Of a stretch of 64,000 nt of DNA, positions 1-64,000 are shown one piece after another (the first letter of the stretch is position 1; each line of letters opens with the position of its first letter). The notes under the pieces are model-generated. The model did no database searches. It was given only the letters and a program-made list of their open reading frames with translations, and was not told where the DNA came from. Origin of the DNA: Candidatus Bathyarchaeum sp. (lineage in GTDB: Archaea > Thermoproteota > Bathyarchaeia > Bathyarchaeales > Bathyarchaeaceae); the NCBI GenBank assembly GCA_026014495.1, contig JAOZIF010000136.1, positions 1 through 64,000 on the forward strand, written 5' to 3'. The translations under genes and the position numbers were made by a program.

Positions 1-20
1 GAATCCCACCCCCCGCACCA
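1..20 (+). tRNA. 3' end of a tRNA, probably tRNA-Leu (truncated by window edge)
   Basis: GAATCCCAC-CCCCCGC-A-CCA reads as T-loop end, T-stem 3' strand, acceptor 3' strand, discriminator and encoded CCA. A GCGGGGG acceptor stem is typical of archaeal tRNA-Leu. Anticodon not visible. Confidence 0.6.
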
Positions 21-210
21 TGAATTAAGCCGTTTTTAAGATTATTTTTTAGTAATATGCTTGTTTTGAGCTTTTGTTGGGGGCTGAACTTAACACGAAT
101 TTACTGGTAGATTTGGGTGGAGTTCAAACATCACGTAACGTTTTATGCGGTCGTAAATAGTTTAAAAAATAAACATAAATTTTAATAAAAAATCAGACAA
201 TAAAAGGAAC

Positions 211-810
211 TTGTTGGGGGAAAGTTTGTCTTTTATACCTGTTTTTGAGTTAGGCTTATGGAATGCTTGGATTTTTGTACTTCTTGGTCTTTTGATTGGT
301 TTTATATCATGGAGTCTAATTGGGAAAAAAGCAATGAAGAAATTTAGGTACGCACCTAATGGACACAAAACTGGAGCCAAGAAAACCTCACAAAAATTGT
401 TTTTCTTACTTGCACTTGCCAGTATGGTCTACAGTGTCTTCTTACCAATTAATCTAGGTACATTATGGTTTTATGCAGGTCTTACGATCTGGGTTCTATC
501 TATTATTATAAGTCTCATAAGTTTTGTCTCCTTTGGTACTACGCCACTTGATGAACTTGTTTCCAAAGGAACTTACCGAATTTCTAGAAATCCTGTTTTT
601 TTATCAGGTTTTTTGGCTGATTTAGGTATAGGAATAGCTTGTGCTTCTTGGATTTATGTGTTATATGCGGTAATAGATTTAATCCTAATGCATTTTTATG
701 CGAGAACTGAGGAAGCCTTCCTTCTAGAAAAGTATGGTGACACTTATCGGGAATACATGAAAAGAACTCCAAGATGGATAGGAATACCACAATCAAAGGA
801 AATAGAGTGA
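211..810 (+). CDS. Isoprenylcysteine carboxyl methyltransferase / PEMT-family membrane methyltransferase
   Basis: Multiple TM helices; C-terminal G.YRISRNPVF..G and EE..L..KYGD.Y.EY..RTPRWI family motifs; TTG start after AAAGGA. Confidence 0.8.
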   Translation: MLGESLSFIPVFELGLWNAWIFVLLGLLIGFISWSLIGKKAMKKFRYAPNGHKTGAKKTSQKLFFLLALASMVYSVFLPINLGTLWFYAGLTIWVLSIIISLISFVSFGTTPLDELVSKGTYRISRNPVFLSGFLADLGIGIACASWIYVLYAVIDLILMHFYARTEEAFLLEKYGDTYREYMKRTPRWIGIPQSKEIE

Positions 811-829
811 ATATTTTACTAGTAACTTA

Positions 830-854
830 GGGTGCGAATCCCGCCCCCGCACCA
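830..854 (+). repeat. Degenerate copy of tRNA 3' end (att-like scar)
   Basis: GGGTGCGAATCCCGCCCCCGCACCA; 836-855 matches 1-21 with one substitution and one C deleted; upstream sequence is not tRNA-like. Confidence 0.7.
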
Positions 855-879
855 TATTTGGTTGGTTAGTTTGTGTTTT

Positions 880-1788
880 CTAAAGACTTGAATCTGTACC
901 TGACAGTTCTTTTTTCCAGTTTTCAATTATGTTTGTTATATGTTCGCATTTGTGTCTTTGTAGAAACTTGACGATTTCGTTGTCTGTGACGATTTTTTCT
1001 TGTATTTCTTTAGTCAGGCAAGGGTCATGTGTAGCAAGTATGATCTGATCAGCGTAGTTGGCTACGGAAACAATTGCTGCTAATATGTTTTTTATTTTAG
1101 GTCCGGGGTTGCTTGCGTAAAGTTCGATGTAGAGCGGTTTTTTGAGTTGTTTACTAAAATCAAGTGCCAACGTTTCCAGCCAGTAAGTTGGTGAGTATGA
1201 CATGTCGTAGATGGGGACAAGAAAGAAGTCAACATACTCTGCTAGTGCATGGAAGTCTTCGCCGTATCTTTCTTTGCCAAAACATGGGTCTGGTAGTATT
1301 GTTACTGAAAAGCTCTTTTCGTTCTCTTTAACTATTTTTGAGGCTTCTGCTACAAGTTCAGTTACTGTTTTTGCTCGCCATTCAGTCCATTCTAGGTTGC
1401 TTTCTTTGTGGTTTTCTACACATCTGCTGCATGTGCAGTATTCAGTTCTGGGAAAGCCTATGGACTCTAAATGAATTCCCGTTACGTCAGCTTTTAGTGT
1501 CTCATTTACTAAATCAAGAATCTGTAGCCTGTAATCTTCAACGCTTGGGCATATGTGGTCCCAAAGAAACCGGTAGTTTTTGTTGGTTCTGACTGCTTTG
1601 CCTGATTTAGAAGTAGCTACCCACTCAGGTCTTTTTCTTGCAGTTACGTTATCGCCAAAGCAGCTGATTGTGTTATAAACGTTGTCTGCTGGCTTTTTGA
1701 TTCTGCCTGTGCAGGACTTAACGTAATAGAATGTTTCATCAAAGCCTTTTGTTGGTTCTGGTTGACCTGTTAGTACTCCAATCTTCAT
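880..1788 (-). CDS. Putative glycoside-hydrolase-like TIM-barrel protein (GHL10-like)
   Basis: RPEWV...WDHICPSVEDYR...DVTGIHLESIGFP..YCTCSRC and DFFLVPIYD resemble GHL10/DUF187-type barrels; family call by motif recall. Confidence 0.5.
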   Translation of the reverse strand: MKIGVLTGQPEPTKGFDETFYYVKSCTGRIKKPADNVYNTISCFGDNVTARKRPEWVATSKSGKAVRTNKNYRFLWDHICPSVEDYRLQILDLVNETLKADVTGIHLESIGFPRTEYCTCSRCVENHKESNLEWTEWRAKTVTELVAEASKIVKENEKSFSVTILPDPCFGKERYGEDFHALAEYVDFFLVPIYDMSYSPTYWLETLALDFSKQLKKPLYIELYASNPGPKIKNILAAIVSVANYADQIILATHDPCLTKEIQEKIVTDNEIVKFLQRHKCEHITNIIENWKKELSGTDSSL

Positions 1789-2042
1789 TTTGTGTATCCT
1801 CCAAAGTGTGTATGCATGAAACAGTTGGTTGGATTATCCAAATTAAGATTTGCTTATGATCAGCATACGCAACGAAAAAAGTGCCATGTTGACCTCTCAG
1901 TTTTGGTGAATGTTCAGATTTCATATCCACGCACTTTTTGTTGTAAATTGACGGGTTTCTTATGGTATCATTTGTAATTCAGGGTCTTTACGTAAAATAT
2001 TAATAAGCGAACTAAGACTGTGGACGGTAAACCACGTTTGGA

Positions 2043-3155
2043 TTGTGCTTTCCCATCGCAATCGCTGATACCGAGAACAACGAAACTGCTAACGATTTCG
2101 CTCTTCCCGTAGACCTTATTCGTACCTGCGGCATAATTTTGGTTTTGCTGCTTCACGCAGCCAACGAATACTACACTACCATAATGGCGAGTCCTCTTGA
2201 GTCAGCGTTGTATTGGTGGACTTCTACCGTTTACAAATCTTTTACTTTGCCTTGTGTTCCATTGTTTATTATTCTAAGCGGCGCATTGCTGCTTCAGCCC
2301 TCAAAACTTAACGAACCTATTCGTGTCTTCTTAAAAAAACGGTTCAATCGCATCGGGTTAGCTTTTATCTTCTGGAGTGCAGTTTACCTTGCATGGGCAT
2401 TTTTTGTTACCCAAATGCCCGTTACTTTGAGCAACATTGTTGAAGGCTCGTTTTTAAGCTTATTTTCTGGAGCTTATTACCATTTTTGGTACCTTTATCT
2501 TATACTTGGTCTTTACTTGATTACCCCTATTTTGCGTGCAATAGTTTCTTGTGATTCCAACAAAATTCTCAAGTATCTCATAGGTTTATGGTTCATAGGC
2601 GTATCAGTTGTACCTGTTATCCAGTTGATTACAGGATATTCTTTGAACGATACCCTTTTTGTTATGGGCGGAACAATAGGCTACTTCATTTTAGGCGTTT
2701 ACCTACAAAGAATAAACGTACGCCCCTCAATCGTATACGGGCTCTTTTTTTCAAGTTTCCTTTTCACGATAGTTAGCACTTGGCTCATGCACTTTCATTT
2801 TTATTCTATCGGTCAAAACTACTTCTTCTTTGACTACTTGTCGGTAAACGTTATACTATCATCCGTGACTATGTTTCTGATTTTAAGCAAGTTTCCCGCA
2901 GATTGGCCAAAAAACAAGCATCCCATTATCTGCCGTGTTGTTCATGCAATCAGCAAAAACACTTTGCCAATCTACCTCTTCCACTTAATCATCATGGAAA
3001 CCCTTCAAAGAGGCTACTTAGGGTTCAAGTTAAGTCTTACAACAATGAACCCCATTATTGGCGTCCCTGTTATCACAGCAGTTACCCTCTTTGTTACGCT
3101 TGGGTTAGTTCTTCTCATGAAGAAAGTGCCTGTTTTGAGGACACTTATCGGCTAA
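2043..3155 (+). CDS. Acyltransferase family 3 (WecH/YiaH-like membrane O-acyltransferase)
   Basis: DLIRTCGIILVLLLHAA, CVPLFIILSGALLL, YHFWYLY, SKNTLPIYLFH motifs; about 10 TM helices; exact start uncertain. Confidence 0.85.
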   Translation: MCFPIAIADTENNETANDFALPVDLIRTCGIILVLLLHAANEYYTTIMASPLESALYWWTSTVYKSFTLPCVPLFIILSGALLLQPSKLNEPIRVFLKKRFNRIGLAFIFWSAVYLAWAFFVTQMPVTLSNIVEGSFLSLFSGAYYHFWYLYLILGLYLITPILRAIVSCDSNKILKYLIGLWFIGVSVVPVIQLITGYSLNDTLFVMGGTIGYFILGVYLQRINVRPSIVYGLFFSSFLFTIVSTWLMHFHFYSIGQNYFFFDYLSVNVILSSVTMFLILSKFPADWPKNKHPIICRVVHAISKNTLPIYLFHLIIMETLQRGYLGFKLSLTTMNPIIGVPVITAVTLFVTLGLVLLMKKVPVLRTLIG

Positions 3156-3167
3156 AACATGCGAACC

Positions 3168-3842
3168 TCAAGTTTCGGTAGAAATAATTGCGTTGTAAAT
3201 TTGTTCTGCTATTACTGTTGCGCCCTCGTTGTTGGGATGTACTCCGTCTTGGAAATATTCTGGATGATTTTCTAGGGCAAAATAAACATCGATAACCTGT
3301 AAGCCAAGTGCATTTGCTGTTTGTTCAATACGCGGAATTATTCCCTTTAACAAGTTTTGACTTTTTAGGTCAAGTTCATTTTCAAAAAGTGGTGGCGGTT
3401 TTACAATAAAAATTTGTGGCTTTGTTTTGCTGGATTGGATGCTGTTGATTAGCATTGTGTAGTCTGCTACAAAGTTGTCTATTGATTGAAAGTTGTCTGT
3501 TCGGGCATCGTTGGTTCCAAGCATTATAATCACAATGTCTGGTAGACAATTTTTTGCATCAATAAACGCTGTCTGGTGCATGTATGGCGTGTACGTGTCA
3601 AGCAGCACAGTTGAGCCACTAACCCCAAAATTTCCTACAATATAACCCACCCCAAGCATCGCCTGCAGGTCATCTGGGTAGTTAGTGAGTTCTGTTATGC
3701 TGTCTCCCATACAAGCAACACGAATTACTTTGTCGCTGATACTGCCGCAGCTTAAACTGGTTTCAAAAATTACTCCTGCTATACTTAAAGTTAGTAACAG
3801 AACACTAACGTATACCGCAGCTCTTTTTTGGGCTATATTTAT
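3168..3842 (-). CDS. SGNH/GDSL hydrolase with N-terminal membrane anchor; probable ATA start
   Basis: GDSIT, GVSG, GTND and DGVHPN blocks. The frame is open upstream of Met 3710 through IRVAC and a hydrophobic helix to ATA (3842 or 3836) behind GAGGT; no ATG/GTG/TTG in that stretch. Confidence 0.8.
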   Translation of the reverse strand: MNIAQKRAAVYVSVLLLTLSIAGVIFETSLSCGSISDKVIRVACMGDSITELTNYPDDLQAMLGVGYIVGNFGVSGSTVLLDTYTPYMHQTAFIDAKNCLPDIVIIMLGTNDARTDNFQSIDNFVADYTMLINSIQSSKTKPQIFIVKPPPLFENELDLKSQNLLKGIIPRIEQTANALGLQVIDVYFALENHPEYFQDGVHPNNEGATVIAEQIYNAIISTET

Positions 3843-3915
3843 GCTTCCTTACCTCACAAACAAGATTACTAAATTATATGTACAAAATAAACTAAAAAGA
3901 TTTGGCAACAAAAAC

Positions 3916-3978
3916 CAGCCAAGCATATTAGGAGACTAATAGAGGTACATTGTTGAAAACAGTCTTTTTTATGAAAAA
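3916..3978 (-). repeat. Dispersed palindromic repeat, copy 1
   Basis: Reverse complement TTTTCATAAAAAAGACTGTTTTCAACAATGTACCTCTATTAGTCTCCTAATATGCTTGGCTG; last 27 bp identical to copy 7, 26 bp core identical to copies 3 and 6. Confidence 0.9.
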
Positions 3979-4019
3979 CTTAAGCAACAACAAATCACGT
4001 TACTTACAGGTGTGCTTGC

Positions 4020-4355
4020 TCAACTAGAACTGTATACTTTGTATCTGCGTTCACATCTTGAACAGCGCTTCAACAAATCCTCTAGGCTCTTTTTTTTATC
4101 AACAAACCCCAACTTTTTCACAGACTGCCATTTCTCATCAACATCTGAGCAGTGATTGTAGCCTCTGCGCTTCATCTCTTCAACAAGCTCTTCGTGACGA
4201 GCATACATGCTGTGAACTTCAAGCAGTCCCTTCTCCAAATAGCCCTTCACAGTTTTTCCGTGACACAAAGTTCCAATAAACATGTGAATCTCCACATGCT
4301 CCCCCAAAAGATGCTGGCGACACATAATCTTCGGGTCTACCATCCACATTCGCAT
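4020..4355 (-). CDS. Pyrimidine-dimer DNA glycosylase (T4 endonuclease V-like)
   Basis: MRMWMVDPKIMCRQHLLGEHVEIH...RHEELVEEMKRRGYNH family signature. Confidence 0.8.
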   Translation of the reverse strand: MRMWMVDPKIMCRQHLLGEHVEIHMFIGTLCHGKTVKGYLEKGLLEVHSMYARHEELVEEMKRRGYNHCSDVDEKWQSVKKLGFVDKKKSLEDLLKRCSRCERRYKVYSSS

Positions 4356-4397
4356 AAACAAACTACAGTAAACTTAGAGAATTAAAACTATCTCAAA

Positions 4398-4448
4398 CAT
4401 ATATTCCCCCATAACAGAGCATTGTTGAAACACGTTTTTAGTGAAAAA
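4398..4448 (-). repeat. Dispersed palindromic repeat, copy 2 (degenerate)
   Basis: TAACAGAGCATTGTTGAAACACGTTTTTAGTGAAAAA aligns to copy 1 (TAATAGAGGTACATTGTTGAAAACAGTCTTTTTTATGAAAAA) in the same orientation. Confidence 0.6.
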
Positions 4449-4584
4449 CCAAACAAAAAGCCTGTTTTACCTAAATTATTGGACAATACGAAGAGCCTAT
4501 AACCGCCATCAGCTCCTCAAATAACCGAAAGAAATAAAGAAGAACCACTTACTATTTGCTGAAGAGTAAAGAGAATGTGATTAC

Positions 4585-5685
4585 ATGGGCAAAATTAGGG
4601 TTGGCGTAATTGGCGTAGGAAACTGTTTCGCTGGTCTAGCTCAAGGAATCGAATACTACAAGCGAAACAAAACCCAAAAATTAGGATTAATGCACGAAAC
4701 AATCGGAGGTTACGGAATCGAAGACCTCGAATTTGTTTGCGCTTTCGATGTCGGAGAAAACAAAATAGGCAGACCCCTAAACGAAGCAATCTTTTCAGAC
4801 CCAAACTACGTAGACTGGGTTGACAGTGCATCGAGTTGCACAACAAGAAAAGTCAAAGAAAGCCCAACTCTTGACGGCGTAGGCATCTACGTTGCAAGCA
4901 TGATTAACCCAATTAAACAAACAAAACCCACACAAGAACTCGAAAAAGAAGCAATTGAAGAAATAAAAGCAACAAAAGCACAAATCCTAATCAACTATCT
5001 GCCTGTGGGCAGCCAGAAAGCCACAGAATTTTGGGCAAACATCGCCCTTAAAACAGGTTGCGCATTCATAAACTGCATGCCCGTATTTATTGCATCCAAT
5101 AAAGAATGGCTCAAAAAGTTTGAGGCTGCAGGTCTTCCAATTGTAGGAGACGACGTCAAAGGCGTAATCGGCGCAACAATAACTCACAGAACATTAGCCA
5201 AACTTTGCGTAGACCGCGGAGCATCAATAGACCGAACATACCAGATTAACGTCGGCGGCAACACAGACTTTGCTAACATGCTTGAACGAGAACGGCTGGA
5301 AAGCAAAAAAATCTCAAAAACCGAATCCGTACAAAGTCAAATACCCGAAAAACAACGCTTAAACGCTAAAGACATATACATCGGACCAAGCGACTTTATT
5401 CCCTTCCTGGGTAACACCAAACTAGCATTCATCAGAATAGAAGGAAGAATGTTCGCAAACATACCCTACAACATGGAAATCAGACTAGACGTAGACGACA
5501 AAGCAAACTCAGGCGGAGTAGCAATCGACGCAATAAGATGCGCACAACTAGCCCTAGACAAAGGAATAAGCGGCAACCTAACATACACTTCAGCATACCT
5601 CATGAAACACCCAATGGAACAAATGGGCGACGAAGACGCCAGAGAAAAACTGGACAACTGGATTTCTGAACTAGAAAACAAGTAG
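4585..5685 (+). CDS. ino1: myo-inositol-1-phosphate synthase
   Basis: IGVGNCF Rossmann motif, INYLPVGS, GDDVK, YQINVGGNTDF.NM, KKISKT, DKANSGG motifs. Confidence 0.95.
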   Translation: MGKIRVGVIGVGNCFAGLAQGIEYYKRNKTQKLGLMHETIGGYGIEDLEFVCAFDVGENKIGRPLNEAIFSDPNYVDWVDSASSCTTRKVKESPTLDGVGIYVASMINPIKQTKPTQELEKEAIEEIKATKAQILINYLPVGSQKATEFWANIALKTGCAFINCMPVFIASNKEWLKKFEAAGLPIVGDDVKGVIGATITHRTLAKLCVDRGASIDRTYQINVGGNTDFANMLERERLESKKISKTESVQSQIPEKQRLNAKDIYIGPSDFIPFLGNTKLAFIRIEGRMFANIPYNMEIRLDVDDKANSGGVAIDAIRCAQLALDKGISGNLTYTSAYLMKHPMEQMGDEDAREKLDNWISELENK

Positions 5686-5699
5686 CAGGAACACAAAGC

Positions 5700-6326
5700 T
5701 TGCCCAGCAAACCCCGCCCCCTTCTCATTTCTTGCGGTATCTTGCGAAAAGAAATCGAAAAACTCATAGAACAAAAACAACTTGATGTTGATGTTCACTT
5801 CTTGGATGCAGGTCTACACGTAGTTTACGCTGAACTAGAAAAAGAAATAGTTTCTGCGCTCAAAAAAGCAAAAGACCACGCAGAAAACGGAATAGTTGTT
5901 GTCTACGGCGACATGTGCCATCCACGAATCAAAAAAATCGTCAAACAATACCGCAATGCCGTCAAAGTTGACGCCTTAAATTGCATCGACTGCCTTCTTG
6001 GCGGACACAAAAACCTTCTACAGGCAGACCCAAAATGCAGTTACTTCTATTTGTCTCCAGGATGGATGCCTTCAAATCTCAAACAAACCGAATATTTTCG
6101 AGAAATCTTTGACTGGAACTTGGAAGGCATAAAAGAGCAATTTGAACACCTTAATGGGTTAATTATAATCGATTCTCTAGACAACCTAAACGAGCTAAAA
6201 AGTGACATAGAAGAATTCAGTGAAAACACGGGACTTGCTGTTAAAGAAACAAAAACTGTGGGACTTGATGGACTAAAGTCTGTTATCGATGAAGCAATAA
6301 AAAAACTTCAAAGCTCAACAAAATGA
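5700..6326 (+). CDS. DUF1638 domain protein
   Basis: LISCGIL.KEI, FLDAGLH, VVYGDMC, NCIDCLLGG, FYLSPGW motifs. Confidence 0.75.
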   Translation: MPSKPRPLLISCGILRKEIEKLIEQKQLDVDVHFLDAGLHVVYAELEKEIVSALKKAKDHAENGIVVVYGDMCHPRIKKIVKQYRNAVKVDALNCIDCLLGGHKNLLQADPKCSYFYLSPGWMPSNLKQTEYFREIFDWNLEGIKEQFEHLNGLIIIDSLDNLNELKSDIEEFSENTGLAVKETKTVGLDGLKSVIDEAIKKLQSSTK

Positions 6327-6340
6327 GTATCAATGACTTT

Positions 6341-7234
6341 TTAGATTGTCAGAGAGTGTTTGCGGTATTTGAAAAGTCCCGGAAAAATGTAGTATGTCGA
6401 CCCTTTTATCGCGTAGCCAAGAGACTTTGCGATGTCATAGCCATCGCTTACTCTGGTTATGGTTCTTGTGAAAACTCCGGCCTGCTGTTCATATGAGATT
6501 CTTCCGAACCTTCTCATTAATCTAGAAATCTTTTGGTCCTCAGAAACTCCCAACTCTGAATCATAAGGTCCATACCCGTCCTTGGACATTTTGGATGCAA
6601 CGTCACGCAACAATGTTATGCTACATCCGGGAACGCTTGCCCCCATCACTGGAATTCCCAAAATTTGTATTGTTGGCAGCTTGAGGGAAAACCAAGTCAA
6701 AAAGTTCGCTCCCATTATTCCAAATCGTCTTCCAAGCTTGAGGCTGTCTCTTGGTCTTAATGATGGAACCGTGGCTACAACATCTTTGTGTTTGAATGCA
6801 GAATACATTACTTCAAAATAGTTTTTGTACTCGTCTAAATCCGAAAAAATGTAGTCTTTATCCATTTCTGTTCCTGTCGAGAAAAGTGAGTCAATGTCAT
6901 GAAAAACAATTATTTTTCCCTTGGAATGCCTAAACCCTAAATTCCGTCCTATAGCAGGAGTATCCCACTTTGGGTACTTGATTATTCCCGACTTTAACAG
7001 TTCTTTTCTGTACTTTTCATATTCTCTAGGAGAAATTATTTTACAATCACAGATTTCGGGGAACTCTGCGTTTTCTCCTGCATCTGCAACCAAAAACTCG
7101 ATTGCATTGCTTTTTCCTGTTTTTTCTTCAAAAACCTTTTTTGCAATCTCCCAGTTGTTAAATGCCTCTTTGAGGGCTTTTGTATCTTTCTCGCCGCGTC
7201 CAGTTGTTATAACTGAGAAGATTGGGTTTTGCAT
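6341..7234 (-). CDS. Glycosyltransferase family 2 (GT-A fold)
   Basis: FSVITT, GRNLGFRHSKGKIIVFHDID (DxD), SEDQKISR motifs. Confidence 0.8.
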   Translation of the reverse strand: MQNPIFSVITTGRGEKDTKALKEAFNNWEIAKKVFEEKTGKSNAIEFLVADAGENAEFPEICDCKIISPREYEKYRKELLKSGIIKYPKWDTPAIGRNLGFRHSKGKIIVFHDIDSLFSTGTEMDKDYIFSDLDEYKNYFEVMYSAFKHKDVVATVPSLRPRDSLKLGRRFGIMGANFLTWFSLKLPTIQILGIPVMGASVPGCSITLLRDVASKMSKDGYGPYDSELGVSEDQKISRLMRRFGRISYEQQAGVFTRTITRVSDGYDIAKSLGYAIKGSTYYIFPGLFKYRKHSLTI

Positions 7235-7359
7235 AACCTCTTGTAGAACAAGAATGGCTTTTATCTTTTACCCGAATATCTCAATAAACCATACAAATAA
7301 TCCGTTTGTAGCATGCTGGCAGTTGCATTCCATTTGTCTAGCCAAGACTATCTAATGTG

Positions 7360-8148
7360 CTACGATTTGGTAATGTGCCTTACGTATACTACTGCAGAAA
7401 TGGCTGAAATCCACGCCGCCACATTCTGGCACAAAACATATCTTAACACGATGTCACTCTGAGTTAATGACTGTGCACTATTTGAGACAAATCCTCCAAA
7501 GATGTTTCCAAAAGCTGGGGCTATAGAATCTAAGCTACTAGCAATAGGAACCAATGCATTACCGAGTCCCTCCATAACTCCTTGTAGTGGCGAAGTTGTG
7601 CTGTATAATGCAGTAGCAAAATCGGTGAACAGTTTTGGATAAATTAATACCGACACTAGGATAGCTGACAGCAAAAAAATCGTTAAGACAGTTAATGTGC
7701 TTTCAAGGGCAGTTCTACTGAAACTGAGTTGATGTTGTTTAGTTGAGCCTTCGCTAGAAAGAGTTGCGGTGATTTTGGTGAAAACTTTTTTGACTGTTCC
7801 AAACGTGTTTTGTGTGAGTGTTTTACGCTTTTTTCTTCCTCTTGCACGCCTTACCTGACTTTTTGATGCCTTAGACGGAGCTTTTACACGTGGTCTAATG
7901 GCTACATATTTTGTAAGGTATAACCAGCTTAAGACTAAGACAGCTATCACTGCCAAAGGAAGAATATGAAACAATGTACTGGCGTACAACTGGTTTGCAG
8001 AAACTTGTGTTAGTCCTAAGCCTGCAAAAAAAGAGACAATGAAATATTCGGAAACAAATGCTAGAGCAAAAAACGACCCTATTGTTAACAGTCCCTTTTG
8101 GGACGTCCATTTGAACATTGAACCATCGTTTTGTCCTTTAGATTCCAC
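7360..8148 (-). CDS. Hypothetical membrane protein
   Basis: 262-aa ORF with several TM helices and a basic loop (RRARGRKKRK); no family recognised. Confidence 0.7.
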   Translation of the reverse strand: MESKGQNDGSMFKWTSQKGLLTIGSFFALAFVSEYFIVSFFAGLGLTQVSANQLYASTLFHILPLAVIAVLVLSWLYLTKYVAIRPRVKAPSKASKSQVRRARGRKKRKTLTQNTFGTVKKVFTKITATLSSEGSTKQHQLSFSRTALESTLTVLTIFLLSAILVSVLIYPKLFTDFATALYSTTSPLQGVMEGLGNALVPIASSLDSIAPAFGNIFGGFVSNSAQSLTQSDIVLRYVLCQNVAAWISAISAVVYVRHITKS

Positions 8149-8549
8149 TGATACTTTCCCTCACGATATTGTCTTAAACACTTGAACCATTTTGGGTGTG
8201 TATTACTTAAGATAATGGCCTTCTTATTTAATTTTGACTCAACTTCATTCATAATACACTCCCTTTCATGCCTCTAAAAACACATGCTATGTCCTTGAAA
8301 TAGACAACATTTGCTCTATGCCCGACAGCCAGCATTTTACCATCAGCCGTTTTTATGTGTAACTTGTAACTGCCTTATGTGAATCATTTCATGTTCTTCT
8401 GTGTCATGGATGATGTGTAATACAAACATGAATGCAAAGTATAAATTACGCCTCCGTAACATTTTAAACAACTGTGAAGCATAAGCTAGCTTTGCTTTAG
8501 ATGCGGTTGATGGAAACTCCTATAACCGCAAATCAAAAGGAGACAATGC

Positions 8550-9524
8550 ATGCCAAAAGCCTCTAAAAAGGGATTGCTTAAGCTGTACAAGGACCATAAC
8601 GTGCAGCTTCTTATTAGCAAGTTTGTTAGCGGAGAGCTTGACGCACTGAATCCAACTTTTGACCCAAAGCAGGGTTTTAGATATCCAATTGTGGATAACC
8701 TAGTTGGGGACTCTAGCACCGAAGACTTTTTGCAGAGTCTCTCTGATGGTGGTGTTCTAGAGAGAAAGCTTTACGACAAAATTGTCTATTGTCCCTCATG
8801 TAATTCAGCGAACGTTTCGATTCATTATACTTGCCCCCACTGCAAGTCGTTTGACGTTAAAAAGAGCGCCTTGATTGAACACATAAAATGTGGATACATC
8901 GACACTGAAGACCACTTTCAAAAAGAAGGCAAACTAATCTGTCCTAAATGTAACAAACCTTTACTCGCTCCTGATGTGGACCATCACAAAGCAGGAGTAT
9001 GGTGCACCTGTAACCAATGTTCAAAGAGCTTTGACATTCCAGTTCCAGCACATTTTTGTCGAAAATGCGAAGAAAACTTCACTTTCGACGAAGCAATCTA
9101 CAAAGACGTTTACTCCTACACTTTGACCCCAGAAGCGGCAAAAGAGGCAACGGTAGGTTGGATTATGATTGCTCCCATTATGGAATTTTTGGGAGATAAG
9201 GGATTCGAAATCGAAAGTCCAGGTTTCTTGGACGGAAAATCTGGAACGCGCCACATGTTTGATTTAATTGCGGTTTCTTCTAAAAAGAAGAAAACAACTG
9301 CGATTGACTTAGCAACATCTAATGACGGTGTTGTATCTGAACAGTCAGTGATTTCTATGTTCGCTAAGGTTTTCGACGCTAATCCAGACCAAGCTTGTCT
9401 TGTTGTGATTCCAAAAATGACTGAAAGTGGCAAAAAATTGGCAGCACTCTACAAGATTGATTTGATTGAAGGTAAAGATCAGAATGCTGCAATAGATGCC
9501 TTGAAGAGTTGTGTATCACAATAA
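8550..9524 (+). CDS. TackOD1-like multi-zinc-ribbon protein with C-terminal restriction-endonuclease-like domain
   Basis: wHTH-like N-terminus, then CPSC, CPHC, H..CG, CPKC, C..C, CRKC; C-terminus G.SGTRHMFD..A...IDL resembles Mrr_cat-like folds without the ExK motif. Confidence 0.7.
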   Translation: MPKASKKGLLKLYKDHNVQLLISKFVSGELDALNPTFDPKQGFRYPIVDNLVGDSSTEDFLQSLSDGGVLERKLYDKIVYCPSCNSANVSIHYTCPHCKSFDVKKSALIEHIKCGYIDTEDHFQKEGKLICPKCNKPLLAPDVDHHKAGVWCTCNQCSKSFDIPVPAHFCRKCEENFTFDEAIYKDVYSYTLTPEAAKEATVGWIMIAPIMEFLGDKGFEIESPGFLDGKSGTRHMFDLIAVSSKKKKTTAIDLATSNDGVVSEQSVISMFAKVFDANPDQACLVVIPKMTESGKKLAALYKIDLIEGKDQNAAIDALKSCVSQ

Positions 9525-9525
9525 C

Positions 9526-9945
9526 TTAATTTCCAGAATAGACTGCTATGTTTCCACGTTCTGTTACAACTTTGATTGTGTAACTTTCTGCTGGTAAAGA
9601 TATGTCTTCTGACGTGTATGTTTTTGTTTCTGCAGAATTCACAAAGACGCTTACGTCGTACTGTTGATGGTCTTTTTCGGTTATTACCCACAATGAAACC
9701 AGATGCACTGTTAGCCCCCCGTTGTTTTCGAAGGTAAATTCAGACTCTTTCTTGACGCTCTCAACGTTGGTGATGTTGATGTTTTCTTTCATTTTTTCCC
9801 AATCCACTTGGGTCATCTCATAATTCCACAAAACAATATCCGAAACGATAGCCAAAATAATCACTAGACTGAGGGCAACAACAATCACGTTGCTGACACC
9901 GCGTTTGTCACGTTTAAATCGGCGCCATGTAATAGTCCACAACAA
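9526..9945 (-). CDS. Type IV pilin-like protein (class III signal peptide)
   Basis: RRFKRDKRG|VSNVIVVALSLVIILAIV processing site followed by a hydrophobic helix. Confidence 0.8.
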   Translation of the reverse strand: MLWTITWRRFKRDKRGVSNVIVVALSLVIILAIVSDIVLWNYEMTQVDWEKMKENINITNVESVKKESEFTFENNGGLTVHLVSLWVITEKDHQQYDVSVFVNSAETKTYTSEDISLPAESYTIKVVTERGNIAVYSGN

Positions 9946-10318
9946 TTGTTCCCCTCTCTGTTACAACTTTAATTTCGTATGCCGAGTCTGCTTTCCATTT
10001 GTACTTTACGTTTAACCATCCATGTTCCCCTTGTTCTAACTCAAGAGTTGTAATCGATTGCCTTGTGCGATTCACATATACAGAAGATATTTCGATTGGA
10101 ACCTTGCCTACATTACGAACATACAATGAAACCTGATTTTTTGAGTTAAACCAAACATCTTCGACAATAAGGCGTTCACCCATATTATCGTGTAGCCCAT
10201 CAGTGATAACATATGTAGCGCCAACAGCAATTGACATACCCGCCACTGCGATTACAGTCAGTAAGAGACTGCTTAGCACTGGGGTTATTCCCCTCCTGTT
10301 CCGCAATAGCTTTCTCAC
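9914..10318 (-). CDS. Type IV pilin (class III signal peptide)
   Basis: MRKLLRNRRG|ITPVLSSLLLTVIAVA; C-terminal YVRNVG...IKVVTERG typical of archaeal pilins. Confidence 0.85.
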   Translation of the reverse strand: MRKLLRNRRGITPVLSSLLLTVIAVAGMSIAVGATYVITDGLHDNMGERLIVEDVWFNSKNQVSLYVRNVGKVPIEISSVYVNRTRQSITTLELEQGEHGWLNVKYKWKADSAYEIKVVTERGTIVVDYYMAPI

Positions 10319-10334
10319 TTTGTCCTTTTCTCCG

Positions 10335-11150
10335 TCACACTATAAATTTGAATGCTAAATATCCACAGGTCAACAGAATGACACTGTGTTTTAAACCTCC
10401 GCCAACAGTTCCTTCGCCCATTTTACCTGCAACCAAACCTCCAAAGAATGCTTGGATTGCACTCATGTGAAAGAAAATGCTTCTTGCCTCACTAGTTGAC
10501 ATTAACTCAAATTGGCTGAGTTCAAAATCCGTCACGTCAACAAAGAATGATTTGAATAGCATAATAACCGTGAAAAGAAAAACAAAGAATGCTACGTAGA
10601 TTATTGCAAGATACGGTCTAGTCTGTGTTTTACGTTCATCATCAAACGTTAAAGTTGTCTGCACAAATTTTTCTAGAGGCTCAAAAACTTTTTCAACCTG
10701 CCCTCCTGAACGCTGAGCTTCAAGAATCAACGGAATTGTTTGCCTCATAAGCGCAGTGTCAACACGCTTACCTAAGGACTGAAGGGCATCTTCAAAGGAG
10801 ACTCCCCAGCTCATCTGAGCCACCATTTTTTGCAGTTCCTTGGTCATGGATCCGTAATTTCTTTTGGAAGCTTCTTCCAAGGCTTGTGGCAAGGTCATTC
10901 CACTTTTTTGGGCTTGAACTATGCTTCGAAACAGGTCAGGAAAATGCTTGTCTACTGATCGTTTCCAACGATAGTCCACGTAATCAAGAACTGCAGGAGG
11001 AAAAACAGTGATTACCACCGCCAATAGAAAATACTCATCAAAGAGGGGGCTGTCCCTGAGGAGGAGTATAGCTGTAACGCATATGATGAGTCCTAGGGAA
11101 CCCGAGACAATCCACGCGATTTTCTTTTCCCATGTTTCGATTTTAGGCAT
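10335..11150 (-). CDS. Type II secretion system F-family membrane platform protein (TadC-like)
   Basis: FPDLFRSI...SGMTLPQALE, MSWGVSFEDAL, SGG motifs; TM helices. Confidence 0.9.
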   Translation of the reverse strand: MPKIETWEKKIAWIVSGSLGLIICVTAILLLRDSPLFDEYFLLAVVITVFPPAVLDYVDYRWKRSVDKHFPDLFRSIVQAQKSGMTLPQALEEASKRNYGSMTKELQKMVAQMSWGVSFEDALQSLGKRVDTALMRQTIPLILEAQRSGGQVEKVFEPLEKFVQTTLTFDDERKTQTRPYLAIIYVAFFVFLFTVIMLFKSFFVDVTDFELSQFELMSTSEARSIFFHMSAIQAFFGGLVAGKMGEGTVGGGLKHSVILLTCGYLAFKFIV

Positions 11151-11153
11151 AAA

Positions 11154-12158
11154 TCATCTCTTCGGTGAAATCATGTCTATTATTATTAGAAATATCACTG
11201 AGCCTATCGGTAAGCCAAGATATGTAAGGAGCTGTAACATTAGACGAGAATCTAATGGACCAAAGCCCCCGCCACCTAGCATTGACATAACCGCAAGCAT
11301 TACTACAAAGATTAGAGACCCCGCTACCATCAAAGTGACATAAAATTCTGCTAAAACTGCAAGGCTGTCAGAGAAACGTTTCAGTGCAATCTGTTTTAGC
11401 TTCATGTATTGCTGGGAGCGGTTTCTGAGATATTTTACCATGCTTCCTCCTGAGTGAACGACTGAAATGAATCCTTCAAGTAGTTCTTTGAATCTTTCAG
11501 AAGGTGTTAGATTAGATGTTGTTTCCAGTGCTGAATTGACATCAAAGCCGAAAAGCTCCACATCCCGAACCACGTTTTTTGCAACATTAGAGACTGCCAA
11601 CGAATCGTCAACTTGAGCTAAAGATCGCCATATAAAATCTGGAGGTACACCTGCTCCTGCCAAAATTGACATGTACCCTGCAGTGAATGGAAGGTCATCA
11701 TCTAAGGCTCTTTTTAGGCTATCTGCTTTGTAGCTTGGATAAGCATAAAAACCAATCACAGTTACAGCTCCAGCGAGCAAACTCATTCCAACTCCAAAAA
11801 GAAGCGCCATCAACACAGAAAGATTAAAAACGAAAAACAGCAGTGATGGAACAACAATAATTATTGAGGCTGACACCAGCAAACTTGCTAGAATTGCTGT
11901 GCTTACGTACGCTTTGAAGTTGGTTTTCATTCCTGATTTTTTTAAACTGCCATCAAGATCTTTGAATAGTGGAAACAGCCGCGTTGTTCTTTCTCCCACA
12001 AGTTGATACGCAAAAACCTGAGGCTTAGTTTTGCCCAATCTGAGACTCTCACTCCACCTTGAAAACCAGCTATTACTAGGCGTGGAACTGCTCTGAAAAA
12101 CACTTTTGATGCGATAATAGGCTTTTTTGAGCCACTTTCTTTTGTCGTTTGTGCTCAT
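11154..12158 (-). CDS. Type II secretion system F-family membrane platform protein (TadB-like)
   Basis: DDLPFTAGYMSILAGAG, RDVELFG.D...ALE, SGG motifs; TM helices. Confidence 0.9.
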   Translation of the reverse strand: MSTNDKRKWLKKAYYRIKSVFQSSSTPSNSWFSRWSESLRLGKTKPQVFAYQLVGERTTRLFPLFKDLDGSLKKSGMKTNFKAYVSTAILASLLVSASIIIVVPSLLFFVFNLSVLMALLFGVGMSLLAGAVTVIGFYAYPSYKADSLKRALDDDLPFTAGYMSILAGAGVPPDFIWRSLAQVDDSLAVSNVAKNVVRDVELFGFDVNSALETTSNLTPSERFKELLEGFISVVHSGGSMVKYLRNRSQQYMKLKQIALKRFSDSLAVLAEFYVTLMVAGSLIFVVMLAVMSMLGGGGFGPLDSRLMLQLLTYLGLPIGSVIFLIIIDMISPKR

Positions 12159-13672
12159 TATATTCCCAACCTAGCCTTTCGGAAGACACGAGTGGGATCA
12201 GCATAATACTCTCTGATAACCGAAACTACGTCGGTGTACTTGCGAATCCCCTGTTTTACCATCCAATCTAAAACCGTTTTTCTTTGATTGAGTTCAGTTT
12301 GAACCTCTTTCTCATTAAGCCCCTTGCGTTTCATTCTCTCTTGTATCAGGTGACTATGCCCCGAATAAACAAAGGAATCAGTTCTCGCATCCCACCGGTA
12401 CACCTCATGCGTTAAAAGTTCCCTTGTCTTAGGGTCTATCCCAACAATCTCAGTTATTGAACGCGTTCTTCGAACAGGTTTTCCATCAACTTCAGTTCGC
12501 AACTGAACAGGAATGGCATTAATCATTGTTAAGAGCGGTCTTGGGATGTTCATTGGTTCTGACTCCAAACGGTGAATAACTGAACTCGCAGATTCACCGT
12601 GGATTGTTCCCATTCCTAGGTGTCCTGTTGCCATGGCTTGGAACAGCGTATATGCTTCTTCTCCTCGAACTTCTCCTACAATCAGATAGTCTGGTCTTTG
12701 CCTGACTGCTGCCCTCAAAAGGTCAAAGAGTGTAACACTTCCAGATCCTTTTGGATCATGACCAAATCCTGTTCTTGCAACTGATGGAATCCAGTTTTCA
12801 TGGGGCAAATTTAGTTCTGCAGTATCTTCTACGCTGACCAGCTTTAGTCCAGGTTTGATGAACATCGAAAAACAGTTGAGTATAGTCGTTTTTCCTGCGG
12901 CAACGCCTCCTGCTACAAGGAAGGAGGCTCTGTTTTCGATGGCAAACCAAAAATATGCACCCATCTCTGAGGAGATTGTGCCAAGGGAGATTAAATCAGA
13001 AATTGTTAGTGGGTCAACACGGAAGCGCCTTATCGTGAATGTTGAGCCTCTTCGTGTAATTTCGCTTCCGTAGGTCATCTGTATTCGGCTACCGTCTGGT
13101 AGGGAAGCATCAAGAATAGGCATTGCAAGAGAGATGTTTTTTTTCGTTAAGTAAGCCAATCTTACGATGAACGAGTTTAGTTCTGTGCTATTTTTGAAGA
13201 TAATGTTTGTTGGAAGTGATTCGTAGTCGCGGTGCCAAACGTAGATTGGTATGTTGACTCCGTCTGCTGAGATGTCCTCGATTAGTGGGTCTTTCATGAG
13301 TGGGTCTATTTTTCCGTAGCCTAGAAAGTCGCGTATAATGTAGTATGTTAACTTATCAACGGCTTCCTCGTCGATTTTCAGGCGGTAATCTGTGATGACT
13401 TCATGAATTTTTGCTTTCAGATACTCTTCAGCCTTGGTTCTTGTTCCAATTTCTTTAAGATTAACATCGATTTCCTCAACAAGTATTCCTTTTAGTTCTT
13501 TGAGTTGCTCTTCCTCTTCTTTGAGAAGCGTAGGTTCAATCAATTCATACTTTATTCGTTGAGTATTTGGTTCAGTAACAACTGCGGCGTATACGTAGGG
13601 CTCATCAATTGGATATACCTCTCGGAAAACGGAAGCTTTTCTTTCCGTTATGGATTTTGAGTTAGTTTTCAT
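12158..13672 (-). CDS. Type II/IV secretion / pilus assembly ATPase
   Basis: Walker A GGVAAGKTT, VEDTAEL, RQRPDYLIVGEVRG, TGHLGMGTIH. Confidence 0.95.
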   Translation of the reverse strand: MKTNSKSITERKASVFREVYPIDEPYVYAAVVTEPNTQRIKYELIEPTLLKEEEEQLKELKGILVEEIDVNLKEIGTRTKAEEYLKAKIHEVITDYRLKIDEEAVDKLTYYIIRDFLGYGKIDPLMKDPLIEDISADGVNIPIYVWHRDYESLPTNIIFKNSTELNSFIVRLAYLTKKNISLAMPILDASLPDGSRIQMTYGSEITRRGSTFTIRRFRVDPLTISDLISLGTISSEMGAYFWFAIENRASFLVAGGVAAGKTTILNCFSMFIKPGLKLVSVEDTAELNLPHENWIPSVARTGFGHDPKGSGSVTLFDLLRAAVRQRPDYLIVGEVRGEEAYTLFQAMATGHLGMGTIHGESASSVIHRLESEPMNIPRPLLTMINAIPVQLRTEVDGKPVRRTRSITEIVGIDPKTRELLTHEVYRWDARTDSFVYSGHSHLIQERMKRKGLNEKEVQTELNQRKTVLDWMVKQGIRKYTDVVSVIREYYADPTRVFRKARLGI

Positions 13673-13820
13673 TCGCCCTCACATTTACTCCGATTCTCAA
13701 TTAATCCACTGGCTAATTGGCAGATGGAGCCTGTTCGTTGTTGTAGTACAAAAAATAGGGCATATTAAGACTTAATAAAACCTATGTATTCGGAATCACT
13801 TGCCAAAATCAATCAAAAAA

Positions 13821-15599
13821 CTAAGCTGCCCAAAAAGGAGACTCGGCACGCCTAATTTCAACAAACTCGTTTAGGGCTTCAATTTCTTCAGCCGACAAGC
13901 GATCTTCGAACTTGGTCAAAAGTAGCTTTGCATGAGATTCAGGCACTTTAACATAGAAATTTTCTCCTTCATGGATGTGTCGTCCTACGACTGTTTTGCC
14001 TAATGAAACTGCTACTTGTGAGCCGACACCCGATTCTGAAGCTGCTTTGCCTTTGTCTTGAATTTGTAAGATTTCTCCTACGTTACGTCCGTCCTCTTTG
14101 GTGAGAACTTGTTTTGGTTTTATTTTTCCTGCCAAAACTTCAACGCCGATAACTGCGGGTTTTGCTTTTCGGAACACATATCCGGGAAGAAACTTGACTT
14201 TGGCGGGTTTGACCAGTCTGTTGAATTCTTCTTCAAGTCTTGTTTCGTCCTCTTGTTTGAGCCATGCTAGGTATTCATCTATGAGGCTGTAAATGGTTCT
14301 TTCATTGAATATGCGGATATCGCGGTTTCTTGCTTCTTCTTCGGCGTCAGGCAAAACCTTAACGTTGAATGCTAGAATAACTCCATGAAGTGGCTCTCGT
14401 TCTTTGACAACTGCTGCCTCAGTTACGTCACGTCTGGATACATCACCAACGTCAGCCAGCTTTATTGGAACGTTGTTTCGTTTCAGGCTTTCGGCAATTG
14501 CTTCAAGAGAGCCCAAGGCGTCAGTTTTTAAAACAATGCCGTCTAGGTCAGTTGTGATTTTGATTTGTTCGACCTCTTCTGAGACCAGCTTCATGTATTG
14601 TTCAAGTTGATCTTCAGATGGAACCGCATACAATGGGGCGCCTGCTAATGTGTCCTCAAGGTTTGGTGCTGCAATCTTTACTCCAGCTGCAGCTGAAACA
14701 GAAGTAACTGAAGAAAACTTGTCTCGGGGGTCTCTGATTTCGTCTAGGGGCTTAGGCAAGAAAACTGCACGAATGTTTGTTACAATCGGTTTTTCTTTGG
14801 CGCCAACAACTATGAGGTCGCCTTTTTGTAGTGTTCCATCGTAAATAATCACGTTGGCTGTGATTCCTAATCCTGGCTCTTCTTTAACCTCTAGGACTGT
14901 TCCTTTTGCTGGTCCTTCTGTTGTTTTGAGCCTAGCCTTTAGGTACTGTTGGGTCAAACCTACAAGGACAGTTAAAAGTTCAGGTATGCCTTCTCCTGTT
15001 GTTGCGCTTGTGGGGACGATGGCGATTGTTTTGGTGAAGTCTTTTACGTTGTTGAATTTGTCTGTTCTAAATCCTAGTCTAGAAAATGTTCCCATGATTC
15101 GGTACAGGTTTTCGTCTAGGGCTTGCTGAACGTATGGGTCTTGGTCTTTATATGATGCTGAAAATGTTTCGTCTGGGTGAGGTTTCCATCCTGGTATGCG
15201 GTCAATTTTGTTTGCTGCCACAAGGAATGGCGTCTTTTTTTCTTTGAGGATTTCGATGCACTCGTAGGTTTGTGCCTCAAATCCCCTTACCACGTCGACT
15301 ACAAGAATTGCGATGTCGGCTACTGCGCCGCCTCTTTTTCTTAGGTTAACAAAGGCTTCATGGCCTGGGGTGTCGATGACCAGTAGTCCTGGAAGCTGTA
15401 CGTCTTTTTTCAGTCCCTTAAACAGTGGTCCACAGATTTTGGCTATGGTGTCTACTGGAAAGTAGCTTGCGCCGATGTGTTGGGTGATTCCTCCGACTTC
15501 GCGGTCTTGGACGCTACTTTTTCTAATTTTGTCAAGTAGTTTAGTCTTTCCGGCGTCTATGTGGCCTAGAACTGAAACGATGGGTTGTCTTATCGGCAA
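13821..15599 (-). CDS. infB: Translation initiation factor aIF5B (IF-2)
   Basis: RQPIVSVLGHIDAGKT, GGITQHIGA, DTPGHEAF, NKID motifs. Confidence 0.97.
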   Translation of the reverse strand: MPIRQPIVSVLGHIDAGKTKLLDKIRKSSVQDREVGGITQHIGASYFPVDTIAKICGPLFKGLKKDVQLPGLLVIDTPGHEAFVNLRKRGGAVADIAILVVDVVRGFEAQTYECIEILKEKKTPFLVAANKIDRIPGWKPHPDETFSASYKDQDPYVQQALDENLYRIMGTFSRLGFRTDKFNNVKDFTKTIAIVPTSATTGEGIPELLTVLVGLTQQYLKARLKTTEGPAKGTVLEVKEEPGLGITANVIIYDGTLQKGDLIVVGAKEKPIVTNIRAVFLPKPLDEIRDPRDKFSSVTSVSAAAGVKIAAPNLEDTLAGAPLYAVPSEDQLEQYMKLVSEEVEQIKITTDLDGIVLKTDALGSLEAIAESLKRNNVPIKLADVGDVSRRDVTEAAVVKEREPLHGVILAFNVKVLPDAEEEARNRDIRIFNERTIYSLIDEYLAWLKQEDETRLEEEFNRLVKPAKVKFLPGYVFRKAKPAVIGVEVLAGKIKPKQVLTKEDGRNVGEILQIQDKGKAASESGVGSQVAVSLGKTVVGRHIHEGENFYVKVPESHAKLLLTKFEDRLSAEEIEALNEFVEIRRAESPFWAA

Positions 15600-15697
15600 G
15601 GGGGGTTTCTCCTCTAGTTTAATTTGAGTGATTGGTTGCTTTTAGGTTATGCTCTAAGTGTTTTAATGAAAAGATAATAGGCGCGGTTTGTTTAGGC

Positions 15698-16342
15698 TTA
15701 TTTTATGTTTTGAAGATGTTTTTTGCATTGGCTGATTATTTTTTCGATTTCTTCAATCGGGTAGTTTGCGTCGATGTCTGCTATCAAACCTTTTTTTCGA
15801 AGATAGTCAGCAACGGGTTGTGTTTTTTCGCGGTATACTTCTAGCCTGTTTTTGATGACTTCTGGTTTTTCGTCTGCGCGTTGGACTAGTCTTCCGCTGC
15901 ATTGGTCGCATATGCCTTCAATTGTTGGGGGTACGTTTTTTGTGTGATAGATTGCTCCGCATTTGTTGCAGGTTCTTCGTCCGCCGATGCGTTCCATTAT
16001 AACTTCGTCAGGGGCGATAAAGTTGAGGGCAACGTCGATTTTTTTGAATTTCATCATGGCTTGTGCTTGAGGAACTGTTCTGGGGTATCCGTCAAGAATA
16101 AAGCCGTTTTTGCAGTCGTCTTCTTCTAGTCTGCTTTTTACTAGTTCGATGACTGTTTCGTCTGGAACAAGGTTGCCACTGGATACGTAGCTTTTTATTT
16201 TTTTGCCTAGTTCAGTTTGGTTCTTTATTGCTCTGCGGAAAAGGTCTCCAACAGAGATTGTTGGGATGTCATACTTTTTTGAGAGAACTCCTGCGTATGT
16301 TCCTTTGCCTACGCCCGGAGGACCAAGAACTACAATATTCAT
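15698..16342 (-). CDS. adk: Adenylate kinase, bacterial type with Zn-binding LID
   Basis: GPPGVGKGT, GFILDGYPRT, RRTCNKCGAIYH...CDQC, QRADE. Confidence 0.95.
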   Translation of the reverse strand: MNIVVLGPPGVGKGTYAGVLSKKYDIPTISVGDLFRRAIKNQTELGKKIKSYVSSGNLVPDETVIELVKSRLEEDDCKNGFILDGYPRTVPQAQAMMKFKKIDVALNFIAPDEVIMERIGGRRTCNKCGAIYHTKNVPPTIEGICDQCSGRLVQRADEKPEVIKNRLEVYREKTQPVADYLRKKGLIADIDANYPIEEIEKIISQCKKHLQNIK

Positions 16343-16398
16343 AGTCGTTCACCAAACTTTTATGGTTACCTTGACTTTGAAAGGGGATAACCTTTCAG

Positions 16399-16596
16399 TT
16401 ATGCTCTCCCTTTTTCTTCCTTTCCGAAGTATTTTGTCCACTTAACTTTGCGGGAGTCTCGTTTCAAGTCGATTGCGCTTTTTCTGCATTTGTTGGAACA
16501 GAACCACACTGTTGTTCCGTCATTTTTGATGTACATCATTCCGGTGCCTGGTGGAAACTCGTGTCCACAAAAAGAACATTCTCTTGTTTTTGGCAC
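16399..16596 (-). CDS. rpl24e: 50S ribosomal protein L24e
   Basis: CSFCG...PGTG.MY.K.DG...WFCSNKC...RKVKWT. Confidence 0.97.
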   Translation of the reverse strand: MPKTRECSFCGHEFPPGTGMMYIKNDGTTVWFCSNKCRKSAIDLKRDSRKVKWTKYFGKEEKGRA

Positions 16597-16616
16597 TGGT
16601 CATTCTTCCTCTAATT

Positions 16617-16838
16617 TTATCTTCTGAGTCGTTTTGCTTCTCTTTCGGTGTCTCGTAGGACTAGAATGTCGTTAGCGCGCACTGGACCTTTTACGTTCCT
16701 TGTTATGATGCGGCCTTTGTCCATTCCTTCAAGAACTCGGACTCTCACTTGGGTGATTTCGCCAGTGAGTCCTGTTCTTCCAACAACCTGAATGACTTCT
16801 GCGGGAACTAGTTCATCAGGTGCCTCTTTTTTGCTCAT
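16617..16838 (-). CDS. rps28e: 30S ribosomal protein S28e
   Basis: [21 protein letters not shown]....[21 protein letters not shown]. Confidence 0.97.
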
Positions 16839-17221
16839 TCACTAGAGCCCTTCTGTTTTAGTTCCTCGAGTCTGGTTGAGATTTCCTTTATCAGTGCTAC
16901 TGCTTCGCCGACGTTGGCGATTGCAGCTGCGGCTGAGGAGACTTCTATTCCTGAGGAGATCCCAAGTTTTTCTCTGCTTGGTACAAATACGTAGGGGATT
17001 TTTCGTTCCTCACATAGGAGTGGGAGATGTGCTACAACTTCCGGAGGGTCTACGTCGTTTGCTATGACGACAAGTTTTGCTTGTCCTCTTTCTACGGATT
17101 TTGTTGTTTCGTTTGTTCCTATTCTAACAGACCCTGTTCGGTTGGCTATTTGCAGGGCTTCATAGGCTGCATCTGCCACCTCGTCGGGAACTTCAAATTT
17201 TGCGTAAAATGGTTTTGACAT
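16835..17221 (-). CDS. rpl7ae: 50S ribosomal protein L7Ae
   Basis: [43 protein letters not shown]. Confidence 0.97.
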
Positions 17222-17342
17222 ATGCCTCACCCTTATTTTTCAAGTGCTGAGTTAATCGGAGACAGGGTTTATGAATGTTTCGACCTGAGGGCTAGTGTTC
17301 TACATTAACTAGTTTGGTTTTGGTGTTTTTGTTGCGTGAATT

Positions 17343-17394
17343 TTTTCTGAAAAAAGGTTGTTTTCAACAATGTACCTCTATTAGTATCCTAATA
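17343..17394 (+). repeat. Dispersed palindromic repeat, copy 3 (solo)
   Basis: TTTTCTGAAAAAAGGTTGTTTTCAACAATGTACCTCTATTAG (42 bp) is identical to 59037-59078. Confidence 0.9.
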
Positions 17395-17481
17395 GGGCTC
17401 TGGTTCTTTTTGGTCATTATCTGCTGTTTTGTTGGTTTGTGAGCAGTGTAACTTATAAGAAAACTTTGCATTTGGTCAAGT

Positions 17482-18570
17482 GTGGAATGTGCTGTGTCTA
17501 AGAAGCTTACTTACTCTGAGGCGGGCGTGGACAGGAAAACAAGAGCAAAATCTAAAGAAGCGCTCTCGATGTTGAAGAAAACATACACTTTAGGCAAGTT
17601 TGGTAAGGTTGTTCAGCTTCCGTACGGTAACATCTTTCTTGCGGGTGACCGTTACTTGGACCTTGTCATTGAGGGTGTTGGCACCAAGGTTCTTCTTGCC
17701 CAGTTAGCAGACAAATACGACACAATTGGGGTAGATGGGGTTGCCATGGCAGTTAATGATGTGATACGGTCAGGTGCTACGCCGTTGGCTTTGGTTGACA
17801 ATTTTCATGCTCACGTTTCTGACCCAGATTTGGTTAGGGAGTGGCTAAAGGGCATAGTAAAGGGTGCAGAAGAATCCGATTGTCCAGTTCCAGGAGGCGA
17901 AATCGGCGATGTTGCAGCCATAATAAAGGGGTTAACAGTGGGGAAGGGCTTTGATTTGATTGTTGCCAGCGTAGGCGATGTTCTAGAGGAGGACATTATC
18001 ACTGGAACAACAATAAAAGAGGGCGATGTTGTTGTGGGAATGAGAAGCTCAGGCGTTCACAGCAACGGAATATCCTTGGTCAGAAAAGTTCTTTTCAAAA
18101 CGTGGGGCGGCAAATATGAACCGTTTGATGTCCCAGACGGCTTTGACAGAGAAGTTGTCTTTGAGGCGCTAGAACCTACAAAAATTTATGTCAAGTCATT
18201 CCTGAACACCACAAAACAGGTCAACGTGAAAGGTGCAATTCACATTACAGGAGACGCATACGTCAAGTTTGACAGGTTCATGAAACACTCCACGGGAATA
18301 GGGTTTGAATTTACGAATTTTAAGCCGCAACCAATTTTTGAGTTGATTCAGCGGACAGCTCCTGAGATTGGAGGTGAAATAACAGATGAAGAGATGCTTA
18401 AAACCTTCAACATGGGCTGGGGCTTTGCTGTGCTAGTAGACAAAAACGATGCAGATGAGGCAATTTCTGTCCTTGAGAAAAGTGGAGTAGAAGCGGAACG
18501 TATCGGAAAGGTTACGGGCTCAGGAAAAATTGTTGCTCACTATAAAGATAAAAAACTGGAACTACGGTAA
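17482..18570 (+). CDS. purM: Phosphoribosylformylglycinamidine cyclo-ligase (AIR synthetase)
   Basis: TYSEAGVD, GVGTK, IGVDGVAMAVND, GGE, SSGVHSNG, LEPTKIY, HITG, TFNMG.GF. Confidence 0.95.
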   Translation: MECAVSKKLTYSEAGVDRKTRAKSKEALSMLKKTYTLGKFGKVVQLPYGNIFLAGDRYLDLVIEGVGTKVLLAQLADKYDTIGVDGVAMAVNDVIRSGATPLALVDNFHAHVSDPDLVREWLKGIVKGAEESDCPVPGGEIGDVAAIIKGLTVGKGFDLIVASVGDVLEEDIITGTTIKEGDVVVGMRSSGVHSNGISLVRKVLFKTWGGKYEPFDVPDGFDREVVFEALEPTKIYVKSFLNTTKQVNVKGAIHITGDAYVKFDRFMKHSTGIGFEFTNFKPQPIFELIQRTAPEIGGEITDEEMLKTFNMGWGFAVLVDKNDADEAISVLEKSGVEAERIGKVTGSGKIVAHYKDKKLELR

Positions 18571-18650
18571 CATTTTGAATTGGGTTGTGCTGGTTTGAAA
18601 TCCGTTAATGTTGTTTGGTGAGTTATTCAACTTGGATTCAATTTGTGTGT

Positions 18651-18686
18651 AGAGAAAACTTATAAATTGGGATGGATAATCCATCC
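18651..18686 (+). promoter_or_regulatory. BRE/TATA-like element followed by a palindromic putative operator
   Basis: AGAGAAAAC-TTATAAA, then GGATGGA-TAA-TCCATCC (perfect 7-bp arms, 18670-18686). Confidence 0.4.
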
Positions 18687-18964
18687 ATGTAGAAGGGGTA
18701 AAGCAAGGGTGGGACAGACTTTGGAAAGTGATCATGCTCGGTGACGACATGAAGGTTTTTTCATTTTTCCCTACTTTAACTTTCCAAAGTCCAACCAAAA
18801 AAAAACACAGACAATTGATACATACAACCATCTTTTAACAAACCTACAGACCTGTAATACATAGCCTGAAAAACGGGAACATCAAAACTCACACAGAGTT
18901 TAACTTTTCATATCAATTTTGTTTCGACAACATTTAAATTTTGATTTTTTCACTAACAATCACA

Positions 18965-19213
18965 ATGTATCGCGCAAAAATCGAAGTCAGTCTCAAACAG
19001 GGGCACTCCGACCCTGAGGGAGAAATGACGGCTCAATCCTTAAAGGAATTAAAGTTTTCCGCCAAAAAAGTCAACGTAAGCAAGGTCTACATAGTAGTTT
19101 TTGAGGCAGAATCCAAACAGAAAGCCGAGGAGGCGGTGGAGGGGATGTGTCGAAAACTTCTTGCTAACCCAACAAAGGATAACTACAGTTACGTAATAGA
19201 GGAAGAAAAATGA
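18965..19213 (+). CDS. purS: FGAM synthase subunit PurS
   Basis: YRAKIEVSLKQGHSDPEG...MCRKLLANP..DNY; TTTAAA box ~27 nt upstream supports ATG 18965. Confidence 0.95.
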   Translation: MYRAKIEVSLKQGHSDPEGEMTAQSLKELKFSAKKVNVSKVYIVVFEAESKQKAEEAVEGMCRKLLANPTKDNYSYVIEEEK

Positions 19214-21585
19214 GTCGTTACGTCAAAAAAGACGTGCCCTTTGAACTGGTAGAAATAGATTTGAAAACCGCTGATGATGGGCAGCTTATCGAAATCAGTG
19301 GTGAGTTGGGAATAGGCTTAAACTTAACTGAAATGAAGCTTGTTCAAAGCTATTTTTCTAGAAAGAAACGTAATCCTACAGATGTGGAGCTTCAGACTAT
19401 TGGTCAAACGTGGTCTGAGCATTGTTACCATAAAACCTTCAAGGGCGACATATCAACGCCAAATGAGCAAATCAGAAGCCTATTCAAAACATACATTGCA
19501 AGAGCAACCGAAGAACTTGACCCCGACTGGTGTATTTCAGTTTTTGAGGACAATGCGGGCATTATTGATTTTGAGAAAAACTATGCCATAGCTGCAAAGG
19601 TTGAAACGCATAATCATCCGTCTGCGATTGAGCCGTTTGGTGGAGCAGCAACGGGAACAGGTGGAGTGATACGTGATATACTTGCGGTGTGGGCTGATCC
19701 GATAGCATGCACGGATGTGCTGTGTTTTGGTCCTCTGGATTATGATTACAGTAAGCTTCCTGCTGGAACAAAGCATCCAAAATATGTTTACAGTGGCGTG
19801 GTTGCTGGGATTGGCAGCTACGGAAACAACATGGGAATCCCAACAGTGAATGGTGCCATAAATTTTGATGAAAGCTATGTTGGCAACGTGGTTGTTTATT
19901 GTGGCTGTGTTGGGCTTCTTCCTAAAGACAAGTTTGTAAAAGATACAAGAGCAGGAGATGTTGCTCTTCTTGTTGGCGGAGAAACAGGAAGAGATGGAAT
20001 CCACGGCGTAACCTTTGCATCTGCAGAATTAACCAAAGAGTCCGAGGAAATCTCCAGACCTGCAGTTCAAATCGCAAATCCCATAGAAGAAGAACGAGTC
20101 AAACGAGCAATTAACAGGCTACGGGACGCGGGTTTAGGCTCAGCCATAACCGACATCGGTGGAGGCGGAATCTCGTGCGGAACTGGAGAGATGGCTGAGC
20201 GCTCAAATCTTGGAATTCACGTTTACCTCGAAAAGATTCCGCTAAAGTATCAGGGCTTGGCGCCATGGGAAATATATGTCTCTGAATCGCAGGAAAGGAT
20301 GCTGCTGTCTGTTTCAGAGAAAAATCTAAAGAAAGCTTTGGAAGTTTTTGAAACCGAAAACGTGAAGGCAAGCCCCATAGGCAAATTCACAACTGACGGA
20401 ATCCTAAAAGTAACATACAAAGGACAAACCGTTGCAGAACTGGACATCGACTTTGTTTTTAATCCACCAAAATTTGTGGGCACCACAGACTGGCAGCCCC
20501 CAAAACTGGATGAACCAACGTTTCCAGAGCCAGCAGACTTGACCAAAGAACTGTGGGGGATGCTGTCTATGCCAAACATCGCAAGCAAAGAATCGGTCAT
20601 ACGAACCTACGACCACGAAGTTAAAGGCAACACAGTGCTAAAGCCGCTGCAAAGCAAGTATGGTGGACCAAACGATGCGGCAGTTCTAAAACCGCTACCT
20701 GATTCATGGAAAGGCGTAGTTATTTCGTCTGGACTAAACACTAACTACGGAAAAATTGACCCATACTGGATGGCAGCCTCAAGCATAGATGAGGCAATAC
20801 GAAACAATGTGGCGGTTGGTGGACGAAGAATAGCGCTGCTTGATAACTTCACGTGGGGTAATCCTCAGAAGCCTGACAGGCTAGGTTCACTAGTAAGCGC
20901 ATGTAAAGCCTGTTACGATTTTGCCAAGGGCTTTCAGACACCTTTCATTTCAGGAAAAGACAGCCTGTATAACGAATCGCCCATAGGACCAGTAACACCC
21001 ACGTTGCTAATTACTGCAATCGGGATAACCCCTGACGTAAGAAAAACGGTTTCTATGGAACTTAAACAGCCCAAAAACAGCATCTACATGGTCGGAAAAA
21101 CTTACCCTGAGCTGGGAGGCAGCCAGTACTACCAAAACAAGGGAATCCTAGGAAACACGGTTCCAAAAGTGAGAATGGCTCAGGCAAAAAACACTATGGA
21201 CCAGATTACAAAATCCATCGACAACGGGTACCTCAGGGCATGTCACGACCTGTCCGAGGGGGGCTTGGCGGTTGCGGCTGCGGAGATGGCGTTTAGTAGC
21301 GGATATGGGATAGAGTTGGACCTAAACAAGGTGCCCAGAACCGAGCAAATGTCCAGAAACGATTTTGTGTTATTCTCGGAGTCAAACAGCAGATTTTTAG
21401 TTGAAGTAACACAAAAACGCAAAACAGAATTCGAGGCACTAATGAAAGGTGTGTACTGCGCTGAAATTGGCACAGTAACAAACGATGAAGTTATGTCGGT
21501 TACTGGCTTGGACGGCAAACAGGTACTCCATGCTGACATACCAGAGTTGAGGAGACGCTGGAAAAGCGCCCTAGGAGGAAAATAA
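19210..21585 (+). CDS. purL: FGAM synthase subunit PurL
   Basis: WSEHCYHK, KVETHNHPSAIEPFGGAATG, SESQERM, SGKDSLYN, HDLSEGG. Confidence 0.97.
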   Translation: MSRYVKKDVPFELVEIDLKTADDGQLIEISGELGIGLNLTEMKLVQSYFSRKKRNPTDVELQTIGQTWSEHCYHKTFKGDISTPNEQIRSLFKTYIARATEELDPDWCISVFEDNAGIIDFEKNYAIAAKVETHNHPSAIEPFGGAATGTGGVIRDILAVWADPIACTDVLCFGPLDYDYSKLPAGTKHPKYVYSGVVAGIGSYGNNMGIPTVNGAINFDESYVGNVVVYCGCVGLLPKDKFVKDTRAGDVALLVGGETGRDGIHGVTFASAELTKESEEISRPAVQIANPIEEERVKRAINRLRDAGLGSAITDIGGGGISCGTGEMAERSNLGIHVYLEKIPLKYQGLAPWEIYVSESQERMLLSVSEKNLKKALEVFETENVKASPIGKFTTDGILKVTYKGQTVAELDIDFVFNPPKFVGTTDWQPPKLDEPTFPEPADLTKELWGMLSMPNIASKESVIRTYDHEVKGNTVLKPLQSKYGGPNDAAVLKPLPDSWKGVVISSGLNTNYGKIDPYWMAASSIDEAIRNNVAVGGRRIALLDNFTWGNPQKPDRLGSLVSACKACYDFAKGFQTPFISGKDSLYNESPIGPVTPTLLITAIGITPDVRKTVSMELKQPKNSIYMVGKTYPELGGSQYYQNKGILGNTVPKVRMAQAKNTMDQITKSIDNGYLRACHDLSEGGLAVAAAEMAFSSGYGIELDLNKVPRTEQMSRNDFVLFSESNSRFLVEVTQKRKTEFEALMKGVYCAEIGTVTNDEVMSVTGLDGKQVLHADIPELRRRWKSALGGK

Positions 21586-21588
21586 ATC

Positions 21589-22407
21589 ATGAAGACTCAG
21601 GATGTTCGTGTTCTTGTTATGCGGGTTGGTGGAACAAACTGTGACGCCGAAACCCAACGAGCCTTCACTGAATTGGGCGCACAGGCACAGGTGCTTCATT
21701 TCAACGAAGTAATAAAAAATCACAGCATTCTAGACTATAACGCGCTTGTGTTTCCGGGCGGATTCTCGTACGGCGACTACGTTAGGGCTGGAGCAATCTG
21801 GGCAACAGGAACCCTAACTAAACTACGTAAAGACCTCAAAGAGTTCGTTGAACAAGAACGACCAATTCTGGGCATCTGCAACGGCTTCCAAGTATTAGTC
21901 GAAGCAGGGCTGCTACCTGCCTTTAATGGAATAAGCGAATACCCAAAAGCAACTTTGGCAACTAACATTCCAATTGGTTACCGCTGCAAATGGGTTTACC
22001 TTAAGCACGAGAACTCTGGAAACTGCATATTCACCAAAAACATACCCAAAAACAAGGTCATGCATATACCCGTAGCTCACGGCGAGGGACGTTTCTTGTT
22101 TGCAAAAGAAAACGAAAAACGTTACCTGCAAAAACTCTACGACAACGACCAACTAGTCTTTAGATACTGCACAAAAGACGGTGACTACCCAAACGGAGAA
22201 TTTCCAGTCAACCCCAACGGAGCATTCCACGACATAGCAGGCATCTGCAACCCACAGGGAACAGTTTTTGGCTTAATGCCACACCCAGAAAGAGCCTTTT
22301 ACGGCTGGCAGTTGCCTGACTGGGCAAAAACCGAGCAAGCGCCAACGTTTGGAGACGGAAAACTGGTCTTCGAATCCATGATTGATTATTTGAAGAAACG
22401 GTTCTAG
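21589..22407 (+). CDS. purQ: FGAM synthase glutaminase subunit PurQ
   Basis: GTNCD, PGGFSYGD, GICNGFQ, HGEGRF, GLMPHPER. Confidence 0.97.
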   Translation: MKTQDVRVLVMRVGGTNCDAETQRAFTELGAQAQVLHFNEVIKNHSILDYNALVFPGGFSYGDYVRAGAIWATGTLTKLRKDLKEFVEQERPILGICNGFQVLVEAGLLPAFNGISEYPKATLATNIPIGYRCKWVYLKHENSGNCIFTKNIPKNKVMHIPVAHGEGRFLFAKENEKRYLQKLYDNDQLVFRYCTKDGDYPNGEFPVNPNGAFHDIAGICNPQGTVFGLMPHPERAFYGWQLPDWAKTEQAPTFGDGKLVFESMIDYLKKRF

Positions 22408-23306
22408 ATGGCTTTCAGGTCAGCTAATCTGGGTAGCCCTGTTCTGGCGCCAATCTTTGAGACACAGCGGGACGCAACAAAGTTTCCCAGCTTTCCACAA
22501 TCAAACAAGTCCATTCCTTTGGCTAACCCGTAAATGAATCCTGCATCAAAAGCGTCTCCTGCACCTGTTGTGTCCACAACATCAACCTTGTATGCTTCAA
22601 TTGTGTGACTCTCTTTTCCGTCAGTAACATAGCAGCCCCACTTGCCACGTTTAACAGCAACCAACTTTGCGCCCAAATCCATGAACGTCAACGCCCCTTC
22701 CTTGTAATCTTGTCCTGTAAGCAACTTAACTTCCAGTTCGTTAGGAAGAACAACAAAGCTTCGTTTTATTATCGGCTTTAGCTCATCTAAACCCTTTTTT
22801 GCATATATTGCTCCGGGGTCAAAACAGACTTTCACGTTCTGAAGCCTAGTTATGAGCTGCTTTTGGGCATCAAAGGGCTTTTGTGCAACAAACGACGACA
22901 AATGCAAAAACTTTGCGCCAGAAAAATACTCCAAATCAACTTCGTCAAAGTCTACCTGATTGTTGACTCCAGCATCAACGTAGAGTGCCCGATCGCCGTT
23001 CTGGTCGATGTATCCCATGACCTTGCCGCTTCTGCCCATTTTTGTAACTGTTATTCCGTTGACGTCAACGCCCTCTTCTCTCAGTTCGTCTAAGAGGAAT
23101 TTTCCTTCCATGTCAGAGGCAACCTTTCCAACAAACCCTGTCTTGAGTCCGAGCCTAGCCAGACCCACGATTGTGTTTGCTGCTGAACCTCCGCCAGAAA
23201 TCTTAAGGTCAGTGACAAAACCTTCCTCTTCCCTTTTGGCTATCATGTTAACCTTGAAGAGCTTGTCCAAGTTGAGGGCACCAAAACCTACGGCATCAAA
23301 ATCCAT
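22404..23306 (-). CDS. PfkB/ribokinase-family kinase (EhaT-like)
   Basis: GGSAANT...LARLG, PNELE, VDTTGAGDAFDAGF; ATG overlaps the stop of the Ftr-like gene (TGATG). Confidence 0.9.
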   Translation of the reverse strand: MDFDAVGFGALNLDKLFKVNMIAKREEEGFVTDLKISGGGSAANTIVGLARLGLKTGFVGKVASDMEGKFLLDELREEGVDVNGITVTKMGRSGKVMGYIDQNGDRALYVDAGVNNQVDFDEVDLEYFSGAKFLHLSSFVAQKPFDAQKQLITRLQNVKVCFDPGAIYAKKGLDELKPIIKRSFVVLPNELEVKLLTGQDYKEGALTFMDLGAKLVAVKRGKWGCYVTDGKESHTIEAYKVDVVDTTGAGDAFDAGFIYGLAKGMDLFDCGKLGNFVASRCVSKIGARTGLPRLADLKAI

Positions 23307-24208
23307 CAAAACAGCCCCCGCAAACCTATCTTGTGTTTACCAAGTTTTCCGCCATAATTTCCTGCAGAAACACGGACAACGCCATCAACAGCGCTTGCAG
23401 TTTGGATGCCCACCTTCATTGCTTGTTTAACTGCTTTCATTGATGTGCCATTGATTACAATTTCAGGAATATACTTTACGCCCAACGGAACCTTAGAGCT
23501 TCTTCCCAACTTAGTCTTTAGGCTATGACAGTACGGATGGTTCGTGGTAGGGCCAATCAACGGAAACCGTGTTTCAGGCTTTGAACCCGCAGAGCAAACA
23601 TCAAACGGAGTTACCACACCCTCAACTTGGTGTATGGCATCTAGCGCCTTTTTTCCAGCTTCCATAACTGCCCGTTTGGTTTTGCACATAAACCAGAAAT
23701 TGGCGCCCATAACTCCCCTTGCGTAACCCAGCTCGTTTTCTATCAAAAAATTAGAGACCATCAAAGGAACAACAATCAACTCTCTTCCGTAACGCTCTTC
23801 TGTCCACTCGTAGCCATCTCCACAGTGACCAACCCGCTCCATCATCCCAATCTTGCCCTCAGACTTAGGAAGCGCATCAAAAACAGCAGTGAACGGCTTC
23901 ACCAAAATGTCTTGCCGTAGCCTAAACGACAACTCTGCCTCAAACTTTTTCAGTGAACTTTCTAGGGGCTTGTTTTCGTCGATGCCGCCCCAAAACTGCA
24001 AAATTACGCCTTCTCGTTTGTCTGGCGTTTCTTGTTTGTTTAGGTATTTTTCGATGCCGCCTTCTGTTCTGCCGATTACTATTGCAGGCGTGGCTGTTGC
24101 CTGTTGTGCAGCTTTACATAAAACTTCAATATGGCCTGCGGTGACTATGACTCTGGAATATAATCCGTCGAAAGCTTCCGCGTAGGTATCTTCGATTTCG
24201 GCTTTCAT
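23306..24208 (-). CDS. Formylmethanofuran:tetrahydromethanopterin formyltransferase-like protein (divergent Ftr paralogue, EhaS-like)
   Basis: EIEDTYAEAF, TPDKREG, GDGY, GANF, AGSK, TTN.PYC, PEIVING, SAGNYGGKLG align with Ftr along the whole length. Confidence 0.88.
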   Translation of the reverse strand: MKAEIEDTYAEAFDGLYSRVIVTAGHIEVLCKAAQQATATPAIVIGRTEGGIEKYLNKQETPDKREGVILQFWGGIDENKPLESSLKKFEAELSFRLRQDILVKPFTAVFDALPKSEGKIGMMERVGHCGDGYEWTEERYGRELIVVPLMVSNFLIENELGYARGVMGANFWFMCKTKRAVMEAGKKALDAIHQVEGVVTPFDVCSAGSKPETRFPLIGPTTNHPYCHSLKTKLGRSSKVPLGVKYIPEIVINGTSMKAVKQAMKVGIQTASAVDGVVRVSAGNYGGKLGKHKIGLRGLF

Positions 24209-24226
24209 AATGTCCCCCTTCATATG

Positions 24227-25333
24227 TTACCCTAACTTTCCTATAGCCTCTCCCCTAACTGTCTTTCTGAAAACACTGCTCTGGCTTATCAAACGCTCCA
24301 AGTTATCAGCGGTTACCTGCTCAACCTGAGGAAAAGCTTCAGCAAATTGTAGTTTCATCTTTTCACACAAAACAGGAACCAAACAATATTTCTCAAGCCC
24401 TAAAGGACTCCAGTCGTTAACCAGATTTAGTGCTCCTTCTTTGCCCTGTCGACTGAAGACTTGCGCAAGAACAGAAGTCACAACAGTATTTCCAGAAAGC
24501 ACAGCAACATTTGACTCCCGCACAGAATAACGGTTCCCATTAAATGAAACCGCCAAGCCCCCATTCTCTTTCACTAGCCTTAATGCCTGAGCATCTGTTA
24601 TGCTGTCGCCCACATACATCACATGGTCAAGACTGCAATCCATCTTTGTAACAATATCCTGTACGGCTCGTGCTTTCTCTGTTCCGCCAACAGGATTAAC
24701 GTCAACAAGCATCCTGCCCGACTCCAACTCTGGCAACTCTTCCCAGAAAATCTCATCCAAGCGTTCAACCGTCGCTTGGTCTCTATCGGAAAAATCGGCA
24801 ACTGAACCAGCATTTTTGGGAATTTCAATCATAGGCAAGGAGGCTATTTCGTTTCCTAGCTCTTTTAGTCTCTTTGTCTCTTGGGCGGATATCTGGTAGT
24901 TATCCAAGTTCAAGCGCGTGCAGTAAGTGTTCTGGAAAGGAAAACCCGTCAACATGCACAGGGCAAAGATGTATTGCTCATAGCTGGTGCTGACAATAAA
25001 CGAGGAAAACATTTCACTGACAAACTTGAGCGTGTCTTTAGCTCCGGGAACCAACAAAACGTTTCTGGCAGAAAAATCTCTTATTTTCGCATCTGTAGCA
25101 CCGTACGCTTTCAGGAAAGGAAGAATCAGCCGCAGCGTATCCCCAGCTTTGTAGCCCTGCTTTTTAACGATGTCCGCTAAAACATCATCATACTTGCTCA
25201 CAAGAGCAAAAATTTTGTCTCCCTTATGCACAAAATGCTCTGCCAACTCAAAGGCATTATCATTTTTGGAGATTGGCCCCTCACAGTCTGACACGAAAAC
25301 TCGCGGACTTTTTTGGGACACTTCTGCTGGCAT
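24227..25333 (-). CDS. HAD-superfamily hydrolase, EhaR-like
   Basis: HAD motifs DCEGP, STS, K, GDSITD; N-terminus DCEGPISKNDNAFELAEHF...YDD.LAD....GYKAGDTL.LILPFL matches the family usually labelled EhaR (recall). ATG overlaps purD stop. Confidence 0.8.
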   Translation of the reverse strand: MPAEVSQKSPRVFVSDCEGPISKNDNAFELAEHFVHKGDKIFALVSKYDDVLADIVKKQGYKAGDTLRLILPFLKAYGATDAKIRDFSARNVLLVPGAKDTLKFVSEMFSSFIVSTSYEQYIFALCMLTGFPFQNTYCTRLNLDNYQISAQETKRLKELGNEIASLPMIEIPKNAGSVADFSDRDQATVERLDEIFWEELPELESGRMLVDVNPVGGTEKARAVQDIVTKMDCSLDHVMYVGDSITDAQALRLVKENGGLAVSFNGNRYSVRESNVAVLSGNTVVTSVLAQVFSRQGKEGALNLVNDWSPLGLEKYCLVPVLCEKMKLQFAEAFPQVEQVTADNLERLISQSSVFRKTVRGEAIGKLG

Positions 25334-26742
25334 CAGCGCCTCCTCAATTCTTCCATATGCCTGATGCTCTGGTTAATGTGACTCTTGACCGCAATGTCGC
25401 TTCTGTTCCACAGTGCCCCACCCTTGATTGCGGCTATGCCCTCTAGAGACTGTTCTCGTGCATCTTGAATAGTGTCGCCTATGCCCACAACTGCAACAGC
25501 CCGAGAGCCAAGTGCAAAGGTTTCGCCTTCTCTAAGCTCCATGGAACCCGGATACACCCTGACAGCTTCAGAATCATTTTTTACAAGCTTTTGGGTGCCA
25601 CTCAAATCAACAGCACCACCCACTTCAGCCTTGTTTACTTTGTCAGCAAACTTTGTAGAATAGCCACCATAGTCTGGAGGAACCTTATACGTCACAACCG
25701 TTGCCTTCGATTTGAAGTTAACTTTGCGCAGGTTTGCGTCTATCATATTGTAGCAAACTTCAACAAAATCGTCCTTCAAAACAGGCAAAAGCGTCATTAT
25801 CTCTGGGTCTCCAGGTCTGCTGTTGACCTCCAAAATTTTGGGACCCTTACTTGTATGAATAAAAGCTGCATAGAACGGAACTCCCCTCAACCCAGGGTTA
25901 CTTCCTTTTCCTTTCATTTCCACGAAAACCTTGTTAACAAGTTCGATTTCTTTCTCTCTGTCCCTTTTGGTCATGAAAGGCAATATGTCTCCAGCGTCTT
26001 TGTATGCGCCCATCCCCCCAGTGTTAGGACCTTCATCGCCGTCAAAGGCACGTTTGTAGTCTCGTGTTTCTGGAAGCGCAACCAAACGTTTTCCATCACA
26101 AAACGTCTGAAAACTTGATTCCTCGCCCACAACCTTCTCCTCAATTAACACTGGACCATGCTCATAGTTGGAGATGAAATGCTCAAAAACTTCTTCTGGC
26201 GTATTGAAGTGGTCACCCCAAACGCCGACTCCTTTTCCTGCAGTTGCCTTGTCAGGCTTAACAGCTACTTGGTTATCTAATTCTTTGAGCCAACCATACA
26301 CGCTCTTTTTGACCTGCATTGTGCTGCTGTAGTCTTTGGGGTCAAAAACTTTGAAGCGGGGATTAACTTCTGGCGCAACTTTTTGGAAGAGTTCGCGTTG
26401 AGCTATTTTGCTGCCTTCAATCGCATATTTTTGAGTTGGACAAATCATTGGAATTTTTGTTTTTTTCTCAACAACGTCTCTGACGCCTGCGATGATTGGC
26501 TTTTCTGGACCAACAATGCCAAAGTCTATGTTGTCGCGATGTTTTTTTGCGAATTTTGCGATTTCATCCAAGTTGAAGTCTGAGATAATTGTGTGTTTTT
26601 CGGCGTGTTTGCTGTTAAACGGGTTTTTTTGTTTGTCAACAACATAGAATTTTGGGGCATAATCTTCGCTGTGACAAAAAGCGTCTATGATTGCGGCTGC
26701 TCTTGAGCCGTACGAAATTACTAGGATGCCAACTTTTTCCAT
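25333..26742 (-). CDS. purD: Phosphoribosylamine-glycine ligase (GAR synthetase)
   Basis: GPEKP, EGSK, VKPD...GKGV, IEE...GEE, DYKRAFDGDEGPNTGGMG, EVNSRPGDPE. Confidence 0.95.
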   Translation of the reverse strand: MEKVGILVISYGSRAAAIIDAFCHSEDYAPKFYVVDKQKNPFNSKHAEKHTIISDFNLDEIAKFAKKHRDNIDFGIVGPEKPIIAGVRDVVEKKTKIPMICPTQKYAIEGSKIAQRELFQKVAPEVNPRFKVFDPKDYSSTMQVKKSVYGWLKELDNQVAVKPDKATAGKGVGVWGDHFNTPEEVFEHFISNYEHGPVLIEEKVVGEESSFQTFCDGKRLVALPETRDYKRAFDGDEGPNTGGMGAYKDAGDILPFMTKRDREKEIELVNKVFVEMKGKGSNPGLRGVPFYAAFIHTSKGPKILEVNSRPGDPEIMTLLPVLKDDFVEVCYNMIDANLRKVNFKSKATVVTYKVPPDYGGYSTKFADKVNKAEVGGAVDLSGTQKLVKNDSEAVRVYPGSMELREGETFALGSRAVAVVGIGDTIQDAREQSLEGIAAIKGGALWNRSDIAVKSHINQSIRHMEELRRR

Positions 26743-26768
26743 TAAGGCTCACCATAACATATGATTGG

Positions 26769-28256
26769 TTATTTTACGGAAGATTCGTATATTCTTCCTT
26801 TTTCGCTGTAACCGTTCTCGAATCTTTCTTTCATTTCGTCAGCCAACTTTTGGGCTAACGGGGTTGGATACTTGCCTGTAATACAACCCAGACACAGGTT
26901 TTGTTTGTCTAAGCCTGTTGCTTTAACTAGGCCATCAACGGACTGGTAGTTCACGGCGTCTGCGCCCACGATTTCGGCGATTTCTTCTGCGTCGTGTTGT
27001 GAGCCTATTAGTTCACGGTAGGTTGCCATGTCTACGCCGTAGAAGCAGGGTCCGATGATTCTGGGGAATGTGATGAAGAGGTATACTTTTTTTGCGCCCA
27101 TTTTGCGTAGTTTGGTGACTACGACTTTGGTTGTGTCGCCTCTGACTATGCTGTCGTCTACTACTGCGACGTTTTTTCCTGCGAGTTTGTGGTCTACGAT
27201 GTTGATTTTTCGGTCTATTGTGTTGTATCTTTGGTCTGAGAGTAGAATAAAGGCTCGTTCTGCGACGTATCTGTGGCGTCTTGAGGCTCTTTCCCATCTT
27301 ATGCCTGTTAATTCGTGGTATCCGTAGGCTGCGTCGTTTCCTGTTTCGGGCATGGACATTATAATGTCCACTTTGCTTGTGGTTTCAGGGTATTCCCATG
27401 CAAAGTTTCTGCCAAACTCTTCTCTAACTTCATACACGTATCTGTTTCCTAGTCTTGAGTCTGGTCGGGCAAAGTATGCGAATTCGAATGCGCATAGTGC
27501 GTGTCTTTCTCCAGGGCATAGTTGTTTTCTTTCGAAGCCGTCTTTTTTGGCGACTACAAGTTCGCCTGGGTTTACTTCAAAGTTGAAGTCAAAACTGTTT
27601 ATGTCAAGGCCCACGGTTTCTGATGATACGGCGCAGGTTGTTCCGTTTTTGCTGCAGCCGCAGCATAGGGGCCTTATTCCTTGTGGGTCTCTGAAGGCAA
27701 AGAGTTCTCCTTTTTCTGTCATTCCAGCGACGGAGAAGGCGCCTTCGATTTCTTTCATGCACCGTTTTACTGAGGAGGCTAGGTCGCCGTCTTTTGTTTG
27801 TCTTAGGAGTTTTCTGGAGATTAGTTCTGCGTCGTAGTTGAATCGAAAGTTTGGGGTTTCTTCTTGTATTTCTTTTATTATGTCAGGCGTGTTGACGACG
27901 TTGCCGTTGAAGGCGATTGCTATTTGTTTTTCTCCTCGTTTTTCCATGATTGGTTGGGTGCTTTTTACTAGTGACTCGTAGTCTGTTCCGCCAGATGTTG
28001 AGTATCTGACGTGTCCCAATCCTACAGATCCAGGAAGTTCTGTTAGCCATTTTTGGATTTCTTCCTTTTTTACTTTGGGAACAAGGTCCAAGCCTTTTTG
28101 GCTGTGGAATGTTCCGTCGTATGTTAAGAATCCGTGGGATTGGTGGCCGCGGTGGTTTTGGGATCGCAGTCCCCAGTATATGTAGGGGAAGACTGGTTTG
28201 TTTGTGAAGTCTTGTGCTGCGAAAACCCCGCATGCCTCTTTTAACTGTTCGAGCAT
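26769..28256 (-). CDS. purF: Amidophosphoribosyltransferase
   Basis: EACGVF (Ntn Cys), QNHRG, GHVRYST, FNGN, RDPQGIRPL, FAYFARPDS, VVDDSIVRGDT, CLGCITGKYP. Confidence 0.97.
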   Translation of the reverse strand: MLEQLKEACGVFAAQDFTNKPVFPYIYWGLRSQNHRGHQSHGFLTYDGTFHSQKGLDLVPKVKKEEIQKWLTELPGSVGLGHVRYSTSGGTDYESLVKSTQPIMEKRGEKQIAIAFNGNVVNTPDIIKEIQEETPNFRFNYDAELISRKLLRQTKDGDLASSVKRCMKEIEGAFSVAGMTEKGELFAFRDPQGIRPLCCGCSKNGTTCAVSSETVGLDINSFDFNFEVNPGELVVAKKDGFERKQLCPGERHALCAFEFAYFARPDSRLGNRYVYEVREEFGRNFAWEYPETTSKVDIIMSMPETGNDAAYGYHELTGIRWERASRRHRYVAERAFILLSDQRYNTIDRKINIVDHKLAGKNVAVVDDSIVRGDTTKVVVTKLRKMGAKKVYLFITFPRIIGPCFYGVDMATYRELIGSQHDAEEIAEIVGADAVNYQSVDGLVKATGLDKQNLCLGCITGKYPTPLAQKLADEMKERFENGYSEKGRIYESSVK

Positions 28257-28470
28257 ATTTTTTTCTATTGAGGTGTCCTATTTATCAATCTTTAGTACAA
28301 TTTTAAGGCAATATTTGTAGGTGTGAGTTTTGGTGTTCTTTTGTGTGGAAGAATTGTTTGCGTCGTAAAGTATGTTTGATGGCATATTATTGTGGTTGTG
28401 GGTTTGTTGCTCGTATTATAGTAAGGTATATATGAATTATGTGGGTTAGCTTTTTCGTCAAGGTGTTTTC

Positions 28471-29682
28471 ATGAGGAACATACTTGTTAATGGTTCGAAG
28501 CAGACGCCGCTTGATAAGCAACCTGTAGAGATTGTTGAACGCAAGGGTGTCGGTCATCCTGATTCGATGTGTGACGCGATTATGGATCAGGTTTCAGTGG
28601 AACTTAGCAAAGCGTACCTGAAGGAGTTTGGGGCGATTTTGCATCATAATACTGACAAGTCGTTGCTTGTTGCTGGGGATGTTGAGTGCAAGTTTGGTGG
28701 CGGTGTTGTGAATGAGCCTATGTTGCTTATTTTTGGTGACAGGGCAACTTTTGCTGCTAATGGGAAAGATATTCCTGTTGAAGATATTGCCATCAGAACT
28801 GCTAAGGCTTGGCTGAAAGAGAACATCCGTTTTGTTGACCCTGAAAAGCACATGAAGTATCAGATAGCGATTAGGCACGGCTCTCAAGGATTGACAGACA
28901 TTTTCAAGAGAGAAACTTGCATGTTTGGTGCTAACGACACTTCTGCGGCTGTAGGTTATGCGCCTTTGACTCGTACAGAGAACATGGTTTTGGCTACTGA
29001 GCGGTACATTAATTCTAAAGAGTTTAAGAAGCGGTTTCCTGTGAGTGGGGAAGACGTTAAGGTTATGGGCTACAAGAATGGCAATGTTTTGAATTTGACT
29101 ATTTGTAATGCTTTTGTTGACCGTTTTGTTTCTGACGTTAAAGATTACATGCGCAAAAAGGCTGAAATTGTGGCTGATGTGCAGGAGTGGGTGAACAAGA
29201 AAGCTGCCTTTGACAAGGTTAACGTTTACCTAAACACTTTAGATGTTGACGACCGTGGTGTTGATGGTGTCTTTTTGACTGTGCTAGGCACATGTGCAGA
29301 TGGCGCAGACTCTGGTCAGGTTGGACGAGGCAACAAAGTCAACGGAGTCATCTCACTGAATCGTCCTATCGGAACAGAAGCAGCAGCAGGAAAAAATCCA
29401 GTTAGCCACGTAGGAAAAATCTACAACGCACTAACTCATCAGATTGCAGGAAAAATCTGTGACGAAGTTCCCGAAGTTGCAGAAACATGTGTTTGGTTGC
29501 TTAGTCAAATCGGAAAACCAATCGACCAGCCCGCAATCGCTGCAGCACAGGTAGTCATGAACGACGGCGCAACGCTAGACAAAACAATTCAAGGCAGAAT
29601 CAACGAAGTAATCGACGCTGAGCTTGCAAACATCGAAAAATTCTGCGAAAAACTAACATACGGAAAAATCTCAGTCTGGTAA
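28471..29682 (+). CDS. mat: S-adenosylmethionine synthetase, archaeal type
   Basis: EIVERKGVGHPD, LHHNTDK, ANDTS, GEDVKVMG, DSGQVGRGN, EAAAGKNPVSHVGKIYN. Confidence 0.95.
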   Translation: MRNILVNGSKQTPLDKQPVEIVERKGVGHPDSMCDAIMDQVSVELSKAYLKEFGAILHHNTDKSLLVAGDVECKFGGGVVNEPMLLIFGDRATFAANGKDIPVEDIAIRTAKAWLKENIRFVDPEKHMKYQIAIRHGSQGLTDIFKRETCMFGANDTSAAVGYAPLTRTENMVLATERYINSKEFKKRFPVSGEDVKVMGYKNGNVLNLTICNAFVDRFVSDVKDYMRKKAEIVADVQEWVNKKAAFDKVNVYLNTLDVDDRGVDGVFLTVLGTCADGADSGQVGRGNKVNGVISLNRPIGTEAAAGKNPVSHVGKIYNALTHQIAGKICDEVPEVAETCVWLLSQIGKPIDQPAIAAAQVVMNDGATLDKTIQGRINEVIDAELANIEKFCEKLTYGKISVW

Positions 29683-29820
29683 AAAAACCAGACCTACCCT
29701 TTCTTCATTTTTGTTTAACAGTCTTTTTAGTGCTGGTTCTACAGGTTTTCAATAACATAGTCTGTAGTAGAGTAACGCAGGTGTGAACTTTAGGCAACAA
29801 AAGTGTGCTGTGCAAAAAAA

Positions 29821-29874
29821 TTCAGAAAAAAAGCTAGTTTTCAACAATCAACTGCTATTAGACTCCTAATATGC
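29821..29874 (+). repeat. Dispersed palindromic repeat, copy 4 (left arm of inverted pair)
   Basis: TTCAGAAAAAAAGCTAGTTTTCAACAATCAACTGCTATTAGACTCCTAATATGC. Confidence 0.85.
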
Positions 29875-30233
29875 CGCACAAAAATGTGAACAATAGCGTA
29901 TATTATTTGATTTTTAGAAAAAATCACGACAAACAAAATGCTGAGTTAAAATTTAACCCCACACACACCTGTTCGTGTTCACACGCCCGTGTACGTACGT
30001 GCGTGTGTGCTTTACAGCCCGCTCCCTCGTCCGCCTGCTCTCTCACCCACACGCCAAAAATAATAGAAACATACCCTGTGAAATCAGTTGTATATAATTA
30101 AAATCTGTAGCGATGTCGAAAAATATTTGGATTGAAAATGGGCATGGGGATTACGTTACATTGTGCCGTTTTCAGCATTAGGGACAGTAGCGATCTGTTA
30201 AGTTTGTTAAAATAACCCCCTTTCAATTGTGAG

Positions 30234-33200
30234 CTATTTCTCGGCTAATCGTTCAACCCGTGCCTTATACAAGGCGCTTGTGGCTTGATAAATGTCAAGC
30301 ATTTCCTTTTTATTTAATCCTAAAATATCACAGAAGACTATTTCATCTAGTGCTTGCCTCTCCTCAAGTAAAACTTCCTCAAAAAGAGGCTTAACTTCGT
30401 GACCTGCTATCTTATCTAATGCTTGTTCCAACTTTTTAATTATTAAAGGGTTCTTCTTTTCAATTTTTTTCATATCAAGTGTTGGTACTTCTCTCAACTC
30501 GTAAATTTTAATTTCGTTAGATATTGTTTTGTCTCTATTTTCTATGTATCTACCACAAAATTCAGTAAGCAAAGCAGTAAGGGTTGAATTAAGCACAGCG
30601 CAATGAGCCTTTGCATACTTCTTATTAAAAGGGCGTATCTCGTCCAAACAATCTGTAGCATAGAAACCCAACTTGTTATAGAATATGATGTGTCTTCCCC
30701 AATAGATACTTGGAGAAAGAATCAAACTTTTCGGTCTGCTATCCAAATCATACCAAGGCTTTCTCGAAGAGCAGGTTGGATGCTCATGATAACCAGCATA
30801 TTTTGTCGCCCTCCAAAAATGTTCCTTAGTTTCACCATACTCGATATATTCTAAGACTTTTTTTCCGCCATTTTTAAGCGCACTCTTTTTTTCTTTGCAT
30901 ATAAGCAAGTATCCATCTTTTTCAAGATTAGATATGCTTTTGTGGGGTCTTATTTTATTTAAGACAGGCTTGACATACTCCCATTCTATCCAAAAACGTT
31001 CTTTTTTGGTGCCTTTATCTATAAGAACTAAGAACTCGGGGGTTTCTTTTGTCTTGAAAAATCGATTTGGAAAACAAAAGAAATGGTTTGCGCCAGTTTT
31101 GATTGCATATTTAACATCAGCTACTTTTCGTAGAGGAATCACAAAATCTTTTGCTTGTTCCAATAGCTTAAAGAAAGCTGTGGGAGCTACCAAATATTTT
31201 CCCCATTTCGGATCGTTTCTAAGATCACATTGTCTAACAAGAACTATCTTAAAATCTTCATTTTCATAAAACCAGACTTTTCGATCTAAAAATTCAGTTT
31301 CTTTAAAATCAAATAACTTCTCAGCACATTCAATACTATTTACGAATTTATCCACTTCGCTCCAACGATAAATTTCCTGAACCATATCACGTTCGTCAGA
31401 AATTGCTGGGACCAATTTAGAGATAGGAGATTTAAGTTGAACAAATTTAACGAGATTATCATTTCTTTCTTTTTTCTGGTTGCACATTTCAAGAATTGAA
31501 ACACATGGAAGCATTTGAGCGTCAGGGAACCATTGTTCTTCATTTGATTCAATAATTGCTACAAGTTTACAATGGTCAAGGAAAAAATTCTTTAATGCTT
31601 TTCCATATTTCACATCAAGCCACGATCTCAATGTCACAAATCCAAGCCTACATTTGTCTTCCAAAAATTTTAAACTGTGAATGAAAAAGTAGGCGTAAAT
31701 ACTTGCCCTCAATGATAGATTAATATGTGGGTAGTCTTTTTGGATGGTCGCTAGTAGTGTTTCTTCCTTATAATTATGACCAAACACTTCTTCCAACATT
31801 TCTTCTTGACGTGTATATGGTGGGTTTCCGACAACTGCACACATTAGGGGCAACTTTTTCTCTATTACTGATTTATCTAACTTGGGAACTTGTACTACTG
31901 TTTCTTTTTTGGGGATACCATAAGCCTCCAAAGTATGCTGTACTCCAATATCTACTTGTGATCTTGGAAAAACCTCAAAGAAATCATTGTACACTATGTT
32001 TGGATAGTTCTTTTCTACCGTCAAATCTCTTATTGCGAGATTTATTGTAGAAAGGTGAGCGGGAAACTTAGCGATATCGACTCCCCAAAGCCGTCGGAGT
32101 AAATCTTTGTGAGATATTTTGCCTTCCAAATACTTGAGTCGGTAATATGACCTTACAAGAAATGTTCCTGAACCACAGGCAGGATCGAGTACTATATCTT
32201 GTTTATTTTTTACACAAAATCCTATAATCAAATCAACAATATCCGATCGAGTGAAATATTGACCTAAAGTATGGCGCTCTGTTGTTGGAATTATTTTCTC
32301 GAAAACTTTTCCGATAATATCGTAGCCAATGTTGGAATAATCAAGTGTTTGTAAGTAGCCAATTGTTCTAATTAATTCAGATATAGTATCACTGGGGAGA
32401 GGAATTTTATCAACAAAGTTCGTTTGAAAAACTGTTTCATAATTTCCAGATTTCTCTATACCTATGTTAAAAAATGTTTGAAGGAGCGTATAGAATGTGT
32501 CTGAAGTCAATCCTTTTGGTAAAGTAAGTTCGGGTAAAGCATATTTGACTTTAAGAACATTATAAAATAGCAATTTATTCACGAAAATATACGTATATTG
32601 TTTTGCTAAAATTATACAATATTCTTCAAGTTTTGTTTTGTTTCCTTTTGGATCGTCCCAACCATTATCCGCTAACCACACTTCGAATTTCAGTCGATAG
32701 TCTGAGTCCTCAATATATCTTGAAACAAGCTCGTTTACTAAATGCGTTGTGCTGACAATACCGTTGATGTAGTTATGCAGAACTTCCACTATGCTCTCAT
32801 CTATGGGTTTTGGAGGTTCCCCTTCAAGAAATTTTGAAAACCATAAAAGAAATCTTTTGAAGGAGCCTCGAATTTCATCGGTTTTTCTGAAATATTCTTG
32901 CAGTTCTTTTACATATGTGATAGCGAACTCGGCAATTCTTTTGAGTGTTACAGCATCCCATAATACAAGAAAGTTCACATTATGAGTTGCAAAATATCTT
33001 ATGTGTGGACGATAATTTTCTACATATCCTATTGTTTGCTCAATAACTTCAGGATTGTAAGGTGCATCCATTTCCTCTGGACGTTTTACTTCAATTAGAA
33101 AAAAACAGTTGTTCTTATCATCTAAGAAAAGTATATCGGCACGTTTCCTTTCCTTTACCATCTCAACTTTTACTTTTCCAAGTGGCAAATTATTTTCTTT

Positions 33201-33266
33201 TATTATTTGCCCTATCCACTCTTTCAGGTCACTCGCATAAGTTGGTTCAGTAGGCTCCCCACTCAA
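30234..33266 (-). CDS. Type IIG restriction-modification enzyme (REase-N6-methyltransferase-TRD fusion)
   Basis: N-terminal RADILF...FLIEVKRP nuclease motif; LGQYFT, DPACGSGTFL (motif I), GNPPY (motif IV), C-terminal TRD. Start placed at TTG 33266 behind AGGGA. Confidence 0.9.
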   Translation of the reverse strand: MSGEPTEPTYASDLKEWIGQIIKENNLPLGKVKVEMVKERKRADILFLDDKNNCFFLIEVKRPEEMDAPYNPEVIEQTIGYVENYRPHIRYFATHNVNFLVLWDAVTLKRIAEFAITYVKELQEYFRKTDEIRGSFKRFLLWFSKFLEGEPPKPIDESIVEVLHNYINGIVSTTHLVNELVSRYIEDSDYRLKFEVWLADNGWDDPKGNKTKLEEYCIILAKQYTYIFVNKLLFYNVLKVKYALPELTLPKGLTSDTFYTLLQTFFNIGIEKSGNYETVFQTNFVDKIPLPSDTISELIRTIGYLQTLDYSNIGYDIIGKVFEKIIPTTERHTLGQYFTRSDIVDLIIGFCVKNKQDIVLDPACGSGTFLVRSYYRLKYLEGKISHKDLLRRLWGVDIAKFPAHLSTINLAIRDLTVEKNYPNIVYNDFFEVFPRSQVDIGVQHTLEAYGIPKKETVVQVPKLDKSVIEKKLPLMCAVVGNPPYTRQEEMLEEVFGHNYKEETLLATIQKDYPHINLSLRASIYAYFFIHSLKFLEDKCRLGFVTLRSWLDVKYGKALKNFFLDHCKLVAIIESNEEQWFPDAQMLPCVSILEMCNQKKERNDNLVKFVQLKSPISKLVPAISDERDMVQEIYRWSEVDKFVNSIECAEKLFDFKETEFLDRKVWFYENEDFKIVLVRQCDLRNDPKWGKYLVAPTAFFKLLEQAKDFVIPLRKVADVKYAIKTGANHFFCFPNRFFKTKETPEFLVLIDKGTKKERFWIEWEYVKPVLNKIRPHKSISNLEKDGYLLICKEKKSALKNGGKKVLEYIEYGETKEHFWRATKYAGYHEHPTCSSRKPWYDLDSRPKSLILSPSIYWGRHIIFYNKLGFYATDCLDEIRPFNKKYAKAHCAVLNSTLTALLTEFCGRYIENRDKTISNEIKIYELREVPTLDMKKIEKKNPLIIKKLEQALDKIAGHEVKPLFEEVLLEERQALDEIVFCDILGLNKKEMLDIYQATSALYKARVERLAEK

Positions 33267-33596
33267 CGCAATCCCTAGTCTATTAATTTGTTTATAATTT
33301 ATAAGCTTACAAAAAATTGGATTTTTTTTAAAAAATTCACCATCCAAAAGAAGCATGGTGGTGTGGCATTTACGCCAAAAGACAATTTTCAGTCGATTCC
33401 CCCGCAAGAAGTTTTCATATTTCCTGTCCTCCTACGTGTTCCTAATATTGCAAAGAACGGGAATGTCAAGATAATATTCTCTTCAGAAAACAGTTGGGGA
33501 ATGAAAGAAATCTTGATTCCATTTGAGATTGTTAAGTTAAGTCCTATTGTTTCTAAAAAATATTTACTCGTTTTTTAGCTTTGTTAACAGCCTTTT

Positions 33597-33773
33597 TCAG
33601 AAGCTCAGATTTGCTATTCTTGGTTTCCATAATGTATGTTCACTTCTCAAATATTTTGCTAAAAGTAAAGCTTCTTCATTTATCAGGGTTTCAAGGGTTT
33701 GTTTTTTGCCGTGTCTTATTCTTGGGCGTTTTGCTTCTGACCCCAACTTTGCGGTGTTTTTGTTGATTGTGTG
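33597..33773 (-). pseudogene. Possible remnant of a solo-Cas1/casposase-like C-terminus
   Basis: Start-less frame encodes PRIRHGKKQTLETLINEEALLLAKYLRSEHTLWKPRI*, resembling the Cas1 C-terminal helix (LAKYLR...P). Assignment from memory, unverified. Confidence 0.4.
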
Positions 33774-34022
33774 TTATTTGTTGTTTGTTGTGAATAGTTC
33801 TAGTAATAGTTCGTAGAGTTCGTTTCCGCCTTCTATTTTGGTGAATAGTGTTTTTTCTGCGGTGAGTATTTTTTGTGCTGTGTCGCAGGTTCGTCTCCAT
33901 TCTAGTTCTTTCCACATGAGCTTGTAGTTTTTGTGCTCCACCCATGCCCGAAACACCAGCACAGTAAACATTGCTACGGTAACCAAAAGATTTAGAACAT
34001 AAATGCTTAGCAAATCCAACAT
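33774..34022 (-). CDS. Small hypothetical membrane protein
   Basis: ATG behind GAGGCGG; one N-terminal TM helix followed by a charged helix; 82 aa. Confidence 0.6.
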   Translation of the reverse strand: MLDLLSIYVLNLLVTVAMFTVLVFRAWVEHKNYKLMWKELEWRRTCDTAQKILTAEKTLFTKIEGGNELYELLLELFTTNNK

Positions 34023-34262
34023 AACCGCCTCAATATACTGTTTAGTTTCTGTAGATTCATAAGATTTATTACCGCAAAACAGAGTATCGGTTTTTGCTCT
34101 CACCGAGATGAAACCTGCGCTGCACGCATAAATCCCATTTCATGTATCATCTCAACGCGAGATATCCAAAATTTGATTATATTGGGTAGCGTGGTACAGG
34201 CTCCGGTGAGAGCACAACTTTACATTCAATTTAACACCCGAAATAAAGAGACTCATACGCCT

Positions 34263-34320
34263 CAAGCATATTAGGAGACTAATAGCAGAATATTGTTGAA
34301 AACTAGCTTTTCTGAAATTT
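34263..34320 (-). repeat. Dispersed palindromic repeat, copy 5 (right arm of inverted pair)
   Basis: Reverse complement AAATTTCAGAAAAGCTAGTTTTCAACAATATTCTGCTATTAGTCTCCTAATATGCTTG; shares the TTCAGAAAA..GCTAG variant with copy 4. Confidence 0.9.
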
Positions 34321-34323
34321 TTA

Positions 34324-35394
34324 CTAGCAACCACCAATCAAGTCACTGAAAAGCTTGAGTGCTTCCTTTTTTTCTTTGAAGCCTTCAACAATCATAACTC
34401 CGCTTTTTAGAACACTCACCTTAACATCGTCACGAATAGAAGTCAACCCCAACTTACCTTTAGCTTTGAAACTAAACCCTCGTTTAATCAATACTTCCTC
34501 CACCTCTACAAGGTTAACTTCCAAGTTTTCTGTTGGAACTATAACATATGTTCTCTTTCCGTTACGTCCACAAACTTCTTCCACGACTTCATTTTTTAGC
34601 TGCACAGCAGAACCTGACACTTTTACTCCACAGACGGGACACGAATCAACGTTTGAGAGATTAATCTCGTTAAATTCCAGTTCCTCCAAGTCAAAATGCA
34701 AAAGCTTGTTGACTAACCGCGGCTTCTTTCCCGTAAGTATCCTGATTGCCTCGCTGACTTCTAGACTTGCAATAATATTCACCAAAGACGGGTGAACACC
34801 CACCACCCCACATTTAGGCAACTTTTTGTCATCAAGATTCCCATAAAAACACTCAAGGCACGCTGTTTCCCCCGGAACAATCGTGGACAAGTTACCTGTA
34901 GTAGCTACTGCTGCTCCAAAAACGTAAGGTACCCCAAGCTTGTTGCAAGCTCTGTTTACTGCATAACGTGCAGCCATACTATCCAAGCCATCAACCACAA
35001 CATCCATTCCCTGAACAAGGTCTTCTGCGTTGGTCTGGTTTACTGAAAACGTAAGAGGCTCAATGTTGATGTAGGGATTCAGCTTCTCTAACCGTTTGGC
35101 GGCAGCCTCAACCTTCGCAAACCCAACATCATCAACACCATAAAGGTGCTGACGGTGCAAATTAGTTCGCTCTACTACATCGCGGTCAACAATCCGTAGA
35201 TGCCCAACTCCCATAGCCGCCAGCTGCATCGCCGCAGGAGAGCCTAACCCGCCTACACCAAGCAAACAAGCTTTAGAATTTTTTAGTTTCAGCTGAGCGT
35301 TGTAGCCCATTTCAGCCATAACAACCTGTCTTGAATAGTAATCTAGCTCTTCTTTTGAAAGCTCTGCTGTAACTGGCTGTTTAGGCTTAACTAT
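34324..35394 (-). CDS. ThiF/MoeB/UbaA-family E1-like adenylyltransferase; probable ATA start
   Basis: GVGGLG, DRDVVERTNLHRQ, DGLDS...R, CLEC, CPVCG. The conserved LSKEELDYYSRQ lies upstream of the first Met; ATA at 35394 follows GGGGTGA. Confidence 0.9.
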   Translation of the reverse strand: MVKPKQPVTAELSKEELDYYSRQVVMAEMGYNAQLKLKNSKACLLGVGGLGSPAAMQLAAMGVGHLRIVDRDVVERTNLHRQHLYGVDDVGFAKVEAAAKRLEKLNPYINIEPLTFSVNQTNAEDLVQGMDVVVDGLDSMAARYAVNRACNKLGVPYVFGAAVATTGNLSTIVPGETACLECFYGNLDDKKLPKCGVVGVHPSLVNIIASLEVSEAIRILTGKKPRLVNKLLHFDLEELEFNEINLSNVDSCPVCGVKVSGSAVQLKNEVVEEVCGRNGKRTYVIVPTENLEVNLVEVEEVLIKRGFSFKAKGKLGLTSIRDDVKVSVLKSGVMIVEGFKEKKEALKLFSDLIGGC

Positions 35395-35507
35395 CTTTTT
35401 TCACCCCAAAGAGTTGGCTCATGCTCAACAAAGCAACTGACCATATTAAAAGAACCGTTCCCCTCAGCTTTTAAATAAATTCCCCAAAAGAACAACCTAA
35501 ACCAAAA

Positions 35508-35792
35508 CTAACTGGTTAAAGCCGAAACCAAGACCCGTTCAGCTTCATCTACAGTAATATTATTGACTAAAAACCGCTTTTGCCTTGAAGTACAACCTGA
35601 AACAATATCAACTCTACGACCAAAAAGCCGCGAAAAACGCTTCAACAACTCTTTGTTAACCTTGCCCTTCACTGGAGCTTCACAACACGACACAACCAAC
35701 TCATCTTCATCCAGCTCCATACGAAACTGCTTTGCGTTTGGCTTAACATGCACATCAAAAACAACGCCCTGAGCAGTCTCCAACAACTTCAT
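35508..35792 (-). CDS. DUF167 (YggU-like) protein
   Basis: VHVKPNA, PVKGKVN.EL...SR.FG..V.IVSG.TSR.K. Confidence 0.85.
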   Translation of the reverse strand: MKLLETAQGVVFDVHVKPNAKQFRMELDEDELVVSCCEAPVKGKVNKELLKRFSRLFGRRVDIVSGCTSRQKRFLVNNITVDEAERVLVSALTS

Positions 35793-35904
35793 GCCATACC
35801 ACAACACATGAGCAATTAACATTCAAGGAAGGCTTACACCGTTATTTAACAGTAATCAAGCCTTTAATAGGCGCCCAGTTAAGACTCATTGAAGGCAAAC
35901 TAAA

Positions 35905-37245
35905 ATGCTAAAAGACGCTTGGACGCTCGCCATAGAAACACTAAGCTGGATTGAACTAAAACGAATGGGTGAGCGCCTAGCATTAACAAAAGCCACAAAA
36001 CAACTTAAAATCAAAGACCCAAAAGCAATCGGATTAGCCCACAGACTAGTATCCGAAACGCTCAGAAAAAAGAATTACATAGACCTTCTACTAAACTCTG
36101 TTTTGGAACCCCAAACAATCAATGACCTAAAACTGGGACCCAGAGTTTTCCTTCGTCTATATGTTCACGAAACAAAATTTGCAGACGAAAGCCTAGACAA
36201 AGCTCAAAGAATAGCACGAATGGGACGCACAATACTGGGATGGTGGAAACTCAAAGACGTAGAAGAAGTTCTAGGCAAAATCCTAAGTATCAACCCAGAA
36301 ACCCTCATAGCCAGATTAGAAGAAACAGAGAAAATAGGCCTCCAAACATACCACCCCACATGGTTTGTGAAATACTGCTTTAGGCTCCTTGGAAGAGGAG
36401 AAGCCCTAAAATTCCTAGAAAAATCTGCAGAAATTACTCCCACTTACGTGCGACTAAACACCCTAAAGGCACCAGAACAAACCCTAATCAAAGACATACA
36501 AGACGAAAAAGTAGTTCTAGAAAAAGTTCCTCAACTCAAACACACCTACAAACTAATCGAAACAAACAAGCCACTCACAAGAACACAAAGCTTCAGGCAA
36601 GGACTATTCTACATACAAGACAAAGCCAGTTGCCTAGCAGCCGAAATCGCAGACCCCAAACAAAACAATACAGTGCTTGACGTATGCGCAGCCCCAGGCT
36701 CCAAAACAACATACCTAGCGCAGCTGATGAACAACACTGGAACAATCGTTTCCGTTGACTACTCAAAACGAAGAATAAAAGTATGGAAAAAAGAAACAAA
36801 CCACATGGGCACAACAAACGTTCACTCAATAGTAGCTGACGCAAGAAATACTCTGCCCTTGAATATTTCTGCAGACTTGGTGATTTTAGACCCTCCATGC
36901 ACAAGCACAGGAACCTTCGGCAAAACACCAGACGCAAAATGGCGTCTCACCAAACGGTCAATGCTGGGCATGTCAAAAATTCAATCAGAAATGATAGAAC
37001 AGTGCTCAGAATACGTGAAGCATAACGGCTTTCTGGTCTATTCCACCTGCAGCATAACCTTAGAAGAAAACGAACTGGTGATCGAAAAGTTTCTGAAATT
37101 GCACCCCGAATTCAAGCTAGTCGAATCAAAGCCCAGAATCGGATTGCCTGGACTTAGAGGACTAAATAAGTGTCAAAGGCTGTATCCACACATTCATGAA
37201 TGCAATGGGTTTTTTGTGGCAAAACTAAAAAAAGAAACAAAATAA
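35905..37245 (+). CDS. RsmB/NOP2-family RNA m5C methyltransferase with NusB-like N-terminus
   Basis: YIQDKAS, LDVCAAPGSKT, LDPPCTSTG, YSTCS...ENE, GFFVAKL. Confidence 0.92.
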   Translation: MLKDAWTLAIETLSWIELKRMGERLALTKATKQLKIKDPKAIGLAHRLVSETLRKKNYIDLLLNSVLEPQTINDLKLGPRVFLRLYVHETKFADESLDKAQRIARMGRTILGWWKLKDVEEVLGKILSINPETLIARLEETEKIGLQTYHPTWFVKYCFRLLGRGEALKFLEKSAEITPTYVRLNTLKAPEQTLIKDIQDEKVVLEKVPQLKHTYKLIETNKPLTRTQSFRQGLFYIQDKASCLAAEIADPKQNNTVLDVCAAPGSKTTYLAQLMNNTGTIVSVDYSKRRIKVWKKETNHMGTTNVHSIVADARNTLPLNISADLVILDPPCTSTGTFGKTPDAKWRLTKRSMLGMSKIQSEMIEQCSEYVKHNGFLVYSTCSITLEENELVIEKFLKLHPEFKLVESKPRIGLPGLRGLNKCQRLYPHIHECNGFFVAKLKKETK

Positions 37246-37256
37246 CCTGTTCAGAC

Positions 37257-38153
37257 CTAGCTTTTTTGTGAACTCTCTAGAAAGCCTAGCACTTCAAAGA
37301 GGACTTTTGTAGCTTGGATAGCGGTTACGCCTTGGTCATAGTTAGGCGCCACCTCAACAACATCAAAGCCAACAACTCGATGGTCACACACAACCTGCAG
37401 AAGGTCCAACAGAGTTGCAGTGTCCAGTCCTTCAGGTTCAGGGTTTGGAACAGCAGGCACAATCGAGGGGTCCAACACGTCCATGTCTATTGTAACATAA
37501 ATTTTTTTGTAACCCTTAAGGGCGTTCTTGATTGTTTCAGCCGTTTTCTTGACGCCCTCCTTTCGTATTTCATGTGCAGTTAGATAGTCGATTCCAGCCT
37601 CTTTTGCGTAGTCAAGCTCTTCTTTACATACTGCGCGAGTTCCAATCTCCAAAATCTTGGCGGGTTTAACATCCTCGTTTATTCGCCGCATGAACGTTGT
37701 ATGAGAAACATCAAGACCAAGATAGCTGTCGCGCAGGTCTAAGTGAGCATCAAAACTCACCACAGCAACATCTTCACCAAGGCTACGTGCAACACCCAAC
37801 GTAATAGTGTGCTCACCTCCAATAAACACCGCAACCTTGTCGTCGTCAAAAATGTCCTTTGCAACCAAAGCCAAGCGCCCCAAAGTTAATTCGACATCTC
37901 CAGCAACATGCAAGTCCCCTAAATCGTGAGTTTTCAGGTCCTCAACATCAACGCCCGTTCTGAAACTGTAACACTCAACATTTTGGGAAGCATCCCTGAT
38001 TGCAAGAGGCGCAAATTTTGCTCCACAACGGTAAGTGCTTGTTACGTCGAATGGGACTCCTAAAATCACATACTTTGCTAATTCAAAGCTTTCTTGGCTG
38101 CCCGTGAATACGGGAGATGGGGATACAAAGAGTTCACGGTAACTCAAGCTCAA
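37257..38153 (-). CDS. speB: Agmatinase
   Basis: GVPFD.T, GGEHTIT, FDAHLDLRD, SHTT, TIDMDVLDP, FDVVEVAP. Confidence 0.93.
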   Translation of the reverse strand: MSLSYRELFVSPSPVFTGSQESFELAKYVILGVPFDVTSTYRCGAKFAPLAIRDASQNVECYSFRTGVDVEDLKTHDLGDLHVAGDVELTLGRLALVAKDIFDDDKVAVFIGGEHTITLGVARSLGEDVAVVSFDAHLDLRDSYLGLDVSHTTFMRRINEDVKPAKILEIGTRAVCKEELDYAKEAGIDYLTAHEIRKEGVKKTAETIKNALKGYKKIYVTIDMDVLDPSIVPAVPNPEPEGLDTATLLDLLQVVCDHRVVGFDVVEVAPNYDQGVTAIQATKVLFEVLGFLESSQKS

Positions 38154-38218
38154 TCACTCCTTAGAAAAAATAATCACACATGAATCAACTGTAACATAAG
38201 AAAAGGAAAGATTTAGGA

Positions 38219-38479
38219 TTATTGGCTCTGCACTACTTTTTCGTAGCAGCTCCAACACAATATTTCACAGTTTTCTACTGTAAATTTTCCGCCTTTTTCG
38301 GGGCTAACAAAGTAAGTGGCTTCCCAACCGCTTCTTTCGTTTTTGTTTCCCCTGTGTTCCCATATAATTTGCTTGAAGCATGTAAAAGCTCCATGATCAT
38401 GGGTGTCTCTTTCACATTGGCAACGCATATTTGCCCTTGAAAATGCTTTCTTAACGATTTCCTCAGGAAACTGGCTCAT
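38219..38479 (-). CDS. Small HNH-like protein with degenerate catalytic residues
   Basis: CQC..., WEATY....GG..TVENCEILCWSCY is the HNH zinc-finger scaffold with its His residues replaced. Confidence 0.65.
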   Translation of the reverse strand: MSQFPEEIVKKAFSRANMRCQCERDTHDHGAFTCFKQIIWEHRGNKNERSGWEATYFVSPEKGGKFTVENCEILCWSCYEKVVQSQ

Positions 38480-38629
38480 TACAATTCCTCAACAACAGTA
38501 AGCCAATATTCAGTATATTTTTAAAGCTTACGAAAGTAAACGCAAATAAAATTGAATAAAACAACTAAAACCGTATTTGACATCTAAGCCTTTTTTGTGG
38601 AGATAATTCCAAGCACAGGTCGCAGTCGC

Positions 38630-38857
38630 TTAGGGGACAATTAATGCACGAAGAGAATTCTGCTGTTTTTGTTCTCTTTGCTGTTCAAGTTCTTCTCTCA
38701 GACTTTGAACTTCCCGTCTTAGACTAATTAATTCTAAAAGAAGAAATGTGTTACCATGCCTGAAGAATTGATTTACCTTCTCAGAAACTGTTTCTTCGTT
38801 TACGTGTCCCCTGACTTTGGATGTTATCTCTTTTGAAAGCATCTTTTTCGGGTCCAT
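38630..38857 (-). CDS. Small hypothetical coiled-coil protein
   Basis: 75-aa ORF with heptad-like LRREVQSLREELEQQ segment. Confidence 0.55.
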   Translation of the reverse strand: MDPKKMLSKEITSKVRGHVNEETVSEKVNQFFRHGNTFLLLELISLRREVQSLREELEQQREQKQQNSLRALIVP

Positions 38858-39052
38858 CTTTAATCGACACCACATTACAGTAACAAGGGATAACACTTAT
38901 GAAAACAGGATTATTACAAAGAATCCATCTTTTCCATCGTAAGCGACAATCTTCCAATTTACTGAAACATTGCCCAGAAATAACGTAATTCAACAAAAAC
39001 GGAGAAACTAATTTATTACCAATCGTATTATAGCGGTAAGAAGGAATGCAAT

Positions 39053-39427
39053 ATGACCTCAGAAAAGAGCAGCAAGATTGAAAATCCAATTATGCGGATA
39101 ATGGCAATTTTTTACATTATAGTCGGAATTGCTCAATTAGGATACTTTGCTATAGAAAGCTTTGCTGCACCACCACACATCCCAGTTCTGGGACTAATAA
39201 GTTTAATCACAGCATACAGTGTTTTCACAATGAAAAAGTGGACTTTGCCTCTTGTAGCTGGACTATTCTTTATAGGAATGACATTTGGAGCAACAACACT
39301 CGTCAACTCGCTTGCACTACAAACATTTCCAGACGCAATGCTGTTCAACATCGCTCTGATAGCATACATGATAGTGTTGTTGATAGCATCAGCTTACATA
39401 ATAAAGAGCAGAGAAAACTTCAACTAA
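39053..39427 (+). CDS. Hypothetical membrane protein (about 4 TM)
   Basis: 124-aa hydrophobic ORF filling the intergenic gap. Confidence 0.7.
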   Translation: MTSEKSSKIENPIMRIMAIFYIIVGIAQLGYFAIESFAAPPHIPVLGLISLITAYSVFTMKKWTLPLVAGLFFIGMTFGATTLVNSLALQTFPDAMLFNIALIAYMIVLLIASAYIIKSRENFN

Positions 39428-39433
39428 GAACAC

Positions 39434-40690
39434 TCAAACATTTTTTGTTTTTCTAAGCTTTCCAAACAAGTAAACATCTATCTCTGTTCCTACATCTACA
39501 AACTGCTGTTTTTCAGAGATTTCAACAAAACCGTCAGCCTTAACCAAAGTTGTTATGGCACCAGACAAGCCAGTAGGAACAGGACTCGCAATTAGCCTTC
39601 CTGAGTTATCATAACCCAAATTTACCATTGTAAATGTTCTGCGTCCTCGCGCCGGAAACATCTTCTGGGCAGCCACTGCCTTAAGCGTGTGCAACTCTTC
39701 TTCTGGTCTTCCAGCAAGCTTAACAATTACAGGACGAACGAACACGTTAAACATGAAGAGTGATGACGTTGGGTTACCTGGCATGGAAAAGACAGGTTTT
39801 TCGTTAACTACTGCAATTGTGATTGGTTTCCCAGGCTTCACAGCTACTCCAGATATGATTACTCCCGGTTTACCTAAACTATCTACAACTTGAGGCGTAA
39901 AGTCCTTTGGACCAACTGAAACTCCGCCCGAAGTTATCACAGCATCCGCCAAAGACAAAGCTTTCTTGAGCGCGTCTGTCAATTCCTCTTTATTGTCTGG
40001 GATAATTCCCAAGTTAATCGGCTCTCCTCCAGCTTCAGTAACCGCAGCACTCAATGTATGAGCATTTATATCATAGATTTTTCCTGCAGGAAGCGGTTCT
40101 CCGGGTGCCACAACCTCCGCGCCTGTGGATAAAACAGCCACTTTGGGGCGCTTGTAAACAGTAACTTCAGTTAAGCCAATTGCAGCCAGAACCCCAATTT
40201 CACGAGAACTCAGAAAACGACCCACTTTTAGAACAGTCTCGTTTTTGCTAATGTCTGAGCCTGCAGCCATAATGTTCTCACCTATCGTAACTGGGCGGTG
40301 CACAAAAACGGAATATTCTCTGGGTGTTGTATATTCAACCATTACTACTGCATCTGCGCCTTCAGGTAGGGGCGCGCCAGTCACTATCTCAGCAATTAAC
40401 CCCTTTTTTACAACCACATTTGGGGCTTCGCCTATCGCAACATGACCACAAAATTTTAGGGTAACCGGTTTGTCTTCACTTGCGTCGAACGTGTCAGCAG
40501 CTTTTACTGCATAACCGTCAACAATTGACCGAGTGAACGAAGGGATGTCTGCTGGTGACGTAACGTTCTGGGCTAGCACTCGCTCATGAGCTCCTGAGAG
40601 AGAAACTTGTTCGACTCCAATAGGCTTAGCAGAAAAGCTCTGTTCAAGAAGTTGTTTTGCCTCATCAAAAGAAAGAAGTTTTCGGAACAT
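39434..40690 (-). CDS. moeA: Molybdopterin molybdenumtransferase MoeA (second copy)
   Basis: VDGYAVKA, TGAPLPEGADAVVMVE, STGAEV, SGGVSVGPKD, KPGKP, PGNP. Confidence 0.93.
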   Translation of the reverse strand: MFRKLLSFDEAKQLLEQSFSAKPIGVEQVSLSGAHERVLAQNVTSPADIPSFTRSIVDGYAVKAADTFDASEDKPVTLKFCGHVAIGEAPNVVVKKGLIAEIVTGAPLPEGADAVVMVEYTTPREYSVFVHRPVTIGENIMAAGSDISKNETVLKVGRFLSSREIGVLAAIGLTEVTVYKRPKVAVLSTGAEVVAPGEPLPAGKIYDINAHTLSAAVTEAGGEPINLGIIPDNKEELTDALKKALSLADAVITSGGVSVGPKDFTPQVVDSLGKPGVIISGVAVKPGKPITIAVVNEKPVFSMPGNPTSSLFMFNVFVRPVIVKLAGRPEEELHTLKAVAAQKMFPARGRRTFTMVNLGYDNSGRLIASPVPTGLSGAITTLVKADGFVEISEKQQFVDVGTEIDVYLFGKLRKTKNV

Positions 40691-40691
40691 A

Positions 40692-41921
40692 CTACTCCCT
40701 CACTATGCTTGAAAAAAGTTGCACCCTAACAGCTTCTCCCTCGTCTATGCCTTCACGGTTTTCAGGAATAATCACATACCCGTTTGCCTTTGTCATAGTT
40801 GTTAGCACACCCGACCCAGTTACTCTGACTGGTTCAGCAAAAAAGCTGTCACTTCTCTCAAACACGTGAACACGCAAAAAGACTCTTCGTCCCAGAGCCC
40901 CTGCAACTCTTCGTGTAAGTTTCGCCTCCACTGCTGGTCTAGTCTCATTTACTCCCAGCAACCTAAGCAATGTAGGTCGAGTGAACGCCTCAAAGCCTAC
41001 AGTTGCTGCCACAGGGTTTCCAGACAACACAAAAACGGGTTTGCCTTTAAGAATCGCCAAACCTGTTGGCATTCCAGGTCTTATGGCAACGCCATGCACA
41101 ATTACCCCCGGCTTGCCTATCTTGTTAACTGCCAAAGGAACCAAGTCTGGGTATCCAACGCTTGTTCCTCCAGTTGTAATAACCACATCTGCTTGCTCTA
41201 ACCCTTCCTCAATTTTAGACACTATCTCCTCCAGATTGTCTTTGACTAACCCCAAATTCAGCGGCTCGGCGCCCAATTCCATGCACAGGCTAGAAAAAAC
41301 TAGCCGATTAGTCTCCACAATCTTGCCATGCTCAAGCTTGTTTCCCAACTCCACAAGTTCGCTTCCAGTTGCTAAGATGGCAACTTTAGGTTTTTTGACA
41401 ACAGACACGTTGGTTTCGCCCAGCGCCGCCAATAACCCTAAATGGTGAGGATTTAGTCGGGTACTAGCAAGTATGGCTACATTTCCTTTTGTTACGTCTT
41501 CTCCCCTTTTGGCTACGTTTCTGCCTGGAGTAACTGAAGCTGCCAACTCAATCTTGCCCTCAGACTTCTTGGTGTACTCAAGCATAACCACTGCATCCGC
41601 GCCCTCGGGAACTGGGTTTCCAGTCCACAGCTCTTTTGCCTCATTTTCGTTGACTTTATCTTTTGTTAGCTTGAAACTTTTAGTTTTAAATGCAGAAACT
41701 CCGAAAGTGTCCTTTGCTCGCAGGGCATAGCCGTCTACTGCGGAGCGGTCAAAACGTGGCAAGTCATCCTTGGCTCGAACGTCCTCTGCAGTAACTCGAC
41801 CTAGTGTCTCGTGAATTGGAATTCGTTCAGAACCTAGCTGTTTTGGATTAAGTTGCCCCAAAAACGATTGAAGAGCATCATCCACGTTTGTAAGTTTTTC
41901 AAAGCCTTTAAGCCGAACCAA
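40692..41921 (-). CDS. moeA: Molybdopterin molybdenumtransferase MoeA (first copy)
   Basis: FDRSAVDGYA, TGNPVPEGADAVVMLE, TGSEL, TGGTSVG..D, RPGMP, SGNP. Confidence 0.93.
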   Translation of the reverse strand: MVRLKGFEKLTNVDDALQSFLGQLNPKQLGSERIPIHETLGRVTAEDVRAKDDLPRFDRSAVDGYALRAKDTFGVSAFKTKSFKLTKDKVNENEAKELWTGNPVPEGADAVVMLEYTKKSEGKIELAASVTPGRNVAKRGEDVTKGNVAILASTRLNPHHLGLLAALGETNVSVVKKPKVAILATGSELVELGNKLEHGKIVETNRLVFSSLCMELGAEPLNLGLVKDNLEEIVSKIEEGLEQADVVITTGGTSVGYPDLVPLAVNKIGKPGVIVHGVAIRPGMPTGLAILKGKPVFVLSGNPVAATVGFEAFTRPTLLRLLGVNETRPAVEAKLTRRVAGALGRRVFLRVHVFERSDSFFAEPVRVTGSGVLTTMTKANGYVIIPENREGIDEGEAVRVQLFSSIVRE

Positions 41922-42118
41922 AGATAAGCCCTCTCAGTAAAGAGCAAGAAAGTAGGCGTAAAAAACTTATCGCAAAACGCTGCATAAACAATTAATATTG
42001 CTGCCAACACAGCTGATTTATCTGTGGTTTATTGAAAAAAGCGATACATCTGAAGGAAAACTTAAATAAACTGCAACTTACTTCGGTAGTTAGCCTAAAA
42101 GAGACGTGAATATTCAAG

Positions 42119-42583
42119 ATGTCTAGAGAATTTCAGCACATCATAAGATTTGCCGGAGCCGATATTGAAGGGACACAACCGGTAACTTACGCCCTGACAA
42201 ACATAAAGGGAGTAGGAATAAAACTAGCAAACGCAATTATAGAGAAAACTGGAATCAGCCCAGAAACAAGAATGGGTTTCCTTTCTAGTGCTGATATAGA
42301 AAAAATTGAAGATGCCATCACAAACCCAGTAAAGCATGGTATACCTGTGTGGCTTCTAAATCGCCGAAAAGATCTAGACACCGGACAAGACATTCATCTC
42401 TTAGGCACAGACCTAATTGTTCAAACTAAGAACGATATCGAGCAGATGAAAAAGATACGCTCATGGAAAGGCTTCCGTCACAGTTATGGATTAAAGGTTC
42501 GAGGCCAAAGAACCAAATCTACGGGTAGAGAAGGAAAAGCTATGGGTGTAAAGAGGAAACAGGTCCAGCGAGGAGGCAAATAA
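42119..42583 (+). CDS. rps13: 30S ribosomal protein S13
   Basis: IKGVG, SWKG.RH..GLKVRGQRTKSTGR. Confidence 0.97.
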   Translation: MSREFQHIIRFAGADIEGTQPVTYALTNIKGVGIKLANAIIEKTGISPETRMGFLSSADIEKIEDAITNPVKHGIPVWLLNRRKDLDTGQDIHLLGTDLIVQTKNDIEQMKKIRSWKGFRHSYGLKVRGQRTKSTGREGKAMGVKRKQVQRGGK

Positions 42584-42586
42584 TAG

Positions 42587-43153
42587 ATGGGAGATCCAAA
42601 ACGACAAAGAAAAAAGTTTGATACACCAAGATTCCCTTGGCAAATGGACACACTGGACGCTGAACTAAAACTGCTTGGTCAATATGGTTTACGAAATAAA
42701 CGAGAAATCTGGCGCCACAAAACTTTGCTCTCAAAGTACCGTGGCATTGGACGTTCACTATTGGGCATGTCTGTTGAAGAAAGAAGCGAGCAAGAAAAAC
42801 AGCTTCTAAACAGGCTTAACAGGCTGGGAATCCTGTCTGAAGAAGCTGCACTGGATGACGTTTTGGACCTGACACTGGGAGACATACTTGAACGTAGACT
42901 TCAAACTCTTGTTTTCCAGAGAGGCTTATCACAATCAATACAGCAAGCTCGTCAACTCATTGCCCATGGACACATCGCCATTGATGGACGAAGAGTTTCA
43001 TCTCCAAGCTATTTAGTGCTCAGAGATGAAGAGGAAAAGCTGTCTTATTCACCTAAAAGCCCTCTAACAGACCCTGACCATCCATTAACTAAAGCCGCAA
43101 GCATCCCAGCTGAGCCAGTATCAGAAAGTAACGAGGAGAATAGCCATGAGTAA
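42587..43153 (+). CDS. rps4: 30S ribosomal protein S4
   Basis: [43 protein letters not shown]. Confidence 0.97.
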
Positions 43154-43541
43154 GAAGACTGACAAATGGGCAGTTGTTCACGTTTTCAGTTCATACAACA
43201 ACACAATAATTCATTTCACAGACATCTCAGGCGCAGAAACCATTGCGCGTTCTTCAGGTGGAATGCACGTTAAATCGGACAGACTAGAATCTTCTGCATA
43301 CGCTACTATGCGAGCCGCAGCACACGCAGCCACAGTCGCTAAAGACAAGGGAATAACCGCTATACACATTAAAGTTCGTGCTCCAGGAGGCTCAGGTGCC
43401 AGAACGCCCGGAGCAGGAGCTCAAGCTGCTATACGTGCCTTGGCAAGGGCTGGATTTCGTGTAGGCCGAATTGAAGAAGTAACTCCTATACCTCATGATG
43501 GAACCCGAAGAAAGGGTGGACGTAGAGGCCGTCGAGTCTAG
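43146..43541 (+). CDS. rps11: 30S ribosomal protein S11
   Basis: [34 protein letters not shown]. Confidence 0.97.
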
Positions 43542-43704
43542 ACTTCTTTTATCACCAATGATGTGAAACAGAGGAAAAAGCCGAAGAGACTAATGAATCG
43601 GTTTTCCCTTGTAACCAAAATATTGAAATAACCCCTTTCGCTCTCTTTGAAAAGCACGAGCTTTAAACGCGTTAATTACAAAGAGGCTTAATTGAGGCTT
43701 AACT

Positions 43705-44520
43705 GTGGTAGAGATTCAAATCCTTGAAAAAAGCGATGACTTCATGCGATTCATTGTTAGCGGAGTCAATGTGCCGTTTGTAAACGCGTTACGACGAATC
43801 ATGCTCACAGAAGTCCCTGCAATGGCTATAGACGAAATTGTTGTCCTAGAAAACTCTTCAATTCTTAACGATGAAATTCTTGCCCACCGAATTGGTTTCA
43901 TCCCACTCAAAACAGACTTAGATTCTTACAGTCTTCCAGAAGAGTGTAAATGCGAAAGCGAGTTCGGATGCAACCTTTGTCGATCAAATTTAACACTTGA
44001 AGCTGAAGCAGTAGATAAAATTACGACAGTTTATTCAGGGGATATGAAGCCAGAGAACCCTGACATAGTTCCAGTCAGCGACAAGATTCCGATAGTGAAG
44101 TTGGCTTCAGATCAACGAATAAAAATGGAAGCCTATGCTCGACTGGGAAAGGGAAAGAAGCATGCGAAATGGCAGCCAGTGTCAATGTGTAACTACATGT
44201 ATCTGCCAAAAATCAAGGTTGATGTTGACAGTTGTGATGCCTGCGGCAAATGCGTTAAAGTGTGCCCTGAAGAGTGTCTCATAAAAACTGATTCAGGGAT
44301 AAAAACTCAGAACGAGCTTGAATGTACGCTTTGCATGGACTGTGTAGATGCCTGTCCAAAAGAGCCGTTAGCCGTTGAAGTGACTTGGGACAAGAACGCT
44401 TTCATTTTCAAAATCGAGTCAACTGGAGCGCTTCCAGTGGAACGAATTGTTGTTGAAGCAATCAAGATTCTTGACAAAAAAGTTAAGGAATTTTCCGATC
44501 AACTGAAAAAGGGTAAGTAG
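43705..44520 (+). CDS. rpoD: RNA polymerase subunit D (Rpo3) with ferredoxin-like Fe-S domain
   Basis: NALRR..L.EVP.MAIDE, EILAHRIG.IPL, HAKWQP; CDACGKCVKVCP and CTLCMDCVDACP. Confidence 0.96.
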   Translation: MVEIQILEKSDDFMRFIVSGVNVPFVNALRRIMLTEVPAMAIDEIVVLENSSILNDEILAHRIGFIPLKTDLDSYSLPEECKCESEFGCNLCRSNLTLEAEAVDKITTVYSGDMKPENPDIVPVSDKIPIVKLASDQRIKMEAYARLGKGKKHAKWQPVSMCNYMYLPKIKVDVDSCDACGKCVKVCPEECLIKTDSGIKTQNELECTLCMDCVDACPKEPLAVEVTWDKNAFIFKIESTGALPVERIVVEAIKILDKKVKEFSDQLKKGK

Positions 44521-44522
44521 AA

Positions 44523-44885
44523 GTGAAGAAAATAAAGGCAACTAATCCGGAAATTATTGCTCTCATCCGAGATTTGAAGAAACAATCACAGGAAAGCCAA
44601 GCTGCATTATGGCAAAGTTTAGCTGATAGTTTGGCTAGTTCACAAAGAAGCCGTATAGCCGTAAACGTAAGCCGCTTGAATCGTTATACGAAAGATGGAG
44701 AAACAGTTGTTGTTCCGGGCAAAGTTCTAGGCTCCGGAAAGGTTGTTCATCCCTTGACTGTAGCTGCATTCTCATTTTCTGATGTGGCTAAATCAAAGAT
44801 TCTGAAAGGTAAGGGAACCTGTTTGTCTATCAGAGATCTGATGAAAAAGAACCCGACAGGCAAAAACGTGAAAATTATGGGGTAA
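44523..44885 (+). CDS. rpl18e: 50S ribosomal protein L18e
   Basis: TNPE...LI..L, VNVSRLNRY, VVVPGKVLGSG. Confidence 0.96.
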   Translation: MKKIKATNPEIIALIRDLKKQSQESQAALWQSLADSLASSQRSRIAVNVSRLNRYTKDGETVVVPGKVLGSGKVVHPLTVAAFSFSDVAKSKILKGKGTCLSIRDLMKKNPTGKNVKIMG

Positions 44886-44891
44886 ACTGTA

Positions 44892-45335
44892 ATGTCTTTT
44901 GATACAGCTACAATTATAGATGCTAATGGATTGATTCTTGGGCGATTGGCCAGTAGTGTAGCCAAGCGTCTTCTTCAAGGCGAGACTGTTATAGTGTTGA
45001 ATGCTGAAAAAGCAGCTATTTCAGGCAAGAGGCTGCACATAATTAGTGATGCTAAAGCTTTTCTTGATGTTGGGCATCCAAGAAAAGGGCCATTCCATCA
45101 GAGAAGACCTGACAGAATAGTTCGTAGAACCATTCGGGGTATGCTTCCTCGACAAAAACCGAAAGGTGTGGCGGCATTCAAAAGATTGAGGGTCTATCTT
45201 GGTGTTCCGTTGGAAGTTGAAGGAAAAGAAATTCAGACAATTCCCGAAGCCAGCGCGGATAAATTAAAATCACCTTATATAACTGTGGGCGAATTGGCTA
45301 AAGAAGTCGGCGGATGGACCCCAGAGGTTGAGTAG
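44892..45335 (+). CDS. rpl13: 50S ribosomal protein L13
   Basis: IDA...[23 protein letters not shown]. Confidence 0.96.
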
Positions 45336-45336
45336 C

Positions 45337-45750
45337 ATGTCAAAAACAAAGAAAGTTATGGTACTAAGTGGGAAGCGGAAAACCGCGATAGCAAGAGCAA
45401 CAGTCAGACTTGGGAAAGGAAGAGTTCGAATAAACAATGTTCCATTAGAGGTTTTTGAACCTAAAATCGCTCGGGACAAAATTTTAGAACCCCTACTACT
45501 CACAGAAGACAAAGTTTGGAGTCAACTTGACATCAACGTCAGTGTTGCTGGAGGAGGCTTCATGGGGCAAGCTGAAGCCGCGCGTATGGCAATAGCTAAA
45601 GGTCTACTAAAATGGACAAAGAGCACCCGACTTCGCACGACACTTAGAGATTATGATCGAACAATGATTGCTGGCGATCCTAGAAGAAGTGAGTCCAAAA
45701 AGTTTGGAGGACCTGGGGCTAGGGCTAGGGATCAGAAAAGCTACCGGTAA
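45337..45750 (+). CDS. rps9: 30S ribosomal protein S9
   Basis: [45 protein letters not shown]. Confidence 0.97.
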
Positions 45751-45883
45751 GCATCCAAAGGGGCGTGTTGGTGGCTAAAGGCGTCAATGTGGTCTAAATG
45801 TATTGACGCCGAAATGTATAAGTAGGAATTGAATGTTCGAAACAACCTGAATGTCATAATTATGTATAGGAGGTCGAGTTGAA

Positions 45884-46111
45884 ATTATCATCCCAGTTCG
45901 TTGTTTTACATGCGGCAAGTTGATAGCCGATAAATGGGAAGACTTCAACAGTAGAGTAAATGCTGGAGAAGACCCAAAAAAGGTTCTTGATAGTTTAGGA
46001 ATAACAAGGTATTGTTGTCGCCGAATGATTCTGGCGCACATTGAGATTTCTGATAGTATCCTCAGATTTTATGAGGAAAAAGGGAAACTAAACAGCCCTC
46101 AACCATTTTAG
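45884..46111 (+). CDS. rpoN: RNA polymerase subunit N (Rpo10); ATT start
   Basis: (M)[11 protein letters not shown]...RYCCRRM. The only in-frame start candidate before the conserved IIPVRC is ATT 45884, 9 nt after GGAGGT; in-frame TAA at 45857. Confidence 0.95.
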
Positions 46112-46123
46112 TGGTGAACAAGA

Positions 46124-47368
46124 ATGTCGTCTGTCATAGAAGATGTTATGGCGCGGAAACTTTTCAACAGCAGAGGACACGAAACCATAGAAGTTGACAT
46201 CATAACAGCTGATGGGTTTGGAAGAGCTGCTGCTCCCGCTGGAGCCAGTACAGGTAAAGCTGAGGTGGTTTCTTATCCTAAAGGTGGAGTTGACGCGGCT
46301 ATAGCAAAGTTGGAAGAGCTTATTGCACCTGAACTTGTTGGAATGGATGCTGAAGAACAAAACGATATTGATGCTCTTCTTCATGAAATTGATGAAACAG
46401 AAAACTTCAGTAACATTGGAGGAAACACAGTTTTTGCTATCTCTGTGGCTAATGCAGAAGCAGCTGCAACCTCTTATGATTTGCCGCTGTTTCAGTATTT
46501 AGCTGGGTATGGTGGAAATGAGCTTCCGTATCCTCTTGGAAACGTGTTGGGTGGAGGAAAACATGCTCTTGGAAAGACAACTGATATTCAAGAGTATCTA
46601 GTTATCCCGTTTAAGGCACGATGTTTCTCAGAGGCTGCTGCAGCAAACATTCTGGTCCACAACAAGATTGGCGCTTCCCTTAGAAAAGCTGACCCCAACT
46701 TTACGGGTGGACGAGGAGATGAAGGAGCTTGGGCGCCTAACATCGAAAATGAGGAAGCTTTGAAGATAGTTGCCAAGGCTTGTGAAGATGTTTCATCTGA
46801 GATGAATGTCGAATGCAGACCTTGTCTTGATGTTGCGGCTTCTAGTTTTTATGACCCAAAAAAGGGCGTTTACGTTTATTCGATGGAAGGAAAAAAGCGA
46901 GACTCTGGTGAACAACTAGAGTTCATGTTGCGCTTAATTGAAGAGTATAACTTGGCTTATGTTGAAGACCCCTTCGATGAGGATGACTACGAAAGCTTTG
47001 CCGAACTTACAAAGAAAGTTAACAATTGCCTAATTTGTGGCGATGACTTGTTTGTCACAAATTCCCAGAGGCTAACTAAGGGAATTGAAATGTGCGCTGG
47101 AAATTCTCTTATAGTAAAAACTAATCAAGTTGGCACACTCACAGACGCTTGGGAAACAACACGGTTGGCGAAAAGGGCTGGATATGTTCCAGTCATGTCA
47201 CATCGTTCTGGAGAAACAACTGATACACATATAGCTCACTTAGCAGTTGGTTTCAATTGTCCAGTCATTAAGACTGGCGTGTTACATGGAGAACGAGTAG
47301 CTAAAATAAATGAGCTAATCCGAATAGAGGAAACCCTCGGAAATAGAGCACAAATGTCAAGATTATAG
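46124..47368 (+). CDS. eno: Enolase
   Basis: NSRG..T.EV, PAGASTG..E, GDEGA, EDPFDEDD, GDDLFVTN, SHRSGET. Confidence 0.96.
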   Translation: MSSVIEDVMARKLFNSRGHETIEVDIITADGFGRAAAPAGASTGKAEVVSYPKGGVDAAIAKLEELIAPELVGMDAEEQNDIDALLHEIDETENFSNIGGNTVFAISVANAEAAATSYDLPLFQYLAGYGGNELPYPLGNVLGGGKHALGKTTDIQEYLVIPFKARCFSEAAAANILVHNKIGASLRKADPNFTGGRGDEGAWAPNIENEEALKIVAKACEDVSSEMNVECRPCLDVAASSFYDPKKGVYVYSMEGKKRDSGEQLEFMLRLIEEYNLAYVEDPFDEDDYESFAELTKKVNNCLICGDDLFVTNSQRLTKGIEMCAGNSLIVKTNQVGTLTDAWETTRLAKRAGYVPVMSHRSGETTDTHIAHLAVGFNCPVIKTGVLHGERVAKINELIRIEETLGNRAQMSRL

Positions 47369-48046
47369 TTGGAGGAAAAAAAGTTGTCTGAAAGTGAAGA
47401 AAATATGGAAACATACAGTGAAGAAGAACTCCTGTTACCTCAGGATACCCTATTATCCGCAGGTGTTCACATAGGAACAAGAATGAGAACAAAAGATATG
47501 GATGCATTCATATATCGAGTTAGAGCCGACGGCTTGTTCGTTTTGGATGTTAAAAAAACTGACGAACGCATACGAATAGCTGCAAAGTTTCTGGCCCGAT
47601 TTGAACCCTCAAAGATAGTTGCTGTAGCAGGCAGATTGTATGGGCAGTCTCCTGTAGAGAAATTCTGCCAAGTAATTGGAGCAACCCCGATAGTTGGAAG
47701 GTTCATTCCTGGAATGCTTTCAAACCCGCTCTACCCAAAGCGTCTTGAGCCTAGCGTGATAATAGTGTCTGACCCCAAAGCTGATGTGCAAGCAGTAAAA
47801 GAAGCTGCTAACATAGGCGTTCCAGTCATAGCACTATGCAGCACTGACAACGACTTCTCCTTTGTAGATTTGGTTATACCAACAAACAACAAGGGAAGAC
47901 GTGCATTAGCAGTTATCTATTGGCTTCTAGCTAGACAGATACTACGCGAAAGAGGCGAAATCCCCGCAGACGGCGACCTAAGTCAGACAATCGAAGACTT
48001 CGAAATTAAACTGACAAGGGACCGAGGGGAAGTAGAAGAGGATTGA
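47369..48046 (+). CDS. rps2: 30S ribosomal protein S2
   Basis: [14 protein letters not shown]...[22 protein letters not shown]. Confidence 0.96.
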
Positions 48047-48897
48047 AACTTCGGTATCCAGCAGTAGCAGATTCATGGTACTCTGGTACCCCCAACGGTT
48101 TACGTGAGCAGATAGAAGAACTTTTTACGCATAAGCATGGACCAGGAAGCCTTCCCAAAGTCGTAATGGATGGTCCGCGGAGCCTTGTTGGACTTGTTGT
48201 TCCCCATGCAGGATACATGGCTTCGGGTCCAGTAGCTGCACATGCGTATCAGTATCTTGCAGCTGATGGAAAACCTGATGTTATAGTGATTTTTGGCCCA
48301 AATCATACTGGGCATGGAAGTGCGCTTTCGATTATGAATGAAGGCGCATGGCGAACTCCCCTAGGAGACGTGAGAGTTGATGAAAAAACAGCTGACGATA
48401 TTTTGCAAGCGTCAAGAATTATTGACGTCGATGATAAGGCACATGTTTACGAGCATTCTATTGAGCTTCAGTTGCCCTTTCTTCAGTATTTGTATGGTTC
48501 AGATTTCACGTTTGTTCCAGTCTGTTTTATGATGCAGGATTTGCAGTCCAGCCGAGAAGTAGGAAAAGCTGTTGCAAAAGCCTTGAACGGTAAGAATGGT
48601 TTGGTTATTGCTTCTTCTGATATGACTCATTATGAGCCACAGGAAAGAGCAGAAAAAAAAGACAAACTGGCGCTAGATTCTGCTCTACAGCTGAATGAAG
48701 AACAATATTATCACAATGTGGAAGTTTATGGGATATCAACTTGCGGTTATGGTCCTGTTATTGCTGCTATTGTTGCTGCAAAAGAACTGGGTGCCAAAAA
48801 GGCGGAGTTACTCTGCTACAAAACAAGTGGCGACGTATTAGGTGACCGTTCTGCAGTAGTAGGTTATGCATCAATGGCATTCGTTAAAGGCAGTTGA
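48043..48897 (+). CDS. MEMO1-family protein (AmmeMemoRadiSam protein B)
   Basis: RYPAVA..WY, VPHAGY.ASG, GPNHTG, EHSIE.QLPFLQ, ASSD.THY, CG.GP. Confidence 0.93.
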
Positions 48898-49103
48898 TTT
48901 GAAGACTTATTTTGTCTTGATGCTGGTAACGTATTGCGTTGTGTCTCGTTGTTTTGTGTGTGCTGTATGCTTGTGGTTAGTTTTACCAATGAACACACGC
49001 GTTCAAATAAAACGCTGCTTTTAGAAAATACATTCATTAAAAAGTAATGTTTATATATAATTATATAGTATTATCTAAATTAACTGAACAGGTGTGAGTG
49101 AGT

Positions 49104-49205
49104 ATGGCAACACCAATAACTAAAAAAAGTGAGTCTAAACTGGAACTAAACGAATCTAGAGCCTTCAAGCAACTTGCTGAAATCTGGTTCTTCCCAAGAA
49201 TCTAA
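49104..49205 (+). CDS. Candidate 33-aa small protein
   Basis: MATPITKKSESKLELNESRAFKQLAEIWFFPRI; AT-rich TATA-like tract at ~49051-49070, GGTGTGAG upstream, T-tract downstream. Confidence 0.4.
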   Translation: MATPITKKSESKLELNESRAFKQLAEIWFFPRI

Positions 49206-49329
49206 AACAAGCATCAACCTCTTTTTCTTTCTGTAACAACATTATGTTTAACCAGACCCCTTTTCGAGAAAAGCAGTAACCTAAAAGTATTTTATTCAAT
49301 CTCTTCCATTGTCATTTGGGTTTGTTCCA

Positions 49330-50274
49330 ATGGGAAGAGGTTCTGGTTTCGGAAAAACAATTTTGTTCGGTGAACACTTTGTTGTTCATGGCGTACCAGG
49401 TATTGCTTCAGCAGTTGACTCAGCAGCTGATGCGCACGTAAAAAAAGCCGCAAAAGGCATCAACGTAACAGATGAAAGAACAGGCGCAAAAGGTTATGCT
49501 GAAAAAAAGAAGCTGCAGCAGCTAGAGTCAATTGAAAGAATGCTAACAGCAATGAACATGGACCCACAAAAGACTTCAATGGATATTTGGTTGGGTGGAA
49601 ACCTTCCTGGATTTAGTGGACTTGGAGCTTCTGCGGCAAGCAGTGTCGCGATTGCCAGAGCCATAGCAGAAGAATATGAGTTGGTTTTGTCGGACGAACA
49701 AATTAATGACATTGCCTATGAAGCAGAAAAGGCGTATGCAGGAAATCCGTCAGGTATAGATAACACCGCAGCAACCTTTGGTGGTTTGATTTGGTTTAAG
49801 AAAAACTTGAACAAAGGCTCAAATGAAATAGAGCAACTAAGCATACGTGAGCCAGTTGAGATTGTGATTGGTAACACTGGAATTGTTGCTAACACTAAGG
49901 CAATGGTTGCAGGGGTCGCACAAAGAAAGGAACAAAACCCCGAAGAATATGCTGCAATCTTTAGGTATGCAGAAGAGTTAGCCAATAAAGGAAGAAAGGC
50001 GCTGGATGAGTTTGACCTAAAGCAGGTTGGCAACCTTATGAATGAAAGCCATCAGTTGCTGCAGCAAATCGAGGTCTCTTGTAACGAGCTAGACTACTTG
50101 GTTGAGTTAGCCAGAAAACAGGGAGCGTTTGGAGCAAAAATGACTGGGGGCGGAGGCGGAGGCTGTATGCTAGCTTTAACTCCAGGAAAAGACCTGCAAG
50201 AAAAGGTTGCGTTAGCCATAGAAAATGAGGGCTTTGAAGTATTAAGAACAAAGATTGGCGTCAGGAAAGTGTAA
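49330..50274 (+). CDS. mvk: Mevalonate kinase
   Basis: GKTILFGEHFVVHG, GLGASAA, SGID, GAKMTGGGGGG (GHMP). Confidence 0.93.
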   Translation: MGRGSGFGKTILFGEHFVVHGVPGIASAVDSAADAHVKKAAKGINVTDERTGAKGYAEKKKLQQLESIERMLTAMNMDPQKTSMDIWLGGNLPGFSGLGASAASSVAIARAIAEEYELVLSDEQINDIAYEAEKAYAGNPSGIDNTAATFGGLIWFKKNLNKGSNEIEQLSIREPVEIVIGNTGIVANTKAMVAGVAQRKEQNPEEYAAIFRYAEELANKGRKALDEFDLKQVGNLMNESHQLLQQIEVSCNELDYLVELARKQGAFGAKMTGGGGGGCMLALTPGKDLQEKVALAIENEGFEVLRTKIGVRKV

Positions 50275-50286
50275 GAGGGAACAAAT

Positions 50287-51594
50287 TTGGGTTTTAGAGG
50301 ATTTATTGAACAGCTTGAACGTGAAGGAAAATTAACAAGAATCCAAAAAGAGGTTTCAGTCGACCTTGAGTTGGCGGGAATCGTTGAGGCACTGGGCGAA
50401 AAGCCATGCTTTTTTGAGAATGTGAAAGAGTCAGAACTGCCTGTTGTTGCAGGTTTGGTTTCTTCTAAAGAGCTTGTTGCTAAAGCATTGAACATGGACA
50501 TACAGCAGATTTTGCCTAAGCTTTCACGGGCAATAGAGACTACTGTGGTTCCAGAAGTTGTGAAAACTGGTGAATGTCAGCAAGTAGTTGAAAAAAACGT
50601 TGATTTAACCAAGCTTCCTATAATGAAGTACACCGAAAAAGACGGCGGAAAATATGTTCCATCCGCCATTTCTCTAGTAAAAGACCCTGAACTAGGAAGA
50701 AACATGTGCTTTCATCGATTAATGCTGATTGACAAAAACAAGTTTGTAGCTCGAATCGTAGAAAACAGGGGAACCGATACTGCACTGAAAAAGGCAGGGG
50801 GCGAACTTGAAATCGCTATGTGCATTGGAAACTCAACAGCTGTTCTTCTTGCCGCTTCTACATCTTTGCCCATGGGCGTTGATGAGTTGGGAATGGCGAA
50901 TGTTTTAGAAGAGACTGAATTGGTGAAATGTAAGACCATTGATATTGAGGTTCCAAGAGACTGCGAAATCGTTTTGGAGGGCAGGATAACAAAAGAGTTG
51001 GTTCCCGAAGGCCCCTTCCTTGACCTTACGGGGATTGTTGATCGTGTTAGAATGCAGCCTGTTATAGAAATCAAATGTGTAACTCACAGAAAGAACCCTA
51101 TTTATCAAACAATTCTTGCAGGACGAAACGAACACAAGGTGCTGATGGGAATGCCTAAGGAACCCACAATTTTCAACGAAGTCAATAAAGTCTGCAAATG
51201 CAACGACGTTTACATCACAACTGGTGGCTGCAGCTGGCTTCATGCAGTGGTGCAGATAACCAAACAGAACCCTGATGATGGAAAAAAGGCAATCAACGCA
51301 GCTTTTGAGGGTCACAAGTCGCTAAAGCATTGTGTTGTAGTGGATGATGATATAAACATCTATGACAGCAACGATGTTGAGTGGGCACTTGCAACACGTT
51401 TTCAGGCAGACAAAGCTGCGGTTATCTTGCCAAATCAGCCGGGGTCTTCACTTGATCCATCTGGAGATTTGACTGCGGGTAAAAAAGCTCGAACATGCAA
51501 GATGGGTTTAGATGCGACGATTCCTTTGAGTGGAACGGGTAAAGGCTTTAATAAGGAAAATTACCGAAAAGTTGACTTGAACAAGTTCTTGTGA
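50287..51594 (+). CDS. UbiD-family decarboxylase, probably anhydromevalonate phosphate decarboxylase
   Basis: RNMCFHR, EIVLEG, EGPF.D.TG, VVVDDDI....D..WA..TR; located between mvk and the aconitase-X genes. Confidence 0.88.
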   Translation: MGFRGFIEQLEREGKLTRIQKEVSVDLELAGIVEALGEKPCFFENVKESELPVVAGLVSSKELVAKALNMDIQQILPKLSRAIETTVVPEVVKTGECQQVVEKNVDLTKLPIMKYTEKDGGKYVPSAISLVKDPELGRNMCFHRLMLIDKNKFVARIVENRGTDTALKKAGGELEIAMCIGNSTAVLLAASTSLPMGVDELGMANVLEETELVKCKTIDIEVPRDCEIVLEGRITKELVPEGPFLDLTGIVDRVRMQPVIEIKCVTHRKNPIYQTILAGRNEHKVLMGMPKEPTIFNEVNKVCKCNDVYITTGGCSWLHAVVQITKQNPDDGKKAINAAFEGHKSLKHCVVVDDDINIYDSNDVEWALATRFQADKAAVILPNQPGSSLDPSGDLTAGKKARTCKMGLDATIPLSGTGKGFNKENYRKVDLNKFL

Positions 51595-51598
51595 TATT

Positions 51599-52795
51599 AT
51601 GTTTCTGACAAAAGATGAAGAGCGCATGCTAGATGGCGAAGAGGGTTACGCAGTAAAGAAGTCTATGGAGATACTGGTTGCTCTTGGGGACATTTACGGC
51701 GCCGAAAAACTCATACAAGTTGGGTCTGTGCAGGTTGCGGGCGTGTCTTATCATAATCTTGGGGATGCGGGTTTAGAGTTTCTTAACGAGTTGGCAACAG
51801 ACGGTAAGGTCAAAGTTCTTACAACCCTTAATCCTGCGGGAATGGACCTAGAAAACTGGCAGAATCTTGGCATTGACCCTGAGTTTGCGAGAAAACAGAA
51901 TCTTGTTATTGATGCTTTCAGCAAGATGGGGATAATTGTTTCGTGCACTTGTACGCCTTATCTTATTGGTAACTTACCCCGTTATGGTGAGCATGTTGCT
52001 TGGTCTGAGTCTTCGGCGGTTACTTTTGCGAATTCGGTTATTGGCGCGAAAACAAACAGGGAGGGTGGTCCTTCGGCGTTGGCGGCCGCCTTTGTGGGCA
52101 AAACGCCCTGTTATGGACTTCATTTGGATGAAAATAGAGTGCCAGATGTTCATGTGGATGTAACGGCTGATTTGTCTAAGTTTTCTGATTGGGGAGCTCT
52201 TGGTTATTGTGTTGGAACTCAGGCGCAAAGCAAAATTTCCTACATAACGGGCATAAAGGATGCTAGCGTGGATGAGTTGAAGACATTTTGTGCTTCTGTG
52301 GTGACTTTTGGTTCAAAGCCGCTGTTTTATATGAAGGATATTACTCCTGGATCCGAGAATGTTCCGCTTCCAAAAGAGAAGATCACAATCGATAAGCAGG
52401 ATATACAAGATGCTTACCAAACAATTAACGATGAAACAGAAGACATTGACTTTGTTTGTATAGGCTGTCCGCATGCATCCATCAAAGAAATATCACAAAT
52501 AGCAAGCCTGCTAAAAGGCAAGAAGATATCGCCAAACACGGAGTTCTGGGTTGCAACCTCAAGACCTGCAAAGCAGCTTGCTGACAAAAGAGGCTACAGC
52601 AAAGTAATCGAGGCTGCTGGAGGAAAGTTTGCCTGTGACACTTGCATGGCTGTGGCTCCTTTGAAGGGAAGGTTTAGAGCAATCGCTACAACCTCCGCGA
52701 AGGGATGTTATTACTCAAGGCATAACAAGATGTTGACAAAGATGGGCAGCCTTGAAGAGTGCATAGCTGCTGGGGTGAGTGGAAAATGGAAATGA
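51599..52795 (+). CDS. Aconitase X large subunit, probable phosphomevalonate dehydratase L
   Basis: QVAGVSY.NLG, TTLNP, CTCTPY, WSESSA, NREGGPSAL, IGCPHAS, DTCM.V.P, TTSAK. Confidence 0.92.
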   Translation: MFLTKDEERMLDGEEGYAVKKSMEILVALGDIYGAEKLIQVGSVQVAGVSYHNLGDAGLEFLNELATDGKVKVLTTLNPAGMDLENWQNLGIDPEFARKQNLVIDAFSKMGIIVSCTCTPYLIGNLPRYGEHVAWSESSAVTFANSVIGAKTNREGGPSALAAAFVGKTPCYGLHLDENRVPDVHVDVTADLSKFSDWGALGYCVGTQAQSKISYITGIKDASVDELKTFCASVVTFGSKPLFYMKDITPGSENVPLPKEKITIDKQDIQDAYQTINDETEDIDFVCIGCPHASIKEISQIASLLKGKKISPNTEFWVATSRPAKQLADKRGYSKVIEAAGGKFACDTCMAVAPLKGRFRAIATTSAKGCYYSRHNKMLTKMGSLEECIAAGVSGKWK

Positions 52796-53172
52796 AAGGA
52801 AGAATTATTTCCAGGGGTGTTGCTGAGGGCGAGGCGTTAACGACAACTCAGCCGATTTCGTTTTATGGCGGGGTAGACCCAGAGACCAGCGAGATACTGG
52901 AAAAGGGTCATGAGTTGCAGGGAAAACTAATCAAAGGTAAAATCTTGGTTTTCCCGACGGGAAAAGGCTCAACAGTTGGTTCGTATACTCTTTATAGGCT
53001 AAAGAAAGGTGGGGTGGCTCCTGCGGGGCTTGTGAACAGTGAATGTGAAACTGTTGTTGCTGTGGGCGCGATAATCTCTGAGATACCCTGCGTTGATAAG
53101 GTTGACATTTCAAAAATAGCGACTGGTGACATTGTTCGATTAGAGAACGGGGTTGTCACAATAAAGAAGTAA
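52786..53172 (+). CDS. Aconitase X small subunit (DUF126), probable phosphomevalonate dehydratase S
   Basis: G.A.....PISFYGGVDP.T, GKGSTVGSY, VGAIIS.IP. Confidence 0.92.
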   Translation: MEMKGRIISRGVAEGEALTTTQPISFYGGVDPETSEILEKGHELQGKLIKGKILVFPTGKGSTVGSYTLYRLKKGGVAPAGLVNSECETVVAVGAIISEIPCVDKVDISKIATGDIVRLENGVVTIKK

Positions 53173-53230
53173 ACATGTTGACAAATCTGCAAGCCAACTT
53201 GTCTACAATAAACATTGATGGTGTACCTTG

Positions 53231-54031
53231 ATGGGAGTTAAGCCAACTGTTCTAAAACTCGGCGGCTCTGTGATAACAGACAAGAATAAGCCATCTACCG
53301 CAAACGTTGATGCAATTGACCGACTGGCAGACGAGATTTCCAGCGCCAAAGTTTCGTCGCTTATTTTAGTTCATGGCGGTGGCTCTTTTGGGCATCCCAT
53401 TGCAAAAAAATATAATCTAACTGAAGGCTACGGTGACCCATCACAGGTCATCGGGTTTTCAGAAACCCATCGTGCCATGACCAAGTTGAACAATTTTGTT
53501 ATGGAGGCACTATTTAGCCATAATATTAACGCGGTAGTTGTTCAGCCATCTTCTTGTGTACTAACAACGGGAGGCAGAATCCAAAGCATGGAACAAAAGC
53601 CAATAGAAAGAATGCTTGACATGGGGCTTGTGCCTGTTCTTTTTGGAGATGCAGTTCTTGACTCTGAGAAAGGATTTGCCATACTGTCTGGAGACCAGCT
53701 TGTTTCGTCGTTGGCAATAACTTTTGGTGCATCCCGTATCATAATGGGCGGGGATGTTGATGGATTGTACACCGCAGACCCAAAAGTGAACGCTTCAGCT
53801 AAGTTGATTGAGCGTGTTACATTGGAAGAATTAAAAAACCAAAAACATGAGATAGAAGGGTCAAAGGCAATCGATGATGTGACGGGGGGTATGCTGGGAA
53901 AGATGCGTGAATTAATTCCTGCAATAGAGAAGAATATTCAAACGTTGATTGTAAATGCTACAAAGCCCTTGAGAGTTTACAAGGCGCTCAGGGAAGAAGA
54001 AGTTGTTGGGACAATTATCAAGAAAAGGTGA
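53231..54031 (+). CDS. ipk: Isopentenyl phosphate kinase
   Basis: LKLGGSVITDK, VHGGGSFGH, SGD, DVTGGM.GK; position in the isoprenoid operon. Confidence 0.93.
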   Translation: MGVKPTVLKLGGSVITDKNKPSTANVDAIDRLADEISSAKVSSLILVHGGGSFGHPIAKKYNLTEGYGDPSQVIGFSETHRAMTKLNNFVMEALFSHNINAVVVQPSSCVLTTGGRIQSMEQKPIERMLDMGLVPVLFGDAVLDSEKGFAILSGDQLVSSLAITFGASRIIMGGDVDGLYTADPKVNASAKLIERVTLEELKNQKHEIEGSKAIDDVTGGMLGKMRELIPAIEKNIQTLIVNATKPLRVYKALREEEVVGTIIKKR

Positions 54032-54034
54032 AAC

Positions 54035-55138
54035 ATGTTGGATGATATTATTGGAGAGCGGAAAGCTGACCACATAGACGTGTGTCTTAAAGAAAATGTT
54101 CAATCCCAGAAAGTGACAACGGGATTTGAGGATGTTCATCTTGTGCATAATGCTCTACCTGAGATTGAAAGAGACAAAATTGACACTTCGTTAACCGTTT
54201 TTGGTTACAAGTTTTCTGCCCCCTTTTTTGTTGGAGCAATGACAGGAGGCACAGAACAAGCAACAAAAATCAACGCTGCCATAGCCGAAGCAGTAGAATC
54301 GCTTCATCTTGGGATGGGTGTTGGAAGCCAAAGAATAGCAATTGACAACCCAAAAGTTGAGCGCTCATTTAGTATTGTTCGTGAAAAAGCGCCAACAGCT
54401 TTCGTTTTAGCTAACATTGGCGGCCCACAGCTTGTCAACAAATATGGGGTGAAAGAAGCAAAAAAAGTGGTTGACATGGTAAAAGCAGACGCTTTAGCTG
54501 TTCATTTGAACGCATTACAGGAGGCTGTTCAGCCAGAAGGAGACACAAACTACTCAAATCTTCTCCAAAAAATATGCAAACTTGCCCAAGAATTAGATGT
54601 TCCCGTGGTCGTGAAGGAAACTGGTGCAGGAATCTGTGCAGAAGATGTAGTAATGCTTGATGCAGCAGGTGTTGCAGCAATAGATGTTGCAGGCGTTGGG
54701 GGCACAAGTTGGGCAGCAGTAGAATATTACCGTGCTAAAGCGCGCAAAGATGAGGCCAGTCAAAGGTTGGGTGAAACGTTCTGGGATTGGGGCATACCCA
54801 CGGCAGTAAGTCTTGTGGAAACAGTCAAGTCCTCTCGTTTGCCTGTCATAGCTTCGGGTGGAATACGCACTGGGGTAGATGTGACAAAAGCTTTAGCTTT
54901 AGGTGCAAGCTTGGCTAGTGCGACTTATCCATTTTTAGGTCCAGCCACGAAATCTTCGGAAGATGTTAAAAAGGCGCTGGGGTATTTGGTTGCAGAAGTG
55001 AGAAATGCGATGTTTCTTGTAGGCGCAAATTCGATTGAAAAGCTGCATCAGGTTCCAGTTGTGTTAACTGGAAAAACCTCTGAGTGGTTAACGGTACGCG
55101 GTTTTCAGCCTGAAGTTTATGCGAGGAGAAAACTATGA
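54035..55138 (+). CDS. fni: Type 2 isopentenyl-diphosphate isomerase
   Basis: RKADHI, AMTGG, GVGSQR, HLN.LQE.VQPEGD, VKETG.G, GGTSWAAVE. Confidence 0.96.
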   Translation: MLDDIIGERKADHIDVCLKENVQSQKVTTGFEDVHLVHNALPEIERDKIDTSLTVFGYKFSAPFFVGAMTGGTEQATKINAAIAEAVESLHLGMGVGSQRIAIDNPKVERSFSIVREKAPTAFVLANIGGPQLVNKYGVKEAKKVVDMVKADALAVHLNALQEAVQPEGDTNYSNLLQKICKLAQELDVPVVVKETGAGICAEDVVMLDAAGVAAIDVAGVGGTSWAAVEYYRAKARKDEASQRLGETFWDWGIPTAVSLVETVKSSRLPVIASGGIRTGVDVTKALALGASLASATYPFLGPATKSSEDVKKALGYLVAEVRNAMFLVGANSIEKLHQVPVVLTGKTSEWLTVRGFQPEVYARRKL

Positions 55139-56136
55139 GCCGTTTGTCATCTCAGATAGCGGAATCAGCAAATAAAGTGAACAAATTCATTGAAACTGTT
55201 GTGGATTTGGACAGTGAACCCAAAGTTCTCTACAATGCTGCTCGTCACATAATTGATGCTGGTGGAAAACGGCTAAGACCGTTTCTTGTCTTGAAGACCT
55301 GCAAGCTGGTCGGAGGAAACGAAGAGGATGCGCTTGCAACAGCCGCATCTTTGGAGATGCTTCATACTTTCACTTTGCTTCACGACGACATAATGGACCA
55401 AGACGAAAAGCGGCGTGGAGTTCCGTCTGTTCACACTAAATGGGGAGTGCCCATTGCGATAGTGGCTGGAGACTTGTTGTTTGCCAAGGTTTACGAGGCA
55501 ATCACCAAGTATACAGATTCCAATCGTGTGAAGCCAAAGCGAATCTTGCAGGTAATGCAGGAAGTTAGCGAGGCAACCATCGTTTTGTGTGAAGGTCAGA
55601 CACGTGACATGATGTTTGAATGTAAAGAAACCGTGTCTGAGGCTGAGTACTTTAAGATGATTGAGGGAAAAACTGCGGCGCTGTTTGAAGTTTCGGCTCG
55701 GTGTGGCGGATTGTTGGGCGGCGCAACTAAAAGTCAAGTTAAGCGTCTTGGCGAGTTTGGGCATTACTCGGGCATTGCATTTCAGGTGATTGATGATGTT
55801 TTGGCTTTGACTGCAGATGAGAAAGTTCTCAAGAAGCCTGTTGGTAATGATATTCGTGAAGGAAAACGCACTTTGATGGTTGTTTATGCACTCAAGAAAG
55901 CTTCGGCACGTCAGAAAAAACAGATTCTTGAAACCCTTGGAAACAAGGATGCATCTGCTGAGCAAATAAAGGAAACTATCTCTTTGATTGATTCTTTGGG
56001 CGCAATTACTTACGCCAAAAAGCTTGCTGACCGATACATCAAAAAAGCCAAAAAGGCATTGGCAAGATTTCCTGACTGTGACGACAAAGAAGACCTAATA
56101 AACTTAGCAGACCTGATTTTTGATAGACAACATTAA
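55135..56136 (+). CDS. Polyprenyl (geranylgeranyl) diphosphate synthase
   Basis: GGKRLRP, LHDDIMD...RRG, GD.L, GQ..D, KTAALF, FQVIDD, GKRT. Confidence 0.93.
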   Translation: MSRLSSQIAESANKVNKFIETVVDLDSEPKVLYNAARHIIDAGGKRLRPFLVLKTCKLVGGNEEDALATAASLEMLHTFTLLHDDIMDQDEKRRGVPSVHTKWGVPIAIVAGDLLFAKVYEAITKYTDSNRVKPKRILQVMQEVSEATIVLCEGQTRDMMFECKETVSEAEYFKMIEGKTAALFEVSARCGGLLGGATKSQVKRLGEFGHYSGIAFQVIDDVLALTADEKVLKKPVGNDIREGKRTLMVVYALKKASARQKKQILETLGNKDASAEQIKETISLIDSLGAITYAKKLADRYIKKAKKALARFPDCDDKEDLINLADLIFDRQH

Positions 56137-56151
56137 ACAAAGTGGCGTGCC

Positions 56152-57903
56152 TTGAATCCAAAAGAAGAAAAAGAAGCAAAAGAGCTAATCAAAAAAATTG
56201 TACTTCTAAATGCTATTCGTTACGAAGGAAAAGCTACACCTAAGCCTATTTTTAGCAAACTGTTAGGTGAGTACCCCCAGTTTAGAAAAAACGTGAAAGC
56301 TGTTGCACCAATCATTAGCAAGATTGTACAAGAAATCAATGAGTTGCCTCTAGGGCGGCAAAAAGAAATTGTAGCCAAAAATTGGCCTGAAGCGTTAGTT
56401 GAAGAAAAAGTTGAAGAAATAAAGCAGCTTCCGCCGTTGCCAAACGCCAAAAAGTATGACAAGGTTGTTACGCGCTTTTCTCCAAACCCTGACTTTGTTT
56501 TGCACCTTGGTTCTGCTAGGGCAATTTTGCTCAGTTACGATTACGCGAAAATGTATAACGGCAGTTTTATTCTTCGTTTTGAGGACACGGACTCTAAGAC
56601 TAAGAAGCCAAAGTTGGAGTTCTATGATGCTGTTCGTGAGGATTTGGATTGGTTAGGTTGCAAGTGGGATTCTGAGTTTATTCAAAGTGATAGGCTTCCG
56701 ATTTATTATGAGCATGCTGAAGAGTTGATTAAAGCAGGTAACGCCTACGTTTGTGTTTGTGAGCGGGAGGTTTTTCAGGAAAAATCGAGGGCTGGCAAAG
56801 CGTGTCCCTGTAGAGTGTTATCTGTAGACGAAAATTTGGTTCGTTGGAATCAGATGTTAAATGGAGTGTATGCTGATGGGGAGGCTGTTGTTCGGGTTAA
56901 AACGGATTTGAGTCATCCTAACCCTGCTGTTCGGGACTGGCCCGCTTTGAGGATTGTTGATACAAAAAAGTTTCCTCATCCCCGAGTTGGCAGCAAATAC
57001 CGTGTTTGGCCACTCTACAACTTTTCTACAGGCGTTGATGACCATCTGATGGGTATCACGCACATTATACGGGGAAAAGAGCATCTTACCAATCAGGCTA
57101 GGCAAGAATACATGTACAAGCATTTTGGATGGACATATCCTGAAACAATTCACTATGGTAGGCTAAAGATAACCGGGGCATCCCTTAGCAAATCAGAAAT
57201 CGTGAAGGGCATGGACAGTGGCTTATACAAAAGCTGGGATGACCCGCGGTTGGCTACTCTTGCGGCGCTGAGAAGGCGTGGAATAACCGCAGAGGCGATT
57301 CACAGTTTAATTGTTGATGTTGGTCCTAAGCCGCAGGATGTGGTTTTAGCTTGGAAAAACCTGTATGCACATAACCGAAAGCAAATTGACCCTACGGCTA
57401 AGCGTTACTTCTTTGTGCAAAACCCCGTGAAACTGGTTGTAGATGCTGTTCCACACGATTTTATGGTTCAAGCTCCGTTTCATCCTGACTGTCCTGAAAT
57501 GGGTGTTCGCAGATTTGAGGTTAAGCCCAAGAACGGGGAAGCAGTATTGCTGATTTCCAGTGATGATGTAGAGACAGTGAAAGGGAAGAGTGCTGTGCGT
57601 TTGATGGATTTGTTTAACTTCAAAGTGAAAACAATCAAAGATGATGTGGTTCGGGCTGATTTTCTGGGCGAGTCTTACGAAGAGGCTAAACAGCTTGGTG
57701 CACCTTTGATTCACTGGGTTCCCGCTGATAGTGGTGTTGCATGTGAAGTTGTGATGCCTGACGCTTCCGTGGCTAAAGGCGTTGCAGAGGATGCCTGCAG
57801 GGCTTTGACTGTAAATGAGATTGTTCAGTTCCAGCGTTTTGGTTTTGCCCGAGTAGACCATGTTGATAACAAGAAGTTGACGGCATATTTTGCGCATCGT
57901 TAG
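56152..57903 (+). CDS. gltX: Glutamyl-tRNA synthetase (archaeal type)
   Basis: RFSPNPDFVLHLGSAR, RFEDTD, THIIRGKEH, LSKS, WDDPRL.T...LRRRG, QFQRFGF.R.D. Confidence 0.96.
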   Translation: MNPKEEKEAKELIKKIVLLNAIRYEGKATPKPIFSKLLGEYPQFRKNVKAVAPIISKIVQEINELPLGRQKEIVAKNWPEALVEEKVEEIKQLPPLPNAKKYDKVVTRFSPNPDFVLHLGSARAILLSYDYAKMYNGSFILRFEDTDSKTKKPKLEFYDAVREDLDWLGCKWDSEFIQSDRLPIYYEHAEELIKAGNAYVCVCEREVFQEKSRAGKACPCRVLSVDENLVRWNQMLNGVYADGEAVVRVKTDLSHPNPAVRDWPALRIVDTKKFPHPRVGSKYRVWPLYNFSTGVDDHLMGITHIIRGKEHLTNQARQEYMYKHFGWTYPETIHYGRLKITGASLSKSEIVKGMDSGLYKSWDDPRLATLAALRRRGITAEAIHSLIVDVGPKPQDVVLAWKNLYAHNRKQIDPTAKRYFFVQNPVKLVVDAVPHDFMVQAPFHPDCPEMGVRRFEVKPKNGEAVLLISSDDVETVKGKSAVRLMDLFNFKVKTIKDDVVRADFLGESYEEAKQLGAPLIHWVPADSGVACEVVMPDASVAKGVAEDACRALTVNEIVQFQRFGFARVDHVDNKKLTAYFAHR

Positions 57904-57960
57904 CTTGTTGGCGGAACTTTTTATTACACTTAATTGAGTTATTTCTTGAGGGGTCAACGG

Positions 57961-58998
57961 GTGTCAAAGCTTGTTGCTAAGTGTGGAATAGATTGTGGTG
58001 CGTGTCCTTGGGGGCCTTATCCTAGAAAGGGCATGTCTGCACAAGATTTTGAAGCGTATAAACGCGATGCTAAACGTGTTTTGGGTCATGTGCCAATCAA
58101 GACGCCGTGTGTGACGTGTCAAATTCCAGACGATAAGATTCCTAAAACATCAAAGTTACCTAACAAAAGGTGCTTGATACGGCAGTGTGTAGACAAGGCT
58201 GGAGTTGAGAACTGTGGTTATTGTTCTCGCTTTCCATGTGACACAGTTACAGAGACGGCTGGGGCTTGGAACCGTGAGAGTATCGAGGTTAAGCTTGGTG
58301 CATCCCTTTCTGAAGAGGCTTATCACTCGTTTGTTGAACCTTTTGAGGGGCTGGCTCGTTTAGAGGCTATTCGTGATTCGTTAAAGCCAGATAAGATTGT
58401 AGACCCTGCGAAAGTTTGTGTGCCTAAGATAAGGCTAGCTGATTTTCCAAAGAATTTACCTTTTAGCAAGGACGAGGTGTCTTCTTTCAAAGCGGTTTAT
58501 AATTTGCTTGCAAACATAGAGCGTTCTTCGTTTGGGTTAAAGGATACTGACACGTTTGCTCAGCAGCACAAACTGAAAAAACAAAGAGCACACGTTTTGA
58601 GGTTTTTGTGGCTGCTTGGAGCTTACGGCGAATTTGAGAATGGAGATACTTCACGGCTTGTTGTTGATGCTGAGACGTATCTTTTTAACCGTGGTAGCGA
58701 GAAGAGTTTAGCGATTTGGTCTTTTGTTGATGGTGTTATTTTCAAGCTTTTATCTGGGTTTGGAGTTTGTTGTGAACGTCTTGTGTTAGATGGATTACTG
58801 AAGGAAGAACTGACCACGGGTACGGGTTATCTTCGAAAAAAGGGGTGGGTAATGAGTATGTCGTTTGACGCGAAAATCGGCGGTAAGAATGCTCTTGAAG
58901 CGTTGCAAGTTTACATTAAGAAACTAGCCAAAGAATATGGCAAAAGAGCTTTTCAGCGTTTTTGCGTAGCAGACATGCATGTTTTATCTGCAGCCTGA
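57961..58998 (+). CDS. DUF3795 Cys-rich domain protein with long C-terminal extension
   Basis: KCGIDCGACP...CVTC...CLIRQC.......CGYCSRFPC; GTG start behind GAGGGG. Confidence 0.75.
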   Translation: MSKLVAKCGIDCGACPWGPYPRKGMSAQDFEAYKRDAKRVLGHVPIKTPCVTCQIPDDKIPKTSKLPNKRCLIRQCVDKAGVENCGYCSRFPCDTVTETAGAWNRESIEVKLGASLSEEAYHSFVEPFEGLARLEAIRDSLKPDKIVDPAKVCVPKIRLADFPKNLPFSKDEVSSFKAVYNLLANIERSSFGLKDTDTFAQQHKLKKQRAHVLRFLWLLGAYGEFENGDTSRLVVDAETYLFNRGSEKSLAIWSFVDGVIFKLLSGFGVCCERLVLDGLLKEELTTGTGYLRKKGWVMSMSFDAKIGGKNALEALQVYIKKLAKEYGKRAFQRFCVADMHVLSAA

Positions 58999-59036
58999 AT
59001 TGTGAAAAGAAGTTAATGAGAGCTTAGCGTTAATTG

Positions 59037-59090
59037 TTTTCTGAAAAAAGGTTGTTTTCAACAATGTACCTCTATTAGACTACAAATATG
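59037..59090 (+). repeat. Dispersed palindromic repeat, copy 6
   Basis: First 42 bp identical to copy 3; lies between two convergent gene ends. Confidence 0.9.
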
Positions 59091-59097
59091 TGTGGTT

Positions 59098-59871
59098 CTA
59101 TAGCCATCCTAGTTTGTTTGCGTCGACGTCAAAGTTGGCAGCTTTTAGTTCTTTGATTAGTTTAAGGTACCATCCCGTTTTGTATTCTATCCAGAGAATT
59201 TGGTTGTCTTGGTTTGGGATTTTGAAGTCTTTGGTTTTCTGGTAAATTGCAGCCACGTTTTGGGGTCCAAGGTGTCCTAGAAAGTAGCCTAGTTCAAAGA
59301 TGCTGTTTTGGTTTGCTTGAGTTTTTGCTTCTTGCGGAGTTTTTTCTTTTGGGTACACCCGATTGTCTGGGGACAAAAGGACTACTGCAAAGGAGACGTG
59401 CGGGTTTTCGTTTATTGTTTTGGTTATTGTTTGTTGTTCGTGTACGATTATGGGGTCAAGGTCTAGTTTTTGCAGTGTTTGGGTTACGTCTGTTTTCATT
59501 GTTGGGTCGTTTCCGTGGACGAGAAAGATTTTGTTTGACCTGACTTGGTTGTTGATTTTTTTGTTTCCCGTGGGTGGAGCTAGGAGTAGCTTTACTTTTT
59601 GTAGCAGAATATTTGATGCGTTGGCGACTTCTCTTAGTTTTGCTTGTTCTTGTTTGGTGAAGCCTGAATCGAATGTTTGTTCGCTGAAGGGGACTGGTTC
59701 GATGGGTTTTAGTTCTTTGTAGAAGCCTAGGGCTTGTATGTCGTTTAGTATTTTGTTGTATGTGTTTACGTAGTTTTCGTAGCTGCTCCAGAATTTTTCA
59801 GAAAAGTCTTCTTTTGAGCTATACGCAAGTGTTTCTAATTCTATTATTAGCGAACCAAAATCTATCGCCAT
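59098..59871 (-). CDS. TIR-like nucleotide-binding domain protein (CAP12-type TIR, PF10137-like)
   Basis: KIFLVHG.D, L..PII.HEQ, FAVVLLSPD, QN.IFELGYF.G, KLIKEL; helical N-terminal domain. Confidence 0.8.
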   Translation of the reverse strand: MAIDFGSLIIELETLAYSSKEDFSEKFWSSYENYVNTYNKILNDIQALGFYKELKPIEPVPFSEQTFDSGFTKQEQAKLREVANASNILLQKVKLLLAPPTGNKKINNQVRSNKIFLVHGNDPTMKTDVTQTLQKLDLDPIIVHEQQTITKTINENPHVSFAVVLLSPDNRVYPKEKTPQEAKTQANQNSIFELGYFLGHLGPQNVAAIYQKTKDFKIPNQDNQILWIEYKTGWYLKLIKELKAANFDVDANKLGWL

Positions 59872-59935
59872 CTATCTAACCCATTTAGAATTGGTTTGCT
59901 CACCTGTATATTCGTATCTTTTTGGTGCTGCTACC

Positions 59936-59998
59936 TTTTTCTGGAAAAAGGTTTTTTTCAACAATGTTCTGCTATTAGTCTCCTAATATGCTTGGCTG
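59936..59998 (+). repeat. Dispersed palindromic repeat, copy 7
   Basis: TTTTTCTGGAAAAAGGTTTTTTTCAACAATGTTCTGCTATTAGTCTCCTAATATGCTTGGCTG. Confidence 0.9.
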
Positions 59999-60275
59999 TT
60001 TTGGGTGACCAGCTTTTGCAAGTTAATATACTTCCTGTTTTGGTACAATCATTTAGTGAAAGCATCTGATTGGGGGTGAAACAGGGTATGCCTTCCTTAG
60101 AAAAAAAGAACAAGCAAAAAAAGAAGAAACATAAAGAAAAATGGGGAGAATAACACGAACATACTGCTGAAGCGGTGTTAAACTCCCTTTTTTTGTGCAT
60201 AAAACCAGTTTGGTTGGTTTTGTTGTTATCAAAAAATTTTATAGCTTGTTGCATTGTTGTAAACTTGTGGCAACC

Positions 60276-60620
60276 TTGAGAAAAACTGGGTGGGGCAGTA
60301 TTATCTGGGTACTACTGGGTTTTCTTATGTTCTTAACTGCATTTTTTGCACAAAATGTAGTAACAATGACTTTTGGGTTAGCTTTGACGTTTGGAAGCTT
60401 GTCACTGTGTCTGACTTCGCATCTGAAAACTGACAACACAATAAAGAAGGCTTTAGAAATAGTGTTTTTGGTTGCAGCCTTCACAGTTTTTGGCTACGGA
60501 TACATTGTAACTCAAAGCCTAATACTTGGACTAATGATGATATTCATTGTAGTGATGACTCTTTTTGCATTCACAGCCACGTATCTTCTGCCAAAAATAC
60601 GTAACAAACCCAAAAAATAG
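60276..60620 (+). CDS. Hypothetical membrane protein (about 4 TM)
   Basis: Hydrophobic ORF; TTG 60276 chosen because it precedes the first TM helix. Confidence 0.6.
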   Translation: MRKTGWGSIIWVLLGFLMFLTAFFAQNVVTMTFGLALTFGSLSLCLTSHLKTDNTIKKALEIVFLVAAFTVFGYGYIVTQSLILGLMMIFIVVMTLFAFTATYLLPKIRNKPKK

Positions 60621-60741
60621 CAATTAACAGCTATTTTCGGCATATGTTACTGGAAACTTACGTTGAGGCTTTTGTATTTGACCCAAATACGGGACAAAAC
60701 ATATCAAGTTATTTTCTTAATATAGAACCTAGGGGTTAACA

Positions 60742-61536
60742 CTGTTTCCCAATCAGAAAGATGTTGAAGTTCCTATTCTTGAGGTTCTTGTGGAACTTGG
60801 TGGAACGGGCAAGACAACGGAAATCTATCCACGTGTAACAAAAAAATTCCCTGAACTCACTAATGATGATTTAGCCGAAGTTTATCTGAATGGAGAATCC
60901 AAGTGGATAAATCGTATCCGATGGGTGAGACAAAATCTTACGGCTAAAGGTGAGATAGATAGTCCAAGCAGGGGCGTTTGGGGGATTACTGATAAGGGTA
61001 GAAAACGTGTGGAAACAAAAGAGTCCACAGAGACTGTAATTAATTTTTTTGAGTTATATGAAGAATATGAAACAGGGTTCCGTTCGCAACTGCTTGATAA
61101 GTTGCATGAACTTTCTCCTCGTCAATTTGAAATATTCTCACGGAAATTGCTTCAGGCTTACGGTTTTGTTCAGGTTAACGTAACAAACCTGTCATCAGAC
61201 GGAGGTATTGATGGGTATGGAAAACTTCGATTAGGTCTTGCAACTATGAATGTGGCGTTCCAATGTAAACGATGGCAAGGTAACATAGGACGACCAGAAG
61301 TAGACAAATTCAGAGGAGCAATACAAGGTGAGTTTGAACAAGGCGTTTTTCTTGTAACATCAGACTTTACAGAACAAGCCCGGAATGTATCATTGAAAAA
61401 AGGAGCAGTTCCAATAATTCTACTAAACGGCGTAAGCATCGTTAATCTAATGATGCAAAAAGGAATTGGAGTAGAACGTGTTCCGTTGTATCTGCACTAT
61501 GAACGGCCATCTGATTTTGTAGAAGAAATAGAGTGA
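60742..61536 (+). CDS. Mrr-family (type IV) restriction endonuclease; probable CTG start
   Basis: Mrr_N wHTH (FP....VPILEVLVELGG...RIRWVR..L...G.I.SPSRGVW.IT.KG) plus Mrr_cat (DGGIDG, QCKR, F.GA, G.F.TS.FT..A). Confidence 0.9.
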   Translation: MFPNQKDVEVPILEVLVELGGTGKTTEIYPRVTKKFPELTNDDLAEVYLNGESKWINRIRWVRQNLTAKGEIDSPSRGVWGITDKGRKRVETKESTETVINFFELYEEYETGFRSQLLDKLHELSPRQFEIFSRKLLQAYGFVQVNVTNLSSDGGIDGYGKLRLGLATMNVAFQCKRWQGNIGRPEVDKFRGAIQGEFEQGVFLVTSDFTEQARNVSLKKGAVPIILLNGVSIVNLMMQKGIGVERVPLYLHYERPSDFVEEIE

Positions 61537-61582
61537 GGGCTAAAATATAACCTAATTAGTATTTCAGAGAAACTACGAAGAA

Positions 61583-63385
61583 TTATTTGCATTTTGGCTC
61601 TTCTGGGTTCGTTAGTATTGCTCTTATTCTTCTGACGCCTGCTGCTATGCCTTTTTGTTTTGTTATTTTGAAGACCCCTAACTCTTTGGTGTTGTTGACG
61701 TGGGGTCCGCCACAAATTTCTGTTGAGAACTTTCCTACCTTGTAAACTGACACTGTATTGCCGTACTTGTCATCAAACACTGCCTGTGCGCCCCTAGTTT
61801 TTGCTTCTTCAACAGTCATCTCTTCCCTGACTACAGGCAAAGAACACCTTATTTGCTTATTAACCAAGTCTTCAACCGCAGCTAGTTCTTCAGGTGACAA
61901 AGCTCTATCAAAATTAAAGTCAAAACGCAGCCTCTCTGGAGTAATATTTGAGCCCCGTTGAACAATATCGTTCTTTTTCAGTACCACCCGCAAAGCCTCA
62001 TTTAGCAGATGAGTTGCGGTGTGAAGTTTTTTAGTTTCAATCGACGCGTCACTCAAACCGCCTTTGAACAGCTTTTTTGCACTCGCAGCCGAAACTTTTT
62101 GATGCTGTTCATACTCGTTTCTGAAGCCTGCTTCATCAACTTCAATGCCTTTTTCTGCAGCAAGCTCCTGTGTTAATTCTATAGGAAATCCAAAGCTCTG
62201 AAACAGCAAAAACGCGTTTCTTCCATCAATTGTTGCACTGTTTTCTGCTATTCGATGGAATTTTCTTAAACCTTTTTCCAGAGTGTTCTTGAACTTGGTT
62301 TCTTCTTTGCGTAACTCTGCAAATATGCTGGCTTGTTTTTCTTTAAGCAGTGGATAGTCGAATTCGTTAAGATTTATCACGACTTCAGCAACATCGTTTA
62401 GGAAGTCTTTTTCAATTCCAATTAACCGCCCAAACCTTATTGCACGCCTGATTAACCGCCGCAAAACATAGCCCCTGTCAAGGTTGCTAGGCTTAACGCC
62501 CCGTTCGTCCCCCAAAAAGAACACTGAAGCGCGGATGTGGTCGGCGATAATTCTAATCGAACGCTCTTCAGTATCGGTTGGAACACTAATGCCCGCAAGT
62601 TCTTCCACAGTTTTTGCTATTGGACGAACTGCTCCAATCTGAAAAACGTGCTCCTTGCCCTCAAGCATTGCAGCAGTGTGCTCTACACCCATTCCAGTGT
62701 CAACGTTCTTTTGTTTTAAGAACTCATAACAACCCGCAGGTGTTTTGTTATACTCCATGAAAACGTCGTTCCAGAGCTCAAAATATTTACCACAAGAACA
62801 ACCCGGTCTACAAGATGGGCTGCATGCTGGTTTTCCAGTATCGTAGAACATTTCAGTACAAGGCCCACAAGGTCCTGTGTTACCAACTGGTCCCCACCAA
62901 TTATCTTCCTTGCCCAAAAAGAAGATATGCTCATCAGGAACCCCTGCACTGCTCCATGCCTCAAAACTTTCGTTGTCTTTTGGAGCATCTTTATCTCCTG
63001 CGAACACGGTCACAGACAACCGTTTCCTGTCTAAGTTAAGCCACCTTTTGTTTGTGAGAAAGTCGTAACTCAGGCTGACGGCTTCTTTTTTAAAGTAGTC
63101 ACCCAAAGACCAACTACCCAACATTTCAAAAAACGTCAAATGAGAACTGTCTCCAACACATTCGATGTCTCCGGTTCTGAAACATCTTTGAACGTTTGCA
63201 AGTTTTTTTCCAAGCGGATGAGGTTGCCCCAAAAAGTATGGTATAAGCGGATGCATACCCGCTGGAGTAAATAGAACGGTTGGGTCATATTCTGGAATAA
63301 GCGGAGAATTAGGAATTAAACTGTGCTCATTTTCACTAAAGAAGTCCAAGAACAGTTTCTTTAGTTTTTGTGAATCTATGACCAT
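61583..63385 (-). CDS. alaS: Alanyl-tRNA synthetase, compact 600-aa form without C-Ala domain
   Basis: LFTPAGM, H.TFFEMLG.WS.GDYFK, DTGMG, IADH.R, RGYVLRRLIRR, HTATHLL, RFDF, CGGPH, GVRRI.A. Confidence 0.95.
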   Translation of the reverse strand: MVIDSQKLKKLFLDFFSENEHSLIPNSPLIPEYDPTVLFTPAGMHPLIPYFLGQPHPLGKKLANVQRCFRTGDIECVGDSSHLTFFEMLGSWSLGDYFKKEAVSLSYDFLTNKRWLNLDRKRLSVTVFAGDKDAPKDNESFEAWSSAGVPDEHIFFLGKEDNWWGPVGNTGPCGPCTEMFYDTGKPACSPSCRPGCSCGKYFELWNDVFMEYNKTPAGCYEFLKQKNVDTGMGVEHTAAMLEGKEHVFQIGAVRPIAKTVEELAGISVPTDTEERSIRIIADHIRASVFFLGDERGVKPSNLDRGYVLRRLIRRAIRFGRLIGIEKDFLNDVAEVVINLNEFDYPLLKEKQASIFAELRKEETKFKNTLEKGLRKFHRIAENSATIDGRNAFLLFQSFGFPIELTQELAAEKGIEVDEAGFRNEYEQHQKVSAASAKKLFKGGLSDASIETKKLHTATHLLNEALRVVLKKNDIVQRGSNITPERLRFDFNFDRALSPEELAAVEDLVNKQIRCSLPVVREEMTVEEAKTRGAQAVFDDKYGNTVSVYKVGKFSTEICGGPHVNNTKELGVFKITKQKGIAAGVRRIRAILTNPEEPKCK

Positions 63386-63617
63386 AGATAGGAGTTTGGT
63401 AAAAACTGCTTAATATCCATACCGTAACCAAACCCTTGAAAGATTTGACTAAAACACCAACATTTCAAAAACAAAAGATTAAAGGAGATTAAAAATCTCT
63501 CCCTCAAACAAACTCAACCTGAACTAAACTTGCAAAAGCTAAGAAAACAAAGAAATCAAAAAGAATTAAAAGAGAGGAAAAGCCTCCCCTTTGTTCAAAA
63601 AACGGAACTAACTCCGT

Positions 63618-63926
63618 TTATCCGAACAGGGAACCTAAACCTTCCATTGCTGCTTCTTCTTTCTTGCTCTCGTCTTCTTCAGGCTCTTCTTCCTTCTTCT
63701 CTTCCGCGGCTGGTGCTGTAGCTGCAGTCGCTGGTGCTGCCGCCATCATTGCAGGAGCAGATTTGATTGCTTCTTCAATGTCAACTTCGGCAATGGACGC
63801 CACTAAAGCTTTAACTCGAACAGCATCGGCGCTTACGCCAGCTGCCGTGAGAACTTCAGACACGCTTTTTTCGTTTATTTCTTTACCAGCTTTGTGCAGG
63901 AGCATTGCAGCATATACGTATTCCAT
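63618..63926 (-). CDS. rpl12: 50S ribosomal protein L12 (aP1)
   Basis: [13 protein letters not shown], Ala-rich hinge, acidic tail ending GLGSLFG. Confidence 0.97.
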
Positions 63927-64000
63927 TATTCATTCTCCTCCATCTTTTCCTTCATACTTACTTTTCAACTTTTCTGAACCTAACTTGATGACGCACCTTT

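Follow-up and report, generated by a model that had tools for sequence, protein, structure and literature searches.

A gene trio of EhaR, EhaS and EhaT type in the purine operon of Bathyarchaeia, a strong candidate for the GAR formyltransferase missing from several archaeal groups

Formylation of GAR, step 3 of purine synthesis, is the task of PurN or PurT in the described systems. PurN, the 10-formyl-tetrahydrofolate GAR transformylase, passes a pterin-bound formyl group to GAR and, in its standard form, works without an accessory kinase or phosphatase. PurT, an ATP-grasp enzyme acting on free formate with ATP, replaces PurN in folate-free archaea. For Archaeoglobi, Methanobacteriales, M. kandleri and ANME-1, the GAR formyltransferase is reported to be missing (Brown 2011, PMC3261824; Chadwick 2022, PMC9012536), which agrees with the premise of an initial annotation of the DNA described here that some archaea have no recognisable enzyme for this step. 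An uncharacterised ‘Ftr2’ is listed in those same groups, the two facts not being connected there, and ANME-2a/b contain Ftr2 and PurN together (Chadwick 2022, PMC9012536). We found no paper tying Ftr2 or EhaRST to the missing GAR formyltransferase. In Methanothermobacter, the Ftr-like EhaS and the ribokinase-like EhaT are co-transcribed with ehaA-Q (Kaster 2011, PMC3087415). EhaR, EhaS and EhaT are encoded by the last genes of the ehaA-T operon of this organism, and the three families match a trio that lies here not in a hydrogenase operon but inside a purF-purD operon. We know of no function assigned to EhaR, EhaS or EhaT of Methanothermobacter.

The window, the whole stretch of 64,000 nucleotides that was analysed, belongs to a Candidatus Bathyarchaeum genome (G000; 93.1% complete, 196 contigs). 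Open reading frames were assigned by Pfam and NCBIfam profile searches, and gene junctions were read directly from the sequence. The minus-strand order is purF-purD-EhaR-like HAD-Ftr2-PfkB. The first gene of the operon is purF, encoding the amidophosphoribosyltransferase of step 1 (26769..28256; TIGR01134 328 bits plus GATase_7), followed by purD for the GAR synthetase of step 2 (25333..26742; GARS_N/A/C domains), which is of archaeal type and at 247.5 bits scores under the TIGR00877 cut-off. The trio behind it comprises an EhaR-like HAD-superfamily protein of 368 aa (24227..25333; weak HAD-IIB/IB Pfam matches), the EhaS-type Ftr paralogue Ftr2, the candidate GAR formyltransferase (23306..24223, with an alternative start ATG at 24208; FTR and FTR_C domains), and an EhaT-type, ribokinase-like PfkB kinase (22404..23306 or 23309; PfkB 177 bits). 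On the plus strand, purM of step 5 (17482..18570; TIGR00878 266 bits) and the step 4 genes purS (18941..19213; PurS), purL (19210..21585; AIRS/AIRS_C/FGAR-AT linker) and purQ (21589..22407; GATase_5) converge on this operon and terminate at the end of the PfkB gene. The neighbours of the purF-purD-trio genes are purQLSM and MAT, and hydrogenase genes are absent beside the trio. The purD/HAD junction reads GCGC-TGATG-CCA, an A being common to stop and start. The Ftr2/PfkB junction reads TTT-TGATG-GAT, coupling PfkB translationally to Ftr2; because of this overlap, PfkB likely starts at ATG 23306 and not at TTG 23309. HAD and Ftr2 genes are separated by 3 nt, or by 18 nt if Ftr2 starts at 24208. 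Open reading frames, domains and junctions thus agree with the initial annotation, which had steps 1, 2, 4 and 5 encoded here and TGATG overlaps at purD/HAD and Ftr/PfkB.

Linkage of the trio to pur genes is not unique to this genome and is kept in most of 80 other Bathyarchaeia species. In these species, Ftr2 is immediately preceded by HAD at 64 of the 75 loci that leave room for it and immediately followed by PfkB at 73 of 77; purD is found upstream at 60 of 70. Since the order recurs in most of the 80 species, the arrangement is not due to chance. At two further loci (L092 and L093) Ftr2 is near purB. The three genes are contiguous here and also in a Methanocellales MAG. The kinship with EhaR, EhaS and EhaT, proposed in the initial annotation, is supported indirectly by the published descriptions (Kaster 2011, PMC3087415), by the label ‘energy-converting hydrogenase A subunit R’ that JGI gives to proteins related to the one of 368 aa, and by an Atlas cluster named EhaR, mostly of Methanobacteriota, which matches this protein at TM 0.90; membership of Methanobacteriales rests on the literature (Chadwick 2022, PMC9012536), JGI names and Atlas clusters. 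The joint transcript with ehaA-Q described from Methanothermobacter (Kaster 2011, PMC3087415) would be expected if, as their names suggest, the three proteins belonged to the energy-converting hydrogenase Eha as true subunits or as factors for its maturation. We give this reading hardly any credence, as the purine operon has no adjoining hydrogenase genes here or in about 80 Bathyarchaeia species, the genes stand alone or paired in Methanocellales, Hydrothermarchaeota-like and other genomes, and their distribution tracks purD, PurN and PurT.

Whole-genome profile searches of G000 gave zero Formyl_trans_N (PF00551) matches for PurN, and the best PurT match, with only 28 bits, is an unrelated ATP-grasp protein; neither purN nor purT, whose absence the initial annotation had supposed, was detected. 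In Bathyarchaeia, the slot behind purD holds either EhaR-Ftr2-PfkB, or purN (nine sister genomes), or purT (three genomes; families f20 and f15), and family f14 contains all three solutions. Clear PurN or PurT was found in 0 of 24 sampled Bathyarchaeia Ftr2 genomes and not in G000, and all 26 purD-positive Bathyarchaeia genomes without Ftr2 carry a PurN-family or PurT gene; four seeming exceptions to this complementarity are explained by contig ends or frameshifts. Ftr2 and EhaR are also missing from nine Bathyarchaeia genomes that have no purD, most of which keep canonical Ftr. The same pattern was observed in a second phylum, that of the Methanocellales MAG, where 80 genomes were grouped by HMM score into 42 with Ftr2 and 38 with canonical Ftr only. 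PurN occurs in a single Ftr2 genome (G517) and PurT in none, while the canonical-Ftr-only genomes have PurN (32/38) or, in the remaining six, PurT. Genomes that are related do not count as independent, so evolutionary events are fewer than the tallies for the two phyla suggest. The search for purD among the Ftr2 genomes of this phylum covered one genome, G302. The predicted anti-correlation of the trio with purN/purT is therefore seen in two phyla, and none of the tested Ftr2 genomes carries PurT. Against this pattern stand DPANN-like contigs on which Ftr2 and PfkB are paired and no pur gene is visible.

In addition to Ftr2, G000 encodes a canonical Ftr elsewhere, together with Mch and two PurP. 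Formylation of AICAR (step 9) in folate-free archaea likewise requires a formyl donor, and Ftr2 could act on this or another purine intermediate instead of GAR. Such a role is highly improbable, because the two PurP already cover formate-dependent AICAR formylation, the Ftr2 gene is placed between purD (step 2) and the converging purQLS (step 4), and the anti-correlation runs against the step 3 enzymes PurN and PurT.

Ftr2 has the two-lobe FTR plus FTR_C fold of Ftr (PDB 1FTR/2FHJ from M. kandleri, 1M5H from A. fulgidus and 1M5S from M. barkeri), unrelated to the fold of PurN, which also uses another C1 carrier. Both lobes are matched over their full length (PF01913 145.7 bits, PF02741 185.3 bits), and the protein can be aligned along its entire length with 1M5H, 1M5S and 1FTR, with 38-41% region-wide identity to solved Ftr enzymes. 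It passes the NF002554 subfamily cut-off with 334 bits and remains, with 231 bits, under the 292.6 cut-off of the Ftr/FhcD equivalog TIGR03119; the canonical Ftr of G000, 35% identical to Ftr2, scores 391.5 bits. HMM scores fall into two groups, with canonical Ftr at about 380-477 bits and Ftr2 at no more than 287 bits. In the tree, all 34 Ftr2 candidates are on one side of a branch (96% SH-aLRT) and 22 canonical Ftr on the opposite side (99%), making Ftr2 a clade of its own. C134 of Ftr2 replaces the invariant Phe of FFGDG in canonical Ftr, and P225 stands for Ala242. The Glu of EIVING (E254) is kept in at least 95% of each clade, and about 15 further positions are common to Ftr and Ftr2. We take this Glu to be the catalytic Glu245 of M. 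kandleri Ftr numbering. Ftr2 probably still binds H4MPT.

Ftr2 is present without canonical Ftr in 26 genomes, of which 25 keep Mch and 16 have no MfnB. FwdA was not found in four of these genomes (G313, G334, G378 and G515), the first three being closed; in G313, Mch is located 1.6 kb from Ftr2. Because closed Ftr2 genomes lack canonical Ftr, MfnB and FwdA, methanofuran cannot be the substrate of Ftr2 there, and the persistence of Ftr2 and Mch without methanofuran synthesis or Fwd points to N5-formyl-H4MPT, favoring it over formyl-MFR as the predicted donor. The same genomes bear on the reading of Ftr2 as a C1-metabolism isoenzyme of canonical Ftr (formyl-MFR to H4MPT), linked to purine genes by co-regulation of C1 supply with demand. 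The two-domain fold, the NF002554 score and the identity to solved enzymes fit such a role. It is nevertheless very unlikely, as Ftr2 persists in genomes, three of them closed, that have no canonical Ftr, MfnB or FwdA, is lost along with purD where canonical Ftr is mostly kept, and differs from canonical Ftr in its equivalog score and in Cys for Phe of FFGDG. Unlike Ftr, it tracks the purine genes.

In 13 sequences from two phyla, the HAD protein has the invariants D16, E18, G19, P20, S115-T116-S117, K220 and G242-D243...D247. Motif I is DxEGP (D16-x-E18-G-P), with Glu for the second Asp of DxD in 13/13 sequences, and motifs II (S115-T116-S117), III (K220) and IV (G242-D243...D247) are present in the 368-aa protein. 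Its AF2 model (pLDDT 93.8) has as best PDB match 1Y8A, the structural-genomics protein AF1437 of A. fulgidus (Foldseek E 5.5e-19, target-normalised TM 0.92, 25% identity), from a lineage among those reported without PurN and PurT; phosphoserine phosphatases come next, at a much lower TM of about 0.45. To our knowledge, neither a function nor a ligand of AF1437 has been described. The 368-aa protein is presumed to be a phosphatase or phosphotransferase partner. The EhaT-type kinase has the invariants N12, D14, G39-G40, N44 and D251, with the GG dipeptide, the N-terminal Asn/Asp pair for sugar binding and the catalytic DTxGAGD-type motif present, and remains below every equivalog cut-off (ribokinase TIGR02152, 160 bits vs 299.65). 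In the second phylum, EhaR is present in 39 and the kinase in all 42 of the Ftr2 genomes, and neither occurs in any of the 33 genomes that have a standard PurN or PurT. Both accompany PurN-family genes without Ftr2 in three Bathyarchaeia genomes, in one of which FolD is the next gene after EhaR/EhaT, and in five genomes of the second phylum. Since EhaR/EhaT thus accompany divergent PurN-like genes, their role is not tied to the Ftr fold, nor clearly to H4MPT.

This retention where a PurN-family gene could formylate, the ribokinase-like and phosphatase-like character of the two partners, and a PRPP synthetase close to Ftr2 at one locus (L089) are compatible with another purine-linked task of the trio, for example nucleoside salvage or the provision of ribose, ribose-phosphate or PRPP, GAR being formylated by another enzyme. 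We consider this unlikely: a formyltransferase-fold protein with a retained catalytic Glu would be left without a role, and neither the clean exclusion of standard PurN/PurT in two phyla nor the seat of the module behind purD, in the place of purN/purT, would find an explanation.

Ftr2 of the EhaS type is therefore, in our view, likely to be the step 3 enzyme of purine synthesis in archaea without PurN/PurT, with the HAD protein and the kinase as parts of the same module. We infer the acceptor and donor of the formyl group and the parts played by both partners as follows. Ftr2 would transfer formyl from Mch-made N5-formyl-H4MPT, the most likely donor, to the amino group of the glycinamide moiety in GAR or GAR riboside, in outline as PurN does from its own pterin, and the formylated product would enter the PurSLQ step. 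By an estimate from published free energies, nothing obvious would drive the passage of formyl from N5-formyl-H4MPT to a primary amine, which counts against the proposal. In the leading, unproven model, the HAD enzyme would take the 5'-phosphate off GAR, Ftr2 would formylate the riboside, and the EhaT-type kinase would put the phosphate back using ATP; if this detour holds, the net cost is one ATP, as with PurT. The suggestion of the initial annotation that the trio is a GAR transformylase system using formyl-H4MPT or formyl-MFR is supported by the gap, the linkage and the anti-correlation, all the computational checks proposed there having given results in its favor; it is refined in that neither the HAD protein nor the kinase is confined to the company of Ftr2 and in that formyl-H4MPT is favored.

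The GAR formyltransferase gap in several archaeal groups has been on record since 2011, and the trio, strongly predicted to be a GAR formyltransferase module, is the best candidate to fill it. A wider possibility, which we raise only tentatively, is that step 3 in many H4MPT-using archaea proceeds at the nucleoside level, with the DxE-type HAD enzyme removing phosphate from GAR, Ftr2 or, in some lineages, a divergent PurN-like protein formylating the riboside with N5-formyl-H4MPT as donor, and EhaT re-phosphorylating it, so that ATP would pull an otherwise near-equilibrium formyl transfer. If true, the module would be an ancestral bridge from the archaeal Wood-Ljungdahl C1 pool to purines, and this would account for EhaRST riding on the anaplerotic hydrogenase Eha.

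Five tightly packed genes lie on the minus strand at positions 22404–28256 of the window: purF (TIGR01134, 328 bits), purD (domains GARS_N, GARS_A, and GARS_C), a gene for a 368-aa protein with weak HAD matches, a gene for an Ftr homologue composed of two domains (FTR, 146 bits; FTR_C, 185 bits) and a PfkB family kinase gene ending at 22404. The junctions, read directly, show that purD and the HAD gene have the sequence TGATG in common, as do the Ftr and PfkB genes, and that the HAD and Ftr genes are separated by a gap of 3 nt. The Ftr/PfkB overlap places the start of the kinase at the ATG at 23306. Genes purM, purS, purL, and purQ on the plus strand converge on this cluster and stop at the end of the kinase gene. 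The initial annotation had described the cluster correctly in every detail. Elsewhere in the window, a 1057-aa ORF at 30234–33407 on the minus strand, with the SAM synthetase gene on one side and the following genes on the other, is located in a stretch with a G+C content of about 35%, compared with about 43% in its surroundings.

The window corresponds to contig C175 of the host genome, G000 (93% complete, 196 contigs). A search of the whole genome revealed no Formyl_trans_N domain anywhere, and its best match to PurT scored only 28 bits, so that purN and purT, whose absence the initial annotation had proposed to verify, are indeed missing. Since the genes for steps 1, 2, 4, and 5 are present, formylation of GAR (step 3) is the one early step of purine synthesis without a recognisable gene. 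Formylation of AICAR is covered by two PurP genes arranged in tandem at G000:C69:25930–27395 (L004 and L005; 170 and 145 bits); PurP duplication was flagged as unexplained by Brown et al. (2011; PMC3261824). The gene for Mch, the source of N5-formyl-H4MPT, is present. A partial formate-tetrahydrofolate ligase gene (L008, G000:C125:8–1108; 632 bits), located on a 1962-bp contig of this genome, in which neither PurN nor PurH1 was otherwise found, could represent either contamination or a real folate branch. A short match to the PurH family model (L006, G000:C46:13143–13328), limited to the first 62 positions and with a TGA nearby, could be a fragment or an IMP cyclohydrolase-type domain standing on its own.

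A second Ftr is encoded on contig C59 and passes the equivalog model with 391.5 bits, versus 231 bits for the copy in the window (cut-off 292.6); the two proteins are 35% identical. In a phylogenetic tree of 60 sequences, a branch with 96% SH-aLRT support sets all 34 candidates for the window-type enzyme, hereafter Ftr2, apart from the 22 canonical Ftr and FhcD sequences, whose own side has 99% support. According to their source names, the sequences on the Ftr2 side come from Ca. Methanospirare (presumably an ANME-1 lineage), Syntropharchaeum, Methanocellales, Hydrothermarchaeota, Altiarchaeota, Aenigmarchaeota, and Bathyarchaeia. On whole genomes, the scores of the Ftr2-clade HMM are bimodal: Ftr2 proteins reach about 380–477 bits, and canonical Ftr proteins no more than 287 bits. 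The Glu of the EIVING motif is retained in the two clades alike; we take it to be Glu245, the catalytic residue of the M. kandleri enzyme. In Ftr2, the invariant Phe of canonical Ftr is replaced by Cys (FFGDG to HCGDG) and an Ala by Pro, and residues W78, W177, G224, Q76, and C210 are conserved in this clade in its own right.

The distribution of Ftr2 was analyzed by an HMM screen of 301 Bathyarchaeia genomes at least 85% complete, 63 of which were chosen for testing for Formyl_trans_N, PurT, and purD, and 45 for EhaR, the family of the HAD protein. A clear PurN or PurT is encoded in none of the 24 genomes with Ftr2, nor in G000, a Formyl_trans_N match on another contig of G115 (79 bits) and a PurT/PurK-like match in G001 (175 bits) not being counted as clear co-occurrence. 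Conversely, each of the 26 purD-positive genomes lacking Ftr2 encodes PurT or a PurN-family protein, mostly directly behind purD, that is, in the slot occupied here by the trio of HAD, Ftr2, and kinase genes. Family f14 alone holds all three solutions: Ftr2 (G011 and G033), PurT (G005 and G017), and PurN (G053). The nine genomes without purD all lack Ftr2, EhaR, PurN, and PurT as well, and most of them still have canonical Ftr. Four genomes that apparently contain purD without any transferase proved to be artefacts: a contig ends inside Ftr2 in G056 and in or just after EhaR in G147 and G163, and in G249 Ftr2 is frameshifted together with purL and purQ.

The same complementarity is seen in a second phylum, that of a Methanocellales MAG, which we take to be GTDB Halobacteriota. 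Among 240 of its genomes at least 90% complete, about 86 encode Ftr2, about 108 canonical Ftr only, and 47 no Ftr at all. Eighty were tested for PurN, PurT, EhaR, and the EhaT-type kinase (the family of the PfkB protein), with purD checked in G302 and the other pathways taken as otherwise complete from the literature. Of these, 42 genomes with Ftr2 include one with PurN (G517) and none with PurT, and encode EhaR in 39 cases and the EhaT-type kinase in all 42. The 38 genomes with canonical Ftr only have PurN (32) or, where PurN is lacking, PurT (6); EhaR was found in four of them and the kinase in five. The anticorrelation of the trio with purN and purT that the initial annotation had predicted is therefore borne out in both phyla, the counts referring to related genomes and not to independent events.

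The arrangement of the window is also conserved. In 80 other Bathyarchaeia species with Ftr2 66–81% identical to that of the window, counting only loci with enough flanking sequence, the HAD gene lies immediately upstream of Ftr2 in 64 of 75 loci, PfkB immediately downstream in 73 of 77, and purD upstream in 60 of 70. Outside Bathyarchaeia, the three genes are found in different arrangements. The order EhaR-PfkB-Ftr2 occurs in the Methanocellales MAG (L106), and one further contig carries a gene for a 388-aa protein followed by Ftr2 and PfkB. A gene for PRPP synthetase is located near Ftr2 in L089. In L092 and L093 (about 2472–5605 and 3175–6575), from another lineage, Ftr2 adjoins purB in divergent orientation and follows a gene for a 337-aa radical-SAM/HHH protein; neither EhaR nor PfkB is present on either contig. 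The neighbor of Ftr2 in L090, also 368 aa long, was considered as EhaR and turned out to be unrelated to it.

Three DPANN-like contigs, many of whose proteins have no Pfam matches, contain convergent Ftr2 and PfkB genes (L124, 9001–10952; L125, 8849–10777; L091, 8001–11002), accompanied by an EhaR-like gene in L091. No pur genes are in view on these three contigs, and no eha genes occur on L124 and L125; if their hosts make no purines, these pairs need another explanation. The closed genomes G347, G307, and G329 of the second phylum (L108, L111, and L112) encode an Ftr2 of Bathyarchaeia type, which is about 69% identical and groups inside the Bathyarchaeia clade. Short leftovers of the C-terminal end of EhaR and the N-terminal end of PfkB flank this gene, and complete genes for more distantly related EhaR and PfkB proteins lie elsewhere in the genome. 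This looks like a transferred cassette with decayed partner genes.

The formyl donor was addressed in 26 genomes that have Ftr2 and lack canonical Ftr. Mch is encoded in 25 of them, in G313 at a distance of 1.6 kb from Ftr2. MfnB, which forms the furan in methanofuran synthesis, was not found in 16 genomes, including the closed genomes G313, G334, and G378. FwdA was not found in these closed genomes, nor in G515. Ftr2 is thus at work in cells apparently equipped with H4MPT and devoid of methanofuran, which argues against the normal role of Ftr and favors N5-formyl-H4MPT produced by Mch as the donor. The methanofuran site of Ftr2 would then have been taken over by another primary amine. Such a takeover fits the initial annotation, which had likened the aminomethyl group of GAR to that of methanofuran; of the two carriers it had allowed, formyl-H4MPT or formyl-methanofuran, the former is favored.

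The assignment of the 368-aa protein to EhaR agrees with the JGI label of its relatives, "energy-converting hydrogenase A subunit R," and with a TM score of 0.90 between its model and an Atlas cluster named EhaR, mostly from Methanobacteriota. HAD motifs II to IV are present, but motif I has the form D-x-E-G-P in each of the 13 sequences inspected from two phyla. The best match of its AF2 model (pLDDT 93.8) is 1Y8A, the orphan structure of A. fulgidus AF1437, with a target-normalised TM score of 0.92; phosphoserine phosphatases come next, far behind. The kinase retains the Asn/Asp pair, the GG dipeptide, and the Asp of GAGD, which in ribokinase and adenosine kinase bind the ribofuranose 2',3'-hydroxyls and activate the 5'-OH. 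By this analogy, a riboside or ribose fits as its substrate better than GAR, because the 5' position of GAR is already phosphorylated.

EhaR and EhaT also accompany PurN-family genes in genomes lacking Ftr2. In an operon purF-purD-PurN-like-EhaR-PfkB-FolD of the Bathyarchaeia genome G027 (L098, G027:C17:10000–21000, locus 3353–10066), the HAD and kinase genes are kept and the place of Ftr2 is taken by a PurN-like protein of 330 aa, matching PF00551 with only 42 bits. In G002 and G010, purD is followed by a divergent PurN-like gene, and EhaR is located at another place. Five second-phylum genomes with lower-scoring PurN (149–161 bits) keep the EhaT-type kinase, four of them in an adjacent EhaR-EhaT pair; neither protein is encoded in any of the 33 genomes with standard PurN (176–205 bits) or PurT. 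Occurrence of the pair with two unrelated transferase folds, and never with standard PurN or PurT, suggests that it sets the form of the substrate rather than the donor, and any model must absorb this pairing. The leading, still tentative, model for the partner proteins is a nucleoside detour, in which the EhaR-like HAD protein would act as a phosphatase, formyl transfer would occur at the riboside level, and the EhaT-type kinase would act last.

A GAR formyltransferase was not found in Archaeoglobi, Methanobacteriales, and M. kandleri, even though M. thermautotrophicus is a purine prototroph (Brown et al., 2011; PMC3261824). Chadwick et al. (2022; PMC9012536) repeated this for Archaeoglobales and Methanobacteriales, added ANME-1, and described an uncharacterised "Ftr2" clade in ANME-1, ANME-2a/b, Archaeoglobales, M. 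kandleri, and M. marburgensis, leaving the two observations unconnected. EhaS is Ftr-like and EhaT ribokinase-like, and both are co-transcribed with eha in an unknown role (Kaster et al., 2011; PMC3087415). In the literature covered, which lies largely outside subscription journals, nothing was found that ties GAR formyltransferase to methanofuran, H4MPT, or Ftr2.

Overall, operon position, replacement in the same slot, complementarity in two phyla, loss together with purD, and persistence without methanofuran make a strong comparative case for the module supplying purine step 3, and we predict that it probably carries out GAR formylation. If so, the GAR formyltransferase gap would be filled for Archaeoglobi, M. 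kandleri, ANME-1, and Methanobacteriales, the last reached here through literature and database names. A function could be assigned to the orphan proteins EhaR, EhaS, and EhaT and to the orphan structure 1Y8A, and a textbook reaction would have a third enzyme class, of the Ftr fold and H4MPT-dependent, tying the H4MPT C1 pool directly to nucleotide synthesis. Annotation of these genes, now labeled as a second "Ftr," "HAD hydrolase," and "sugar kinase" in thousands of archaeal genomes, would need correction, as these labels would inflate the inferred C1 catabolism and mask purine prototrophy.
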